Of a stretch of 50,542 nucleotides of DNA, positions 1 to 50,542 are shown one piece after another. Below the pieces are notes generated by a model that saw only the letters and a list, made by a program, of their open reading frames with translations, had not been told where the DNA came from and searched no databases. Position numbers and translations under genes: made by a program. Origin of the DNA: Thermoplasmata archaeon (lineage in GTDB: Archaea > Thermoplasmatota > Thermoplasmata > UBA10834); contig JBGOXV010000001.1 in NCBI GenBank assembly GCA_041479325.1, positions 1 through 50,542 of the forward strand. The letters are read 5' to 3'. Each line of letters begins with the position of its first letter. Position 1 is the stretch's first letter.

Positions 1-2
1 TC

Positions 3-431
3 CGGGGCGTGCTCGTGGAGATCAGGGAAGGCTCCGGACTCATCATGCGCTGCCCGGAGTGCAAGCGCGCGCTCCAGAAAGGCACCTGCAAGATACACGG
101 ACGGGTGGAGGGATTCCCGGACCTGAGGATCAAGGCCATGCTCGATGACGGGAGTGGCGCGGTCGGCGTGGTGATGAACCGCGAGCTGACCGAGAGATTG
201 ATGAACATCACCCTGGATGAATCTATGCAGAAGGCGAAGGAGTCGATGAACTTCGACGTCGTCAAGGACGCGATGGACGACTCGCTCACGCTCAAGCTCG
301 TGACCGCATCGGGATCCATCACTTCGGACCAGTACGGCCTCTCGATGATCGTCAAGGACGCTCAGATGGCCAAGGTGGACGTGAAGGAGGAGGCCGAGAG
401 GGTCCTCGTGGAGCTGGAGGCGCAGGAATGA
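3..431 (+). CDS. Replication protein A large-subunit-like protein, C-terminal part (5' end outside window)
   Basis: The reading frame is open to the window edge. It has a zinc finger (CPEC-x8-C-x2-H, in RCPECKRALQKGTCKIHG) followed by an OB-fold-like region, as in euryarchaeal RPA41-type proteins. Its stop overlaps the start of the next RPA-like gene (ATGA at 428-431). Confidence 0.6.
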   Translation, partial: RGVLVEIREGSGLIMRCPECKRALQKGTCKIHGRVEGFPDLRIKAMLDDGSGAVGVVMNRELTERLMNITLDESMQKAKESMNFDVVKDAMDDSLTLKLVTASGSITSDQYGLSMIVKDAQMAKVDVKEEAERVLVELEAQE

Positions 432-1357
432 ACGCCCGGGAGGTGGCCTGGAGGGTCTTCGCCGAGGAGTACAACTCCTCCGTGCTGGAACATTCAGGAG
501 AAGGCGAGAAACCCGTCTCGTACATCATCACCCCGCTCGGCGCCAAGGTGAACCGCATGCTCGTGGTCGGCGTGGTCACGGACATCGAGGACGTGGGCGA
601 GGAGGGGAAACAGAGATACAGGGCAAGGATAACCGACCCCACCGGAATGTTCTACGTATCCGCGGGCGAGTACCAGCCGTCCGCTGCCGCGTCCTTATCC
701 AAGATGTCCCCACCCGCATTCGCGGCGGTGGTCGGCAAGAGCAGGGCCTACACGCCCGAGGAGGGCGTCAAGTACCTCAGCATCAGGCCCGAGAGGATAC
801 GCGAGACGGACGCCGAGGCGAGGGACTACTGGGTCCTGGAGACCGCGAAGAGCACACTGCTGAGGATCGAGGCCGTCGAAGAGGGGCTGAACATGTCCCC
901 GCCGACGGTCGCAGGCCTCATGAAACTTGGTTACCCTGGGAATCTTGCGGACGGTGTCGTCCGCGCGATTGAGTTCTACAAGGACATCGACACGGACCGC
1001 TTCAGGGGCGCCGTCAGGGACGCGCTGAGGTCCATCCTGCCCGAGACGAGGGAGAGACCTCGGACGGAGAAGGCACCGACGACGTCGAAGAGGGCGAGGG
1101 CTGCCCCGAAGGACGCGCCGCAGGAAACCAAAGAGGAGGAACTCCACGAGGTCGACGTCGGAGCGGACGAGGAGGAGGTCGTGCTCAAGCTCATGGATTC
1201 GCTCGATTCGGGCGCCAGGGGGACGCCCTGGGACAAGATCGTCGAGGCCGCCGTGGCCAAGAAGATCGACAAGGTCCGGCTCGAGGAGATCATCGCCAAA
1301 CTGCTGGACAAGGGAGAGATATACGAGCCAGAGCTGGGCATGATGAAGAGAATCTAA
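428..1357 (+). CDS. RPA32-like single-stranded DNA-binding protein (OB fold, acidic/basic linker, C-terminal winged-helix-like domain)
   Basis: 309-aa ORF translationally coupled to the upstream RPA fragment. The N-terminus (VAWRVFAEEYN...YIITPLGAKVNRMLVVGVV) resembles euryarchaeal RPA32. A K/E/R-rich linker is followed by a C-terminal LLDKGEIYEPELGMMK winged-helix-like end. Confidence 0.6.
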   Translation: MNAREVAWRVFAEEYNSSVLEHSGEGEKPVSYIITPLGAKVNRMLVVGVVTDIEDVGEEGKQRYRARITDPTGMFYVSAGEYQPSAAASLSKMSPPAFAAVVGKSRAYTPEEGVKYLSIRPERIRETDAEARDYWVLETAKSTLLRIEAVEEGLNMSPPTVAGLMKLGYPGNLADGVVRAIEFYKDIDTDRFRGAVRDALRSILPETRERPRTEKAPTTSKRARAAPKDAPQETKEEELHEVDVGADEEEVVLKLMDSLDSGARGTPWDKIVEAAVAKKIDKVRLEEIIAKLLDKGEIYEPELGMMKRI

Positions 1358-1399
1358 GGAAAAAGAGCTAGGGGAAATGGTTTGGTCGAGCTAGGTCGA

Positions 1400-1822
1400 C
1401 TAGTTTGTGAACTCGTCCTTCGACACCGCGATCAGGATCAGCCCGATCAGTCCGAGGATCGATGGAACAACGAATATCCCGCCTATGAGGGCAAGTGCGA
1501 AGTTCTTCTTCTGGATGGCGAATATCCCGCCAAGGATGGCGAGGATCCCCAGGACCAGCAAGACCGCCCCGCACACCACCCCGCCTCCGAATAGGAATGC
1601 GGAGCTGCCAGCCGCTAGTACCGCTCCGCCGATAAGATAGCCGATTCCGGGGAGCATTATCAGAATCCCGCCGATCACGGGCATCGCTGATTCCTTCTTC
1701 GGCGGCGGCATCATCGCGACTCGGTAGTCATGGCCACAGTACGGGCAGACGTTCGCGTCCCACGAGAAGGCTCTCCCGCAGGACACGCAGTTCCTCGTGC
1801 CTTGAGTTCCTGAAGATTGCAT
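1400..1822 (-). CDS. Zinc-ribbon membrane protein (paralogue 1)
   Basis: N-terminal C-x2-C-x11-C-x2-C zinc ribbon (CVSCGRAFSWDANVCPYCGHDY), followed by Gly-rich hydrophobic helices. GC3-rich codons. Confidence 0.65.
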   Translation of the reverse strand: MQSSGTQGTRNCVSCGRAFSWDANVCPYCGHDYRVAMMPPPKKESAMPVIGGILIMLPGIGYLIGGAVLAAGSSAFLFGGGVVCGAVLLVLGILAILGGIFAIQKKNFALALIGGIFVVPSILGLIGLILIAVSKDEFTN

Positions 1823-1960
1823 TGATTACCTCTCCTCTTTTCGGCAGGCCACCCCGGCCCCCGAGTGACATGGACATAAGTATTGAAAATGATTGCCATC
1901 GAGAATGCAAAATTGAATAAAGGAAGTGGTTTCAGGCGCTTCAGCGAGCCTTTATCGCGC

Positions 1961-2455
1961 TCAGTCGAAGTCCTTCTTCCCGACTGCGACCAGGATCAGG
2001 CCAACCAACGCGAGCAGGCTTCCCAACCCATACGGCCCAATCGCGAGCAACCCAAGCACGCCGCCAAGTATGACGAGGCCGAAGTGCTTTCGCATTATGC
2101 CGAAGAACCCGCCAACGACCGCGACTAGCCCAAATATGAGGAAGATCGCGCCGCAGACCAGCAGTATGTTGTGGAGGGTGCCTTCCACGTCGCCAACGTT
2201 GGGAATTCCAAGCCCGCCGAAGTCGGTCGTGTTGATGGCCAGGAATAGCCCGCCTATGATCAGTCCCATGATTCCTGAGATGAGGATCAAGACCCCGCCC
2301 ACTACAGACAGCATCCCCTTCTCATGCGGAGCAACTGCCGGGCCTGCCATGACGGCCCTGTAGTCGTGCCCGCAGTACGGGCACACGTTCGCATCGAAAG
2401 CTATCGATTTTCCACACTGCACACAATTCCTAGTAGTCCCACCTGCGCTTGTCAT
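1961..2455 (-). CDS. Zinc-ribbon membrane protein (paralogue 2)
   Basis: Same N-terminal ribbon (CVQCGKSIAFDANVCPYCGHDY) and Gly-rich TM helices as the 1400-1822 gene. The two are tandem paralogues. Confidence 0.65.
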   Translation of the reverse strand: MTSAGGTTRNCVQCGKSIAFDANVCPYCGHDYRAVMAGPAVAPHEKGMLSVVGGVLILISGIMGLIIGGLFLAINTTDFGGLGIPNVGDVEGTLHNILLVCGAIFLIFGLVAVVGGFFGIMRKHFGLVILGGVLGLLAIGPYGLGSLLALVGLILVAVGKKDFD

Positions 2456-2584
2456 CTTACACCTTCCGCTAGGGAGAAGAGAGAGTTCGCCTGCTGGTGC
2501 CCATCCCTTCTACTACATACTGAATGGGTTGGTCATATTATTTAATATTCTGTATTTTTGACGCTTCCGGCCAGAAAAACGACC

Positions 2585-3148
2585 TCAAACCCCGCTTTTC
2601 GCGGGTTCTGGCGGGGCCGGGGTAGGCTTGGGTCTTGGCTGGTCGTCCTTGAAGGCGAATATGAAATGGGCTAGGAGCAGGGCGCATGCCACTCCAGCTG
2701 TGGTGCCCGTGATGAGCCGAAGAGGGTTGTTCGATAAATAGCTCGTGAGGGCCTGCATCCCGCCATCGATCCCCATGGGGACCAACCCAAGGACCGCAAG
2801 AACGGGGTGTATCTTGTAGCGCACGAACAGTAGCGCACCGAATCCCACCGCCAAACCGAGGAAGATCCCGAAGTCCCTCGAGCAGAAAGGCAGTTGGTTG
2901 CCGTTGAGGTAGTAGCTCCTCGAGGCCAACTGATGGCATTCTCCGTCCCCAATCCAGTAGATCGCATGAGGCAGGGGAGACAAGCTCGCGAACTGGGCAT
3001 CGTTGTCGTGGTAACCGACCCGGCCCGAAAGGTCCAGAAGCGTGTGGGAGGGCACCATGAGAGGGGCGGTCACAACTAGCGCGAACCAGACGAGGCTGAA
3101 AACGAAGGCGGTGAGTATCCCGTAGGATGTGAGCTTCGGCAGGTTCAT
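2585..3148 (-). CDS. DUF2085-like integral membrane protein
   Basis: The motif CHQLASRSYYLNGNQLPFCSRDFGIFLG matches the CHQ...RS....P.C.R..G pattern of DUF2085. It has multiple TM helices. I chose the start at MNLPKL (3148) because the longer track ORF (to 3316) would run into the upstream gene. Confidence 0.55.
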   Translation of the reverse strand: MNLPKLTSYGILTAFVFSLVWFALVVTAPLMVPSHTLLDLSGRVGYHDNDAQFASLSPLPHAIYWIGDGECHQLASRSYYLNGNQLPFCSRDFGIFLGLAVGFGALLFVRYKIHPVLAVLGLVPMGIDGGMQALTSYLSNNPLRLITGTTAGVACALLLAHFIFAFKDDQPRPKPTPAPPEPAKSGV

Positions 3149-3177
3149 TGCCCACCGGAGCGACACTGGACTTAATG

Positions 3178-3993
3178 TCACTTCCCTATTACAACCGCCG
3201 CGTAGCCCACGACTTCGCTCATGGGGGTCACATCTCCGGATGTGGCATACTTGAGCAATGTGGCGGTGCCGCCAGAGCACGCCGTCATCGTCGCGATGAC
3301 CGGACCGTACCCGCACATGGAAATGTTGTTCTCCTGGACCGCCTTGAAGAGCGACTTCGCATCCATCGCCTTGATCGCGTCGAGCACCATCGCGTCCTTC
3401 TTCTTCGCCACGTCCTTCGGGACGTAGTGCGAGAGGTCCGTCGATGCGATAACGACCACGTCCTTTCCCTTGATCGCGCCCTTGATCGTCTTGCCCAATG
3501 ACACCGCGGAATCGTAGTCCTGGAAGCCCATGCAGATGGGCACGAGCTTGAAATCATTGGAGAAGTACTGGAGGAACGGTAGCTGCACCTCGATCGAGTG
3601 CTCGTATCGATGCGCCTCAGCGTCCCCGTCCACGATATCCCGCCGCACATCCTTGGCGAGCTCGCGGTCGACATGCACGACCCCGAGCGGGGTCTGGAAA
3701 TCATCGGTGGCGACTGCGAGGCCCGAGCCTCGGCCAGTGTGATTCGGTCCGAGGATGATGAAGGTCTTTGGAAAGCCGTCCTCCGCGAGTCGCCCGTATA
3801 GGTTGGCTGCCACCGCCCCGGAGTAGATGTACCCCGCGTGCGGGACAACCCCGCCGAGTATCGACCGCTTGCCTTTGGCCAATGTGGGCAGCTTCCCCGG
3901 TCCGAGCGGGTCCATGAAGCATTTCTCTATCTGACCTCTCAAAGCCATCTCATCAGCGGCATAGAACTGACCTGCGACAGTAGGATGTCTCAT
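3178..3993 (-). CDS. MEMO1-family protein (AmmeMemoRadiSam system protein B)
   Basis: MRHPTVAGQFY....L...I, VVPHAGYIYSG, and later DLSHY motifs are typical of the Memo/AmmeMemoRadiSam-B family. The start was set at the Met preceded by GGAGG. The track ORF extends to 4035. Confidence 0.75.
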   Translation of the reverse strand: MRHPTVAGQFYAADEMALRGQIEKCFMDPLGPGKLPTLAKGKRSILGGVVPHAGYIYSGAVAANLYGRLAEDGFPKTFIILGPNHTGRGSGLAVATDDFQTPLGVVHVDRELAKDVRRDIVDGDAEAHRYEHSIEVQLPFLQYFSNDFKLVPICMGFQDYDSAVSLGKTIKGAIKGKDVVVIASTDLSHYVPKDVAKKKDAMVLDAIKAMDAKSLFKAVQENNISMCGYGPVIATMTACSGGTATLLKYATSGDVTPMSEVVGYAAVVIGK

Positions 3994-4074
3994 CTTCCTC
4001 CGCACCGTAGGCTGAGCATGTGAGTCGATAAGCAATAGCCTTTCGGAGGGACAATCTTATGTCGGCCCGTACGA

Positions 4075-4710
4075 CTAGAGTGATGCCTCGAACTCCTCGA
4101 CCGTCATCTTGAAGTCCTCGTCCGAGGCCAGTTGATCTCTAGCCTTGAGGACCTCCCTCGTGAGGAGCCAGTAGACGGTCGCGAGCGCCCGTCTGCCCTT
4201 GTTGTTCGACGGTATGACGAGATCGACGTACTTGGTCTCGTTGTTAGCGTCGCAGATGCCTACGATCGGTATCCCCACATTCACCCCTTCCCTGAGCGCC
4301 TGCTCGTCGGCGGCGGGGTCCGTGACGAAAAGGGTCTCCGGCTCGGTGAACTTCGGAAGGATCGGGTTGGTCAGGGAACCAGGGACGAACCTGCCCGCGA
4401 CCACCGTCGCGCCGATGCTCTTGCCGAAGACCTTCGCCGGCTTCTGGCCGTACTGCCTGGCGGAGACTATGAGTATCTTCGAGGGATCGAACCTCGCAAG
4501 GAACTTCGATGCGATGCGAATCCTCTCGTCGGTCTTCTTAACGTCCAGGACATAGAGCCCGTCTGTCCTGACCTTGAAAATGAACTCCTTCATGTCGGCG
4601 CTCTTCTGCTGAGTGCCGATGTGTACTCCGGATGTGAGGTAGACGTCCTCCGGGATAAGTAGCCCAGAACCTGGCTCGGTCTGCGTTAGTGTATCAGTCG
4701 CCTCGTCCAT
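4075..4710 (-). CDS. rps2: 30S ribosomal protein S2 (uS2)
   Basis: [20 protein letters not shown]...[16 protein letters not shown]... and the C-terminal [15 protein letters not shown] are characteristic of archaeal uS2. It lies 9 nt downstream of rpoK, the conserved archaeal neighbourhood. Confidence 0.95.
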
Positions 4711-4719
4711 CAGTACTCC

Positions 4720-4893
4720 TCAGGTTTCTCTCTTGACAGTCATCGGGATGACGCCCTTCTCGTACTCCATAATAGAAATGGAGATCGGGTCGATGATGTC
4801 CTCGGGGGCTTCGACGAGTATTGGGGCGCCGAGACTTATCTGAAGCGCCCGCGCGCCGATAATCCTAGCCTTCTCAAAGCGAGTATACTTCAA
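4720..4893 (-). CDS. rpoK: DNA-directed RNA polymerase subunit K (Rpo6)
   Basis: KYTRFEKARIIGARALQISLGAPILVE is the RpoK signature. I prefer the in-frame TTG at 4893 (57 aa, the usual RpoK length) over the track start at 4995 (also TTG). A TATATAAA box lies inside the putative N-terminal extension, which also has lower GC3. Confidence 0.85.
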   Translation of the reverse strand: MKYTRFEKARIIGARALQISLGAPILVEAPEDIIDPISISIMEYEKGVIPMTVKRET

Positions 4894-5232
4894 ATGCGCA
4901 TCCTCTCTGTCGTGGAGGTATCCCCTAAAATGTGGCCCCTTTATATACGTTTGGGGCGGAATGGATTCCTCTCCGTCGGAGATTATACCAGCCAAGATGG
5001 GCTTCTGCCGCTCCCGACATGTATTTGCACATTTAATATATAATTATCATTATATGTTGTTTTAGATTGCTTGAGCTCATGTCGTGATGAGATGCAGGAA
5101 TCCTCCTCGGCCAGCAATTCCAATCCGGTTATCGTACCTGCATGTTCGAAATCGTCTTATTTTTGAGCCGAAAACCACCGTTCTTCCACAACTGATTTAT
5201 CGAGATGTTGCTTCTCGAATGACCACAGAGGA

Positions 5233-6582
5233 ATGAAGATGCCCAAAGTTCCGAACATCAGAGTGGAGCCTCCCGGCCCGGAGGCCAAGAAAGTCGTCGC
5301 ACAGGACAACGAGTACCTCGTGAAGGCCACAAAGACCGCGCCCCTTGTCTTCAAGAAGGCAGAGGGATCTGTGATCGAAGACGTCGATGGGAACACCTAC
5401 CTCGACTTCTACGCTGGGGTCGGAGTGCTCAATGTCGGCGCAAGGCACCCGAGGGTAGTCGCGGCCGTGAGCGACCAGCTCGGCAAGTACATGCACGTCG
5501 CAGGGACGGATTTCTACGAGCCGCTCCAGTCCAGGCTCGCCGAGAGACTGGCCAAGACCGCGCCGGGAAAGAACAAGAAGATGGTGTTCTTCTCCAACAC
5601 CGGTGCAGAGTCGGTCGAATCCGCGATCAAGATCGCCAAGAGAGGAACTGGCAAGCAGTGCTTCCTGGACTTCCTCGGGGCGTTCCATGGGAGGACGAAC
5701 GGGGCCATGACTCTCACCGCGAGCAAGTGGGTGCAGAGGGAGGGATACACGGCCACACTCATGCCGGGCGTCTTCCACGTGCCGTACGCCTACTGCTACA
5801 GGTGCGTCTACAAGATGGAGTACCCGAGCTGTGGAACATACTGCGCCAAGGTCATCGAAGAAGTGTATTTCGAGAACCAGATCCCGCCGAACGACCTCGC
5901 AGCGATCTGCATGGAGGTCGTCCAGGGAGAAGGCGGGTATGTCGTGCCGCCAAAGACCTTCGTGAAGGAGGTCTTCGACCTCACGAGGAAGTACAAGTGC
6001 CTGTTCATCGACGACGAGGTCCAGTCTGGCGTAGGCAGGACGGGGAAGATGTGGGCCGCTGAGCACTTCGACATCGCGCCCGACATCATATGCGCCGCGA
6101 AGTCGCTCGGGGGCGGACTCCCGCTCGGAGCCACGATCGTTGATGCCAAGCTGAACTTCGACAGGTACGGCCGCCACTCGAACACCTTTGGTGGAGTCTC
6201 GCTCGCACATGCGGCTGCCCTCGCAACTCTTGACGTCATAGAGGATGAGAAGCTCCTGGACCGCGGGTTGAAGGTCGGGAAGGAGACCAAGAAGCGCCTC
6301 GAGGAGATGATGGGGAAGTACGACATCATCGGCGACACCCGTGGCCTCGGCATGATGCTGGCTCACGAGTTCGTGCAAGACAGGAAGACCAAGAAGCACG
6401 CCTCGAAGAGCCGGGACAAGATCGCGGACATGGCGTTCAAGAAGGGGCTGATGCTCTTGCCCTGCGGAAAGTCCGTCATCCGATACATCCCACCGCTCAA
6501 CATACCGCAGGACCAACTGGACGCTGGCCTCGAGATCCTTGAGGACTGCATCAAGACCGTGAACAAGAACAGGGCGGACTGA
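5233..6582 (+). CDS. Class-III PLP-dependent aminotransferase (4-aminobutyrate/ornithine aminotransferase-like)
   Basis: Full-length 449-aa ORF with GVGVLNVGARHPRVV, DDEVQSGVGRTGKMWA and the PLP-lysine context AAKSLGGGLPLGA. Substrate cannot be assigned from sequence. Confidence 0.9.
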   Translation: MKMPKVPNIRVEPPGPEAKKVVAQDNEYLVKATKTAPLVFKKAEGSVIEDVDGNTYLDFYAGVGVLNVGARHPRVVAAVSDQLGKYMHVAGTDFYEPLQSRLAERLAKTAPGKNKKMVFFSNTGAESVESAIKIAKRGTGKQCFLDFLGAFHGRTNGAMTLTASKWVQREGYTATLMPGVFHVPYAYCYRCVYKMEYPSCGTYCAKVIEEVYFENQIPPNDLAAICMEVVQGEGGYVVPPKTFVKEVFDLTRKYKCLFIDDEVQSGVGRTGKMWAAEHFDIAPDIICAAKSLGGGLPLGATIVDAKLNFDRYGRHSNTFGGVSLAHAAALATLDVIEDEKLLDRGLKVGKETKKRLEEMMGKYDIIGDTRGLGMMLAHEFVQDRKTKKHASKSRDKIADMAFKKGLMLLPCGKSVIRYIPPLNIPQDQLDAGLEILEDCIKTVNKNRAD

Positions 6583-6676
6583 GCTCAAACTCTAGAAACT
6601 GACCGGCTGGGTTCGGAGGTCGTCCGAACACCAGCGGCCTTATCTTATTATCTCGCGAGATGATTTTCCTCACATC

Positions 6677-6895
6677 ATGACAGACAAACGAAGGGACGAT
6701 GACAAACTCGGCAGGCTGGCTGGGATTGCCGTCCGCAACAGGTACGACCCCGAAAGATTGGCGGCCGTGAAACGGGTGATATCTGGGAAGACAAGGTGCC
6801 CCGAATGCGATGAACCGAACAGCGCCGACCAGGAGCGTTGCAGTCACTGCGGCGCGGGATTATACCCTGGGCATCGTGACAAGAAGAAGATTTGA
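6677..6895 (+). CDS. Small zinc-ribbon protein (hypothetical)
   Basis: 72-aa ORF with CPEC-x12-CSHC. Codon third positions are mostly G/C. No recognisable family. Confidence 0.4.
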   Translation: MTDKRRDDDKLGRLAGIAVRNRYDPERLAAVKRVISGKTRCPECDEPNSADQERCSHCGAGLYPGHRDKKKI

Positions 6896-6912
6896 AGGAT
6901 CCGGACAGGACT

Positions 6913-9057
6913 CTAGCGGCCTCGACTCTCCTTGAACTTCTTCAGCTCTTCCTCCACCAGCGCCTCGTAATCCTGCCCCTTGGTTAGCGGAGCGACTTCT
7001 GTCTTCCGATCAGACTTGCCCGTGGTCGCATCGAGCTCCTTCGGCTCCTGTTGCCAGACAACGGTCCTTATCGCGAGACCGACCACCAGCAGACCGAATC
7101 CGCCCCACAGAGCGTTCATCATCGGAACGACCTTCATCTGCACCAAGGCCGTCGTGTTGCTCATCCAAGAGAAGTCCAAGTAGAGGTCGTTTGCCAAGGA
7201 CTTGTACACGTAGACCTCGGCGTTGACGACATGGGGCGCTTTAGCACTGTCCTTTTCGGTGAGGTAGAGGTCCGTCAGGACGAGGCCGGAACGGAGTGTG
7301 TGGCCAGAACTCATTATGTCCATCGTGCTCTCCCGAACCGCATTCACGCTTGTCGCTCCCGCGCCTGAGCTCACGTCCCTGGCCGTCAATGCGACCAATC
7401 GCACCGTGTAGTCGCCCACCTTCGCCTCTTGGCCGATAGACATCTCGACAGACGTGGTGCCGCTCACAAGATTCGCAGGGAGGGACTGCATGTTCGTGGA
7501 TATGATGAAACTCACAAGGACCAAGGCCACGCCAAGGTGGATGAGGTGTGGGCTTGCTTTCTGAAGCGTCTTCCTGATGGATCCCACGACCCGCGACTTC
7601 GCCAACTTCACGATCGAGACCGCGAGCGCGACCGCGTAGGCTGGAAGGCTGAATGCGACCAGAGCGTCGATCCAACCTGTCGCAGCGCCGATGACCCCTG
7701 CCACGATCGAAGCCACGATCAAACCCGAGCCAAGAATGAATGCGATCTCCTTGCCGATGAACCTCCAGACCAGGCACAGGCTCATGGTCGTCATCAGTCC
7801 CACGAAGAATATGGACATCTTCTGGTTGAACTCCGCGTAGTTGGATCCCTGCGATGCGTTCATGTTCTTAAACATGAGCAGCAGCATCACAGCGCTGGTG
7901 ACGATGAGCAGGATGACAGTCAACATCATGTTGTTCTTGTCGCTGATGTACTCGCTCAGCTTCTCTGGCTCTGGCTGCTCCTCTGGCCTTTCCATGGACC
8001 TGTAACGTGAATACGCCAGTAGCACGGTCAGGGCGAACAGCGACAACATGAGAGAGAAGATGCCAAGAACAGTGCCATCGTTCTGGAGCAAGTACGCAAG
8101 CCTAGCGACGCCGCTGGTCCCGACCGAGCTCCCGAATCCGTGCACAGATGATGTCCACAGGCTGCCTGCACGGGTGGCGAACGTCGCGAAGACGACCGCG
8201 ACGAAAGAAAGCATGCCCAGCACCGGGGACCAGAGCTTGTACTCCCCCTTCCTTGAATGTCTTATTAGTGTGTGGAGGAAGGCAGTGGCGATTAGCCACG
8301 GCAGTAGCGAGGCGGTCTCGACCGGGTCCCACGCCCAGTATCCACCCCAACCAAGCACGTAATATGCCCAGATGGCACCGATGCCGATGCCCAACGTGAG
8401 GAAGATCCAGCCGAGCCTGGTCCACGGGAGCGATATCTTGAACCAGTTCTGGTCGTCCGAAACAATATAGGCAAGCGCGGCTGCGAAGGCAGCGACGCAG
8501 AAGGCGTATCCGGCGAACACCACTGGAGGATGGATCACCATCTCGGGGGTCTGAAGTATGAGCTTCATTCCGTATCCGTTGGGCCACTGTGACTGAAGAT
8601 AGCTGCCGGTCTTCGCGAAGAGGTTCAGATTCCAAAGCAGGACCATGAAGAGTGATATGATCCCCGCGACGGTCGCCTGGAACACGCCATGGAACTTGGT
8701 GCTGAGGTACTCCCTCTTGGATTCCAAGAAGACCTCGACGATGAGCACCAAGGCCATGAACCATATCCAGAGCAGGAGCGAGCCTTCCGCGCCCGCCCAT
8801 ACGCCGGAGAGCTTGTACACCGCGCTCAGATCTGTGGATGAGTTGGACCAGACGTAATAGTAGTCCATGTTCGATGACATGAAATAGAGAGTCAGCAGCA
8901 ACAGGACCGCGGTGATGGAGACGAACGTGAGGACGGACAGCACGACCGAGACCCCTGTCAAGAGCCGGTCCTTGCGGCTCATAGCGAGCATCCTGGCAAG
9001 CGCAGCGCCGATCGCGGTCAACGTCCCGATGACGATCAGGGAAGCACCAGCGTCCAT
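6913..9057 (-). CDS. ccmF: Cytochrome c-type biogenesis protein CcmF (heme lyase component)
   Basis: Polytopic membrane protein with the W-rich heme-handling motif GWGGYWAWDPVETASLLPWL and flanking His (FLHTL). It also has the N-terminal GAEGSLLLWIW motif and a C-terminal extracytoplasmic CcmF_C-like region. The start was set at ATG 9057, which is preceded by GGGGGGAGG. The track start at 9081 would overlap orfX. Confidence 0.9.
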   Translation of the reverse strand: MDAGASLIVIGTLTAIGAALARMLAMSRKDRLLTGVSVVLSVLTFVSITAVLLLLTLYFMSSNMDYYYVWSNSSTDLSAVYKLSGVWAGAEGSLLLWIWFMALVLIVEVFLESKREYLSTKFHGVFQATVAGIISLFMVLLWNLNLFAKTGSYLQSQWPNGYGMKLILQTPEMVIHPPVVFAGYAFCVAAFAAALAYIVSDDQNWFKISLPWTRLGWIFLTLGIGIGAIWAYYVLGWGGYWAWDPVETASLLPWLIATAFLHTLIRHSRKGEYKLWSPVLGMLSFVAVVFATFATRAGSLWTSSVHGFGSSVGTSGVARLAYLLQNDGTVLGIFSLMLSLFALTVLLAYSRYRSMERPEEQPEPEKLSEYISDKNNMMLTVILLIVTSAVMLLLMFKNMNASQGSNYAEFNQKMSIFFVGLMTTMSLCLVWRFIGKEIAFILGSGLIVASIVAGVIGAATGWIDALVAFSLPAYAVALAVSIVKLAKSRVVGSIRKTLQKASPHLIHLGVALVLVSFIISTNMQSLPANLVSGTTSVEMSIGQEAKVGDYTVRLVALTARDVSSGAGATSVNAVRESTMDIMSSGHTLRSGLVLTDLYLTEKDSAKAPHVVNAEVYVYKSLANDLYLDFSWMSNTTALVQMKVVPMMNALWGGFGLLVVGLAIRTVVWQQEPKELDATTGKSDRKTEVAPLTKGQDYEALVEEELKKFKESRGR

Positions 9058-9061
9058 GTCT

Positions 9062-10858
9062 CTAGCCTCCCCCCGACTCATCGATCCGCTTCATGATGCC
9101 CGCGAGCTCCTTCTTGTATGAGGCGCTGAGATCGCCGTAGACCTTGGCGTCGATCTCCCCCTTCGCATGCGCTCCATCGAGAGCGACGATGGCCTCCATC
9201 AGCTTCACCTTCTCGGCTTCCAGCGGGCTGATGGCCAACGCCTCCGCAGCCTTTCTTTCCGCCATGAGCCTGGTGGCTTTCGCGAGATACTCTTCCCTCA
9301 CTGATTTGTAGGCCTTCTCAGGCAGTCGGCCGTGCTCGAAGTCGTCGTCGATACGCGCGAGAGAAGCCATCACGGAGTCGTATTCACCTGATGACATGGC
9401 ATTAGGCACGCTCGGGTTCCGGGCCGTCGAGGACCTCCGCGAGAGTCTGGTGAGTTCGTTCCGCATACCTTTGAGCTCCTGCTTGAGTCCCACAAGTTCC
9501 GTGTCCGCCTCCGGCTTGCTCATGGCTCCCGATGACCGTTTCTCGCCGACAGTCTCGATCTCCGAGAGGATTTCCTTCTTGCGTTTTATCAGCTCGTTCC
9601 TGCGCGCGCTCACGTCTTCCTCGAGACCCGCCTCGGCGGGATTCGTCTGCTCGTCTGTAATGGATGAACGCGAAACGTTCCTACGCCGCTCCAGTCTTTG
9701 GCGCCTTGCGACCGCGAACCCAGCGAAAAGGCAAGCTACAAGGGCCACACTACCCAGGTACAGCGCCCAAGGAACTTGTGCCTGGGGCGGCGCAATGACT
9801 TCGACGGTGAAGGTCGGGGATCCTCCTGCTATGATGGACATGTTGAAATACAGATTCTTCTCCGGATAGGCGCTCATTGTGCCTGAGGTATCGAGCCTCA
9901 GGTCCACTCCCTGGGCGCTCACATTGTAGCCCTTCACGAGATAGAGCATCAGGACCAGAGAGCCGTCCTGGGAATACGCAAGGGGTTCGCTGATGTTCAA
10001 TATGGCCTTGCCGTTGGTGAAGGTCGGCGTCCACACGTAGGAGATGTGCGAAGTGAATGGCACAGTGAGCGCGGTGTACCGGATTCTTGTCTGGAAGCCT
10101 GTGATCTTCGGATCTCCCCCTTGGGTAGTGTTGCCTCGGAGCGTCAGCCTAACCCTCAACTCAGTGCCGTTCTTCGGAAACTGAACGTAACTGGTTCCGT
10201 TGAAGTTGACGGAGACCCAGTGGATGCCGTCATTGGAAAGCTCGCCTGAGACATTCGTCATGTTCGACCCATACGCGGACAGGTTTGCAGATGTGATGTT
10301 GTAACAGTTGGAGACGGCGATGGCGGCCGAGACCGCCGTTCCTTCTGTCTTGTTCGGTGACAGGTGCAGGCTGCTTGGGGTGTAGGTGGTGTTGACCAAA
10401 GTGCCGTTCAGGAGGAACTCGGCAGCGATCTCCGTGCGATTGCAGGGCGTCCCCTCTCGCGAGTAATCAGACGGGACGTCGACAAAGAAGCTCCCTGCCA
10501 TAGGCCCGGATGATTCCCATCCATGGTTGGCCCCGGACGGGCTCATCAGAGTTAAGTTCCTGGCATCCTTGGGAACCTCGGTGTGCACTCGACTGACATT
10601 GTAGGGCAAGTCGTAGCTGATGATGCGCAACGCGGTGAAATCATGGTCCGACTGCAATCCCGGCACGAGATTCGATTCCCCTTGGATCAGGTAGAACACG
10701 CTCGCGCCAATCGTCGGTCCGTCGCTGCTCGCACCCGCCGCCGAGCTTTGCGGCGAGATTAACAACGGGGCGAACATGGAGACCACGATCACCATCGAGA
10801 GAACCCGTAGCACACTCACTTTGCTCAATGATACCCTCCTTGACAGACTGTCATGCAA
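9062..10858 (-). CDS. Uncharacterised type-I membrane protein embedded in the ccm operon (orfX): signal peptide, sequon-rich ectodomain, 1 TM helix, cytoplasmic coiled-coil tail
   Basis: 598-aa ORF, 15 nt after the ccmE stop and 4 nt before the ccmF start. It has a hydrophobic N-terminus, 16 N-x-S/T sequons in aa 87-341 by my count, and a TM helix at WALYLGSVALVACLFAGFAVA followed by RRQRLERRR. The roughly 214-aa charged tail carries two similar motifs (GRLPEKAYKSVREEYL and GEIDAKVYGDLSASYKKEL). No CxxC or heme motif. Confidence 0.7.
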   Translation of the reverse strand: MHDSLSRRVSLSKVSVLRVLSMVIVVSMFAPLLISPQSSAAGASSDGPTIGASVFYLIQGESNLVPGLQSDHDFTALRIISYDLPYNVSRVHTEVPKDARNLTLMSPSGANHGWESSGPMAGSFFVDVPSDYSREGTPCNRTEIAAEFLLNGTLVNTTYTPSSLHLSPNKTEGTAVSAAIAVSNCYNITSANLSAYGSNMTNVSGELSNDGIHWVSVNFNGTSYVQFPKNGTELRVRLTLRGNTTQGGDPKITGFQTRIRYTALTVPFTSHISYVWTPTFTNGKAILNISEPLAYSQDGSLVLMLYLVKGYNVSAQGVDLRLDTSGTMSAYPEKNLYFNMSIIAGGSPTFTVEVIAPPQAQVPWALYLGSVALVACLFAGFAVARRQRLERRRNVSRSSITDEQTNPAEAGLEEDVSARRNELIKRKKEILSEIETVGEKRSSGAMSKPEADTELVGLKQELKGMRNELTRLSRRSSTARNPSVPNAMSSGEYDSVMASLARIDDDFEHGRLPEKAYKSVREEYLAKATRLMAERKAAEALAISPLEAEKVKLMEAIVALDGAHAKGEIDAKVYGDLSASYKKELAGIMKRIDESGGG

Positions 10859-10873
10859 TCAGATCACTGTCGA

Positions 10874-11260
10874 CTAGTATTTCGACGCGCAACCGACGGT
10901 GATCTCGGTCGCGGTCATGTGCAGGGGTTGCACACCATCGAGCTGTCCTTTCGCCCCGACGGTCTTGCCATTCTCGAATCCCGAGGGCAACGGCCCAGTC
11001 AAGGTCACATTGATGTTGCCGCCCGAAGCGGCGTTCGTATCGAACAGCGTGAAGTTCCTGCTCCCAGGGTCTCCGTTCCAATCAGAGACAACCCCCCTGA
11101 CCTCGATCGGTTTCCCTGAGTAATGTGAGGGGCTGGTGGCAATCTCGCTCACGGAAAGATAGGTCTGCCCCGTCGAGTTCCAACCCCAGAATACGACAAC
11201 CAGGGCAGCCGCGATCACGACGAGGGCAACGATGACCTTCCTCTTGCGACGCCTCGACAT
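10874..11260 (-). CDS. ccmE: Cytochrome c maturation heme chaperone CcmE, CxxxY variant
   Basis: N-terminal anchor (RRRKRKVIVALVVIAAALVVV), OB-fold-like body (IEVRGVV...FTLFD...V.L.G.LP..F..G..V.A.G) and C-terminus GCASKY. Cys replaces the heme-binding His of HxxxY. Confidence 0.85.
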   Translation of the reverse strand: MSRRRKRKVIVALVVIAAALVVVFWGWNSTGQTYLSVSEIATSPSHYSGKPIEVRGVVSDWNGDPGSRNFTLFDTNAASGGNINVTLTGPLPSGFENGKTVGAKGQLDGVQPLHMTATEITVGCASKY

Positions 11261-11300
11261 CGGTCGAGGCGGGTTGGGAAGTTCCGGGATCGGGGGCGGA

Positions 11301-11450
11301 TCACTTGCCGTGCCTCGACACCTCCTCCTTGAGCATCTTGATGTCCCTGTCTATCCTGCGCTGCCTCAGGTACATGTACCCGAGGAAGGAGAATAGGCCG
11401 AGCCAAACGATCGAGTAGGCAACATACAACGCAGTCCACGAATCCGACAT
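11301..11450 (-). CDS. ccmD: CcmD-like small membrane protein (49 aa, not in the ORF track)
   Basis: My own translation of the minus strand gives MSDSWTALYVAYSIVWLGLFSFLGYMYLRQRRIDRDIKMLKEEVSRHGK*. That is one TM helix followed by a basic/charged tail, in the canonical ccmC-ccmD-ccmE position. Its ATG shares one nt with the ccmC stop (TGATG). Confidence 0.6.
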   Translation of the reverse strand: MSDSWTALYVAYSIVWLGLFSFLGYMYLRQRRIDRDIKMLKEEVSRHGK

Positions 11451-12580
11451 CATTCTTCCTCCCCTATCTTGCGCTTGAGTTCTTCCAATTCTTCTTCAGC
11501 TTCCGCAATCTCGACTCTCTTTATTAGCATTGTTATAAACAGGACTGTGAATGCGATGACGGCGATACCTATGGTCATGCCAGCTTGAGGGGAAAGACTG
11601 CCACTGCTGGTCGCAATGACTTGGGGATGGCTGGATTGCATCAGCGGGGCCACTCTCGATGACAGGAAACTCATTGGCACGGTGACGAAGCTGAGGATCC
11701 CATAGACCGCGCTCACCCTCGCCTTCGTGCTCGGCTCGCTAATCGCCGCTCTCAGCGACAGATAGCCGATGTAGACGAGCCACAGGACGAACGTCGTCAC
11801 GAGCTTCATGTCGTCCCAACGCCAATAGACCCCCCACTCCTGCTTCGCCCAGACTGGTCCTGTTGTGATGGCGATTGTGGCGAATACTATCCCAATCTCT
11901 GCAGAAGAGTAGGCCACCCTGTCATACCTATGATCCCTGGTCCTGAGAAAGAGGGCGCTTCCGACCAGCGTTACCCCAAACGAGAGATAGCACGCCCATG
12001 CGGATGGCATGTGGAAGTAGAATATCTTCTGGGCGACAGGGGCGGTCATTAGCCCGAAGCTCCCCACTTGGCCGAACGCAAAATCATTCCCGCTGAAGCT
12101 CGCAAGAGAAAAGCCCGTTACGTTGGAATTCGGGCCGATTTCATGAGCAGTGACAAAACCATTCACCGACAGGTTGGTACCGGCTGTGATTCTCCATCCT
12201 ATGTCTGGGCTGGTTCCTGCGACAACATAGCCCCCTGAGAGTGAGTCGACGTCTATCGGACGCACAGTCCACCATTGCTGGTCTAGATGATTGGTTGCAT
12301 TTGCCTGAAGATATCGCCCGTAATCGCGGAAATCTGCAATAGAGAAAACCACGTGATCTGGCGCGTCAATCCCGTGATTCAGATTTCGGTAGTAGACGGC
12401 GGACACGAATCCTGCGACATGGAGCCTTGATCCTTCCACCGAAGACATGATCTCGCCTGCCGACTTTACGCCCGTCTGGGGCAGAGGAGCGAAGAAGATT
12501 GCCAGATAGACCGTCATCAGGATCAAGACGACTGAGACCACCAAGAGAATCGTTCCCAGCTTCTTCCTGTCCATCCTCAT
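11450..12580 (-). CDS. ccmC: Heme exporter protein CcmC with a roughly 150-aa extracytoplasmic insertion after TM1
   Basis: QKIFYFHMP (conserved His), the WWD motif WGVYWRWDDMKL, and 6 or more TM helices. The start was set at ATG 12580 (MRMDRKK), 1 nt after the ccmB stop. The track start at 12604 would overlap ccmB. Confidence 0.85.
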   Translation of the reverse strand: MRMDRKKLGTILLVVSVVLILMTVYLAIFFAPLPQTGVKSAGEIMSSVEGSRLHVAGFVSAVYYRNLNHGIDAPDHVVFSIADFRDYGRYLQANATNHLDQQWWTVRPIDVDSLSGGYVVAGTSPDIGWRITAGTNLSVNGFVTAHEIGPNSNVTGFSLASFSGNDFAFGQVGSFGLMTAPVAQKIFYFHMPSAWACYLSFGVTLVGSALFLRTRDHRYDRVAYSSAEIGIVFATIAITTGPVWAKQEWGVYWRWDDMKLVTTFVLWLVYIGYLSLRAAISEPSTKARVSAVYGILSFVTVPMSFLSSRVAPLMQSSHPQVIATSSGSLSPQAGMTIGIAVIAFTVLFITMLIKRVEIAEAEEELEELKRKIGEEE

Positions 12581-12581
12581 G

Positions 12582-13262
12582 TCATCCCTCAAGCACGAAA
12601 TCAAACGTCAGATATCCGAGCACGGCGAAGATGGCGGCGAAGGCCGCAACGGATTCGATCTGCTGAACAGAGTCGCCGATACCCCCTGCCATCGCGTTCT
12701 TGGTGGCAGTTACGGAGGGCACGATCACGCTGAATGCGATCAACGGGATCAGCAGGATGGGCAGCAAAACCTCGCGAGCGCGGGTGTTGACGGATATCGC
12801 TGCGACGAGGGTGCCGACCAGGACAATTGTGACGCTCCCGAGCAAGGCAAGCCCCACGATCGCGAGCGTCTGCCCGCTGTAGTCGAATGAGAAGAACAAC
12901 CCGAAGAAAGCTATCGACAACAAGTCGACGAAGAAGACGACGAAAAGACTGGACAGCGCCTTTCCAAGATACAACTCGCTTCTGTCCACAGGCGCGAGCA
13001 AGAGGCCATCGAGCGTCTCTCGGTCCTTCTCCTTGGCGAACGAAGTGTACATCCCAAGAATCGCAGCGAACGAGAAGCATATCCAAAGGGCGGAAGCTGC
13101 CAGCTCTGGGAGTCCCACCACCCCGGAGCTCACGGCGTTTGAGAACGCGAACCTGAAAGCAAGGACGATCAGGAGCGAGAACAGGAACATCGCACTCAGC
13201 ATCTCCTTTGACCTGAGCTCGACCTTCAGGTCCTTCGCCGCGATAATCAGGGCGGCCCTCAC
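12582..13262 (-). CDS. ccmB: Heme exporter permease CcmB
   Basis: A 226-aa polytopic protein. The N-terminus IIAAKDLKVELRSKEMLSAMFLFSLLIVLAFRFAF is typical of CcmB. It has a 4-nt overlap with ccmA. Confidence 0.85.
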   Translation of the reverse strand: MRAALIIAAKDLKVELRSKEMLSAMFLFSLLIVLAFRFAFSNAVSSGVVGLPELAASALWICFSFAAILGMYTSFAKEKDRETLDGLLLAPVDRSELYLGKALSSLFVVFFVDLLSIAFFGLFFSFDYSGQTLAIVGLALLGSVTIVLVGTLVAAISVNTRAREVLLPILLIPLIAFSVIVPSVTATKNAMAGGIGDSVQQIESVAAFAAIFAVLGYLTFDFVLEG

Positions 13263-13972
13263 ACGATCCCTCCCTCGGAGGAGGCTCGGTAGCCCGCTTC
13301 GAGCTCGCCCCTGGTTATGGACGCTCGGTCGAATGACCGTTCGATCTTCCCATGGACAAGCACCTCGGCTCGATCGGCCAGCGATGATATCCTCTGGATA
13401 TCATGCGTCACGATCAGAATGGAGCAACCCCTCGATCTCTCCTCCGTCAGTATCTGTGAGAGCACCTCGTTCCCCTTCTCGTCCAGGGAGGAGAAGGGCT
13501 CGTCGAGAAGTAGCACCTTGGGAGAATGGAGGATGGCCCTTGCTATCGCGAGCCTCTGGCGCATCCCCTTGGAGAATACTGCGACGCGGTCGTTCATACG
13601 ATGGGACAGCCCCACGCGCTGAAGGAGCGCCTTGCCCGCAGCTTCGAAGTCCTTTCCAGGCAGGCCGTACAATGACCAGAAGAACCTGAGGTTCTCGAGT
13701 GCCGTGAGGTCGTCGTACGTGTAGGTCGAGTGCCCCACCACCCCGATCGATTTCCTTGACATCACGGGATCGTCGTAAACGCTCTTGCCGTCAAGGAACA
13801 CATCGCCCCGGGTAGGCTCAGCGAGAGTCGACATAAGGCGCAGAAGGGTGGTCTTCCCCGCGCCATTGGGTCCCATCAAGGCGACAATCTCGCCATCCTC
13901 GATCTTCAGATCGAGGCCGTCCAGGACTGTGCGTCGTCCGAATCGCTTTGTCACGGTCCTGGCATCTATCAC
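13259..13972 (-). CDS. ccmA: Heme exporter ATP-binding protein CcmA (ABC ATPase)
   Basis: Walker A GPNGAGKTT, signature-like FSKGMRQRLAIA, and Walker B LLLDEP. It is the first gene of the ccm operon, with GGGGAGG upstream of the ATG. Confidence 0.85.
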   Translation of the reverse strand: MIDARTVTKRFGRRTVLDGLDLKIEDGEIVALMGPNGAGKTTLLRLMSTLAEPTRGDVFLDGKSVYDDPVMSRKSIGVVGHSTYTYDDLTALENLRFFWSLYGLPGKDFEAAGKALLQRVGLSHRMNDRVAVFSKGMRQRLAIARAILHSPKVLLLDEPFSSLDEKGNEVLSQILTEERSRGCSILIVTHDIQRISSLADRAEVLVHGKIERSFDRASITRGELEAGYRASSEGGIV

Positions 13973-14086
13973 CGATTGCCTCCCCTGGATAGACCCTGAG
14001 AATCTAACTGCCGGTATATCATCCCTTTCAATGCCATGCGAATAGAGCCGAGACCCAGGAGCGGGGGGCGACAGCTAGGGACATTG

Positions 14087-14092
14087 AAAAAA
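14087..14092 (-). terminator. Oligo-T tract downstream of the multiheme cytochrome gene
   Basis: On the minus strand a T6 run within a T-rich stretch (CTTTCTTTCATTTTTTC) lies about 25 nt after the stop at 14115. Archaeal terminators are typically oligo-T. Confidence 0.35.
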
Positions 14093-14114
14093 TGAAAGAA
14101 AGAGGGAAAGTGTT

Positions 14115-15869
14115 TCACTGTTCCTTTTCCTTAGGTGTCTCAGACGCTTTCGTCTCAGTTGCCTTCGTCTCAGGTGCCTTCGGTTCCTGTCTCCTCCGCA
14201 TGAGGAGCAATCCGATGACCGACGCCACTACGATGACGATGATCATTGCCGCGATCAGACTCAAGGCTTCAGTCGACAGTCCTCCAGCAGCCTTCATTGC
14301 GATCGATTGGGGGCTCACCGTGTTCGTGATCTCGTTTCCGTTGCTATCGACGGCCGTGACGTACACATAGTATGTGCCCGCCTTGAGATTCGTTATGGTA
14401 ACGGTGCTGGTCGACTTGCCATCCAGTTGCAGCCTCCATGCGCTGTCGGTGATGTTCGCCTTCGAAGAGCTCAGGACGTATATCCTGTACTTCGAGAAGT
14501 CCGAAGCATTGCTAGGAGTCCAGCTCACCGTGATCTGTCCGTGTCCATCATCTGTCACCTGTATGCCGGTGATCTTGTCCGGCGGCGTCAGGTTCGCTAT
14601 GGTGCTGTTCGAGCGTGCCATCGAATCGACCAACAGCTCATCTGCCAGGCCCGGGTTGTGGTTGCCCTGGCTCATGTCCAGGTCCACGGAGTCGAGGTTG
14701 AAGCTGGCGATCTTGTACTGGGTCATCCAGTCGCTGAGGTTTTCCCCAGTCCTGTTCCCTGCCATCTGCTTGATCGCTGCTATTGCATCGTTCAGGAGCG
14801 GCTTGCTTATCGCGAGCTGTCCGTCCGTCTTGGTGGCAACGGAATCGATCACCTGCTGCGCCTGACTTGCGTTCGTCAGGTCGGGCAATTGTCCTGTCCC
14901 ATTGTGACACGTCAGGCAGGCCGTTGCGTTGGGCAAGAAGGTGTGGTTGGGCAGCCCCGCGTTCTCAAATCCCAAATGGCAGTTGAAGCAGGACACATCG
15001 ACCATGTAGCTCGTTGTTGATCGGTCAATGCCGAATCCTGCGGTGTTGTTCCTCATCTCAGCCATTGGATGATGTGGCTTCGCGCTGGGCTCACTGGCGT
15101 ATGTCGCCCCGTACGCATTGTGGCATTTCTGGCATATCTCAGTCCTGTCGACCCTGAGCTGTGCGAATCCGCTGGGACCCATGCTGTGCGGATCATGGCA
15201 TGTCGGGCATCCAATCTCCCAGGTCAGGGGCGCGTCCTCGCTCCCGATCCTGTAGCTCGTCCTGAAGGATCCCCCTTCGATCAGCTTCATAGCCATCCAT
15301 GATTCGTGGCAGTTGGCACACTGGACATTGTTCTTGATGTAGTCCGGAAGTCCTACTTCCGCGTGGCCGGACATGTTCCACTCGTTGTATGTCGGGTGGT
15401 GAGTCCCGCCAACGGTGCCAGTGTGGCATGAACCGCAAAGGCTGGAGTTCAAGACGAGGCCGATCGTCTGCAGCTTCTGGCCGGACGATGCTACCTCGTG
15501 CAAGCTTCCTGGTCCGTGGCACACCTGACAGCTCACGTTAGTCAGGTAGCTCGGCGTTCTGCTCGTGACGTTGAACCCCGTGGCGGGGTATATGCCAGGA
15601 TGTCCTCCTGCCCCTACCACATGGCACGGCATGCACCTTGTAGCTCCACCAATCACATTCAGATATGCACTGGCGTGCAGTGTCTGGTTGAAGGTGGCGT
15701 TTAAGTCAGCATGGCAGCCGATTCGTGCACAGGTGTCGTTCGGCACATAGCTAGCTGTCGTGGGCGGAGGGCCCGCTTGGTTGTTAGGCAACTGGAGCAT
15801 TATAAAAATCAAGACACCTAGAGCGCACAGGCCAAATGCCAGTGCGATTTTCCATGTCCTTATGCTCAA
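14115..15869 (-). CDS. Membrane-anchored multiheme c-type cytochrome (8 CxxCH plus 1 CX4CH) with a C-terminal FN3-like domain and TM anchor
   Basis: Heme motifs counted in the translation: CMPCH, CQVCH, CGSCH, CANCH, CPTCH, CQKCH, CFNCH and CLTCH, plus CARIGCH. It has an N-terminal hydrophobic signal and many N-x-S/T sequons. The FN3-like segment is ITGIQVTDDGHGQITVSWTP...YRIYV...GTYYVYVTAVDSNGNE. A C-terminal TM helix is followed by a basic/ETK-repeat tail. It has a TTG start with AAGGAGGG immediately upstream. Confidence 0.9.
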   Translation of the reverse strand: MSIRTWKIALAFGLCALGVLIFIMLQLPNNQAGPPPTTASYVPNDTCARIGCHADLNATFNQTLHASAYLNVIGGATRCMPCHVVGAGGHPGIYPATGFNVTSRTPSYLTNVSCQVCHGPGSLHEVASSGQKLQTIGLVLNSSLCGSCHTGTVGGTHHPTYNEWNMSGHAEVGLPDYIKNNVQCANCHESWMAMKLIEGGSFRTSYRIGSEDAPLTWEIGCPTCHDPHSMGPSGFAQLRVDRTEICQKCHNAYGATYASEPSAKPHHPMAEMRNNTAGFGIDRSTTSYMVDVSCFNCHLGFENAGLPNHTFLPNATACLTCHNGTGQLPDLTNASQAQQVIDSVATKTDGQLAISKPLLNDAIAAIKQMAGNRTGENLSDWMTQYKIASFNLDSVDLDMSQGNHNPGLADELLVDSMARSNSTIANLTPPDKITGIQVTDDGHGQITVSWTPSNASDFSKYRIYVLSSSKANITDSAWRLQLDGKSTSTVTITNLKAGTYYVYVTAVDSNGNEITNTVSPQSIAMKAAGGLSTEALSLIAAMIIVIVVASVIGLLLMRRRQEPKAPETKATETKASETPKEKEQ

Positions 15870-16146
15870 CCCTCCTTACCATTTCCCCGGTGGATACCGA
15901 GGCTTGAGACCTAAAACTATTACAGCGTTATATACTTGACGACTCATCATCCGTAAAGCGCGTACGGACAATGTGCGAATATGTTGGATCGGCTCACCGC
16001 CAGAAATGGAAGGTCTGAGGCAGACCCGAATCCGTCCTGTGCGAAGTGTAAGTCGAGTGTGGAGAAAGGATAATAACGGTGCAAACAACTCGGTGGGCCG
16101 CGCAGGAATAGCACCGATTTCAGAGGGAAGTTGGGGGAAGAAAGAC

Positions 16147-17085
16147 ATGCATCCGAGAGGAAGAATTGCATTACTGACATTCATCTGCTTGTCGATCGTG
16201 ACCGTCACGCTCGCGCCGTCGCTCTTGGCCACACCAGGCGGTGTCGCGAGCTCGAACCAGCTGTACGACTGTGGAGGATCCTGCCACAACAAACCGAGCA
16301 CTGCATCGATCACAATGTGGGCTTCCGCGCACCAGGTCGCACCTGGCGGACTAGTGGACGTCATCGTCAACGTTTCGGGAGGGCAGGCAGTCAACATCCT
16401 CGGCGTGATGATCGTGTCGGTGGCAAGCCCGGTACAGGCGAGCAACCCGACGGCACCAGAGAATGGGTGGGTAATCAGATCGGACCCAGTCGGAGGCACT
16501 TTCAACTACTATGAGAACACCACCTACTCGGGGTCTACATCAATGCGTTGGCAGCTGGACGCGCCCCTGGTCATGGGTTCCTACACACTCTATGCAAGGA
16601 TGATGCACGGCGGCGGAGCTGCCTATGCAGCAGACTACTCAGCTGGCGTCAGTTTCCTTGTCGGAACCATAAGCACTACCGGCCCGACCGTGCTCGTGAC
16701 TGCTCCAGCAACTGGAGCCGAGGTGAAAGGCGTCGTTCCCATCGAGACGACCGTCCTGGGCAACGCATCGCTCAGGTATGTCGTACTGAAGCTGGACGGG
16801 GTGGAGATCGCGAACAAGACCACTGGGCCGTTCACTTGGTCCCTCGAATCCACCATCTACAAAGATGGCGTGCACACGCTGAACGTGACAGCGGTGGATG
16901 TCAACGGGAAGGTCGGGTATCACGAGATAACCATCACCATCAACAATGCGGGGTCCAGTAGCGGGCTGCTTGCTTGGGTGTGGACAATGGCCGCAGGAAC
17001 CGTGGCCATTCTTGCATGGATTGGAGTCCTGATGGTCGTCGCGCTTATGGTGCGCCGGAGACACGTCGAAGGGGGGATGAAGTAA
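16147..17085 (+). CDS. Secreted, C-terminally anchored protein with a single CX3CH motif and an Ig-like domain
   Basis: The start was set at ATG 16147 (MHPRGRIALLTFICLSIVTV, signal-like), preceded by GGGGG. It has a CGGSCH motif near the mature N-terminus and an Ig-like repeat (VLVTAPATGAEVKGVVPIETTV...VHTLNVTAVDVNGKVGYHEITITINN). A C-terminal TM helix is followed by RRRH. Confidence 0.6.
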   Translation: MHPRGRIALLTFICLSIVTVTLAPSLLATPGGVASSNQLYDCGGSCHNKPSTASITMWASAHQVAPGGLVDVIVNVSGGQAVNILGVMIVSVASPVQASNPTAPENGWVIRSDPVGGTFNYYENTTYSGSTSMRWQLDAPLVMGSYTLYARMMHGGGAAYAADYSAGVSFLVGTISTTGPTVLVTAPATGAEVKGVVPIETTVLGNASLRYVVLKLDGVEIANKTTGPFTWSLESTIYKDGVHTLNVTAVDVNGKVGYHEITITINNAGSSSGLLAWVWTMAAGTVAILAWIGVLMVVALMVRRRHVEGGMK

Positions 17086-17769
17086 ATGGTTTCGATGGCT
17101 GCTCTGCATGCGCTCACTGCAGAACTGCACGGCGGCATGCTGACTCTCGCGTTCATAGCCATAATGGTAGTGGCACTGTCTCAGATTGCCGTGCGCCTGA
17201 AGAATCGTATGCCCAAGAAGCTCGTGAAGGCGGCGATCCAGGTAAGGGGGTACGCGGAGGCGACGGGATACTTCGCCGCAATCGCAGGCCTGATAGGGCT
17301 GCTACTTTCTGCTTACACGGGAATGTACGCATGGCCGACAGATGTCCTCCTCAACGACCCGGTCATCCAGAACAAGATCCTGCTGACGGCTTTCTCGACC
17401 GCTTTCTGGATCGGAGTCGTGGTCATCAGGACGAGGTTCGGAAGGGGGCTATGGACCTGTCCTGCGATGGCGATGTTATACACTGTGCTCGCGATCGCCG
17501 GATTCGGAATGGTCGGTCTTACTGGGTCCCTTGGCGCACATCTCACTCAGGGAGGCAGCATCCTGGATCCCTTCTGGAGTACCCTGCACATCGATGTCAC
17601 CAAGACCATGAGCCTTGTACCTGTACTCGCGGCGATCGTTGCGATGGCGAGCGTGGTGGCCTTCATCATATCCTTGGCGATCGCGAGGAGATACGAGCTT
17701 TTCGGCGTCCGGCTTGGAGCGGAGACCTGCGAGAGGTACTTCAAGTGGGACGAGCCGAGGATTCCGTGA
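17086..17769 (+). CDS. Five-TM integral membrane protein with conserved-looking His residues (possibly DUF2231/cytochrome-b-like)
   Basis: Its ATG directly abuts the upstream stop (TAAATG). I read five hydrophobic helices. His residues sit in LHALTAELHGG and GSLGAHLTQGG. The functional call is inference only. Confidence 0.55.
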   Translation: MVSMAALHALTAELHGGMLTLAFIAIMVVALSQIAVRLKNRMPKKLVKAAIQVRGYAEATGYFAAIAGLIGLLLSAYTGMYAWPTDVLLNDPVIQNKILLTAFSTAFWIGVVVIRTRFGRGLWTCPAMAMLYTVLAIAGFGMVGLTGSLGAHLTQGGSILDPFWSTLHIDVTKTMSLVPVLAAIVAMASVVAFIISLAIARRYELFGVRLGAETCERYFKWDEPRIP

Positions 17770-17926
17770 AGGGGACACTCCAGGAGTCGAATTAGAGGGA
17801 TGTCATCCTCATGCTCCCATACAAGGCAGACCTAGCGGCAAGCTGACGGATTCTCGACATCACAGCCTTAAGGCAGCTAGCACTGGATGTCGCTCACCCA
17901 AGGGACCTTGGGCCTAGGTGCGGAAA

Positions 17927-18136
17927 ATGGCCATGCGCTTATCAGGGACAAACTGCTGGATCACCACGAAGTGCGCCAAAGACAGTGACGAATACGCCAC
18001 ACACGTGTTCTGCATGAGCAGGCTAAGGGGGCTCAAGTGCCCTCGAGAGGGAAGCGCGGGGACCAAGCCCTACGAGCTGAGCCTTGAGTGCTTCAAAGCC
18101 GTCCAGGTCCCCAAGAAGAAGACGAGGAAGCCTTGA
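17927..18136 (+). CDS. Small Cys-rich basic protein (hypothetical)
   Basis: The 69-aa ORF from ATG 17927 (the track uses GTG 17918) has 5 Cys and a His (NCWITTKC...HVFC...LKCP...LEC), a KKKTRKP tail, and strongly G/C-biased third positions. Confidence 0.4.
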   Translation: MAMRLSGTNCWITTKCAKDSDEYATHVFCMSRLRGLKCPREGSAGTKPYELSLECFKAVQVPKKKTRKP

Positions 18137-18185
18137 ACAATGGACTCACAAAGGATTTCTACCCGCGAACTCTACCTGGGCTAGC

Positions 18186-19154
18186 ATGCCGAACCTGAAC
18201 GCCGCGGTCCTGGGAGCTCCCGAGTATGCAAAAGGGATCGGAAAGTCGTCGACCGCTTCCGACATCACTTTCTACGACGTGAAACAGGGCGAGGTGACCG
18301 TCTCCCTCGTCGAGCCCACGAAGTACCCCGAGAAACTCGCCCCTCTATTCTACTCGACATCGCTCGCGGACGTCGCCATCGTCGTCGTCGACGAGTTGAA
18401 CCCGGCTTTCGGTGAGACCGTGATCATGCTCGACTGCGTGGGCGTGAAGAAGGGGTACTTGGTCCTCAGGAACTACATCGCGCCCGAGCAGATCGCCCCC
18501 TTTACGAAGGGCACCTCCCTGGAGGGATACACAGTGGTGGACGATGATCCCCTCACGCTGAGGGAGACACTACTCTCTGAGGCCAGGAAGTTGATCCCGG
18601 AGGAGCCGAACGCGAAGAATCATGCAGGCTCTGTGCCTGTAGACCACTACTTCGATGTGAAGGGCGTCGGGACTGTCGTCCTGGGATGCGTCGCCGAGGG
18701 GGCGATAAGAAAACACGATTCCGTCAAGGTCCTGCCTTCGGACAAGCAGGCGGAGATAAGATCCATCCAGAAGCACGATGACGATTTCGATTGGGCAGTC
18801 AAAGGGGACCGGGTCGGGTTCGCGCTCAAGGGGGTCTCGATCGAGGAACTCGACCGTGGGACCGTCCTGACGAATAACGGAGCCATCATCTCCCGGAGGA
18901 ACATAACCGGACGCGCAGAGCTGGTCAAGTACTGGACGAAACCCCTGGCCGTGGGTATGGTCGTGCACCTCGGACATTGGATGCAGTTCGAGCCTGCCAG
19001 GATAGAATCCGTGGACGCAGGCAGTGACTGGAAAGCGCCCGTGCTCACGCTCTCTCTCCAGAAGGACCTCGTGTACATCCCAGGCTCGAAGGCCGTGGTC
19101 ACATATCTTGAGGGATCGAAGCTCCGCATAGCTGGGACCATCACACTACAGTGA
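18186..19154 (+). CDS. EF-Tu/SelB-family three-domain protein with degenerate GTPase motifs
   Basis: The start was set at MPNLNAAVLG. A domain-II beta-barrel signature (VPVDHYFDVKGVGTVVLGCVAEGAIRKHDSVKVLP...IRSIQKHDDDFDWAVKGDRVGFALKGV) and a domain III are present. The G1, G3 and G4 positions read GAPEYAKGIGKSS, VEPTKY and LRNY instead of GHVDHGKS, DxPGH and NKxD. Confidence 0.7.
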   Translation: MPNLNAAVLGAPEYAKGIGKSSTASDITFYDVKQGEVTVSLVEPTKYPEKLAPLFYSTSLADVAIVVVDELNPAFGETVIMLDCVGVKKGYLVLRNYIAPEQIAPFTKGTSLEGYTVVDDDPLTLRETLLSEARKLIPEEPNAKNHAGSVPVDHYFDVKGVGTVVLGCVAEGAIRKHDSVKVLPSDKQAEIRSIQKHDDDFDWAVKGDRVGFALKGVSIEELDRGTVLTNNGAIISRRNITGRAELVKYWTKPLAVGMVVHLGHWMQFEPARIESVDAGSDWKAPVLTLSLQKDLVYIPGSKAVVTYLEGSKLRIAGTITLQ

Positions 19155-19379
19155 TACCTCGATTTGTCGCGAGATTCATTCTCGACCGGGTATCGTCCGT
19201 ATTTATTCTGAAGGCACGAACAAACGAGCGAACCCATGGGGCCGTCGGGTGAATGACAGCAACGCATGTCCAGCTCGCAATGTTGAGTGTCCTACACGAA
19301 ATCGATTTATAGCGTACAGTCGTTCAATTCTCGTCCATCTCTGTTCCTGAACGGAACAGGAGAACTGGGAGGAACGAGT

Positions 19380-22300
19380 GTGGGTGAGCCTGCGAATCAT
19401 CGACTCAGGGCTGTGCTGTGTGCCTCAGTGGCGCTCGTCATGGTTCTGACGGTTCTGTCATCGATGCAATCGTCATTCGGGAATAACGAGAAGAGAGGTG
19501 CGGAGAACCTCGCGAACGGGTCCCGGACGTTCAACGTCGGCGCAGTTGATTACATGACAAGCGTAGCGACTTTGAATCCGTTCGTGTCCACAATGTCCGC
19601 GGAGTACGAGACCATATCCCCTTGTTACAGCACGCTACTGACCTATGACGTGAATGCCAACCTCATTGGTGACCTGGCTACATCGTGGAGTCTCGCGCCG
19701 GATAGTCTCACCTGGAACTTCAAGTTGGCTCAGAACGCTCACTTCATTGATCCTGCATCGCCTCTGTCGACGGCCCACCAGGTCACAGCCACGGATCTCA
19801 TGTGGACCCTCTGGGAAGTGAACAACGATACCGGCAACCACCTTTCATCCTACCTCCGAATCGCCGGCGCGGGCGTCATTGCCAAGATGTGGACCGGGAC
19901 TGACCAGTGGGATCTGTATGTCAAAACGAAGACCCCCTATGCTCCGTTTATTGGCGCATTGGCAAAGATCCCAATCGTGCCCGAGTACATCTGGGGCCAT
20001 CTGGTGGGGAGGACACCTCTGACTTATGCAAACCTCCCGCCCATAGGGTCCGGACCGTTCTACTACGGCTCGACGGGGTTGCCGGCTACCGTGGGCATCC
20101 TGAAACGGAATCCGCAGTGGTTCCAGGAGGCAAACAGGGGTTGGCAGATTCACATCGACACGCTTCAGTTCAAGAACGAAGTCAGCGCTGACACAGCCTG
20201 GGCTGATCTGACGGCGAGCCCTCCCCTGATAGATACCTATCTCAATGTCGCTACGGACCAGTTCATTGCACATCTGGTCGACGCCACAACCCCCGGAGTT
20301 ATCGGATGGGCTCAGAGCACGGGTTTCGTCTACGAGTATCAGCTCAACCAACTTGACCCCGCCCGACGCATCTTGTATGAGAACGCGGGGCTGATGAGGA
20401 AGGGCGGGACGAGCAACCCGCTCCTGCTTGACCCGACCGTCAAGCTCGCGATGGCCATGTGCGTGGACAAGCAGGCATTCATCGACCAAGTCCTCAGGGG
20501 ATTCGGCTCCGTTGCGGATTCGCTCGTGCCAGACTGCAACCCGTGGCACTACACCTGTCCGAACCCCGTACAGTTCAACCCGACTGCTGCAAGGACCCTG
20601 TTGAACAACGCTGGCTGGGCCTACGACTCGACCGGCGCATACAATCCAAACGGACCCGCTCCTCTGTATAAGAAGGGAGCTACGAATAACACGGTCTATC
20701 AACCACTCTCCTTCCGCTTGATGAGTCTTAACACGGCCGCGGAGTGGGCAGCTGGCAGCAATCTGCTCGCCCAGTGGGCCGCACTCGGCGGCGTCCAGCT
20801 GAACGTCACTATAATCTGTGTGTGCGTGGCGAACTCGCTCTGGTACGCGGGCGACTATGATACATGGCTGTGGGACTGGGTGTTCACACCGACCTCTGAC
20901 CCGAGCACGGACTGCCTGTTGGTGGACACGACGATGGAAATCGGTTGGTGGAGCGGCTCCTATTGGAGCAACGCGACCTATGACGCGCTGTACAACGCGT
21001 CGCTCGTCGCGACCGACCCGACGACCCGCCGCCAGCTGACGAATCAGATGCAAGCGATGCTCTACGAGGACCACAACGACCAGCTCATCGCGTACGCCAA
21101 GTCCCTCTATGCCGCGAACACCTACTACTGGAATGGGTCGAGCTACGGTGACTGGGCCGCGCACTGGGCGCTGATGCCGGACCAGGGATATCCATGGCTC
21201 TACATGCAATTGTCTCCGACTGACAACCACGCCCCCACCGTGACGACGGTTTATTCGAGCGTCATCGGATTCGAAGGCACGTCGTTTTCTCTATCGGGCT
21301 CGGCTGTCGACGATTCGTCCACGCTGAAGTATCAATGGTACTGGGGAGATGGATCGGTATCGGGGTGGCAGGCGAGCGCGAGCATGTCGCACACATACTC
21401 CACACCTGGATACTTCACGGCCTACCTAGCTGCTCAGGAACAGGGGACGGCCGACGGGTTCATAGGATGGAACCAGACGACGGTAGTTGTTGTTAGCAAC
21501 AACCTGCCACCTGTGTTCGGCAATCCACCGATAATCATGAGCCCTTCGACGGGGATCAACACCGCTACCGTGGTCACCTTCACCGGGCAGGCGGCCGACC
21601 CGGAGGGTGACCCTATCTACTACTATTGGGACTTCGGGGACACCTTCGGGGCCACCGGTCCAGTAGTGACTCACCAGTTCACTTCGGTCGGCAACGGCCC
21701 GTATACGGTGAAGTTGACCATAACCGACAACATACCAGGAGCCCCGCCGCAGGTGGCGACGAAGTTGGTGTCTGTGGCGCTCAACCAAGCGCCGCAGCTG
21801 TCACTCCCGAGCGCCAAGACTGTCCTAATACACACGCTGACGACTTTCACGGCCTCTGCATCAGACCAGGACGGCGACCCAATGAGGTTCACATGGGTTT
21901 GGGGCGACGGGAACACTTTGGTGACTACGACGCCTTCCGCAACGCACTCGTATGCGACGCAGGGCGCGAAGACCCTGGTCCTGTATGCTGACGATCGCAC
22001 GGGACTGACGGGCCACAACGTGAGCGCAACGGAAGCAGTCAATGTGATCAATGGCCCACCGACGCCGCCGTTCGGTGTGACGCTCTCTGCGACCCCGCTC
22101 TCGGTCTGGGCCGGACAGGTCGTGACCTTCACGGGATCCGCTCAGGACCCCGGTGGTGACGCGATGTACTTCAACTACACCTTCGGCGACGGGACCTACA
22201 CTATGGCTGCCAACGGTCCCACGAATCCGAACCAGATCGTGATCAACCAGACCACGCACGCCTACGCGGCCGCGGGTACGATGACGGCGTACATGACCGC

Positions 22301-23144
22301 ATCGGATGGTCTGTCCACCACGAGGTCGAGCAACGTGTTGATCACCGTGACTCTAAACAGCCCGCCGGTTGTGACCCCGCAGACGGCCAAGCAGGCCAAC
22401 GCGGGCGCCTCCGTGTCCTTCTCGGCCACGGCAACCGACGTGGACGGGGACACACTGAGGTACACGTGGGACTTCGGGGACGGCAGCCCGCTGGTGGTGT
22501 CGAGAACCACGACCCACACATACGCGAAGGCAGGGATGTACACCTTCACGGTATACGTCGACGACCTGACCGGTCTCACGGGACACAACGTGACGAGCTC
22601 GGCAACGGCCTCGATCGCGTTCAACCTCTACCTCGTGGCCGGCTGGAACTTCATATCAGTGCCTCTTGCCGGTTACGGATACAAGGCGAGCACGCTCGGC
22701 CTGGCGACTGGTGACGTGATTTCTTCATGGAACTCGACCACCCAATCCTACGACCATACCTACATAAAGGGCATCTCTCCGCCTGTTATGGACTTCCACA
22801 TCGCCCCGAGCGCAGCCTACTGGGTCTGGGTACCTGTCGCGAAGACGCTCCACCTCTATGGAACCGTCCCGACGACCATGCAGACCTTTTCGTTCACCGT
22901 CCCGTCTGGCGGCGGCTGGGTCTCGTTGGGCCTCTTGGGGCTAAAGACCAGGCACGCAAGCGACATCCCCGCGATGTATTCTGGTCCAGGGTCCATCGTA
23001 ATGGCAGCGTACTACAACACGGTCACTCAGAAGTACACCGCCTGGATCTCCGGGGTGCCGACGCTGAACAACTTTGTCCTGGTCCCTGGACTGGGGTTCT
23101 GGTTCTGGGCTACTGCGAGTGGGACAATCTCGTACATGCCCTGA
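19380..23144 (+). CDS. Secreted family-5 solute-binding-protein domain fused to five PKD domains and a shared roughly 175-aa C-terminal domain
   Basis: I prefer the GTG start at 19380, with GGGAGGA 6 nt upstream. The track start is GTG 19287. It has a signal-like LRAVLCASVALVMVLTVLS. The SBP_bac_5-like region shows typical patterns (LLTYD.N..LIGDLATSW...D..TW.FKL, and NPQWF). Five PKD motifs are present: YQWYWGDG, YYWDFGDT, FTWVWGDG, FNYTFGDG and YTWDFGDG. The C-terminal domain spans 22620-23141. Confidence 0.8.
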   Translation: MGEPANHRLRAVLCASVALVMVLTVLSSMQSSFGNNEKRGAENLANGSRTFNVGAVDYMTSVATLNPFVSTMSAEYETISPCYSTLLTYDVNANLIGDLATSWSLAPDSLTWNFKLAQNAHFIDPASPLSTAHQVTATDLMWTLWEVNNDTGNHLSSYLRIAGAGVIAKMWTGTDQWDLYVKTKTPYAPFIGALAKIPIVPEYIWGHLVGRTPLTYANLPPIGSGPFYYGSTGLPATVGILKRNPQWFQEANRGWQIHIDTLQFKNEVSADTAWADLTASPPLIDTYLNVATDQFIAHLVDATTPGVIGWAQSTGFVYEYQLNQLDPARRILYENAGLMRKGGTSNPLLLDPTVKLAMAMCVDKQAFIDQVLRGFGSVADSLVPDCNPWHYTCPNPVQFNPTAARTLLNNAGWAYDSTGAYNPNGPAPLYKKGATNNTVYQPLSFRLMSLNTAAEWAAGSNLLAQWAALGGVQLNVTIICVCVANSLWYAGDYDTWLWDWVFTPTSDPSTDCLLVDTTMEIGWWSGSYWSNATYDALYNASLVATDPTTRRQLTNQMQAMLYEDHNDQLIAYAKSLYAANTYYWNGSSYGDWAAHWALMPDQGYPWLYMQLSPTDNHAPTVTTVYSSVIGFEGTSFSLSGSAVDDSSTLKYQWYWGDGSVSGWQASASMSHTYSTPGYFTAYLAAQEQGTADGFIGWNQTTVVVVSNNLPPVFGNPPIIMSPSTGINTATVVTFTGQAADPEGDPIYYYWDFGDTFGATGPVVTHQFTSVGNGPYTVKLTITDNIPGAPPQVATKLVSVALNQAPQLSLPSAKTVLIHTLTTFTASASDQDGDPMRFTWVWGDGNTLVTTTPSATHSYATQGAKTLVLYADDRTGLTGHNVSATEAVNVINGPPTPPFGVTLSATPLSVWAGQVVTFTGSAQDPGGDAMYFNYTFGDGTYTMAANGPTNPNQIVINQTTHAYAAAGTMTAYMTASDGLSTTRSSNVLITVTLNSPPVVTPQTAKQANAGASVSFSATATDVDGDTLRYTWDFGDGSPLVVSRTTTHTYAKAGMYTFTVYVDDLTGLTGHNVTSSATASIAFNLYLVAGWNFISVPLAGYGYKASTLGLATGDVISSWNSTTQSYDHTYIKGISPPVMDFHIAPSAAYWVWVPVAKTLHLYGTVPTTMQTFSFTVPSGGGWVSLGLLGLKTRHASDIPAMYSGPGSIVMAAYYNTVTQKYTAWISGVPTLNNFVLVPGLGFWFWATASGTISYMP

Positions 23145-23429
23145 TGACCATCAGTTCGATTCCGTCAACATGCATCTTGACGAGAGCATGCGGGTTCAAC
23201 CATCATCTCCTGCGCCCAGCTGTGAGAAGGTCTGAGGAGGAGATTACCGCATCCCTGATCAGCATTTCGAGATCGCATCTCGGGGGGGCTCGAACGGAAC
23301 GCCTCCGATAGTGTCAACCGACGAGGGCCGCCCGAAATCGGTGCGCCTGAGAATGACGGGGACGAGGCCGCATATAAAAGAGAATGAACACTTTTCGGCG
23401 TAGTCAGTATCATTCTAGAAGAAGAACAG

Positions 23430-23440
23430 TTGATATATGA
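23430..23440 (+). promoter_or_regulatory. TATA-like box upstream of the 23472 gene
   Basis: TTGATATATGA lies about 35 nt upstream of the GTG start, followed by a GGGGGG Shine-Dalgarno-like run. The element is conserved in the duplicated copy at 26258-26266. Confidence 0.4.
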
Positions 23441-23471
23441 TAAGTGAGATGCCTGACGGGGGGAAAGTTTA

Positions 23472-26051
23472 GTGCGCAACGCACAGTTTTCTCAAGATGA
23501 TGTAGCGCGTGGCTCAGGACATGTGGATATTCCGCCCGCGAAATCAGCTTCGTCGGGCGAGCCGTGGAAGAAGTTCATGGCCTTCACCGTGGTGTTGATC
23601 ATGGTGGCTGCAGGATTCGTGATACTGGCACCGACTTTGGCACCGAGGCACGCCAAGGCTGTTCCCAGTGATCCTCAGGAGAACCAAGCGAGCATATCGA
23701 TTGGGGGAACTAGGCAGGTCACCTATACGATATCGAGCATGTTCGAATCGTACCAGAAGCAGAACGATTCCACCCATAGCTGGCAGGGAGCCGCTCCAGG
23801 CGTAAACAGCTGGTGGCCCGCAAGACAGGTCACGTATGGTGATGTGGTCGTGCGGAGCGCGTTCCCCTACGTCATAGGATACAACCCCTACGCCTCTGAG
23901 GTGCCAGGCGCAGGTGTGACAATACCCCTGATGAAGTACGGATTGTACACATTCTACAGGACGACCATAGATGCAAAGAGCCTCACCAATATCGGTACGG
24001 GCCCGGGCAAGGAGGCAGTCTTCTTCCCAATATTGTACCCATCGTGGACGACCGGACTGGGACTAGCCGGCGGCTGGATGAACTTCTCCTATTACCTGAC
24101 CTACACCACAGCGGCGGAGGAGACTGCCATCACGAGCGGGACTAGTTGGGCCAACTCCTACTATGGCGTGTCGCCAAACGAGTTCAACTTCCAGGGTGCT
24201 AATGGGGACGACGGCTGGTATATCGAGTTCCAAGGAAAGGCGGACTTCAACATGGCGGCAGCGAAGAAGTTCCTGGGCTTGACCGGGAGCGCGGACCTCA
24301 GGACCCAATTCAACGCCAACAACACGGGCGCGAACCTAGGCAAGATGAACGCTACATTGGCCAATTTCTTGGTCCGCGACGGTAGCAACACTGGGTTCAA
24401 CGACACCTACGCCTCATATGACTTCTCGCTCGACCTCTATCCGTTCACCGTGTGCCTGTCTGTGGATCCAAGCTCCACCGCGACGAAGCTCGTCCTCAGG
24501 ATGTACACGATATGCTGGGGAATCGAGTACCTCATGAACAGGTATTTGGACCGCGTTGGCCTGATGTCGTCTCTTGTCACATCACCCGAGGACTGGTACC
24601 TGAACGGAACAGTCGGGCCAGCTGGCGCCGACATATACTCGAGGTACGTCTCTGTCTACAACCTGATGGCCTGGAAGGACCCTGGGTTCTACAGCCCTTC
24701 GTGGCAAATGGAGGTGGCCCACATGGACTACACGCCTAACACAGGCTCGCACTTGGGGACTGGCGGGAAGTGGCTCTCGAGATACAACCCATACATGCCA
24801 ACGAAGTCGATCAAACCGACCTACATGGCATGGAGCCCGGGAACACTGACCTACGGAACGGGCGTGGCATACTGGTACCCACCGATGAACTGGAACCTAG
24901 CGACTGGGGAGACGCTCAATGTCAAGCTCCCACCTGCGAACGAGGGCGTCCTAGGTTATATGCCATATGCCGGCACTGGTACTCAGGACACACTCACAGC
25001 GGGCAAGATGGATGAGCTTCAGAGCCATACTGTGTGGGGCGAGATTGGCCTAGGAACACTCTATCCCGCGAGCCTGAGGAGCAGCACGAACTACAACCAC
25101 GCCACCAAGACCTTGACCATAACCGGTCCGACGAGCTTCCCGAGGAACCCTAACACGGCGTTCCCACTGCTGAACGCGACCGGATCGCCGAACTTCCAGT
25201 TCGACGTCATGCGAGTCAGCGACTACACGATGGCGATCCAGGAAGCGGGACCATACGTCACGGGACAGACATACCACCTGACGTTGACCGCGAAGAACGT
25301 GTCCGGTGCGACTGTGACAGACTGGAACGGCACGATCGACCTGACGGCGACCACGGGCTCGACGCTTGGAGCGACCTCGCTATGGTTTGGGCCCGGAAGC
25401 AACGGCGTTGTAAGCACGACGGTGACGTTCACGGCGAATGGTGCCAAGACCATAACTGCGACCGACAGGAACAACAGCCTCGATGTGTTCCACAGTGTCC
25501 CGATGATGGTGGGTCCGTTCAGCCTGAACCTGGCGGTCGGCTGGAACTTCGTGGCATTCCCCCTGGTGGGTCAAGGATACAAGGCGAGCACGATCGGTCT
25601 GGCGACTGGTGACATGATCTCTTCATGGGCCCCGGCGACACAGAGGTACGACAAAACGTACATCAAGGGTGTCTCTCCGCCGGTGATGGACTTCGCCATC
25701 GCGCCGAACGTTGGATACTGGGTCTGGGTAGCAGCTGCGAAGACGCTCACCATAAACGGAGTCATCCCGACAACCACGCAGAGCTATGCGTTCACGGTCC
25801 CAGCGACGGGCGGCTGGATAGCACTCGGCTTCGAGTCCATGAAAACGACCATGCACGCGAAGGACGTCCCCACGATGTACTCGGGCTCAGGCGCCATCAC
25901 GATGGTGGCATACTTCAACGCTGCCACTGGGAAGTACGTTTCGTGGATCTCCACGGTGCCGAACCTGAACAACTTCCTGCTGACTCCGGGACAGGCGTAC
26001 TGGTGCTGGGTAACTACGAGCCCAGGCGGTACAGTATCGTACGTGCCGTGA
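23472..26051 (+). CDS. Large secreted protein of unknown function (paralogue A): novel N-terminal region, Ig-like domain, and shared C-terminal domain
   Basis: 859-aa ORF. It has a signal/anchor KKFMAFTVVLIMVAAGFVILAPTLAP with an AKA-V cleavage-like site, and is aromatic- and sequon-rich. The Ig-like segment is YHLTLTAKNVSGATVTDWNGTIDLTATTG...VTFTANGAKTITATD. The C-terminal domain spans 25518-26048. I recognise no family for residues from about 60 to 690. Confidence 0.75.
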   Translation: MRNAQFSQDDVARGSGHVDIPPAKSASSGEPWKKFMAFTVVLIMVAAGFVILAPTLAPRHAKAVPSDPQENQASISIGGTRQVTYTISSMFESYQKQNDSTHSWQGAAPGVNSWWPARQVTYGDVVVRSAFPYVIGYNPYASEVPGAGVTIPLMKYGLYTFYRTTIDAKSLTNIGTGPGKEAVFFPILYPSWTTGLGLAGGWMNFSYYLTYTTAAEETAITSGTSWANSYYGVSPNEFNFQGANGDDGWYIEFQGKADFNMAAAKKFLGLTGSADLRTQFNANNTGANLGKMNATLANFLVRDGSNTGFNDTYASYDFSLDLYPFTVCLSVDPSSTATKLVLRMYTICWGIEYLMNRYLDRVGLMSSLVTSPEDWYLNGTVGPAGADIYSRYVSVYNLMAWKDPGFYSPSWQMEVAHMDYTPNTGSHLGTGGKWLSRYNPYMPTKSIKPTYMAWSPGTLTYGTGVAYWYPPMNWNLATGETLNVKLPPANEGVLGYMPYAGTGTQDTLTAGKMDELQSHTVWGEIGLGTLYPASLRSSTNYNHATKTLTITGPTSFPRNPNTAFPLLNATGSPNFQFDVMRVSDYTMAIQEAGPYVTGQTYHLTLTAKNVSGATVTDWNGTIDLTATTGSTLGATSLWFGPGSNGVVSTTVTFTANGAKTITATDRNNSLDVFHSVPMMVGPFSLNLAVGWNFVAFPLVGQGYKASTIGLATGDMISSWAPATQRYDKTYIKGVSPPVMDFAIAPNVGYWVWVAAAKTLTINGVIPTTTQSYAFTVPATGGWIALGFESMKTTMHAKDVPTMYSGSGAITMVAYFNAATGKYVSWISTVPNLNNFLLTPGQAYWCWVTTSPGGTVSYVP

Positions 26052-26257
26052 AGAACCCGTAACGCGTCGAGCCGGGAGATTCCCTCATGGGAGAGGGGGT
26101 CGGCCCGGATCCAAACCCTTTCTTATTCCATATTTCTATCAGCTACGAGATCGAGTCAACGAGAGATGGACACTTTCCCAGCGAAAGCTGAATGAATTGA
26201 AAGTAGGACGAATGAACACTTTTCGGCGTAGTTGGCGTCCGTCATGGAGAAACGCAG

Positions 26258-26266
26258 TTGATATAG
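26258..26266 (+). promoter_or_regulatory. TATA-like box upstream of the 26297 gene (duplicated copy)
   Basis: TTGATATAG lies about 35 nt upstream of the ATG, followed by AGGGGGA. It aligns with the 23430-23440 element. Confidence 0.4.
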
Positions 26267-26296
26267 CGCAACTGACATCCCTAATAGGGGGAATGA

Positions 26297-28906
26297 ATGG
26301 CGCGCAACGAACAGTTTTCAAATGATGGTGCAGTGGGTGGCTTAGCACATGTGGATCTTCCGCCCACGGATTCAGACACGACGGGGCGCAAGATCGCTCT
26401 GAGAGGTACTTCGGGCGAGCCATGGAAGAAGTTCATGGCCTTCACCGTGGTGGTTATCATGGTGGCTGCAGGATTCGTGATGCTGGCACCGGCATTGGCA
26501 CCGAGGCACACCCAGGCGGCTCCCATTGATCCTCAGGAGAACCAAGCGAGCATATCGCTCGGGGGTCCGAGAGAGGTCACGTACACGATATCGAACATGT
26601 TCGAATCGTACCAGAAGCAAAGCGACCCCACCCATAGCTGGCAGGGGGCCATTCCGGGCATGAGCAGCTGGTGGGGAACAAGGTTTGCAACGATGGGTGA
26701 TATGTACGTGCGAACCGTGTACCCGTACGTCATAGGGTACAACCCGTACAGCGCAGAGGTGCCCGGAGCAGGGGTATCAATACCCACGATGAAGTACGGA
26801 TTGTACACATTCTACAGAACGACCATCGATGCGAGGAATCTCACCAAAATCGGCACGGGCCCGGACATGGAGGCAACTTTCCTCCCTATCCTGTACAGCC
26901 CATGGACGACCGGCCTGGGACTGAATGGCGGTTGGATGAACTTCTCCTACTACATGACCTACTGTACCCAGGCTGACCTGGACGCCGCATCGACCGGCAC
27001 GGGTTACGCCCGCACGTACTACGGCGCGACGCCGAGCCAATTCAACTTCCAAGGTGCGAACGCAAACGACGGCTGGTACATCGAGCTCCAAGGAAAGGCG
27101 GACTTCAACATGGCGGCCGCGAAGAAATTCCTCGGTCTGACCGGGAGCGCGGACCTCAGGACACAATTCAACGCCAACAACACGGGGGCCAATCTGGGCA
27201 AGATGAACAGATCGCTGGCGGAATACTGGACCAGCGATGGAAGCAACACTGGGTTCAACGACACCTATTGTTCGTATGACTTCTCAATCGACTACTCGCC
27301 TCTCAAGGTGTTCCTATCCGTGGACCCGAGCTCCACGGCGTCGAAGCTCGTCCTCAGGATGTACTCGATCGGGTGGGGGCTCGAGTACCTCATGAACAGG
27401 TACCTGGACCGCATAGGTCTGATGTCGTCTCTTGTCACGTCGCTCGAGGACTGGTACCTGAACGGAACAGTCGGTCCAACCGGCGCCGACGTATTCTCGC
27501 GGTGCGTCTCAGTCTACAACATGATGGCCTGGAAGGATCCGGGGTTCTACTGCCCTGCATGGCAGATGGAAGTGGCCCACATCGACTACGCGCCGAACAA
27601 TGGCCTTCACGTGAACACAGACGGGAAGTGGAACTCCAGATACAATCCATACATGGCGACCACCACGGTCAAGCCGACATACATGTCATGGACCCCGGGA
27701 ACACTGACCTATGGACATGGTGTGGCATACTGGTACCCACCGATGAACTGGAATCTCTTGGCCGGGGAAAAGCTCACGGTCAAGCTCCCCGCATCGAGCA
27801 AGGGCGTACTGGGCTACATGCCGTATGCCGGTACTGGAATGCAGGACACACTTACTGAAGCCAAAAAGGTGGAGCTGCAGAGCCACACGGTGTGGGGTGA
27901 GCTCGGCTTGGGGAACCTGTATCCCGCTAGTCTGAGGAGCAGCACATACTACAACCACGCCACCAAGACCTTGACCATTACCGGTCCGACGAGCTTCCCG
28001 AGGAACCCCAACACGGCGTTCCCACTGTTGAACGCGACTGGGTCGCCGAGCTTCCAGTTCGACGTCATGCGCGTCAGCGACTACGCGATGGCAATCCAGG
28101 AACCTGGACCATACGTCACAGGACAGGCATACCACCTGACGTTGACCGCGAAAAACGTGACCGGCGCCACTGTGACAAATTGGAACGGCACGATCGACCT
28201 GACGGCGACCACGGGCACGACACTTGGAGCCACCTCGCTGTGGTTCGGGCCCGGAAGCAATGGCGTTGTGAGCACGACGATGACGTTCACGGCGAATGGT
28301 GCCAAGACCATAACTGCGACCGACAGGAACAACAGCCTCGATGTGCTCAGCAGCCTCCCGGTGATGGTTGGTCCGTTCGGCCTAACCCTAGTGGCTGGCT
28401 GGAACTTCATATCAGTGCCTCTTGCCGGTTACGGATACAAGGCGAGCACGCTCGGCCTGGTGGCGGGCAACGTGGTTGCTTCATGGAACTCGATTATTCA
28501 GTCCTACCATACATACATAGTGGGCATTTCTCCGCCGTCAGCTAATTTCGCCATAGCCCAGAACGTCGGATATTGGGTCTGGGTACCTGTCGCGAAGACG
28601 CTCCCACTCTCTGGAATCATCCCAACGACCGCGCAGACCTACACGTTCACGGTCCCAACGGCGGGCGGTTGGATAGCACTCGGTCTCGAGTCCATGAAGG
28701 CGACTTGGCACGCGGAGGACGTCACCACGATGTACTCGGGCTCAGGCGCCATCGCGATGGTAGCGTATTACGACGCAGCCACTTCGAAGTACGTTTCTTG
28801 GATCTCCGCGGTGCCGGCGCTCAACAACTTCCCACTGGCGCCGGGACAGGCGTACTGGTGCTGGGTCACAGCCGGACCTGGCGGGACAATAACTTACGTG
28901 CCTTGA
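26297..28906 (+). CDS. Large secreted protein of unknown function (paralogue B of the 23472-26051 gene)
   Basis: 869-aa ORF, colinear with paralogue A over its whole length. The large majority of residues are identical on by-eye alignment. It has the same signal, Ig-like domain and C-terminal domain (28376-28903). Confidence 0.75.
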   Translation: MARNEQFSNDGAVGGLAHVDLPPTDSDTTGRKIALRGTSGEPWKKFMAFTVVVIMVAAGFVMLAPALAPRHTQAAPIDPQENQASISLGGPREVTYTISNMFESYQKQSDPTHSWQGAIPGMSSWWGTRFATMGDMYVRTVYPYVIGYNPYSAEVPGAGVSIPTMKYGLYTFYRTTIDARNLTKIGTGPDMEATFLPILYSPWTTGLGLNGGWMNFSYYMTYCTQADLDAASTGTGYARTYYGATPSQFNFQGANANDGWYIELQGKADFNMAAAKKFLGLTGSADLRTQFNANNTGANLGKMNRSLAEYWTSDGSNTGFNDTYCSYDFSIDYSPLKVFLSVDPSSTASKLVLRMYSIGWGLEYLMNRYLDRIGLMSSLVTSLEDWYLNGTVGPTGADVFSRCVSVYNMMAWKDPGFYCPAWQMEVAHIDYAPNNGLHVNTDGKWNSRYNPYMATTTVKPTYMSWTPGTLTYGHGVAYWYPPMNWNLLAGEKLTVKLPASSKGVLGYMPYAGTGMQDTLTEAKKVELQSHTVWGELGLGNLYPASLRSSTYYNHATKTLTITGPTSFPRNPNTAFPLLNATGSPSFQFDVMRVSDYAMAIQEPGPYVTGQAYHLTLTAKNVTGATVTNWNGTIDLTATTGTTLGATSLWFGPGSNGVVSTTMTFTANGAKTITATDRNNSLDVLSSLPVMVGPFGLTLVAGWNFISVPLAGYGYKASTLGLVAGNVVASWNSIIQSYHTYIVGISPPSANFAIAQNVGYWVWVPVAKTLPLSGIIPTTAQTYTFTVPTAGGWIALGLESMKATWHAEDVTTMYSGSGAIAMVAYYDAATSKYVSWISAVPALNNFPLAPGQAYWCWVTAGPGGTITYVP

Positions 28907-29056
28907 CGAACGAGAAATGTGTCGAGCCGGGAGATCTCGTCAATAAGTTGGGGTCGACCCGGTTTCAAACCCTTTCTTGTTCCGCATTGTTGTCAGAAGC
29001 GGATTGCGTCAACGAGAAATGGATCCTTCCCTAGCGAGAGCTGGATGATTTGAAAG

Positions 29057-29130
29057 CGGGCCCGCCGGGATTCGAACCCGGGTCTTCGGCTTCGAAGGCC
29101 AATAGGATGTCCTAGCTACCCCACGGGCCC
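29057..29130 (-). tRNA. tRNA-Arg (anticodon TCG)
   Basis: The reverse complement is GGGCCCGTGGGGTAGCTAGGACATCCTATTGGCCTTCGAAGCCGAAGACCCGGGTTCGAATCCCGGCGGGCCCG. It folds as a cloverleaf: acceptor GGGCCCG/CGGGCCC, anticodon stem TTGGC/GCCGA with loop CTTCGAA, and T arm CCGGG-TTCGAAT-CCCGG. A TATA-like CATATAATA lies about 25-30 nt upstream. No CCA is encoded. Confidence 0.9.
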
Positions 29131-29219
29131 TGGAACAGGGATTGGCCGGGCGTATTATATGATTATGGAGGGTCTGCGGTGCTATCGGGGCGTGGCCCAT
29201 TAGGGTCAACGCGCCCGTG

Positions 29220-29747
29220 TCACGCGTTCCTTTCGGCTCTGACGGCGATATCCTTGTCTCTGAGCCTCTTCTTGATATAGGGTACGAGGCCACCCTCGTC
29301 CAGGATCATCTTCACGTGAGCTGGCACAGGCTCTAGGTCGGCCGAGCGATCGCCTGTGCTCGACACGAGACGATGACCTGGAAGGTCGAGCGAAACCGAT
29401 TCGCCATCGTGGAAGATGTCAAGTGCGTTCGAGGACACCACGACGGTCAACCCGAGATTGACCGCGTTCCGGTAGAAAATCCGCGCGAAGGATCTCGCAA
29501 TGACCGCCTCAATGCCGCTGTGCTTGAGCGCCATCACGGCCTGCTCCCTACTCGAGCCGCACCCGAAGTTCGCGCCGGCGATGATGACGTCCCCTTGGCG
29601 GACCCGTGAGGCGAAATTCCGGTTCGCCCCCTCCATTGCATGAGAGGCCAGGTGGGCGGGGTCGTAGTTGTCGAGGTGCTTGCCTGAGATTATCAGGTCA
29701 GTGTTCACGTCGTCCCCGAACTTCCAGACCCTTCCGCGACCACTCAT
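29220..29747 (-). CDS. Aconitase-family dehydratase small subunit (3-isopropylmalate / homoaconitate / methylmalate dehydratase type, LeuD/HacB-like)
   Basis: VWKFGDDVNTDLII, GDVIIAGANFGCGSSREQA and ARSFARIFYRNAVNLGL are LeuD-family signatures. It has an ATGA overlap with the large-subunit gene. Substrate specificity cannot be resolved by eye. Confidence 0.85.
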   Translation of the reverse strand: MSGRGRVWKFGDDVNTDLIISGKHLDNYDPAHLASHAMEGANRNFASRVRQGDVIIAGANFGCGSSREQAVMALKHSGIEAVIARSFARIFYRNAVNLGLTVVVSSNALDIFHDGESVSLDLPGHRLVSSTGDRSADLEPVPAHVKMILDEGGLVPYIKKRLRDKDIAVRAERNA

Positions 29748-31003
29748 GCGAGCAGCTTCCTCGGGTCGGTTATCTTGCCCTCGACGGCACTGGCCGCTAC
29801 CGTGGCCGGGCTGGCAAGATATATCTCGGCTTCATCGGAACCCATCCTCCCCCGGAAGTTCCTGTTGCTCGACGAGATGCAGACCTCGCCCGCTCCGAGA
29901 ACGCCTTCGTGCGAGCCGAGGCACGGGCCGCAGCCAGGCGGGAGGATGGTCCCACCGGCTGCTATGATTGTCTGAACCGCTTCCTTGCTGATCGCTTCTA
30001 TCAGCACCTTTCGCGAGGCTGGAGCCACGATGAGCCTGCAACCTTCATGCACCTTCCTGCCCTTGAGAACCCTTGCGGCCGCAAGGAGATCCTCCAGACG
30101 ACCGTTGGTGCATGTACCTATGAAGGCCTGGTCGATCCTTATGCCCTCCAACTTGTCGACGCTCTTGGCGTCCTCGATCCTGTGAGGACCCGAGACCATA
30201 GGTGGAAGCCACGAGATACCCACCCTGAGCTTGTTCTCGTAGTTGGCATCGCCATCGGACAGAACAACATCGAAGGAAGCCTCGTGCCCCTTGTACCAAT
30301 CGGCCGTTACCGCATCCGGCTCGACCATCCCCGCTTTCGCACCCGCTTCCATGGCCATGTTGGTCAGAACCATCCTGCTCGACATCGTCATGGAGTGCAC
30401 CGCATCTCCAGTGAACTGCAGGCATCTGTAATCGGCACCTGAAGGACCCAATCTTCGCGTCAGGTCGAGCGCGACATCCTTCGGGTAAGATCCCGGTGGA
30501 AGGCGACCGGAAAGCTCGATCTGGATGGTCCTCGGGACTCTCAGCCAAAGACTCCCGGTCGCCCACACGCCAGCCATCTCCGTGGCTCCTATCCCCGTTG
30601 CGAACGCCCCGACAGCTCCTGCTGTCGTGGTGTGCGAATCCGTGCCGAGCACGAGTTGGCCCGGTCTGACCAGCCTCTCCTCGACTAGGATCTGGTGGCA
30701 AATGCCTTCTCCGGAGTCGAAGAAATTCTCGATGCCGTACTCCCTGACGAGCGCGCGGATACGCGCATGGACAGACGCTGTCGTCGCTGTGTTCGCCGGG
30801 GTCCTGTGGTCCAAGATGATGACTATCTTGCTTGGGTCCCACGGATATGCAAGTGCGAAGGATGAGAATGATTTGCCAATGAGGAAGGTGCTCTCGTGAG
30901 ACATCGCAAGATCGGGGCTGGCATCAACGACGTCCCCTGCTCTTGCATCGGGACGCCTAGAGGCTCGTCCAAGGATCTTCTCTGAGGCAGTCCTTCCCGT
31001 CAC
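29744..31003 (-). CDS. Aconitase-family dehydratase large subunit (LeuC/HacA-like)
   Basis: It has a GTG start giving MTGRTASEKILG. Also present are DLAMSHE, GTDSHTTTAGA, the Fe-S ligand contexts FIGTCTNGR and PGCGPCLG, and NRNFRGRMG. Confidence 0.9.
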   Translation of the reverse strand: MTGRTASEKILGRASRRPDARAGDVVDASPDLAMSHESTFLIGKSFSSFALAYPWDPSKIVIILDHRTPANTATTASVHARIRALVREYGIENFFDSGEGICHQILVEERLVRPGQLVLGTDSHTTTAGAVGAFATGIGATEMAGVWATGSLWLRVPRTIQIELSGRLPPGSYPKDVALDLTRRLGPSGADYRCLQFTGDAVHSMTMSSRMVLTNMAMEAGAKAGMVEPDAVTADWYKGHEASFDVVLSDGDANYENKLRVGISWLPPMVSGPHRIEDAKSVDKLEGIRIDQAFIGTCTNGRLEDLLAAARVLKGRKVHEGCRLIVAPASRKVLIEAISKEAVQTIIAAGGTILPPGCGPCLGSHEGVLGAGEVCISSSNRNFRGRMGSDEAEIYLASPATVAASAVEGKITDPRKLLA

Positions 31004-31155
31004 AGGGACTCGAACTTGGTGAGGCTATATGAAAATGCCGAATCGCTCGCGAGCAGCCAATGCGTACCAGAACGCTGGTTGGAAACCGGACAAAGGGCAT
31101 TCCTGGCGATAGCTGGAAAAGGTATTTCCACTATGGGTCCAATCACTTCGAGACA

Positions 31156-33000
31156 ATGGAACGCATTCTGGAAGCGACCCCCGGTTCAAAGGTGCTCCTG
31201 CTCGGCAATGAGGCCATTGCGCGCGCTGCCCTCGAGGCCGGTGTCTCTGTCGCCACGACATATCCCGGGACGCCCGCATCAGAGATAGGTGATGCGCTCG
31301 CGCGCGTGGCGAAGGACGCCGGGATCTACTTCGAGTACTCCACGAACGAGATGGTCGCAACCGAGTTCGCAATAGGTGCCGCGACCTCCGGCGTGAGGGC
31401 TCTCGTGAGCATGAAGCACGTCGGGGTCAACGTCGCGGCGGATGCCCTGATCACATTCGCTTACACAGGTACGAGGGGCGGCTTCGTCCTGGTGACCGCC
31501 GACGACCCTTCCTGTCACTCGAGCCAGAACGAGCAGGACAACAGGTACTATGCTCTATTGGCCGGACTTCCGCTTCTTGAACCGTCGAACCCCCAGGAAT
31601 GCTACGAGATGACGAAGAAGGCGTTCGAGATCTCAGAGAAGCTCGAGCTTCCAGTGATCGTGAGGACAACGACCCGTGTGTCACATGTGCGGGGACCGGT
31701 AACTGTGGGGGAGATCGTCAAGGGCCCTAAGAAGAAGGACTTCGTGAAGGACCCGGGCAGATTCGTCACCATGCCAGCGGTCGCACGGGAGCGCCATCTG
31801 GTCCTGCTCGAGAAGCTGAAGCAAGCGGAGAGTCTGGCCGAAATCTCAAAGTTCAATGAGATGCACCGAAACGGAAAGAGTGGAAAACGAGGAATCATAA
31901 CTTCATCGGCAGGATCCAACTACGCGATGGATTCCGTTCAATCGCTTGGCATCGATGTGGATATTCTCAAGCTAGGCTTCTCGCATCCGCTGCCGTCCAA
32001 GTTGGTCGGAGAATTCCTGAGTAGCCATGATGTCGTGCTCGTTGTGGAGGAGCTCGAGCCCATTCTGGAGAATGCCGTCCGTGCGCTAGCCCAGCGACAA
32101 ATCCTGAAGACCAGGATAATCGGAAAATCGGATGGCGCCCTCCCGCGTGCACATGAGTTCGACCAGGACATCGTTGAAGCTGCCATCCAGAAAGCGTTCG
32201 GCATCAAGAGTGATGCGACGAATGTACCGGTGGTCCCAGGCGGCCTACCAGGACGACCGCCCGTTCTGTGCGCAGGGTGTCCTCATGGAGCAACCTACTT
32301 CGCCGTCATCAAGGCCGTTGGCAAGAAGGCGATATTCGCATCGGACATCGGATGCTACACGCTCGGGGTCGCCCCTCCATACAGGACAGCGGACCTGCTA
32401 ATCTGCATGGGATCCAGCGTCGGCACCGCCGGAGGGCTCGCGATGGTGAACGACGTCCCGGTGATAGCCTTCATCGGCGATTCGACCTTCTTCCATGCTG
32501 GAATTCCCGGCCTGATAAACGCGGTACACCACGGACACAAGTTCCTCCTCATGATCCTGGACAACCGCACGACGGCCATGACGGGACATCAGCCCCATCC
32601 TGGGAGCGCCGTCGGACCCTCGTGCTGCGAGATCACCGCGGTCTCGATCGAGGACATCGTGAGAGGGTGCGGGGTCAAGTGGCTGAGGATCGTGGACCCG
32701 TACGACATCAAGACGACGACGGAGACCGTCAAGGAGGCCGTGACTCAAGAAGGGGTCTCCGTCATAATCGCCCGGAGAGAGTGTATCCTTCTCGCAAGGA
32801 AGGACAAGACTGGCGTCCTGGCCAAGAAGCCTCACATCGATCAAGAGACCTGCAACAAGTGCAGGACATGCGTGGACAAGTTCCAGTGCCCTGCCATATC
32901 CAGCATTGATAAGGTCCAGAGCATCGACGAGACATTGTGCGCAGGCTGCGGGGTCTGCACCCAGGTATGCCCCTCGAAGGCCATCAAGGAGGGGAAGTGA
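31156..33000 (+). CDS. iorA: Indolepyruvate:ferredoxin oxidoreductase alpha subunit
   Basis: The start was set at MERILEATPGSKVLLLGNEAIARAALEAGV..TTYPGTPASEI. It has a TPP-binding region (GDSTFFHAGIPGLINAV) and two C-terminal 4Fe-4S motifs (CNKCRTCVDKFQCP and CAGCGVCTQVCP). Its stop overlaps the iorB start (GTGATG). Confidence 0.9.
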   Translation: MERILEATPGSKVLLLGNEAIARAALEAGVSVATTYPGTPASEIGDALARVAKDAGIYFEYSTNEMVATEFAIGAATSGVRALVSMKHVGVNVAADALITFAYTGTRGGFVLVTADDPSCHSSQNEQDNRYYALLAGLPLLEPSNPQECYEMTKKAFEISEKLELPVIVRTTTRVSHVRGPVTVGEIVKGPKKKDFVKDPGRFVTMPAVARERHLVLLEKLKQAESLAEISKFNEMHRNGKSGKRGIITSSAGSNYAMDSVQSLGIDVDILKLGFSHPLPSKLVGEFLSSHDVVLVVEELEPILENAVRALAQRQILKTRIIGKSDGALPRAHEFDQDIVEAAIQKAFGIKSDATNVPVVPGGLPGRPPVLCAGCPHGATYFAVIKAVGKKAIFASDIGCYTLGVAPPYRTADLLICMGSSVGTAGGLAMVNDVPVIAFIGDSTFFHAGIPGLINAVHHGHKFLLMILDNRTTAMTGHQPHPGSAVGPSCCEITAVSIEDIVRGCGVKWLRIVDPYDIKTTTETVKEAVTQEGVSVIIARRECILLARKDKTGVLAKKPHIDQETCNKCRTCVDKFQCPAISSIDKVQSIDETLCAGCGVCTQVCPSKAIKEGK

Positions 33001-33614
33001 TGCCCGACATCTACCTGGTCGGAGTGGGGGGGCAAGGAATCATCACGGCCTCGAGAATCATCGGCGACGCTGCGCTCATTGCAGGGAAGAACGTGCTCCT
33101 GAGCGAGACCCACGGGATGGCTCAGAGAGGGGGCTCCGTCGTGTGCACCGCCCGGATAGGCGATATGCACAGTCCGTTGATACCTGCTGGCAAGGTTGAT
33201 GTCATCCTCTCGTTCGAGCTGCTTGAGACAGCCCGAGCGGCGTGCAACGCATCCAAGAGGACGGTGGTCATCTCGTCGACGGAGAGGATCGTTCCGCTGA
33301 GCGTCTCGAGCCAGAAGCTCAAGTACCCAACCCTGGAGGATGTTCAGGTAATCGTCATGCAGTCCGCGAAGGATTTCGTTGCGATAGACGCGCTGAAGTT
33401 GGCCGAAGAAGTGGGCGTCAGGATGTCCTCGAACGTCGTGATGGTCGGCGCCCTGGCAGGGACAGGAATAACGGGTCTGCAACGGGACCATTTCGAGAAG
33501 GCCATCAAGATGAACATCCAGTCGAAGCAGGGAGAGAATCTGGCAGCGTTCGTGAAAGGGTTCTCTGAGACTGCAAAGTCCTCAAACGCCCGGCAATCAT
33601 TAAAAACGAGGTAG
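33000..33614 (+). CDS. iorB: Indolepyruvate:ferredoxin oxidoreductase beta subunit
   Basis: MPDIYLVGVGGQGIITASRIIGDAAL...ETHGMAQRGGSV is typical of IorB and the 2-oxoacid oxidoreductase gamma family. It is translationally coupled to iorA. Confidence 0.85.
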   Translation: MPDIYLVGVGGQGIITASRIIGDAALIAGKNVLLSETHGMAQRGGSVVCTARIGDMHSPLIPAGKVDVILSFELLETARAACNASKRTVVISSTERIVPLSVSSQKLKYPTLEDVQVIVMQSAKDFVAIDALKLAEEVGVRMSSNVVMVGALAGTGITGLQRDHFEKAIKMNIQSKQGENLAAFVKGFSETAKSSNARQSLKTR

Positions 33615-33631
33615 AGCGTTGGACTCCGCAC

Positions 33632-33707
33632 GGGCCCATGGTCTAGTGGTTATGACAACGCCCTTACACGGCGTAGATCACCGGTTCAAATCCGGTTGGG
33701 CCCACCA
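33632..33707 (+). tRNA. tRNA-Val (anticodon TAC), with genomically encoded 3' CCA
   Basis: The sequence is GGGCCCATGGTCTAGTGGTTATGACAACGCCCTTACACGGCGTAGATCACCGGTTCAAATCCGGTTGGGCCCACCA. The acceptor is GGGCCCA/TGGGCCC, the anticodon stem ACGCC/GGCGT has loop CTTACAC, and the T arm is ACCGG-TTCAAAT-CCGGT. CATTAAAAAC lies about 30 nt upstream. Confidence 0.9.
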
Positions 33708-33753
33708 ATTCCGTCACCAAGGCCACACACTTCAGCAAAGATGATTACCAGCC

Positions 33754-35508
33754 ATGGTCATATCGGAAAAGGGAGGTGGGATAGCGGAGGAAAATCCGAA
33801 ATCAGGGCTGGGGCAGAAGCCGCCGATCTCGAGGAAGCTCATCGCAGTCGTTTTGGTATTGATCATGGTGGCTGCATCCAGCTTCACCGTTTGGTTCGTG
33901 TTCTTCAGGAACTGGACAATCAGAGACGTTGCTGCCGCGGTCATCAACGATACCACCCCGTCGAACCCGGGGTTCAAACATTCCTTAGCAGGGAAGACGG
34001 TGACGGTTGAAGGGAAGATTACGAACATCACGATCGAGCACACGAACCAGGGGGACATCTATCTCGCCGAACTCGATGGCTTCGAAGATTTCAATCTAGT
34101 ATTCTGGGGAGGATTCCCGCACGAGATTGGAAACAGGATCACGGCTAAAGTCAGCTTTGAATGGAGCGTATGCAACGATGAGAGACACGTCTACTCGCCT
34201 CAGATCAGTTTCCCGAACATAATGTCACTCAATTCGATAGACATCATGTCGAATTCATACGATTCGGTAAATGGAGTGCTCCTGACGAAACATGAGCTGC
34301 CGAGCGGGAAAGTGAACGTTTCAGTAGACTACGTTGACGAGCCAATTCCGCTTTCAGTCGCCAATTGCTCCCTGCTCACTGGTAGAGCTAGCTGGGCCCG
34401 CGAGTTGATGGATTTCTTCGGGGCATACAAAGATAACAACAAATCCGACTACATATCAAACCTAACGCAGAACCTCGGGCCAAATGGCACGCTCGCTTTC
34501 ACAGACGCGAACTCTGACGACTATCTGGACAGAGGCGACTACTTCACGATCAGTGGACTTCCCAGACCCAGCATGGAAAGCGGAGCCTACACCTTCATGC
34601 TCTCCGTGGAATGGCGGGAGAGGCTTCCGATGCAAATCTATGACCCCTCCCGTTGGACAGAGGCCTACATAATAATGAATCATAAGGGCCTGATGAGCAT
34701 GCTGGACACGCCCGTTCAAGGTAGGCTCTTGACAACCACTCTCCATGACAAGATGAGAGGCGAACTCGCGTACCTCGAATCTTACAAGGAGGTGCCTTGG
34801 GATGATGTGAGTATCCTCCTAAGTGACGGTAACAACTACGCGACATGGAGTGTGTCTTCTGGCTCACTGAACTCGACGCACGCCATGAATGTCACCCTGC
34901 CCACAAGGCCTCTGGGGGCACTCATGATCTCGTGCAACGTGACGGATCGGGAAGGCAACGGACGATTCGATGTGTCAGATATGACAGAATTGACCTCTAT
35001 CGGCGCTACACATCTCTCGAATTCAACATCATACACGATGACAGTGCTCTACAAGCCGATGGGTACAGAGATTTGTCGTGCTAATTTCTGGCCCGAAGTC
35101 GTCCCAGTCAGCAACATGACCGCATCGATTCTCCAGGATGGACGGAGTCTCACGTTCGGACCGATGCACACGGGGCACAATCTCAGCTACTCTTCCATCG
35201 GCGTGCCTTGGGACGAAATCAGCATCGAGTTGAGCGACGGAAACCGGACGGTCAAATGGACACCGGAAGAAATGGCGCTCGGGACCGGGTCGGCTTGTAC
35301 CGAACCACTCGCAGCTTTGAGTCTTGGCAACATTACCATCCGCTGCAATATCACAGATCTAGATGGCAACGGATGGGTGAACAGAGGAGACAGATTCACG
35401 CTGCGCACGACTGGTCCAGACGAGTTCCCAACCAGTCATATCTATTCTGTGAGAGTTGCCTACGAACCGGTTCCGGGAGACGTCTTCAACTGCACATTCA
35501 GGGGATGA
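33754..35508 (+). CDS. N-terminally anchored extracytoplasmic protein with internally repeated modules (hypothetical)
   Basis: 584-aa ORF with a TM helix at LIAVVLVLIMVAASSFTVWFVFF. Two clearly related modules are VPWDDVSILLSDGNNYATW...ISCNVTDREGNGRFDVSDMTEL and VPWDEISIELSDGNRTVKW...IRCNITDLDGNGWVNRGDRFTL. An earlier, weaker copy is TDANSDDYLDRGDYFTI. Confidence 0.7.
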   Translation: MVISEKGGGIAEENPKSGLGQKPPISRKLIAVVLVLIMVAASSFTVWFVFFRNWTIRDVAAAVINDTTPSNPGFKHSLAGKTVTVEGKITNITIEHTNQGDIYLAELDGFEDFNLVFWGGFPHEIGNRITAKVSFEWSVCNDERHVYSPQISFPNIMSLNSIDIMSNSYDSVNGVLLTKHELPSGKVNVSVDYVDEPIPLSVANCSLLTGRASWARELMDFFGAYKDNNKSDYISNLTQNLGPNGTLAFTDANSDDYLDRGDYFTISGLPRPSMESGAYTFMLSVEWRERLPMQIYDPSRWTEAYIIMNHKGLMSMLDTPVQGRLLTTTLHDKMRGELAYLESYKEVPWDDVSILLSDGNNYATWSVSSGSLNSTHAMNVTLPTRPLGALMISCNVTDREGNGRFDVSDMTELTSIGATHLSNSTSYTMTVLYKPMGTEICRANFWPEVVPVSNMTASILQDGRSLTFGPMHTGHNLSYSSIGVPWDEISIELSDGNRTVKWTPEEMALGTGSACTEPLAALSLGNITIRCNITDLDGNGWVNRGDRFTLRTTGPDEFPTSHIYSVRVAYEPVPGDVFNCTFRG

Positions 35509-35624
35509 ATCGGCCTCTTTTGGGGACTCCTGCTGATGGTCAGATGGAAGGACAAATACGAACCGGATCTCAGCAATCTCTTCGGAACAGCAGCACTCAA
35601 GCTCGGCTGACACACGCCCGTTCT

Positions 35625-35906
35625 CTACCGCTGATCGACTATCTTGATCAGGTGATACCCGAATTGCGTCTTTACGGGTCCGACGATCGCGCCCTTCTCG
35701 CTGCAGAAGCACGCTTCGTCGAATTCCTTGACCATCTGCCCACGGCCGAACCATCCGAGGTCGCCGCCCTTCTTGCCTGATGGGCAATCAGAATGCTTCT
35801 TGGCCAGGTCACCGAAGTTCTCCCCGGAGTTTATCTTTGTCAGAAGATCCCTTGCCTTGTCCTCGTTCTTAACCAGAATGTGCGCTGCATGGACTTGCTT
35901 TGCCAT
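35625..35906 (-). CDS. Parvulin-type peptidyl-prolyl cis-trans isomerase
   Basis: The 93-aa protein has HILV...A..L...I..G.NFGDLAKKHSDCPSGKKGGDLGWFGRGQMVKEFD...GPVKTQFGYHLIK, the single-domain parvulin (Par10/PinA-like) signature. Confidence 0.9.
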   Translation of the reverse strand: MAKQVHAAHILVKNEDKARDLLTKINSGENFGDLAKKHSDCPSGKKGGDLGWFGRGQMVKEFDEACFCSEKGAIVGPVKTQFGYHLIKIVDQR

Positions 35907-35957
35907 ATCGCGTTGAACGAAGTCGAGGCATAAGAAACTTCTTGGGCAACCCGAGGC

Positions 35958-36233
35958 CTATGGCTTTCCTCTCGTCGCTCTCTTCTTGACCTCGTGCTCA
36001 TACTGACGCCAAGCGTGGTCCCAATCAAGGTCGATCTGCTGTAGCCTAATCAAGACCGCAGCCCTTATGTCAGCGCTTGTCGTGTTCTCCTTGAGGTCAG
36101 GGCTGACCCGGATCTCCTGTGCGATCCGCTTCGCAACGACATCTGGCGCCCCTGTCTTGGTCACGCTCAGGGTGATCTTCTCCGCGGAAAATGCCTCTTT
36201 CGAACCGTCCCTCTTAACAACCGTTCGGATCAT
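35958..36233 (-). CDS. Stand-alone ATP-cone domain protein
   Basis: MIRTVVKRDGSKEAFSAEKITLSV... matches the ATP-cone opening V.KRDG..E.F...KI. It is 91 aa, with no attached zinc ribbon or reductase domain. Confidence 0.65.
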   Translation of the reverse strand: MIRTVVKRDGSKEAFSAEKITLSVTKTGAPDVVAKRIAQEIRVSPDLKENTTSADIRAAVLIRLQQIDLDWDHAWRQYEHEVKKRATRGKP

Positions 36234-36401
36234 GCGTACCCGTCACGCAAAGACTCTACATGCGGCTTATATCTATTGCCCCTTACGAGCCCATCGCTCA
36301 GTCTCAAGAGCAATACACAGGTCCTTACTGCAGACCTCGGGCGCGGACGAAGGAAGTGAAGGAAGGGCTCAACAATTGCGCTCTGGTGTACGATGCGAAT
36401 G

Positions 36402-36422
36402 TATAAATTTAGGTACGCCTAA
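36402..36422 (+). promoter_or_regulatory. TATA box plus iron-box-like inverted repeat upstream of the dtxR-family gene
   Basis: TATAAATTT (36402-36410) overlaps TTAGGTACGCCTAA (36409-36422), in which TTAGG and CCTAA are reverse complements, resembling half-sites of the DtxR/IdeR box TTAGGTTAGGCTAACCTAA. The ATG at 36433 is about 27 nt from the TATA centre, suggesting a leaderless or near-leaderless mRNA. Confidence 0.45.
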
Positions 36423-36432
36423 TTCTCTTGCG

Positions 36433-37101
36433 ATGGACCCCGAGATAGTCGAGCAGTATCTCAAGATAATCTACAAACTCACAGAGGGGGGCGGACAAGC
36501 TAAGACCTCCGACATCGCGGCAGAGCTGGATGTGGCCCCTGCCAGTGTCACCGAGATGCTCCACAAACTCTCCGCAAAAGGATACATCAAGCATGAACCG
36601 TACCGGGGCGTGGCCCTCAAGCCGAAGGGCAAGAGGATCGCCACGAAAGTGACCCGAAAACACCGGTTGCTAGAGCGCTTTCTGACGGATTTCATCGGCT
36701 TGAAAGGGCCGACCACGCACCAACAGGCGTGCAAGATGGAGCATGCCCTCACGGACGAGGCGGAACAGAGCCTCTGCAGGATGATGCAGCATCCAGACAA
36801 ATGCCCGGACGGACGTGAAATTCCGAAGTGTGAGAGAGGAATCTCATGCGACAAGTGCACGAGCTGCGATGTTCCCCTTTCTGAGATGAGAGAGGGAGAG
36901 ACCGCCGTGGTATCGCACCTGATCTCGAGGGACAACGACGAGCTGTGCTCCATGTTGTCCATGGGCTTCGTTCCCGGCAGCGAGATAAGGATCGAGAAGA
37001 GGGTCCCCATGGGAGGACCGATAATCATCAACCTGAAGGGGACGAAGGTCGCCCTCTCCCGCACCCGAGGGGACGTCCTCCACGTCATAAGAGCGGGATA
37101 A
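36433..37101 (+). CDS. DtxR/MntR-family metal-dependent transcriptional regulator with a C-terminal FeoA/SH3-like domain
   Basis: The start was set at MDPEIVEQYLKIIYKL. It has a wHTH (TSDIAAELDVAPASVTEMLHKLSAKGYI), the dimerisation/metal region RKHRLLERFL...CKMEH, a Cys-rich linker, and a FeoA-like end (LSEMREGETAVVSHL...GFVPGSEIRIEKRVPMGGPIIINLKGTKVAL). The long track ORF from 36067 overlaps the ATP-cone gene on the other strand. Confidence 0.85.
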   Translation: MDPEIVEQYLKIIYKLTEGGGQAKTSDIAAELDVAPASVTEMLHKLSAKGYIKHEPYRGVALKPKGKRIATKVTRKHRLLERFLTDFIGLKGPTTHQQACKMEHALTDEAEQSLCRMMQHPDKCPDGREIPKCERGISCDKCTSCDVPLSEMREGETAVVSHLISRDNDELCSMLSMGFVPGSEIRIEKRVPMGGPIIINLKGTKVALSRTRGDVLHVIRAG

Positions 37102-37113
37102 GGAGGGGAGTCT

Positions 37114-39021
37114 TTGGAGATCGCCCTGGCTGGCAACCCCAATGTGGGCAAGAGCATGCTCTTCAGCCAGCTCACCGGAGTTGGCGTGATCGCGTCCAAC
37201 TATCCCGGGACAACAGTAGAGTATTCTGAAGCCAAGGCCAAGTTCATGGGTCTCACACTGACCATCGTGGACCTGCCCGGGACCTATTCGCTAGCTGGCA
37301 ACTCTGACGACGAGCGCGTGGCCACCAGATTGCTCACGGAGAGGAGGTCGGATTCCGTGATAGCGGTCTTGGACGCGACGAGGCTCGAGCGCAACCTCGT
37401 ATTCCTCTTCGAGCTAATCGAGGCTGGGTACAACGTGGTTGCTGCTCTGAACATGTACGACGTTCTGAGGAGGAGCAAGCTCGAGGTGGACGTTCCCAAG
37501 CTGGAACGCATACTCATGATGCCGGTCATTCCCACGGTCGCGACCAAGGGGGAGGGCGTCGACTCGTTGCTCTACACCTCCGTGCAGATAAGGCGGAGGA
37601 GCGGGTTCGCCGTAAGGTACGATTCGCATATTGAAGGGATGATCAAGGAGCTCGAGAAGATCATACCTTCTGAGGAGGTGGGTCCGCCCGTCAGAAGCGT
37701 GGCGATCCGGCTCCTCATGGGGGAACAGAGCGTAATCGGGAAAGCAAGCGTCGAGGCGCAACAGCTCTCTGAGAGGCTCAGGAACGAGTTCCGCCGGACA
37801 CATGGTGAGGACATCGTGGTCCACATCCAGAGGGACCGGTTCGGGGAGGCTGGAAGGATTGCAGGAGAGGTCCTCGGGAAAGCCGCGACCTACAGGACCC
37901 GGAAGAGCATAGCGAAGGACATCACCCTGAGACCCGCCACCGGCATCCCGATTCTCTTCGGCGTGTTGGCGCTAATGTTCGTCATCCTTGTGTTCTTCGG
38001 TGGGTTGCTGGAGGGAGTCCTCGTGCACTTCTATGAAAGCACGGGAGGTATCTTCTTCACTGATCTAGGGACCCAGACCGGGAATCATCTGGCATCTGGC
38101 ATCCTGCAGGGAATCTCGCTCAGCATAGAGGCGATGCTCGCACTTGTGATCCCTTACATCCTTGTGTTCTATGTCATGCTGTCCGTCCTTGAAGACACTG
38201 GATACCTCGTCAGAGTGGTCTCGCTTCTGGATGGTGTCATGCACAGGCTCGGACTCCACGGGAGGGCAGTCATCCCCATGGTGGTCGGCTTCGGCTGCAA
38301 TGTCCCGGCCCTACTGTCCACTAGAACAATGGGCTCTAGAAGAGAACGGCTCATCCTCGCCACACTGATCACTATCGCGGTCCCGTGCTCCGCGCAGACC
38401 GCGATCATCATCGGCTCCGTGGGCAAGTTCGCGGGAGCATGGTGGGCGCTCCTGATCTACGTAATCCTGATGGGGATGCTCGTCTTGCTCGGGCTCGCCC
38501 TCCACAAGGCGATCAAGTTCGAACCTACTGGAATGTGCATCGAGATACCCGACATGAGATGGCCGTCCGCCAAGCAGTCCGCGATCAAGACCTACATCAG
38601 ACTGAAAGAGTTCCTCACAATCGCCTTCCCGCTATTGCTGGCAGGGAGCATAGTCATCGAAACGCTCCTAGCGTACGGCGTGTTGCAGACGCTGCTGCGT
38701 CCAGTCGCGCCGGTCATGATCTCCGTGCTCGGCCTGCCGTCGATCGCGGCGGTCGCACTGGTGTTCGGTGTGCTAAGGAAGGAGATGGCGCTCCAGATGC
38801 TCATGGTCCTCAGCGGCGTGGGCAATCTGTCTCTTGTACTCTCCAATCATCAGATGTTCGTCTTCGCGCTGGTGATGGCCATCTTCATGCCGTGCATCGC
38901 CGCGTTCGCGGTCATGCTAAAGGAATTCGGACTCAAGAGCACCGTCGGCGTGGCCGCCGCCTCGATGACCCTGGCCATCGCGATGGGTGCCTTCGCCAAC
39001 CTTCTGTTGAAGCTGAGCTGA
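37114..39021 (+). CDS. feoB: Ferrous iron transporter FeoB
   Basis: It has a TTG start 5 nt after AGGAGGGG. The N-terminal G domain has IALAGNPNVGKS and DLPGTYSL. The C-terminal polytopic gate region is typical of FeoB. It begins 12 nt downstream of the dtxR-feoA fusion gene. Confidence 0.95.
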   Translation: MEIALAGNPNVGKSMLFSQLTGVGVIASNYPGTTVEYSEAKAKFMGLTLTIVDLPGTYSLAGNSDDERVATRLLTERRSDSVIAVLDATRLERNLVFLFELIEAGYNVVAALNMYDVLRRSKLEVDVPKLERILMMPVIPTVATKGEGVDSLLYTSVQIRRRSGFAVRYDSHIEGMIKELEKIIPSEEVGPPVRSVAIRLLMGEQSVIGKASVEAQQLSERLRNEFRRTHGEDIVVHIQRDRFGEAGRIAGEVLGKAATYRTRKSIAKDITLRPATGIPILFGVLALMFVILVFFGGLLEGVLVHFYESTGGIFFTDLGTQTGNHLASGILQGISLSIEAMLALVIPYILVFYVMLSVLEDTGYLVRVVSLLDGVMHRLGLHGRAVIPMVVGFGCNVPALLSTRTMGSRRERLILATLITIAVPCSAQTAIIIGSVGKFAGAWWALLIYVILMGMLVLLGLALHKAIKFEPTGMCIEIPDMRWPSAKQSAIKTYIRLKEFLTIAFPLLLAGSIVIETLLAYGVLQTLLRPVAPVMISVLGLPSIAAVALVFGVLRKEMALQMLMVLSGVGNLSLVLSNHQMFVFALVMAIFMPCIAAFAVMLKEFGLKSTVGVAAASMTLAIAMGAFANLLLKLS

Positions 39022-39030
39022 GCGCGGGCT

Positions 39031-40206
39031 CTAGCGGACGAACTGCGACTGGTCCGCGTCAGAGTGGATCTGGTTAGGGAGGTTCACTTGTCCCTGGTAG
39101 TCCTCCGTGGTCCTGGAGAGCACGGGCTCGTTGCCGTCTCTGAGAAGGACATACTGCGACTTCGCCCCAGTAACGATTAGGAGGAGCCTGACCTTGCCCT
39201 GCATTTCCTTCTCGACTGAGCAGCCCCAGATGAGCCTCGAGTCTGGCTTTATCTTGCTCGAGATTATTTCGGCGGCCTTCGCGGCCTCCTCGATGTTCAT
39301 GTCCGGCCCGCCGACGACCCGGACCAGCGCGCCTCGGGCATCCCTCAGGTCGATCTTCCCGAGAAGTGGGGAATCCAGAGCCTCGTCAACGGCATCCTGT
39401 ATCCTCTCTCCTGGCTTGCCTTCGGCCTCACCCACGCCGATCAAAGAGACCCCGCCTTCGTTGAGTATGGTCCTCAGGTCGGCGTAGTCGACGTTCACGA
39501 GACCTGCGCGGGTCAACATCTCGGTAAGCCCACCGATGGTCTGCATCAACAACTCGTCCGCAACCTTGAAGGCCGCCTGGACTGGAAGATTCGGAACTAG
39601 CTCGATTAGGGTGTCGTTGGGAATGACGATCGTAGTGTCGCAGAGCTTCGCCAGCTTTGCGAGCCACGACATGGCGTTCTCCATCCTCATCTCGCCCTCT
39701 GACCTGAACGGGAGCGTCACGACACCTATGGTGAGCGCGCGTGTGGTCTCCTTCGCGATACGAGCGACCACCGTCGAGCTGGCAGTGCCCGTGCCTCCGC
39801 CCATCCCCGCGGTGACGAACACTATCTGGGCATCCTTGAGGAATTCCTTGATATCCAGCTCGTTCTCCATCGCGGCCTTCTCGCCGACCTCGGGTCTGGC
39901 ACCGGCCCCCAAGCCTCGCGTGGTCGTCTTTCCGATAAGGATCTTCCGCGGCGATCTGATCGTGAGGAGATGCTTCGCATCCGTGTTGAGGGCAAGCATC
40001 TCGACGTTGGAAAGGCGGCTCTCGATGCATCGGTTCACCGTGTTGCAACCCGCGCCCCCGCATCCGATCAACTTTATGCAGATATCGAGCTGACTCGCAA
40101 TCTTCTCAAGCTCAAGGTCATCCGCGCTCTTTGGTTGCGCCTGCAGAGGCTGGTCGGTAGTGGCTGATGCTCCGCTAAGTGCACCTTCAATGAGACTCTT
40201 TGGCAT
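39031..40206 (-). CDS. ftsZ: Cell division protein FtsZ
   Basis: The start was set at MPKSLIEG (ATG 40206). Signatures are IKLIGCGGAGCN, NTD, the tubulin signature GMGGGTGTAS, and T7-loop region PNDTL. An ATTATATAC box lies about 35-45 nt upstream. The track ORF extension to 40419 runs across the tRNA-Thr. Confidence 0.95.
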   Translation of the reverse strand: MPKSLIEGALSGASATTDQPLQAQPKSADDLELEKIASQLDICIKLIGCGGAGCNTVNRCIESRLSNVEMLALNTDAKHLLTIRSPRKILIGKTTTRGLGAGARPEVGEKAAMENELDIKEFLKDAQIVFVTAGMGGGTGTASSTVVARIAKETTRALTIGVVTLPFRSEGEMRMENAMSWLAKLAKLCDTTIVIPNDTLIELVPNLPVQAAFKVADELLMQTIGGLTEMLTRAGLVNVDYADLRTILNEGGVSLIGVGEAEGKPGERIQDAVDEALDSPLLGKIDLRDARGALVRVVGGPDMNIEEAAKAAEIISSKIKPDSRLIWGCSVEKEMQGKVRLLLIVTGAKSQYVLLRDGNEPVLSRTTEDYQGQVNLPNQIHSDADQSQFVR

Positions 40207-40376
40207 AGTGCATCCCTGTACGTACGTGGGAGCGCCAAGTATATAATTGATGTCCCTTCGCTGGCCAGGCCACGCCCGCGCATCCGCGATGGCGCGCGCG
40301 GACGGACACGCGCCAGATGCCATCCTCGATGATTTTCGCGTGATGATCTCCCTGAAAAACGATGGGAAAATCGGAA

Positions 40377-40450
40377 GAGCCACTGGAGGGAATCGAACCC
40401 TCGACCTACGCCTTACCAAGGCGTCGCTATACCTCTAAGCCACAGTGGCT
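40377..40450 (-). tRNA. tRNA-Thr (anticodon GGT)
   Basis: The reverse complement is AGCCACTGTGGCTTAGAGGTATAGCGACGCCTTGGTAAGGCGTAGGTCGAGGGTTCGATTCCCTCCAGTGGCTC. The acceptor is AGCCACT/AGTGGCT, the anticodon stem ACGCC/GGCGT has loop TTGGTAA, and the T arm is GAGGG-TTCGATT-CCCTC. No CCA is encoded. Confidence 0.9.
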
Positions 40451-40577
40451 TTGATGTCCGGCCGCAAGGCATCTTGCCCTGTGTATTAAAAGGTTGTTGG
40501 ATTCATGGTATCCATGATTCGTGCGCATCTGGACCCGCCCAAAACCGATCCCTTGGCATCGTGACAATTCGGATTCG

Positions 40578-41000
40578 TCATAGGAGGTAATTGATTATGT
40601 AGAAGGCCTCGCCCGTGAAGAATGCGACAAACCAGAGCACATAGAGGATCGGGGTGGTCTTCGTATGGAGATTGCTTCTCTTTTGAGTCCTCCATTGCAA
40701 CAATCCTGTTCCCAGGACGATGAATTCGAGCAGGATCACAATTACGGCAATAATGCCGTGCACGGCACCAGCGATTAGCATAGCGCCGGTGACCTGGCTG
40801 GCGACTCTGGAGAGCATGTAGACGAGGGATACGCTAAGGTCCCAGAGGATCCCGACCGTCCCGGTCACCTTGTGATATGGAAGATGCCTCTTCCCGCTGA
40901 AATAGGCATGCGTGAAGAGGAATGCAACTGGTATCAAAGCGATTGCAATGAAGGTGCTCACGAAGGGCGCTGCGCTCATGCACCCGTGCAAGACACCCAT
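40578..41000 (-). CDS. Small integral membrane protein (about 4 TM, hypothetical)
   Basis: 140-aa hydrophobic ORF with four helix-length segments. No confident family assignment. The start is uncertain (Met at 41000 or the eighth-codon Met). Confidence 0.5.
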   Translation of the reverse strand: MGVLHGCMSAAPFVSTFIAIALIPVAFLFTHAYFSGKRHLPYHKVTGTVGILWDLSVSLVYMLSRVASQVTGAMLIAGAVHGIIAVIVILLEFIVLGTGLLQWRTQKRSNLHTKTTPILYVLWFVAFFTGEAFYIINYLL

Positions 41001-41091
41001 TGATAATCTACTTTACTGTAGACATTGGGACAACGTGAGGGTCGAATGCCCTCCGCATCTTTTATTAGAGCACACAGGAATGGTTCGACGA

Positions 41092-43005
41092 ATGAAAGAG
41101 TCGGAAAGCAGCTTTGATGTCATGGCCTCCGTCAGGGACCTCCAGGCACTCGTCGGAGGCTATGTCGACAAGATCTATCATCCAACGCTCGATCATCTCA
41201 TCCTATCCGTCAGGACCCCGGGCGAAGGCAAGACGTTCATCCACTTCAAGGTGGGTAGGTGGCTGTACGTGTCTGGAGCAGGACAGGAAGGCGGAAAGCA
41301 ACCGTCCGATTTTGCCATGATGCTCAGGAAAAGGCTGACCAATGCGAAGATCAGCGCCATCAGGCAGCAGGGCTTCGACAGGATTGCGGTCATCACCCTT
41401 GAGAAGGAAGGGACTTGGGAGCTCGTGCTCGAGTTATTCGCCGAGGGGAACATTATCCTGGTCAAGGACGGGGTCATCGTCCAACCCTTGACGAGCCATA
41501 CCTGGAAGCACAGGGACGTCAGAGCGAAACGCGAATTCCTGTTCCCGCCTCCCGTGCCCGATCCGTCTTCGATCTCCGCCGAGGACCTCTTCAAGTTCCT
41601 GACGACCTCCGATACTGACCTGGTGAGAACCTTGGCGACCAGGCTCAACACCGGGGGAAGATATAGCGAGGAGATCTGCGCGAAGGCGGCCGTTGACAAA
41701 AGGAGGATGGCGAATGAGCTCACTATCGAAGAAGTCCGCGCGATCCTCGAGGTCGTGAGGCAGATCCAAGGCGACATTCTCTCGAAAGGCGCTGGACTGA
41801 TAATCAAGAAGGAATCCATCATCGAGGACGTAGTGCCGTTCAGGATGCTGATCTACGACAATCTGCCGACGGAGCAGTTCAAGACATTCTCCGAAGCCGT
41901 GGAGACCTACATCACTAGACTGCCAAAACCCAAGAAGGAGAAACCGAAGGAATCTGTGCTCGAATCAGAGCGACTCGACAGGAAGTTGCATCAGCAGGAA
42001 TCAGCCGTCATCAAACTCCAGGACGAGGCGAGGGAGGAGCAGCTGATGGGAGATTTCCTGTTCGAAAATTACCCATTCATCACAAGCATCCTATCCCTGG
42101 CGAAGAAGAACCTTGCCGAATCGACTCCCTTGGACGGAATCGAGGGTTTTGTCTCGTACGACGGGAAGAGCTCAATTCTCAAAGTGAAAATGAGGAATGT
42201 GCTCGTCGAGCTCGATGCGAAAGGCTCGGTAGAATCCAATGCTCAGCTGTACTACGAGGAGTCCAAGAAGGCCAGGAGAAAACTAGAAGGGTTGCTCGTC
42301 GCGCTCGGGGAAACCAGGAAATCCATAGACGACTTCGTCAAGGGGCAGACGAAACTCGCGAACGTCACCCGTCCGAAGCACGCCGAGACCAAGAGATTCT
42401 GGTTCGAGAGATTCAGGTGGTTCATCTCGAGCGAAGGTGCGATCGTCCTGGGCGGCAAGGACGCGAAGAGCAACGACATGCTGGTGAAGAAGCACCTCCA
42501 GGCGGGGGACCGGTATGTACACGCGGACATCCACGGTGCACCAAGCGTGGTCGTCAAGATGAAGGAAGGAATAACGGAGAAGACGCTCCACGAAGCCTGC
42601 GAATTCGCCGTGGCAACATCGAAGGCCTGGAACGCGAAGGTGGGTTCAGGAGTTGGATACTGGGTCCTTCCGGAGCAGGTAAGCAAAACGCCTGAGAGCG
42701 GCGAGTCTCTCGCGAGAGGGGCGTTCGTCATCAGGGGAAAGCGCAACTACTCCGAGAAACTCGAGATCAAGCTCGGGATAGGCGAGATGGAATTCGAGGG
42801 GCATAGGAAGATAATGTGCGGCCCGGAAGGGGCCCTCAGAGCACGCTCGAACAGGTTTGCCATAATCAGACCGGGCCAGATGGACAAGGACGCATTCGCG
42901 AAGAACCTGGTAGGAGTGTTCGCGGTGCCAATCGAAGAGATTCAGAGCATCCTTCCGCCGGGCGATGTCAAGGTCGTAGAGCAGGTAGGACTCGTCATGC
43001 CTTGA
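41092..43005 (+). CDS. NFACT-family protein (archaeal Rqc2/RqcH/FbpA homologue)
   Basis: It opens MKESESSFDVMASVRDLQALVGGYVDKIY...HLILSV. The middle is coiled-coil. The C-terminal NFACT-R-like region has FWFERFRWFISSEGAIVLGGKDAKSNDMLVKKHLQAGDRYVHADIHGAPSVVVK. A TTTTATTAG box about 25-30 nt upstream of ATG 41092 suggests a leaderless start. ATG 41080 is an alternative. Confidence 0.8.
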   Translation: MKESESSFDVMASVRDLQALVGGYVDKIYHPTLDHLILSVRTPGEGKTFIHFKVGRWLYVSGAGQEGGKQPSDFAMMLRKRLTNAKISAIRQQGFDRIAVITLEKEGTWELVLELFAEGNIILVKDGVIVQPLTSHTWKHRDVRAKREFLFPPPVPDPSSISAEDLFKFLTTSDTDLVRTLATRLNTGGRYSEEICAKAAVDKRRMANELTIEEVRAILEVVRQIQGDILSKGAGLIIKKESIIEDVVPFRMLIYDNLPTEQFKTFSEAVETYITRLPKPKKEKPKESVLESERLDRKLHQQESAVIKLQDEAREEQLMGDFLFENYPFITSILSLAKKNLAESTPLDGIEGFVSYDGKSSILKVKMRNVLVELDAKGSVESNAQLYYEESKKARRKLEGLLVALGETRKSIDDFVKGQTKLANVTRPKHAETKRFWFERFRWFISSEGAIVLGGKDAKSNDMLVKKHLQAGDRYVHADIHGAPSVVVKMKEGITEKTLHEACEFAVATSKAWNAKVGSGVGYWVLPEQVSKTPESGESLARGAFVIRGKRNYSEKLEIKLGIGEMEFEGHRKIMCGPEGALRARSNRFAIIRPGQMDKDAFAKNLVGVFAVPIEEIQSILPPGDVKVVEQVGLVMP

Positions 43006-43867
43006 TCAACGAGCGCAGGATCTTCAGCTCTTTCTTGTACATCTTGTCTCCGGCAGGCGTCTCCAGGATCATTGGTATGTTCCCCATTCGGTCATCGTTC
43101 AGAAGATTCCTGAACGCATCCAGTCCAAGATACCCTTTGCCTATCTGCTCGTGCCTGTCCCGTCTAGAACCCAGCATCCCCTTCGAATCGTTGAGATGGA
43201 TTGCCCTCAGATATCCGATTCCGAGGAGTTCATCGAATGCATCCATCGTCTGCTCGTACCCTTCCTTCGTCTTGATGTCATACCCCGAGGCGTAGCTGTG
43301 GCAGGTGTCGAGGCATACGCCGACGCTCTTCTGGTCCTCCATGAGATCGATTATCTTGGTGATCTGTTCGAACGAGCTCCCAAGGAGGTTGCCGGCCCCG
43401 GCCGTGATCTCCAGAATCTGATGGACCTCGCGTCCACCGAACTCTTTCCGGGCCCAGTCCAGGGACTCCGCGATCCTCCTCAGCCCGACCTGTTCCCCCG
43501 AGCCCATGTGTGACCCCGGATGGAATATCAGCTTCTCAACTCCTAGATGCCTCGCGCGGACCATCTCCTCGAGGAAGCCCTCCCTAGACTTCTTCAGAAG
43601 CGCATTGTCAGGGCTTCCGAGGTTGATCAGGTACGAATCGTGGATGACAGTCTCGATGATCTCAAACTTCTGACAGTTCTCCTTGAACCTGTCGCACTCC
43701 TCGATTGTCAGGGGCTTCGCGCTCCACTGCATCTGATTCTTGGAGAATATCTGGATGCAGTCGCAGGTCAACTTGCGCCCGCGCTCAGGTGCGTTCTCGA
43801 CTCCGCCCAATATGGAGACATGCGCTCCTAGAACAGCCAAGGTGAAGGACCTCGGGGCGAGATTCAC
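42995..43867 (-). CDS. nfo: Endonuclease IV (AP endonuclease, Nfo family)
   Basis: LGAHVSILGG, HDSYLINLGSP, IFHPGSH, CLDTCH and RAIHLNDSK...DRHE.IG.G are metal-ligand motifs of the Nfo/xylose-isomerase-like TIM-barrel family. It has a GTG start, with an in-frame TTG nine codons downstream as an alternative. Its 3' end overlaps the NFACT gene 3' end by 11 nt, convergently. Confidence 0.9.
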   Translation of the reverse strand: MNLAPRSFTLAVLGAHVSILGGVENAPERGRKLTCDCIQIFSKNQMQWSAKPLTIEECDRFKENCQKFEIIETVIHDSYLINLGSPDNALLKKSREGFLEEMVRARHLGVEKLIFHPGSHMGSGEQVGLRRIAESLDWARKEFGGREVHQILEITAGAGNLLGSSFEQITKIIDLMEDQKSVGVCLDTCHSYASGYDIKTKEGYEQTMDAFDELLGIGYLRAIHLNDSKGMLGSRRDRHEQIGKGYLGLDAFRNLLNDDRMGNIPMILETPAGDKMYKKELKILRSLIKA

Positions 43868-43898
43868 ATAGAACTAGATAACCTTAGGAGCTGACCGA

Positions 43899-45818
43899 CT
43901 AGCTCGACCCTTCGAAATCCATGATGAATGTGTAAGAACCGTCCACGGGCTTTGACTTCGTGGGCACGCCTGCTTTGTGCATGAGGGCGATCATGGCCAC
44001 GTTGTCCCTCATGACCTCCGCGGTGAACCCCTTGATCTTCTTCTCCCTGGCGATCTTGACCAAGTTTCGCATCATGAAAGTGCCGATACCCTGGCCCTGG
44101 AAAGCATCCGCGACAAGGAACGCTATCTCCGCCATTTTTGTCGCTGGGTTCACATAGTAGCTGCCGACGCCGACGATCTTCTGGTTCGGGCTCTCCTTGG
44201 AAATCGCCACGAGGGACATCTCAGCCTCATAGTCGATGCAGCAGATCTGCTGGAGCCGCCTGTGGGGCATCGACTTCAGCATGCTGAAGAACCTGTTGAT
44301 GATGGACTGGTCGCTCAAATCGTAGAACATGTCGCCGAGCATCTCCTCGTCTGTGGGGATGGTCGGCCTGATAAGCAACTCCTTGCCACCCTTAGTGGTC
44401 ATCGTGGTCTCGAGTTCCTCGGGATATCGGACCATCTCTCCGGGGAGCATCTGGTCCTGGTACACATAGTGCAGCTTCTTGGCGCCTTCCAGCAATTTGG
44501 CGCGGAACTTCGGGTGCGCGATATTGATTAGCGCCATGGCCCTCTCCCTGATGTTCTTGCCGTGAAGGTACGCGACTCCCCATTCGGTGACGACATAATG
44601 GACATCTCCTCTGGTCGTGACGACACCGGCGCCCTCCCTGAGGTTCACGGAGATCCTGGATATCGTTTCGTCCTTCGCGGTCGAAGGCATGGCAATCACG
44701 GGCTTTCCGCCCTTCGATCTGGCTGCGCCACGGATGAAATCTAATTGACCCCCGATGCCCGAGTAGAACATCGTCCCGAGCGAGTCCGCGCAGACCTGCC
44801 CGGTGAGATCCACCTCTATGGCCGAGTTTATAGCGACCATGTTGTTGTGCTGCGCGATGACGAAGGGATCGTTGGTGTACTCGGTGGGCCTGAACTCGAC
44901 GGCCGGGTTGTTATCGACGTAATCATACAACGATTTGCTGCCCATGCAGAAGGAAGCTACCGTGTGGCCCGCGTGCACCGGCTTCTTGGTGTTGTTGATG
45001 ACGCCCCTCTCGACGAGGTCCATGAATCCGTCAGAGAACATCTCGGTGTGTATCCCGATGTCCTTCTTGTCCGTCAGGAAGTGGAGGACCGAGTCTGGTA
45101 TGGTGCCGATGCCCATCTGGAGGGTCGACCCATCCTCGATCAGGCTAGCAATGTTCTTGCCGATGCGTCTCGCGACATCGTCAGCCCGCTCCCTGTGAGC
45201 GTACAGCAGCGGCACGTCGACCGGGACCGCGACATCGATTTCATCCATGTGAATGAAGCAATCGCCAAGAGCTCGGGGCATCTGGACATTGACCTCAGCG
45301 ATGACCTTGTTGGCCGATTCCGCCCCAGACTTCACGACGTCGGTCGATACACCGTAGCTGCAATAGCCGTGCTTGTCCGGCAGCGATACCTGGATGAGTG
45401 CGACGTCGATGGGGATCTGCCCGGACCTGAAAAGGGCAGGTATCTCCGAAAGGAACACAGGCGTGTAGTCGGCCCTTCCCTCAGACACGGCCTTCCTGGT
45501 GTTCGCACCGATGAAGAACGCATTGTGTCTGAACTGGTCGGTGAACTTCTCCTCTGTGTACGGAGCGACCCCCAGGGTCATGATGTGCATGATCCTCGTG
45601 TCCGCGAGCCTTCCCGCGCTCTCGATCAGGGCCTTCACGAGCGTCTGAGGCTCAGCCGCGCCCGAGCCGATGAAGATCTTGTCCCCTCGCCTGACGTCGG
45701 CGATGGCCTGTTCCGCCGTCCTTATCTTGCCGGCGTACTTGGTCTGCCAATCCCGATGGGTCGTGTCTTCGACATGCGCTTTGGCATGTTCGTCCAACAC
45801 TCTTGACTTCTCAGCCAT
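43899..45818 (-). CDS. Acetyl-CoA hydrolase/CoA-transferase family domain fused to a C-terminal GNAT acetyltransferase domain
   Basis: The N-terminal roughly 440 aa has GDKIFIGSGAAEPQTL, GIHTEMFSDG and FYSGIGGQLDF (4-hydroxybutyrate/acetyl-CoA transferase family). The C-terminal roughly 180 aa has the GNAT acetyl-CoA-binding motif FQGQGIGTFMMRNLVKIAREK. Confidence 0.8.
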   Translation of the reverse strand: MAEKSRVLDEHAKAHVEDTTHRDWQTKYAGKIRTAEQAIADVRRGDKIFIGSGAAEPQTLVKALIESAGRLADTRIMHIMTLGVAPYTEEKFTDQFRHNAFFIGANTRKAVSEGRADYTPVFLSEIPALFRSGQIPIDVALIQVSLPDKHGYCSYGVSTDVVKSGAESANKVIAEVNVQMPRALGDCFIHMDEIDVAVPVDVPLLYAHRERADDVARRIGKNIASLIEDGSTLQMGIGTIPDSVLHFLTDKKDIGIHTEMFSDGFMDLVERGVINNTKKPVHAGHTVASFCMGSKSLYDYVDNNPAVEFRPTEYTNDPFVIAQHNNMVAINSAIEVDLTGQVCADSLGTMFYSGIGGQLDFIRGAARSKGGKPVIAMPSTAKDETISRISVNLREGAGVVTTRGDVHYVVTEWGVAYLHGKNIRERAMALINIAHPKFRAKLLEGAKKLHYVYQDQMLPGEMVRYPEELETTMTTKGGKELLIRPTIPTDEEMLGDMFYDLSDQSIINRFFSMLKSMPHRRLQQICCIDYEAEMSLVAISKESPNQKIVGVGSYYVNPATKMAEIAFLVADAFQGQGIGTFMMRNLVKIAREKKIKGFTAEVMRDNVAMIALMHKAGVPTKSKPVDGSYTFIMDFEGSS

Positions 45819-45942
45819 ATGAATGCTCAGATTCTCAAGATACTAGGGAATTATAACGATTCCGGCGATACCGGCCGACCGGACGAACGGGGTTGCTCCC
45901 AACACCGAATATCATTCCACGTCAAAGACCTACAATATTCGC

Positions 45943-46281
45943 TCATTTCGCTTCGGCTTCTGCACCGAGAGACATGACAAATGACCTGATCCCCTGGAGC
46001 TCCTGGCCAATCTTCACGATAACGACATTTGGGTCCGTAAATAGTATCTCCGGATGCTCCAACCGCCAAACGTCGAATACCTCCGACGGCGAAATCTGGT
46101 AAAGTTCCCGAAGGACCATGTCCCGGTAGGGAGCGAGGTTCCGAAACGCGGGCTCGAGAAGCTCCGCGAAAGCAATTTCATCGTGGAGCCACGCATCGAC
46201 ATGGTCTTGGTCCATCCTGCCCAAGTTGTCCAGAAGGAACCTCATGATTGCGCTCTTCCATGCAGATTTCAAGATCGTCAC
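45943..46281 (-). CDS. Hypothetical protein (112 aa) coupled to the FAD oxidase gene
   Basis: Its ATG overlaps the stop of the upstream gene (46278-46281). Codon bias is moderately GC3-rich. I recognise no motif. Confidence 0.5.
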   Translation of the reverse strand: MTILKSAWKSAIMRFLLDNLGRMDQDHVDAWLHDEIAFAELLEPAFRNLAPYRDMVLRELYQISPSEVFDVWRLEHPEILFTDPNVVIVKIGQELQGIRSFVMSLGAEAEAK

Positions 46282-47678
46282 TTCTTGTCAGGAAGCATCT
46301 TCCCAGGGTTCATGATGTTGTCCGGGTCGAGCGCCTTCTTCAAATCCCTCATGACATCGAGCGTCACCTCGGAGTACTCGAGATCGAGGTTGTCCCTGTG
46401 CTCGATGCCCACGCCATGGCAGCTCGATATGGACCCCCCGAGCTTCGTGGTGAGTTTCGCGATGTCCCTTAGCAACACCTGATACTTCTCCCACCCTCCT
46501 TCGCCCTTCGGGAGATAGAACCTTCCTGCCATTATCCTGTAGCGCCCCACGTCCAAGGAGTACTTCTCGCCAGGGAGCGGGGCCGAGCCGTGCTTGGGCA
46601 TGACCTCACCCCAGAGCCTGTCAAAGAACTCATGCATATGCTCGACCGGCACATAGGTGGTGAGCGCGTCCTCCAATCCAGTCAGAGCCCTCGCCCCGCA
46701 CCATTGCGAAGTGTACCTCTCCATGAACTTGGCAGCATCATCGTGCTTTGCAAGGACTCCTCCGGTCTCGTGGACTATCTTCTTGACGAATTCGACCTGC
46801 GCATGCACTTCGCCCTTCGTGCCCTCGAATCCGAGGTAGAACAATCCGTTTCTCCCTTGAGGGGCGCCGAGAGAGGTTGCATCCTCGACCTCATAGGCCT
46901 CCCCGCCCGTGAAGGTCACGCAGGTTGCCATCGTCCTCAGCGCGGCCTCGTTCGCTGACCAGAAGTCGTAGTAGAACGCGAGTATGACGTCTTTCGCCTC
47001 CGGGATCGGCTCCACTCTCAGCGTGGCCTCAGTAATGATGCCAAGGGTGCCTTCAGCTCCGACGAAGAGCTGCTGCAGCCGGTACCCGGTAGAAGTGTAG
47101 AGTATCTTGGGGCCAGTTCTCATCACCTTCCCGCTTGCAAGCACGACCTCGAGGGACATGACCCTATCAGCGATTGTTCCGTACTTCTGATGCTTCCTGC
47201 TGAATCCCGATGTCGAGATTGAGCCACCGATCGTCGCAACTCTGAACGAACCTTGTTCCTGGTTCAATGCGAGACCGTGCTTCGCGAGCTCTTCCTCGAG
47301 ATCCTTGAGTGTGATGCCGGGCTGGACGGTGACATAGAGATTGGGCACACTGACCTCGACTATGTGATTCATCCTGATCGTGTCGACGACTATCCCGCCG
47401 GTCACCGGCACGAGCATGCCGGTCCTGTTGGATCCTCCGCCCTTCGGTATGATGGGCACCTTGAGCTCCGCGGCGATCTCCACGATCGCTTTGACATCGG
47501 CAGTGGTCTCGGGAAAAACGACTGCGTCCGGGAAGTACCTGTAATCCTCATTGTACCTTATCCTGTATGTGTCCTTTGTGTATGGGACGAGGTCGGACCT
47601 GCTCGATAGGACCTTCCCAGCCCCCAGGACCGATATCAAGCGCTGCACCATCTGGTCCCGCACTTCAGTTTCCATCAT
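46278..47678 (-). CDS. FAD-linked oxidase (GlcD / D-lactate dehydrogenase family)
   Basis: It has an FAD-binding PCMH-type N-terminus (VVFPETTADVKAIVEIA...VPIIPKGGGSN..G) and a C-terminal HGVGIEH / LDPDNIMNPGK end, typical of GlcD/Dld. Confidence 0.85.
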   Translation of the reverse strand: MMETEVRDQMVQRLISVLGAGKVLSSRSDLVPYTKDTYRIRYNEDYRYFPDAVVFPETTADVKAIVEIAAELKVPIIPKGGGSNRTGMLVPVTGGIVVDTIRMNHIVEVSVPNLYVTVQPGITLKDLEEELAKHGLALNQEQGSFRVATIGGSISTSGFSRKHQKYGTIADRVMSLEVVLASGKVMRTGPKILYTSTGYRLQQLFVGAEGTLGIITEATLRVEPIPEAKDVILAFYYDFWSANEAALRTMATCVTFTGGEAYEVEDATSLGAPQGRNGLFYLGFEGTKGEVHAQVEFVKKIVHETGGVLAKHDDAAKFMERYTSQWCGARALTGLEDALTTYVPVEHMHEFFDRLWGEVMPKHGSAPLPGEKYSLDVGRYRIMAGRFYLPKGEGGWEKYQVLLRDIAKLTTKLGGSISSCHGVGIEHRDNLDLEYSEVTLDVMRDLKKALDPDNIMNPGKMLPDKK

Positions 47679-48841
47679 CGGTGCCCGCCTCCTTTTTGAT
47701 GGGACAGATTATCCAGGAACACGGACAGTTCCTCGACCTTGATATCAGAACCAGCGGCAGACGCGGCACTCCGCAATGTTTGCACGCAGAAGGGACAGGT
47801 GGTGATCAGGACCTCGGCGCCGGTCTCTTCCGCCTCGCGAATCCTCTTGGCCGCGGCCTTTTGGGTAACCTCTGGATATGCTGTCTTCACACCGGCCCCT
47901 CCACCGCAACACCTCGCTGTCTGCCTGGAGTTCTTCATCTCGACCAGCTGGAGGCCGGGTACGGAGAGAAGCACCCGCCTGGGCGCATCATAGACATCGC
48001 TATGTCTCCCGAGATGGCACGGATCGTGATACGTGACCTTGATTTCCCTCTTTGGGAAATGGAGCTTGTCGTTTGCGATCAGCTCGGATATGAACTGCGT
48101 CGAGTGCATGATGGAGATGTCCTCGCTCAGATCGGGATAATCCTGCTCGAGCGTCTTGAAGCAGCCAGCACATGCGGTGACGATGTTCTCCACGCCCGTC
48201 CCCCGGATCCGCTTCTCGTTCTCTTTCCGGAGCTTCTCGAACAGCTTGATGTCCCCTATCCTCTTGGCCGTCGAGCCGCAGCATACCTCGTCCTCGAGAA
48301 GCAATCCATAGTCCACCCCGGCCTTGTCCATGAGGCTCGCCAGCGCTTTCGGGCCTTCGTCCAGGGTCCTGTCGAGCGCGAAGGTGCAGCCGACGTAGAA
48401 CAGTGTGCTGGTTTTCCCGGGAACGACCTTCTTGTCCTGGAGTCCCTTAGCCCATCGCTTTCTCGCAGCCCTCGATTCCTGCCATGGGTTGCCATAGTTG
48501 TCCAAGCTCTTTGCGAGGGCGGCATGCTCGGGGAGCAGTTTCGCGCCTTTCTCGATGAGGTATCTCCGGAACGCTTCAGTAGCGTCGGAGTTCCGCAGTC
48601 CCGCGACGCAGCTCTGCTCGTCCCTCCTACACAGGAGACACGAGTAGGCTATTCTGACCGCGCGCTCATCCGGCTCCACGGCCCCTTTCAGCACGGATCG
48701 AATCAGGGCGTTCCTGCCTTTTGGAGAGATGCTCTCCTCGAGGATCTCCGAGTACATTGGACATTGGTCCTTGCAGCAGCCGCATCTGCATCTCGAGCAT
48801 GCTTCAACGACCTCAGCCATCTGAACGAATTCGGCGTCCAT
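47675..48841 (-). CDS. Fe-S protein with two 4Fe-4S motifs and two CCG domains (GlcF/HdrD/LutA-like)
   Basis: CSRCRCGCCKDQCP and CLLCRRDEQSC are ferredoxin-like clusters. CCG-type motifs are present (GCTFALD...CCGS and CHLG...CCGGGAG). It has a 4-nt overlap with the downstream FAD oxidase gene. Confidence 0.8.
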   Translation of the reverse strand: MDAEFVQMAEVVEACSRCRCGCCKDQCPMYSEILEESISPKGRNALIRSVLKGAVEPDERAVRIAYSCLLCRRDEQSCVAGLRNSDATEAFRRYLIEKGAKLLPEHAALAKSLDNYGNPWQESRAARKRWAKGLQDKKVVPGKTSTLFYVGCTFALDRTLDEGPKALASLMDKAGVDYGLLLEDEVCCGSTAKRIGDIKLFEKLRKENEKRIRGTGVENIVTACAGCFKTLEQDYPDLSEDISIMHSTQFISELIANDKLHFPKREIKVTYHDPCHLGRHSDVYDAPRRVLLSVPGLQLVEMKNSRQTARCCGGGAGVKTAYPEVTQKAAAKRIREAEETGAEVLITTCPFCVQTLRSAASAAGSDIKVEELSVFLDNLSHQKGGGHR

Positions 48842-48961
48842 TCAACAACCTCTCGACAAAGTGCGCATCCACCTGAGATGAGCCGGGAACCGACATTGAA
48901 CGGTGGCGTATTTTACCGTTGGGAACAGATTTTCTAACATGATAACCAAAAGTACATCCTA

Positions 48962-50419
48962 ATGTATCGCCTCCTGAGATTTACAGCAGGTGGTAGTATC
49001 GCCAAGAGCAGACTGGAATTCCTCTCGGGGTCAGAGATTGAGGCGGTGAATAGGGTCTCGTTGAGGGCCCTCGAAGAGGTAGGGGTCGTCGTCAACAGCA
49101 CAGCCGTCGTCGACATGCTCATCAGAGCTGGCGCGAAGAAGAGCAAGGACGGGAAGCGCGTGTTGATCCCGGAACCAATGGTGAAGTCCGCACTGTCCAG
49201 CGTCCCGAAATCCCTCCTTCTGGCGTCGAGGGATCGCAAGCGCGACATGCGGATACCGACGGCGGGCCCTGTGTTCGTCGCGAACGGTGGAGAAGGTGTG
49301 TACGTCAAAGACCTCCTCACAGGCCAATCGCGGTCCGCAACGACAGACGACCTGCGCGACTTCATCTTCCTTGTCCAATCACTGCAGCCGATCGACTTCG
49401 CGTGGGCGATGGTCGGTGCCCTGGACCAGCCGAACCACAAGAAGAACGCGGTGGAGCTGATGACGTGCCTGGAGAACACGACCAAGCACATCCAAGGGGG
49501 AGCTACGAGCGCTCTCGAGGCGAGGACGGACATCGAGATGATCTCAGCACTCGCAGGAGGGATTGAGGAGTTCAGGAAGAGGCCGTTCTTCTCAGCGGTA
49601 CAATGCCCAATCTCACCGATGACCTTCGAGGAGGGGCTGGTAGAAGCTCAAGTCGAGTTCGCAAGAGCCGGGATCCCAGTCGTGTCGATGGTCGCGTCCG
49701 TCGCGGGATTGACCTCCCCGGTCACTCTGTCCGGGACCCTTGCGCAAACAAATGCCGAGAACATGGCAAGCCTCGTCATCTCACAAACCGCGAAGAAAGG
49801 CGCCCCGTGGATCTTCAGCAGCGATTCCTCGCCCGGAGACCTCAAGGTGGGGTCGATAAACTATGGGGCGTTGGAGGCGAATCTTCTGAGGGCGGGGGCA
49901 GGCCAACTGGGGAGGTATCATGGCCTCCCGGTCATGTGCGCTGGATGTGGCCTCGAGGAGACTTCGCTGATACTCGCGGACATCAGGGAAGGCGTTCCCT
50001 ACATGGCATTGACAGGTTCGGTGAACTCGGACCTCGCCTCTGGACTGGGAGGGATCGGAAACGCGGCCGGCGCATCGTTCGAGCAGCTGGTGCTGGATGC
50101 CTGGGTCTGGGACACGGCAAGGGAATTCCTGCGTACATTCAGCGCGGATGAGGCGTCGATATCGTTCGAAACGATTCGAGACGCCGCGCTGGACGGAAAC
50201 TTCCTGAGCAAGAGACACACTCTCACCCTGTTCAAGAAGGAATCCGCTGCCCTGACGAAACCGGAGGCCATCTTCTCCGGCAGACCTGGGCCGGGTAACA
50301 GGATGGATCTGCTCAGAAGGGCCAAGAAAGAGGCCACGAGGATGCTGGAGGCTCCCAAAACCCATGTCACGACCAAGGAAGAATCAGCAGCCCTGGAAAG
50401 GATTGTCAAGAGCCTGTGA
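48962..50419 (+). CDS. MttB-superfamily (trimethylamine methyltransferase family) protein, uninterrupted (no in-frame amber codon)
   Basis: The 485-aa ORF has the MttB-family N-terminal pattern (LSGSEIEAVNRVSLRALEEVGVVVNSTAVVDMLIRAGAKK...VLIPEPMVKSALSSVPK) and is full family length without any stop. Confidence 0.8.
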   Translation: MYRLLRFTAGGSIAKSRLEFLSGSEIEAVNRVSLRALEEVGVVVNSTAVVDMLIRAGAKKSKDGKRVLIPEPMVKSALSSVPKSLLLASRDRKRDMRIPTAGPVFVANGGEGVYVKDLLTGQSRSATTDDLRDFIFLVQSLQPIDFAWAMVGALDQPNHKKNAVELMTCLENTTKHIQGGATSALEARTDIEMISALAGGIEEFRKRPFFSAVQCPISPMTFEEGLVEAQVEFARAGIPVVSMVASVAGLTSPVTLSGTLAQTNAENMASLVISQTAKKGAPWIFSSDSSPGDLKVGSINYGALEANLLRAGAGQLGRYHGLPVMCAGCGLEETSLILADIREGVPYMALTGSVNSDLASGLGGIGNAAGASFEQLVLDAWVWDTAREFLRTFSADEASISFETIRDAALDGNFLSKRHTLTLFKKESAALTKPEAIFSGRPGPGNRMDLLRRAKKEATRMLEAPKTHVTTKEESAALERIVKSL

Positions 50420-50436
50420 CGAAAAGGATGGGGATG

Positions 50437-50510
50437 CGCCCGAGCTGGGATTCGAACCCAGGTCTGAAACTCCGCAGGCTTCTAGGATATCCAAGCTACC
50501 CCACTCGGGC
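50437..50510 (-). tRNA. tRNA-Arg (anticodon GCG)
   Basis: The reverse complement is GCCCGAGTGGGGTAGCTTGGATATCCTAGAAGCCTGCGGAGTTTCAGACCTGGGTTCGAATCCCAGCTCGGGCG. The acceptor is GCCCGAG/CTCGGGC, the anticodon stem GAAGC/GTTTC has loop CTGCGGA, and the T arm is CTGGG-TTCGAAT-CCCAG. No CCA is encoded. Confidence 0.9.
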
Positions 50511-50542
50511 TTCACGTCCGTGCGGACACCTCCATGAGGACA

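Follow-up and report, generated by a model that had tools for sequence, protein, structure and literature searches.

[quoted passage not shown] The OcwA family as a whole has been described as very poorly represented in sequence databases (PMC9250108). A second cell-surface protein of extracellular electron transfer, OmhA of Carboxydothermus ferrireducens (PDB 6QVM), is, according to its PDB title, an undecaheme S-layer cytochrome. Among the archaea, the multiheme cytochromes of ANME, Methanoperedens, Ferroglobus, and Geoglobus face outward, often carry C-terminal anchors or β-sandwich domains, and are matured by an archaeal Ccm system (PMC4429474). They come from other lineages and mostly from other families than the protein considered here, and are likened to it by description. 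Uncultured Thermoplasmata near Ca. Gimiplasmatales and Methanomassiliicoccales are, in the usual account, fermenters or methylotrophic acetogens that have no cytochromes. One survey of the Thermoplasmatota recorded no genome with c-type cytochromes of families PF00034 or PF01322 (PMC9287336), and a second recorded c-type cytochromes in two single-cell genomes only (PMC4429474). An earlier description of OcwA-like cytochromes in Thermoplasmata was not found in the largely open-access literature searched.

Here we analyze a stretch of 50,542 nucleotides (the 50.5-kb window) from a Thermoplasmata archaeon that is probably related to Ca. Gimiplasmatales. At 14115..15869 on the minus strand the window carries an ORF of 584 aa with a TTG start, present just as a preliminary description of this DNA had reported it. 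By sequence and profile comparison, its product is a nonaheme c-type cytochrome of the OcwA family.

Kinship with OcwA and the heme ligands

OcwA (6i5b) was the best match in a search of PDB sequences, with an E-value of 1.7e-18 for the single sequence and 1.2e-47 for the family profile, and it was also the top Foldseek match (E 4.2e-9). When the family profile was aligned with OcwA by hhalign (probability 99.94, E 2.7e-37, 363 columns, 30% identity), every one of the nine heme motifs fell in register, as did six distal histidines and the two His-His motifs. The heme motifs lie in a compact domain, residues 41–330 (14880..15749, minus strand), delimited by motif scan and by the hhalign register with OcwA. 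The scan recovered all of the motifs that the preliminary description had listed, namely eight CxxCH sites, at residues 79, 114, 145, 184, 221, 246, 294, and 318, and one CX4CH site, CARIGCH, at residue 47. Eighteen of the 19 cysteines of the protein fall within these motifs, the last one, C15, being in the N-terminal helix. Composition shuffles yielded a mean of 0.02 CxxCH motifs per sequence and a maximum of two in 20,000; the heme motifs are thus not a product of chance. The unusual heme-1 site (15711..15731, minus strand) aligns with the heme-1 CxxCH of more distant homologs and with the CKTCH of OcwA, and the CX4CH spacing recurs in the ten closest homolog clusters and in one further homolog, P0025.

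The nine heme c sites correspond one-to-one and in the same order to those of OcwA, with hemes 1–4 resembling cytochrome c554 and hemes 5–9 resembling NrfA. Five candidate distal ligands (H65, H124, H169, H228, and H309) lie in the heme domain, as do two His-His motifs, H157/158 and H266/267, and a sixth ligand, H404, lies beyond it. Each of the six stands opposite an OcwA histidine, and together they would supply the distal ligands of the bis-His hemes 1, 3, 4, 6, 7, and 8. Across 26 homologs, down to 29% identity, the nine heme sites and all six histidines are invariant, and the two His-His motifs are at least 90% conserved. The latter are the counterparts of HH281/282 and HH380/381 of OcwA (chain numbering 252/253 and 351/352), which in that protein lie over the unoccupied distal sides of hemes 2 and 5 (PMC6703420). 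By analogy with OcwA, six hemes would be bis-His ligated, whereas at hemes 2 and 5 the distal site would be left open under a His-His cap. Heme 9 of OcwA is ligated by His and Met, the residue number of the Met being absent from the published account (PMC6703420). No position for this ligand could be mapped in the archaeal cytochrome; the candidates M289 and M272 are partly conserved only, or displaced in the OcwA alignment. Because the AF2 model of the heme domain, made without cofactors, is poor (pLDDT below 50 for residues 26–175), ligand geometry here rests on the alignment to OcwA, and the model is reliable for the helical bundle, the fibronectin type III (FN3) domain, and the transmembrane (TM) helix only.

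The archaeal protein also departs from OcwA in several respects. The β-sheet domain of OcwA (residues 75–156, chain numbering 46–127), which is shared with MccA, is absent; in the hhalign alignment it appears as ∼85 OcwA residues, inserted between H65 and heme 2, to which nothing in the archaeal cytochrome corresponds. This domain is an accessory element lying outside the heme core. A second OcwA insert, of 53 residues (chain 197–249), is missing as well. The archaeal protein, for its part, has three elements that OcwA does not, namely an FN3 domain, a TM anchor at the C terminus, and a tail predicted to be cytoplasmic; it also has the CX4CH spacing at heme 1 and is rich in N-glycosylation sequons. 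Whereas OcwA resides in a bacterium with a thick wall, the host of the present protein is a single-membrane archaeon.

Among other structurally characterized proteins, OmhA has an OcwA-like core and C-terminal helices in common with the present cytochrome (profile E 7.4e-32, Foldseek E 4.7e-8). It differs in its 11 hemes, compared with the nine hemes, FN3 domain, and TM helix of the archaeal protein. Resemblance to NrfA and to the octaheme ONR involves the last hemes and the helical bundle (PF02335, residues 290–428; PDB profile E 1e-10 to 1e-11) and is limited to the C-terminal third of the protein. NrfA is a pentaheme enzyme with a lysine-ligated catalytic heme at a CxxCK motif, MccA is an octaheme protein with a CX15CH site, and HAO has eight hemes with a catalytic heme of the P460 type. 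The cytochrome described here is not NrfA, since it has nine hemes and no CxxCK (heme 5 is CANCH) and the window lacks nrfH and nrfBCD, nor is it ONR, given the heme count and the confinement of the similarity to the C-terminal third. Its cysteine positions permit no CX15CH, and its profile match to MccA is marginal (E 2.4e-5 over 32 residues). HAO is likewise rejected by the number of hemes and by the best HAO-like PDB match, 6h5l, at E 6.5e-6 versus 1.2e-47 for OcwA. Comparison with NrfA and the octaheme families, which the preliminary description had proposed, thus placed the protein in none of NrfA, ONR, or HAO and left OcwA as the best match. MtrC and OmcA of Shewanella are decaheme proteins built as a staggered cross with two β-barrel domains, and they need an outer-membrane porin–cytochrome complex. 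They have the same job as the one proposed here, that of an electron outlet at the cell surface, with an unrelated fold; identity with them is rejected, the evidence for it being a short match to Pfam Mtrc-MtrF_II-IV at residues 70–127 and MtrC profile matches of E 2e-4 or worse.

Domain architecture and predicted topology

The heme domain is followed by a three-helix bundle of the NrfA/OcwA type, residues 334–426 (14592..14870, minus strand), recognized from the AF2 model, Pfam, and the OcwA alignment. Its helices span residues 334–369, 378–398, and 406–426 with block-mean pLDDT values of ∼78–94, and the bundle matches the C-terminal part of PF02335 (Cytochrom_C552). The distal ligand H404 is carried within GNHNPGLA, an instance of the GxHN motif that the OcwA bundle also possesses. 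The helical region containing SQGNHNPGLADELL (residues 400–413), noted from the sequence in the preliminary description, falls in this confidently modeled bundle. Beyond it lies the FN3 domain, residues 432–525 (14295..14576, minus strand), for which the evidence is a Pfam PF00041 match at residues 432–513 (E 8.7e-10), AF2 strands at 434–525 (block-mean pLDDT mostly ∼82–93, near 75 toward the C-terminal end), and Foldseek matches to FN3 domains with TM-scores of 0.7–0.78. The fibronectin-like domain originally noticed from the sequence is supported, and it probably acts as a stalk or spacer.

At the C terminus, hydropathy and an AF2 helix define a TM helix at residues 533–558 (14196..14273, minus strand), whose hydrophobic segment, 538–556, has a hydropathy of 3.19. 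It is followed by MRRRQ and a basic tail rich in Lys, Glu, Pro, and Thr, residues 559–584 (14118..14195, minus strand), which is modeled with low pLDDT and predicted to be cytoplasmic; the TM helix and short basic tail that had been described are both present. The TM helix is conserved in archaeal homologs. In certain homologs the TM anchor and long tail are replaced by PEF-CTERM-like sorting tails, which also speaks for an outside location. At the opposite end, a hydrophobic helix at residues 8–26 (15792..15848, minus strand; hydropathy 2.52) is preceded by R4 and K7 and modeled by AF2 as a helix at 3–25. The N-terminal signal of the preliminary description holds insofar as this helix is there; both a cleaved Sec signal peptide and an uncleaved anchor are possible, and the helix may be an anchor. 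Inspection of the protein by eye revealed no lipobox, no class III (pilin-like) signal, and no PGF-CTERM motif. The segment immediately after the helix, LMLQLPxNEAGPPPTTAxYV, is unusually conserved.

Several features point to a heme domain on the outer face of the cytoplasmic membrane. Positive charges flank the TM helices at both ends of the protein on their cytoplasmic sides. In addition, 18 N-x-S/T sequons are present, all within residues 44–472, compared with 6.3 ± 2.2 in shuffled sequences, and their density of 3.08 per 100 aa is four to 10 times that of cytoplasmic proteins encoded in the same window (0–0.7). Attachment of c-type hemes by Ccm also takes place on the outer face of the membrane. 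The abundance of sequons claimed earlier is thus confirmed by count, and together with the flank charges and the site of Ccm action it agrees with the predicted placement of the hemes outside the membrane, an extracytoplasmic location like that of OcwA. The protein is probably N-glycosylated. If an S-layer is present, the cytochrome may lie beneath it and be incompletely exposed, and so may fail to reach insoluble acceptors.

The gene cluster and its conservation

Downstream of the cytochrome gene and on the same strand is a ccm operon (6913..13972), identified by Pfam and NCBIfam matches. It comprises, in order, ccmA (13259–13972), ccmB (12582–13262), ccmC (11450–12604), a ccmD-like gene (11301–11453; CcmD_alt family, 31.1 bits against a cutoff of 24), ccmE (10874–11260), a gene for a 598-aa membrane protein, here called X (9062–10858), and ccmF (6913–9081). 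CcmA, CcmB, CcmC, CcmE, and CcmF are all present, and CcmE ends in VGCASKY, which contains the CxxxY motif; these features identify a system I maturation pathway. Between the cytochrome gene and ccmA, a pyrimidine-rich tract (14086..14109, minus strand) ends in a T6 run (14087–14092), which lies 23–28 nt past the stop codon of the cytochrome gene and is the sole T/A homopolymer of six or more in the window. Runs of T5 and T4 occupy the equivalent place in the related loci L081 and L082, and the tract is likely an archaeal oligo-T terminator of the cytochrome gene, so that the arrangement originally proposed, a cytochrome gene upstream of ccm with an oligo-T signal of its own, is borne out by the T6 run and the ccm genes that follow. 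The motif GAAAGGGATGATATAC (14014..14029, minus strand), ∼40 nt upstream of ccmA and found with the same sequence at the same position in loci L081, L083, and L001, is likely the BRE/TATA promoter of the ccm operon. In the spacer between the cytochrome gene and its divergent neighbor, we would read AAGTATATAAC (15927..15937, minus strand), which precedes the cytochrome gene, as a TATA-like promoter element. The sequence AAGGAGGG directly abuts the TTG start. The NCBI gene call begins at M24 and gives a product of 561 aa (P0001, 100% identical), and the homologs P0002, P0003, and P0005 are called from the same place; the JGI call in locus L087 corresponds to the 584-aa version.

Divergent from the cytochrome gene on the plus strand are two further genes. 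The first (16147..17085) encodes a protein of 312 aa that combines a signal peptide, a CGGSCH (CX3CH) motif that is conserved, and an Ig-like Big_7 domain with a TM anchor at the C terminus. No PDB relative was found for this putative monoheme cytochrome, which is a candidate for an electron relay. The second (17086..17769), translationally coupled to the first, encodes a 227-aa membrane protein with five TM segments. In its family, H8, E13, and H15 are invariant and H152 nearly so, and all four are predicted to lie close to the outer face. AF2 modeled the protein with a pLDDT of 84.7, yet a Foldseek search of the PDB returned nothing below E 0.1 and a profile search of PDB sequences returned nothing; the family is otherwise uncharacterized, apart from a weak Pfam DUF2231 match in four of 23 members. 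This protein is a candidate membrane electron-entry subunit that might bind heme b or provide a quinol site. Its named homologs form part of the basis for the taxonomic placement of the host.

The cluster is conserved in related genomes. A cytochrome gene followed by ccmABCDE-X-F, with the divergent CX3CH and five-TM genes alongside, is found in L001, L081, and L083; the contig of L087 shows the same order up to ccmC, at which it stops. The placement of the cytochrome gene next to the ccm genes is shared by four related loci with full context and by a short fifth contig as far as it is sequenced. The divergent pair also occurs in two Thermoplasmata loci (L084 and L085) with no cytochrome or ccm genes within 10 kb, and its tie to the cytochrome may therefore be mere synteny. 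A distant archaeal homolog of the cytochrome, P0052, adjoins ccm genes, a cytochrome b gene, and a gene for another multiheme cytochrome, a neighborhood that fits a membrane electron-transfer role for the family.

Proposed role in electron transfer

From the sequence, domain architecture, family membership, and conservation of heme ligands and gene cluster documented above, we infer a topology, glycosylation, a direction of electron flow, an acceptor, and a possible donor. We favor, with moderate confidence, a model in which this OcwA-type cytochrome, tethered at the outer face, acts as a terminal oxidoreductase for extracellular or soluble acceptors. The C-terminal TM helix would hold the heme domain at the outer membrane face via the FN3 stalk, with the N-terminal helix possibly providing a second anchor, and covalent heme attachment would fall to the neighboring Ccm system I (CcmABCD-E-F, with its CxxxY-type CcmE). 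As in OcwA, the nine hemes would make up a branched chain, a c554-like tetraheme module leading to an NrfA-like pentaheme module. Respiratory or fermentative electrons would be received from a membrane partner and passed to acceptors outside the cell, for example Fe(III) minerals, humic substances, or partner cells, while soluble acceptors could be served, as in OcwA, at the two open hemes. No recognizable quinol dehydrogenase of the NapC/NrfH/CymA, NrfD, or cytochrome b type is encoded in the 50-kb window, and the CX3CH/Ig-domain and five-TM proteins are only candidates for the electron donor.

The open hemes also bear on an alternative, which we consider unlikely but which retains a modest chance of being correct: that the protein acts chiefly on a soluble substrate (nitrite, hydroxylamine, NO, or a sulfur oxyanion), as an outward-facing reductase or detoxifier working at heme 2, heme 5, or both, and not as an outlet to solids. 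The two pockets that His-His motifs cap in OcwA are conserved, OcwA is active in nitrite reduction and in hydroxylamine turnover (PMC6703420), the C-terminal half is NrfA-like, with its PF02335 match and NrfA/ONR profile E-values, and heme 5 of the sister archaeal homolog P0052 is bound at CASCK, the catalytic motif with lysine ligation that is typical of NrfA. However, the nitrite turnover of OcwA is merely ∼1 per minute (PMC6703420), the present cytochrome has no CxxCK, the catalytic Arg/Tyr/His triad and Ca site of NrfA are not identifiable by alignment, and no nrfH, nrfBCD, or nap/nir genes are found in the window.

We give little credence to a reversal of the flow, in which Fe(II), reduced humics, a cathode-like mineral, or a partner in syntrophy (DIET) would supply electrons to the cell for a reductive metabolism such as the Wood–Ljungdahl pathway (WLP) reported for Gimiplasmatales. 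The electrochemistry of OcwA is reversible, from +100 to −450 mV (PMC6703420), relatives within the lineage are possible methylotrophic acetogens with Hdr/Mvh and the WLP (PMC11264602), and the window encodes an MttB homolog, but no gene dedicated to iron oxidation, of the Cyc2 type or otherwise, is seen in it, nor is an uptake module independent of hydrogenase, and the sequence sets no direction of flow. Fainter still is the prospect that the protein is an intermediate relay in a pseudoperiplasm under an S-layer, between a membrane complex and another terminal protein. Archaeal c-type cytochromes are often kept under the S-layer by C-terminal anchors (PMC4429474), and among the nearest relatives beyond the clade are very large cytochromes, of 15–26 heme motifs, that contain an OcwA-like module; against this, OcwA is the terminal component in its own organism, and the window encodes no second multiheme cytochrome, the only other heme-type motif in a plausible gene being that of the CX3CH protein. 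Finally, the notion that the ORF is decaying or nonfunctional, or a chance cluster of motifs, carries practically no weight, has nothing found in its favor, and is effectively refuted by conservation: there are 53 homolog clusters of the cytochrome, nine heme-type sites are retained in full-length archaeal members (occasionally with CX3–4CH spacing), the neighborhood is conserved, and shuffling predicts next to no CxxCH motifs.

Returning to the favored role as an outer-face terminal oxidoreductase, we put forward a broader and distinctly tentative proposal: Gimiplasmatales-related Thermoplasmata may respire extracellularly or exchange electrons via a minimal single-membrane conduit, a glycosylated OcwA-type cytochrome pinned at both ends, fed by a previously unrecognized module of the five-TM, histidine-bearing membrane protein and the CXnCH Ig-domain cytochrome, and coacquired with a bacterial-style ccmABCDEF complete with CcmD and the 598-aa component. 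The OcwA core is very compact here, with nine hemes in ∼290 residues at a single membrane, and could serve as a simple model for the exit of electrons from a cell that has neither an outer membrane nor a thick wall. For the question of whether the two open hemes with their His-His caps serve catalysis or the passage of electrons to solids, it would provide a natural test. Together with ∼50 related clusters from metagenomes, the locus shows that Thermoplasmata of one clade, from sediments and aquifers, possess a full maturation system and a homolog, predicted to face outward, of an extracellular terminal reductase of proven function. Provided that the protein is functional, iron or humic respiration or interspecies electron exchange would join the predicted metabolism of these archaea, and our analysis suggests that respiration of extracellular acceptors may be possible in archaea thought to be without such cytochromes.

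Relationship of the cytochrome to OcwA

The gene at 14115-15869 (-) encodes a 584-aa product from a TTG start, and a motif scan recovers all nine heme motifs noticed in the preliminary description: CARIGCH (residue 47) and eight CxxCH (residues 79, 114, 145, 184, 221, 246, 294, and 318). All but one of the 19 cysteines belong to these motifs, the exception being in the N-terminal helix. Composition shuffles average just 0.02 CxxCH motifs, which rules out chance as the source of the array. The NCBI call of this gene (P0001, 561 aa) begins at internal M24 and thus removes the N-terminal hydrophobic helix (15801-15869, -). The TTG start at 15869 appears better supported, because homolog N-termini fall at the same residue, the JGI call for the related contig L087 is also 584 aa, and AAGGAGGG lies immediately upstream.

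Collectively, the evidence indicates that this protein is almost certainly an OcwA-family member with its heme domain outside the membrane. Its closest solved structure is 6I5B, OcwA (TherJR_2595), the nonaheme terminal reductase of the outer cell wall in Thermincola potens JR (E 1.7e-18; E 1.2e-47 with a 26-member family profile); the second solved relative is 6QVM, the undecaheme S-layer cytochrome OmhA. Profile–profile alignment to full-length OcwA (P0280) spans window residues 38-442 (probability 99.94, E 2.7e-37, 363 columns, 30% identity), with the heme motifs in register (9/9) and the family-invariant histidines outside the motifs, H65, H124, H169, H228, H309, and H404, each opposite an OcwA histidine. 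In OcwA, hemes 1, 3, 4, 6, 7, and 8 are bis-His and heme 9 is His-Met, while hemes 2 and 5 are five-coordinate and lie beneath His-His motifs 281/282 and 380/381 (PMC6703420). Once the 29-residue offset of the crystallised chain is applied, these motifs align with H157/H158 and H266/H267, each pair being at least 90% conserved in the family alignment. Foldseek likewise ranked 6I5B first (E 4.2e-9) with an AF2 model that is trustworthy only in the three-helix bundle, the FN3 domain, and the TM helix. The comparison with the NrfA and octaheme families proposed earlier was also run: NrfA and the octaheme nitrite reductases match the C-terminal third only (E ~1e-10). Pfam places the C-terminal part of Cytochrom_C552 at 290-428, together with several generic multiheme models.

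The two proteins also differ. The β-sheet domain and a 53-residue insert of OcwA are missing from the window protein, which, unlike OcwA, has an added FN3 domain, TM helix, and cytoplasmic tail. In addition, the heme 1 site is CX4CH rather than the CxxCH of OcwA. The ten closest homolog clusters and the homolog P0025 share this two-residue insertion, while more distant homologs have CxxCH; CX3CH and CX4CH variants also occur at heme 9 in the family. In Desulfovibrio cytochromes c3, motifs of either spacing do bind heme c.

Predicted topology and function, and candidate electron input

The FN3-like domain seen previously corresponds to Pfam fn3 at residues 432-513 (E 8.7e-10), and the C-terminal anchor with its basic tail to a hydrophobic segment at 538-556 followed by MRRRQ and a charged tail. 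A second hydrophobic segment is N-terminal (residues 8-26). R4 and K7 precede the first helix, RRR 558-560 follows the second, and the 510 residues between them are sequon-rich. The abundance of sequons was borne out, with 18 N-x-S/T sites, all within 44-472, versus 6.3 +/- 2.2 in shuffles; their density is 3.08 per 100 aa versus 0-0.7 per 100 aa in cytoplasmic proteins of the window. System I Ccm attaches heme on the external side of the membrane. The charge flanks, the sequon-rich middle, and the site of heme attachment thus predict that the heme domain lies outside. An N-terminal signal had also been proposed; the hydrophobic helix is present, and both a cleaved signal and a retained anchor stand as readings of it. 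At ~20 residues its h-region is long, the most plausible cleavage point (NQA|G) places Asn at -3, and conservation of the linker after the helix is above that usual for signal peptides.

If the N-terminal helix is retained, heme 1, 20 residues past it, would sit at the membrane surface as a natural point of electron entry, while the FN3 stalk would hold the opposite end of the cytochrome. By homology with OcwA, the nine hemes would form a branched chain whose two open hemes, both solvent-exposed, lie at its opposite ends. OcwA can exchange electrons with electrodes and reduce iron oxides; it also binds FMN and is a slow reductase of nitrite and hydroxylamine (PMC6703420). The outside topology and the homology to a protein with these activities suggest that the cytochrome is probably an outward-facing terminal oxidoreductase, for which extracellular or soluble acceptors would be the most likely substrates.

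The main competing explanation, a dedicated small-molecule reductase, draws on the NrfA-like half of the protein, its conserved open-heme pockets, and a CASCK variant in P0052, a distant archaeal homolog. It is nonetheless unlikely, as the window protein lacks CxxCK, the window lacks nrf partners, and OcwA itself turns over nitrite very slowly. P0052 has FN3 and a C-terminal TM helix, carries CASCK at heme 5 (NrfA-like lysine ligation) and an apparent CX7CH at heme 4, and is missing both HH motifs; it may represent a catalytic branch of the OcwA-type family. Operation in reverse, for electron uptake, and a role as a relay beneath an S-layer would each be compatible with the sequence. Conservation rules out a nonfunctional ORF.

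The 50,542-nt window contains no NapC/NrfH, NrfD, or cytochrome b genes. A candidate input module is the adjacent gene pair. The divergent upstream gene (16147-17085, +) specifies 312 aa: besides a signal peptide and a C-terminal TM helix, the product has a conserved CGGSCH (CX3CH) and an Ig-like domain (Big_7). Translationally coupled to this gene is one for a 227-aa five-TM protein (17086-17769, +). Disregarding chance matches (non-coding frames, cytoplasmic enzymes), the cytochrome and this CX3CH protein are the only window products with heme-c-type motifs, and CXnCH (n = 3, rarely 5) is conserved in those of 39 homologs of the latter that are full-length. In the five-TM protein (AF2 pLDDT 84.7), H8, E13, and H15 are invariant and H152 nearly so, and all four lie close to the ends of helices 1 and 4 that are predicted to face outward; a conserved C-terminal motif is cytoplasmic. 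Counting against an input role, structure and family searches gave no significant match for the five-TM protein, some Thermoplasmata loci that have neither the cytochrome nor ccm within 10 kb also carry the pair, and in one of these, from a Methanomassiliicoccales MAG, the motif has lost its first Cys (ATSCH). The two-gene module (window 16147-17769, +; 9014-10702 in L084 and 2022-3626 in L085, both loci with no cytochrome or ccm nearby) is widespread in Thermoplasmata. The P0052 locus (L082 8001-9758; archaeal-type, 30% identity) shows the kind of partner that might be expected: there the gene adjoins ccm genes, a classical cytochrome b, and a 336-aa multiheme cytochrome.

The ccm operon and the surrounding locus

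As described earlier, a ccm operon adjoins the cytochrome gene; downstream on the same strand, the order is ccmA, ccmB, ccmC, a CcmD-like ORF, ccmE, a gene for a 598-aa protein, and ccmF. CcmE carries a CxxxY motif. CcmC (11450-12604, -; 384 aa) matches its family only over residues ~190-364, its N-terminal extension of ~190 residues comprising one TM helix and a probable outside domain. The 50-aa ORF between ccmC and ccmE (11301-11453, -) matches NCBIfam TIGR04391 (CcmD_alt_fam; 31.1 bits, cutoff 24) and recurs in L081, L083, and L082. CcmD, H, and I have been described as universally absent from archaeal genomes (eLife 2022, PMC9084895), to which this operon thus seems to be an exception. 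The conserved 598-aa membrane protein encoded between ccmE and ccmF (9062-10858, -) has an N-terminal signal or TM helix, followed by an ectodomain bearing 17 sequons, a TM helix (365-383), and, on the cytoplasmic side, a coiled-coil-like tail. Pfam and NCBIfam give no match for it, its gene holds the equivalent position in L001, L081, and L083, and it may be an additional, uncharacterised Ccm component.

The cytochrome stop and ccmA are 142 nt apart. The oligo-T run reported in this gap is a pyrimidine-rich tract ending in T6, the sole T/A homopolymer of at least 6 in the window, and the motif GAAAGGnCTGAtATAC, conserved in three related loci, lies ~40 nt upstream of ccmA. Both features would fit independent transcription of the cytochrome gene, ended by a putative terminator of its own, with ccm read from a predicted second promoter. 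L001, L081, and L083 share the full layout of cytochrome, ccm, and neighbours, and so does L087 up to ccmC, the point at which its 6-kb contig stops; the cytochromes of these four loci are 52-81% identical to the window protein.

Farther out, a 356-aa protein (18084-19154, +), whose gene is kept beside the five-TM gene in L081, matches EF-Tu domain 2 only (weak SelB/EF-1alpha similarity), apparently with no GTPase domain match. Three consecutive large ORFs follow (19287-28906, +; 1285 aa with SBP_bac_5 and five PKD domains, 859 aa, and 869 aa), which probably encode surface proteins; the latter two have no Pfam match. L081 lacks this stretch, and aconitase/POR there adjoin the EF-Tu-like gene. 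About 20 kb away from the cytochrome gene, a DtxR-type iron-dependent repressor/FeoA fusion precedes FeoB, for ferrous iron uptake (36067-39021, +). An MttB-family (trimethylamine methyltransferase-like) gene (48962-50419, +) fits the reported presence of mttB in non-methanogenic Thermoplasmata related to Methanomassiliicoccales.

Distribution of the family

The window spans a complete contig of 50,542 bp, and its gene content is archaeal (ribosomal protein S2, NFACT, FtsZ, pyruvate:ferredoxin oxidoreductase, MttB). The nearest genome records with a homolog are 'Euryarchaeota archaeon RBG_19FT_COMBO_56_21' (52% identity), an uncultured Thermoplasmata MAG, and RBG_13_57_23; genus COMBO-56-21 belongs to Ca. 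Gimiplasmatales (PMC11264602), and all named homologs of the five-TM neighbour are from Thermoplasmata or Thermoplasmatota. We therefore infer that the host may be a Gimiplasmatales-related member of the Thermoplasmata.

The OcwA-type family is small and its archaeal clade narrow. The cytochrome has 53 homolog clusters among 5.8 billion sequences, and with the heme domain as HMMER query an exhaustive search of 1.84 billion representatives gave 684 matches at E up to 1e-3, of which 162 reach 1e-10 and just 11 reach 1e-30. Among full-length archaeal homologs, nearly all combine nine heme sites and two HH motifs with 10-19 sequons and a C-terminal TM helix. Bacterial relatives (25-31% identity) come from Verrucomicrobiota, Planctomycetota, and other phyla; one of them, P0053, has four sequons and no anchor. 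In the homologs P0008, P0009, and P0038, PEF-CTERM-like tails (e.g. ...IPEFSSMLLPILGMIVLFGLMCVERRLRNR) replace the TM helix and long charged tail, suggesting that anchoring in some lineages is of the archaeosortase type. Outside the clade, the closest relatives (P0186, P0187, P0189, P0191, and P0194) are very large proteins of 973-1622 aa with 15-26 CxxCH, up to 39 sequons, and an OcwA-like module.

Within the literature accessible to the search, no paper connects OcwA-type cytochromes with Thermoplasmata. A comparative study detected PF00034 or PF01322 cytochromes c in no Thermoplasmatota genome (PMC9287336), an earlier survey found cytochromes c in two Thermoplasmatales single-cell genomes only (PMC4429474), and a study of superfamily evolution called OcwA and OmhA 'very poorly represented' (PMC9250108). 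The cytochrome clearly belongs to a known family, here in a domain of life new to that family and with a different anchoring architecture and a trimmed core.

Follow-up and report, generated by a model that had tools for sequence, protein, structure and literature searches.

For archaea that lack a conventional cell wall, the retention of exported proteins at the surface is understood only in part; lipoboxes, C-terminal transmembrane (TM) helices, and archaeosortase signals are the solutions known for it. The window, a stretch of 50,542 nucleotides of contig JBGOXV010000001.1 from a Thermoplasmata archaeon, encodes three proteins that end in the same domain (CTD), and the question is what this domain does for its carriers.

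Three proteins with a common C-terminal domain

The proteins A, B, and C and their features are located in the window as follows.

19287..23144, + strand: protein A, 1285 aa, with N-terminal signal segment, SBP_bac_5 domain, five PKD domains, and CTD
19410..19466, + strand: N-terminal hydrophobic (signal-peptide-like) segment of protein A, AVLCASVALVMVLTVLSSM, hydropathy 2.36
19662..20903, + strand: SBP_bac_5 (Opp/Dpp-type solute-binding) domain of protein A, Pfam PF00496, aa 126-539
21234..22601, + strand: PKD repeats of protein A, from about aa 650 to about aa 1105 (approximate boundaries)
22620..23141, + strand: CTD copy 1, protein A, 174 aa, by alignment; HMM E 5e-78
About 22620-22871 (unit 1) and about 22872-23141 (unit 2), + strand: repeat units of CTD copy 1, halves related by hhalign
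23472..26051, + strand: protein B, 859 aa, with signal segment, alpha/beta passenger of about 480 aa, Ig-like domain, and CTD
23574..23630, + strand: N-terminal hydrophobic segment of protein B, FMAFTVVLIMVAAGFVILA, hydropathy 2.72; helix at aa 32-46 in the AF2 model
25185..25517, + strand: Ig-like beta-sandwich of protein B, about aa 572-682, immediately N-terminal of the CTD
25518..26048, + strand: CTD copy 2, protein B, 177 aa, by alignment; HMM E 1e-77
26297..28906, + strand: protein C, 869 aa, architecture as in protein B
26432..26488, + strand: N-terminal hydrophobic segment of protein C, hydropathy 2.61
28376..28903, + strand: CTD copy 3, protein C, 176 aa, by alignment; HMM E 5e-73

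The HMM E values refer to a profile of 26 sequences, and a six-frame scan with the HMM identified these three copies as the only ones in the window. End-to-end alignment of the last 174 to 177 residues reproduced exactly the boundaries that a first-pass annotation had assigned to the domain closing each protein, and the start motif F.L.L..GWNF...PL.G.GYKAST.GL and the end G-T-[IV]-[ST]-Y-[MV]-P-stop, both quoted there, are present in this alignment. The copies are pairwise 61 to 68% identical, far beyond chance, with a mean column identity of 80% over the three. The carriers had been described as three otherwise different proteins; B and C are paralogues with 76% identity over their full length, so there are two passenger types and not three.

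On the basis of its sequence, the passenger of protein A can be classed as a member of the SBP_bac_5 family, with a Pfam match (E 1e-32, 114 bits) above the PF00496 gathering score of 32.4. PKD_4 matched the following region in five stretches (E 1e-55), the last of them at aa 1024-1103, and W.[FW]GDG core motifs are located at aa 684, 870, 964, and 1061. Protein B had no family match in Pfam or NCBIfam. Its AF2 model (pLDDT 84.4) gave PDB matches in Foldseek for the Ig-like part only, which has strands at aa 574-680 and matched SbsC domains 4-5 and macroglobulin MG domains. The hydrophobic segment of protein A is preceded by NHRLR and may be cleaved as a signal peptide; that of protein B is followed by an A-x-A-like site (...RHAKA/VPS), at which cleavage is likewise presumed. 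The segment is long in both B and C, at about 24 residues.

A duplicated beta domain outside the known families

The CTD, about 175 aa in all, is composed of two tandem units of about 85 aa each. This internal duplication, which the first reading of the sequence had proposed, was borne out by a half-versus-half BLASTP within one copy (E 4e-4) and by hhalign of 26 first against 26 second halves (probability 99%, E 8.4e-18, 70 columns). The unit pattern is GW(N)...A(S)...[WYF][ND]..T..Y..[YW]I.G..P..[DN]F.[IL].PG.[GA]YW....G.L.Y, in which GW(N) lies close to the beginning of the unit and PG.GYW close to its end, and the domain terminates with ...SGTL[ST]Y.P; a consensus was built from 202 full-length domains. 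Aromatic residues (W+Y+F) account for 13.9% of the composition and charged residues for 9.8%.

The AF2 model of the CTD is confident (pLDDT 93.5, pTM 0.87) and contains twelve strands and one helix. As judged from this model, the CTD would be an autonomously folding, previously undescribed all-beta module. That it could not be assigned to a known family agrees with the searches: there was no Pfam or NCBIfam match at E<=1, no match in a PDB sequence search, and no significant Foldseek match of the model to the PDB (best E 0.09, TM <= 0.29) or to the viral predicted structures of BFVD (best E 0.03). The weak, nonsignificant Foldseek neighbours were lectin, CUB, haemagglutinin, and phage receptor-binding jelly rolls. 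SLH and other cell-wall-binding repeats and cohesin-dockerin were rejected as identities of the CTD, which had neither a Pfam nor a fold match to them, as was the CTD of the T9SS (Por_Secre_tail), with no match at E<=1 to the Pfam or NCBIfam models. By their sequences, the CTDs of A, B, and C can be assigned to a new Thermoplasmata C-terminal double-unit beta-domain family.

The PEF- and PGF-CTERM signals (TIGR03024, TIGR04126; ArtC, ArtA) are archaeal, like the CTD, and likewise close Sec-exported surface proteins at their very C-terminal end, and the presumed outcome, cell-surface retention, is alike for PEF-CTERM and the CTD. These signals, however, comprise about 25 aa, whereas the CTD is a folded beta domain of 175 aa without signature tripeptide, TM helix, or basic tail, which makes an archaeosortase-type transpeptidation within the membrane impossible as its mechanism. 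Proteins A, B, and C end with ...GT[IV][ST]Y[MV]P and not with a tripartite PEF/PGF-TM-basic C-terminus, and no match at E<=1 to TIGR03024, TIGR04126, or TIGR04296 was found in NCBIfam searches with the three proteins or the isolated CTD. Beyond residue 100, and likewise in the last third of the proteins, the 19-mer hydropathy peaks at 1.3-1.8, compared to 2.4-2.7 in the N-terminal signal segments. The first-pass annotation was right in both respects: the CTD contains no TM segment and is not an archaeosortase-type signal.

Distribution, position, and passengers

An exhaustive profile search yielded 3,773 cluster representatives at E<=1e-3, 166 of them at E<=1e-30. All named carriers were Thermoplasmata or Thermoplasmatota MAGs, save one labelled Thorarchaeota. 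The passengers are extracytoplasmic and diverse (PKD, NosD/Beta_helix, BNR, SBP_bac_5, FG-GAP, fn3, CARDB, CBM96, and the multicopper oxidase domain Cu-oxidase), and 60 of the 83 CTD proteins starting with Met possess an N-terminal hydrophobic signal segment. A locus can contain several CTD genes: the window has three, and loci L003 and L004 have two apiece.

The domain is not always at the extreme C-terminus, but it is there in 169 of 176 proteins examined, typically with the end ...SGTL[ST]Y-x-P-stop (Y at -3 in 147 and P as last residue in 132 of the 169). In the other seven it is internal or near the N-terminus, one protein (P0035) contains two CTDs in tandem, and in distant relatives a single unit sits at either end of the protein. 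This indicates some function independent of terminal position. The seven internal CTDs precede PKD or CarboxypepD_reg domains in proteins with signal peptides, so that the link to secretion is preserved, and they retain the ...SY.P motif although it is not terminal there, which points to a structural motif and not to a free-end signal.

Exchange of the domain for membrane anchors

Of the 54 B/C-passenger homologues, 21 carry a C-terminal CTD and 27 an anchor, attached at one shared junction. This junction, ...TATDRNNSLDV... at the end of the Ig-like domain, is common to the CTD- and PEF-type homologues of protein B. The anchor tail consists of [PG]EFPTLLIPV, a TM segment, and RRDKKK, with a maximum 19-mer hydropathy of 2.1-2.6; as positive control, one tail (P0251) matched the TIGR03024 PEF-CTERM model with 26 bits at a cut-off of 23. 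CTD- and anchor-type homologues are intermixed at all identity levels from 80% down to 35%.

In the solute-binding family to which protein A belongs, a CTD closes six complete ORFs; two others terminate in IPEFP-TM-RRR, and a further one (L019) in a simple TM anchor. In 11 related loci, the homologue is located directly 3' of adjoining OppB/OppC-like permease genes, and such genes are found directly upstream of homologues with all three end types; protein A in the window has no adjoining Opp permease genes. A third case is a CxxCH-domain family with PEF-CTERM in L004 versus PKD plus CTD in P0096 (BLASTP E 9e-7). Both CTD and PEF-CTERM-type anchors are present within one genome, GCA_036704725.1.

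Archaeal solute-binding proteins are normally membrane-associated, and the oligopeptide-binding proteins of Sulfolobus and Aeropyrum possess an SPase I signal peptide and a C-terminal TM anchor (PMC3387779). Protein A resembles them as a member of SBP family 5 with an SPase I-type signal that must stay at the membrane (PMC3387779), and an anchor of just this type occurs in its homologue L019, whereas protein A itself ends with a soluble-type beta domain. PEF-CTERM is recognised by Archaeosortase C (PMC5244752).

What the domain may do

On balance, these sequence comparisons lean toward the CTD being a new, non-transmembrane cell-surface retention module for Sec-exported proteins. An attachment or sorting domain had been suggested at the outset. 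This suggestion gained strong comparative support from the terminal position, the varied exported passengers, and the anchor swap in three families; the seven internal copies weaken sorting relative to attachment. In the first step, the precursor would be exported by its N-terminal signal peptide, which is then removed, as suggested by the h-regions and A-x-A-like sites. The CTD would subsequently fold outside the cell and bind noncovalently to an abundant envelope component, maybe a protein of the surface layer, a glycan, a lipoglycan, or the external side of the membrane. The passenger, for instance a solute-binding, beta-helix, or BNR protein, an oxidase, or a PKD array, would thereby be tethered at its work site. 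On this reading, the CTD would be a functional alternative to the PEF-CTERM (archaeosortase C) lipid anchor or to a C-terminal TM helix, both of which it replaces in close homologues. SLH domains, pseudomurein-binding repeats, and CWB/LysM-type repeats are also terminal repeated units that tether varied exoproteins to an envelope polymer, but share no sequence or fold likeness with the CTD; by analogy, noncovalent tethering of the SLH/CWB type would be the most likely mechanism. Alternatively, the swap could distinguish isoforms that are anchored from those that are released or bind a target. The hydrophobic segments of B and C could also stay uncleaved and serve as signal anchors, so that a second anchor would be needless, which counts against retention. 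In 26 CTD-gene neighbourhoods, moreover, only Opp permeases and housekeeping synteny recurred, and no accessory or receptor gene was conserved.

A wider version of the retention reading is unlikely. In it, the CTD would mark a new archaeal attachment pathway parallel to archaeosortase, based either on machinery dedicated to its recognition or processing or on a specific receptor in the envelope, such as a lipoglycan or the outer layer of double-enveloped Thermoplasmata. Through a fold for which no relatives could be detected, this pathway would organise much of the surface proteome of the whole lineage.

The CTD might be a folded C-terminal secretion or sorting signal that is read by dedicated machinery, by analogy with the T9SS CTD of Bacteroidota, likewise an all-beta C-terminal domain on dozens of unrelated cargoes per lineage. 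It may then be cleaved off in favour of a covalent lipid or glycan anchor, or serve to cross a second envelope layer; some Thermoplasmata (Methanomassiliicoccales relatives) are reported to have two membranes, in line with this reading. The mostly terminal position with a strikingly conserved end, the many unrelated cargoes, the all-beta fold, and the exchange with PEF-CTERM, a true sorting signal, agree with it as well. The T9SS, however, is bacterial and outer-membrane-dependent, and its CTD, with about 80-100 aa, is cleaved off by PorU, whereas the archaeal domain is twice the size, internally duplicated, and without sequence match to Por_Secre_tail-type models of Pfam or NCBIfam. Instead of an obligate extreme C-terminal single copy, there are seven internal domains with ...SY.P kept away from the terminus, the tandem pair in P0035, and single units at both ends of distant relatives, all of which argue against an obligate terminal sorting signal. 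The 26 neighbourhoods contained no candidate for T9SS-type machinery and no conserved machinery gene. This reading is rather improbable.

Quite improbable is also a lectin- or CBM-like ligand-binding or adhesion module directed at external substrates, other cells, or mineral surfaces and not at the cell's own envelope. Many carbohydrate-binding modules are similarly aromatic-rich and charge-poor, internal and tandem copies are typical of binding modules, PKD, FG-GAP, and beta-helix passengers are adhesin-like, and the jelly-roll neighbours, although nonsignificant, would fit; but no structural match was significant, the CTD is exchanged for a membrane anchor at one junction in three families, and it occurs on Opp-type solute-binding proteins encoded beside permeases, which must stay at the cell (PMC3387779).

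Very unlikely is self-association, in which CTDs of different proteins would co-assemble into a surface lattice or coat as envelope layer: the pseudo-dimeric duplication and hydrophobic, low-charge composition suit protein-protein interfaces, several CTD genes occur per locus, and cultured Thermoplasmatales have a disordered glycoprotein layer in place of a regular S-layer (PMC12448462), but the monomer pTM of 0.87 suggests a self-contained fold.

Meaning for surface retention in Thermoplasmata

As a module for surface retention, the CTD appears as a fourth, protein-domain-based solution. Many and varied surface proteins make use of it, among them nutrient-binding proteins, oxidases, and putative adhesins, throughout an uncultivated archaeal lineage that is abundant in the environment. 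The domain allows the definition of a Pfam-type family, and its recognition may serve genome annotation as a predictor of surface localisation. CTD fusions or pull-downs would provide a handle on the make-up of the envelope in these archaea, and the natural swaps between CTD and PEF-CTERM make the retention hypothesis directly testable.

Three consecutive proteins with a common C-terminal domain

Three consecutive open reading frames (ORFs) on the + strand of the window encode the following proteins:

19287-23144, + strand: protein A, ORF of 1285 aa
23472-26051, + strand: protein B, ORF of 859 aa
26297-28906, + strand: protein C, ORF of 869 aa

All three end with a C-terminal domain (CTD) of 174 to 177 aa at 22620-23141, 25518-26048, and 28376-28903, respectively. 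The first-pass annotation had observed this domain on A, B, and C, which was confirmed: its coordinates were exact, and the motifs that it quoted for the start and the end are present in all three proteins. The copies share pairwise identities of 61 to 68% with a mean column identity of 80%, and a six-frame HMM scan of the window found no further copy. All three N-termini contain a strongly hydrophobic segment with basic residues ahead of it, followed in B and C by an A-x-A-like site (RHAKA/VP and HTQA/AP).

In protein A, five PKD domains follow a family-5 solute-binding domain (SBP_bac_5, E 1e-32). The paralogues B and C are 76% identical, and their passenger region of about 690 aa matched no Pfam or NCBIfam family. 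The model of full-length B had a pLDDT of 84.4, with values above 90 over most of residues 80 to 680. A Foldseek comparison of B with the PDB matched its Ig-like domain (about aa 572 to 682) to SbsC domains 4-5 and to macroglobulin MG domains, and matched nothing outside this domain. For the alpha/beta passenger of about 480 aa, no relative with a known structure or function was detected in Pfam, NCBIfam, or among PDB folds:

23700-25180, + strand: alpha/beta passenger of B, modeled with pLDDT mostly >90
26530-28040, + strand: alpha/beta passenger of C, modeled with pLDDT mostly >90

This passenger appears to represent a second uncharacterized family, always on putatively surface-anchored proteins.

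A duplicated all-beta domain without detectable relatives

The CTD is internally duplicated. Within one copy, the first half aligns with the second (BLASTP E 4e-4), and profiles of 26 first and 26 second halves matched with an hhalign probability of 99% (E 8.4e-18). A joint alignment gave a unit of about 85 aa common to all halves, with the pattern phi-x-phi..GW....(P)......A(S)......phi-phi..[WYF][ND]..T..Y..[YW]phi.G..P..[DN]F.phi.PG.[GA]YW.....G.L.Y. The domain is rich in aromatic residues (W+Y+F 13.9%) and poor in charged residues (9.8%). An AlphaFold2 model based on a 26-sequence alignment (pLDDT 93.5, pTM 0.87) was all-beta: each unit comprises six strands, and unit 2 has one short helix in addition.

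Neither the isolated domain nor the full proteins gave a Pfam or NCBIfam match over the CTD at E<=1, and the more distant members were likewise without a match. Profile searches of all PDB sequences reached only E 0.68, and Foldseek found nothing at E<=0.001 in the PDB (best E 0.09, TM <= 0.29) or in BFVD; the nonsignificant neighbors were jelly rolls of lectin, CUB, haemagglutinin, and phage receptor-binding proteins. A word-indexed protein search with the profile of the single unit yielded nothing beyond short fragments from this family, with no annotated distant relatives among them, and full-text literature searches found no published description of such a domain. The failure of the first-pass annotation to place the CTD in a known family was thus borne out by Pfam, NCBIfam, PDB sequences, and both Foldseek databases: the CTD is a new family without detectable sequence or structural relatives. 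A degenerate DNA pattern with a sensitivity of about 40 to 55% found no CTD in viral contigs, and within this sensitivity there was no sign of viral borrowing.

Distribution, position, and passengers of the CTD

When 1.84 billion cluster representatives were searched exhaustively with the profile, 3,773 proteins matched at E<=1e-3; the number fell to 681 at a threshold of E<=1e-10 and to 166 at E<=1e-30. A search with a three-sequence CTD alignment yielded three related genome loci. Where the source named an organism, it was a Thermoplasmata archaeon, a “Candidatus Thermoplasmatota archaeon,” or an uncultured euryarchaeote; one member was labeled Thorarchaeota. The CTD is widespread across an uncultivated archaeal lineage.

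The passengers are diverse and, judged by their domains, of a typically extracytoplasmic type. Among 64 scanned members, PKD domains occurred in 34, NosD/Beta_helix in 13, and BNR in 4, in addition to SBP_bac_5, FG-GAP, fn3, CARDB, CBM96, Peptidase_C39-like, and multicopper oxidase domains. An N-terminal hydrophobic segment was present in 60 of the 83 CTD proteins starting with Met.

The CTD formed the extreme C-terminus in 169 of 176 proteins, typically ending with ...SGTL[ST]Y-x-P-stop (Y at position -3 in 147 and P as the last residue in 132 of the 169). An invariably terminal position, as considered in the first-pass annotation, was therefore the rule but not without exceptions. In seven proteins, the CTD was internal or came directly behind the signal peptide, with PKD and CarboxypepD_reg-like domains downstream of it, and the family member P0035 had two copies in tandem. 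Since the seven internal CTDs also retain the ...SY.P ending, albeit in a nonterminal position, the conserved end is a structural feature and not a signal requiring a free carboxylate. The distant relatives P0034 and P0124 contain nearly identical single units of about 85 aa with the motif GWNMIGW...FNASTGDYDSYIEGVSP..F.L.PGTGYF, which in P0124 enclose eight PKD domains, following the signal peptide on one side and forming the C-terminus on the other. This single unit may be the ancestral form. Internal, tandem, and single-unit occurrences together show the CTD to be an autonomous module.

Exchange of the CTD for C-terminal anchors

The passenger of B alone, used as a query, identified 54 homologues. 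The C-terminus was a CTD in 21 of them, a tail of the type [PG]EFPTLLIPVIG-hydrophobic-RRDKKK in 27, and a third, unrelated beta domain in 4; the remaining 2 were truncated. The “EFP” tails begin at the junction used by the CTD, behind the Ig-like domain (...TATD.NNSLDV...). One of them scored above the cut-off of the PEF-CTERM model TIGR03024 (26 bits versus 23), and two others scored below it. The enzyme assigned to PEF-CTERM is archaeosortase C (PMC5244752). The third beta domain (P0219, P0224, P0232, and P0233; motif ...GHTYKI.LKQFDGP...TW) replaces the CTD or PEF-CTERM behind an extra PKD domain and is without family assignment.

Sorted by identity, homologues at 80% had a CTD, at 77% a PEF tail, and at 74% either, and the types remained intermixed down to 35%. 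Intermixing at every identity level implies that CTD and PEF tails were exchanged repeatedly in the B/C family. The first-pass annotation had set an archaeosortase-type signal aside, and such a signal is the evolutionary alternate of the CTD in close homologues.

Homologues of the solute-binding protein (SBP) A came from metagenomic loci. Among the complete ORFs, six ended with a CTD, two with IPEFP-TM-RRR (TM, transmembrane segment), one with a plain TM and charged tail, and one with neither. In 11 loci with CTD-, PEF-, or TM-ended proteins, the SBP gene directly followed genes for OppB- and OppC-like permeases. Similarly, a small CxxCH domain carries a PEF-CTERM tail in the related locus L004 and a PKD domain plus CTD in the protein P0096 (BLASTP E 9e-7). 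Both anchor types exist side by side in the genome GCA_036704725.1, which encodes the CTD proteins P0023 and P0218 as well as a PEF protein (L004) and P0215, a B homologue of the PEF type (locus L025). In locus L003, a PEF-CTERM ORF is located between two CTD ORFs.

The window also encodes an exported 370-aa protein (15973-17085, + strand) that combines a CGGSCH motif and a Big_7 Ig domain with a classical C-terminal TM plus RRR anchor; therefore, its genome uses plain TM anchoring, too. As a possible TM-anchored homologue of P0096, this ORF was rejected because the BLASTP comparison was not significant.

Gene neighborhood and other genes of the window

CTD genes are clustered: the window has three, and L003 and L004 have two apiece. 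The window contains a conserved frame (18084-19154 to 31003) with a gene for an EF-Tu-domain-2 GTPase upstream and leuD/leuC plus iorA/B downstream. L004 is syntenic (EF-Tu-D2 GTPase, CTD genes, leuD/leuC, ior) but harbors different CTD proteins. Because a related genome fills the shared frame with other CTD proteins, the comparison suggests that the locus is a variable slot for surface proteins. Neighborhood clustering of 26 loci revealed no accessory gene beside the CTD genes other than Opp permeases. A small PEF-CTERM “receptor” gene adjoining the CTD genes was considered and dismissed, since the candidates in L003 and L004 were alike in the PEF tail only. The OppC-like permease upstream of the SBP-CTD gene in L003 (1223-2689) contains an extracytoplasmic PKD domain (K319L-like_PKD, aa 66 to 151).

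Elsewhere in the window, genes for Ccm-type cytochrome c maturation adjoin a multihaem cytochrome c gene (6913-15869, - strand):

6913-9081 and 11450-12604, - strand: Cytochrom_C_asm proteins
12582-13262, - strand: CcmB
13259-13972, - strand: ABC ATPase of the Ccm set
14115-15869, - strand: multihaem cytochrome c of 584 aa with fn3/PPC domains

This gene set may be a sign of extracellular electron transfer by a Thermoplasmata-type archaeon. A 584-aa protein (33754-35508, + strand) has an N-terminal TM segment, the internal repeat VPWD[DE][VI]SI.LSDGN..., and no Pfam match. An MttB-superfamily (trimethylamine methyltransferase-like) gene at 48962-50419 (+ strand) is an uninterrupted ORF of 485 aa; MttB genes are also present in L005 and L006, two related loci.

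Possible function of the CTD

Archaeal solute-binding proteins must remain at the membrane, where lipid anchors or C-terminal TM segments hold the known ones (PMC3387779). One SBP family in one operon context has three alternative ends, a TM anchor, a PEF-CTERM signal, or a CTD. With this interchangeability and the need for membrane retention, retention of proteins at the surface is the simplest explanation for the CTD. The N-terminal signal peptides would be cleaved, and the folded CTD would bind an abundant envelope component noncovalently, holding the exported proteins on the cell surface by a nontransmembrane mechanism. Such retention, most plausibly by noncovalent envelope binding, is on balance the probable function. 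The interpretation as an attachment or sorting domain in the first-pass annotation is thereby supported, with “attachment” better backed than “sorting signal.”

Alternatively, the CTD may be a sorting or processing signal similar to that of T9SS substrates, which is unlikely given that some copies are internal or in tandem and that no machinery gene was found nearby. A module directed outward for binding of ligands or for adhesion is slightly less likely again, since the SBP passengers and the exchange with anchors speak against it. A putative self-assembly module is quite improbable.

On comparative evidence, the CTD would thus fulfill a role of a known kind, that of a C-terminal surface-retention module, by means that are undescribed.
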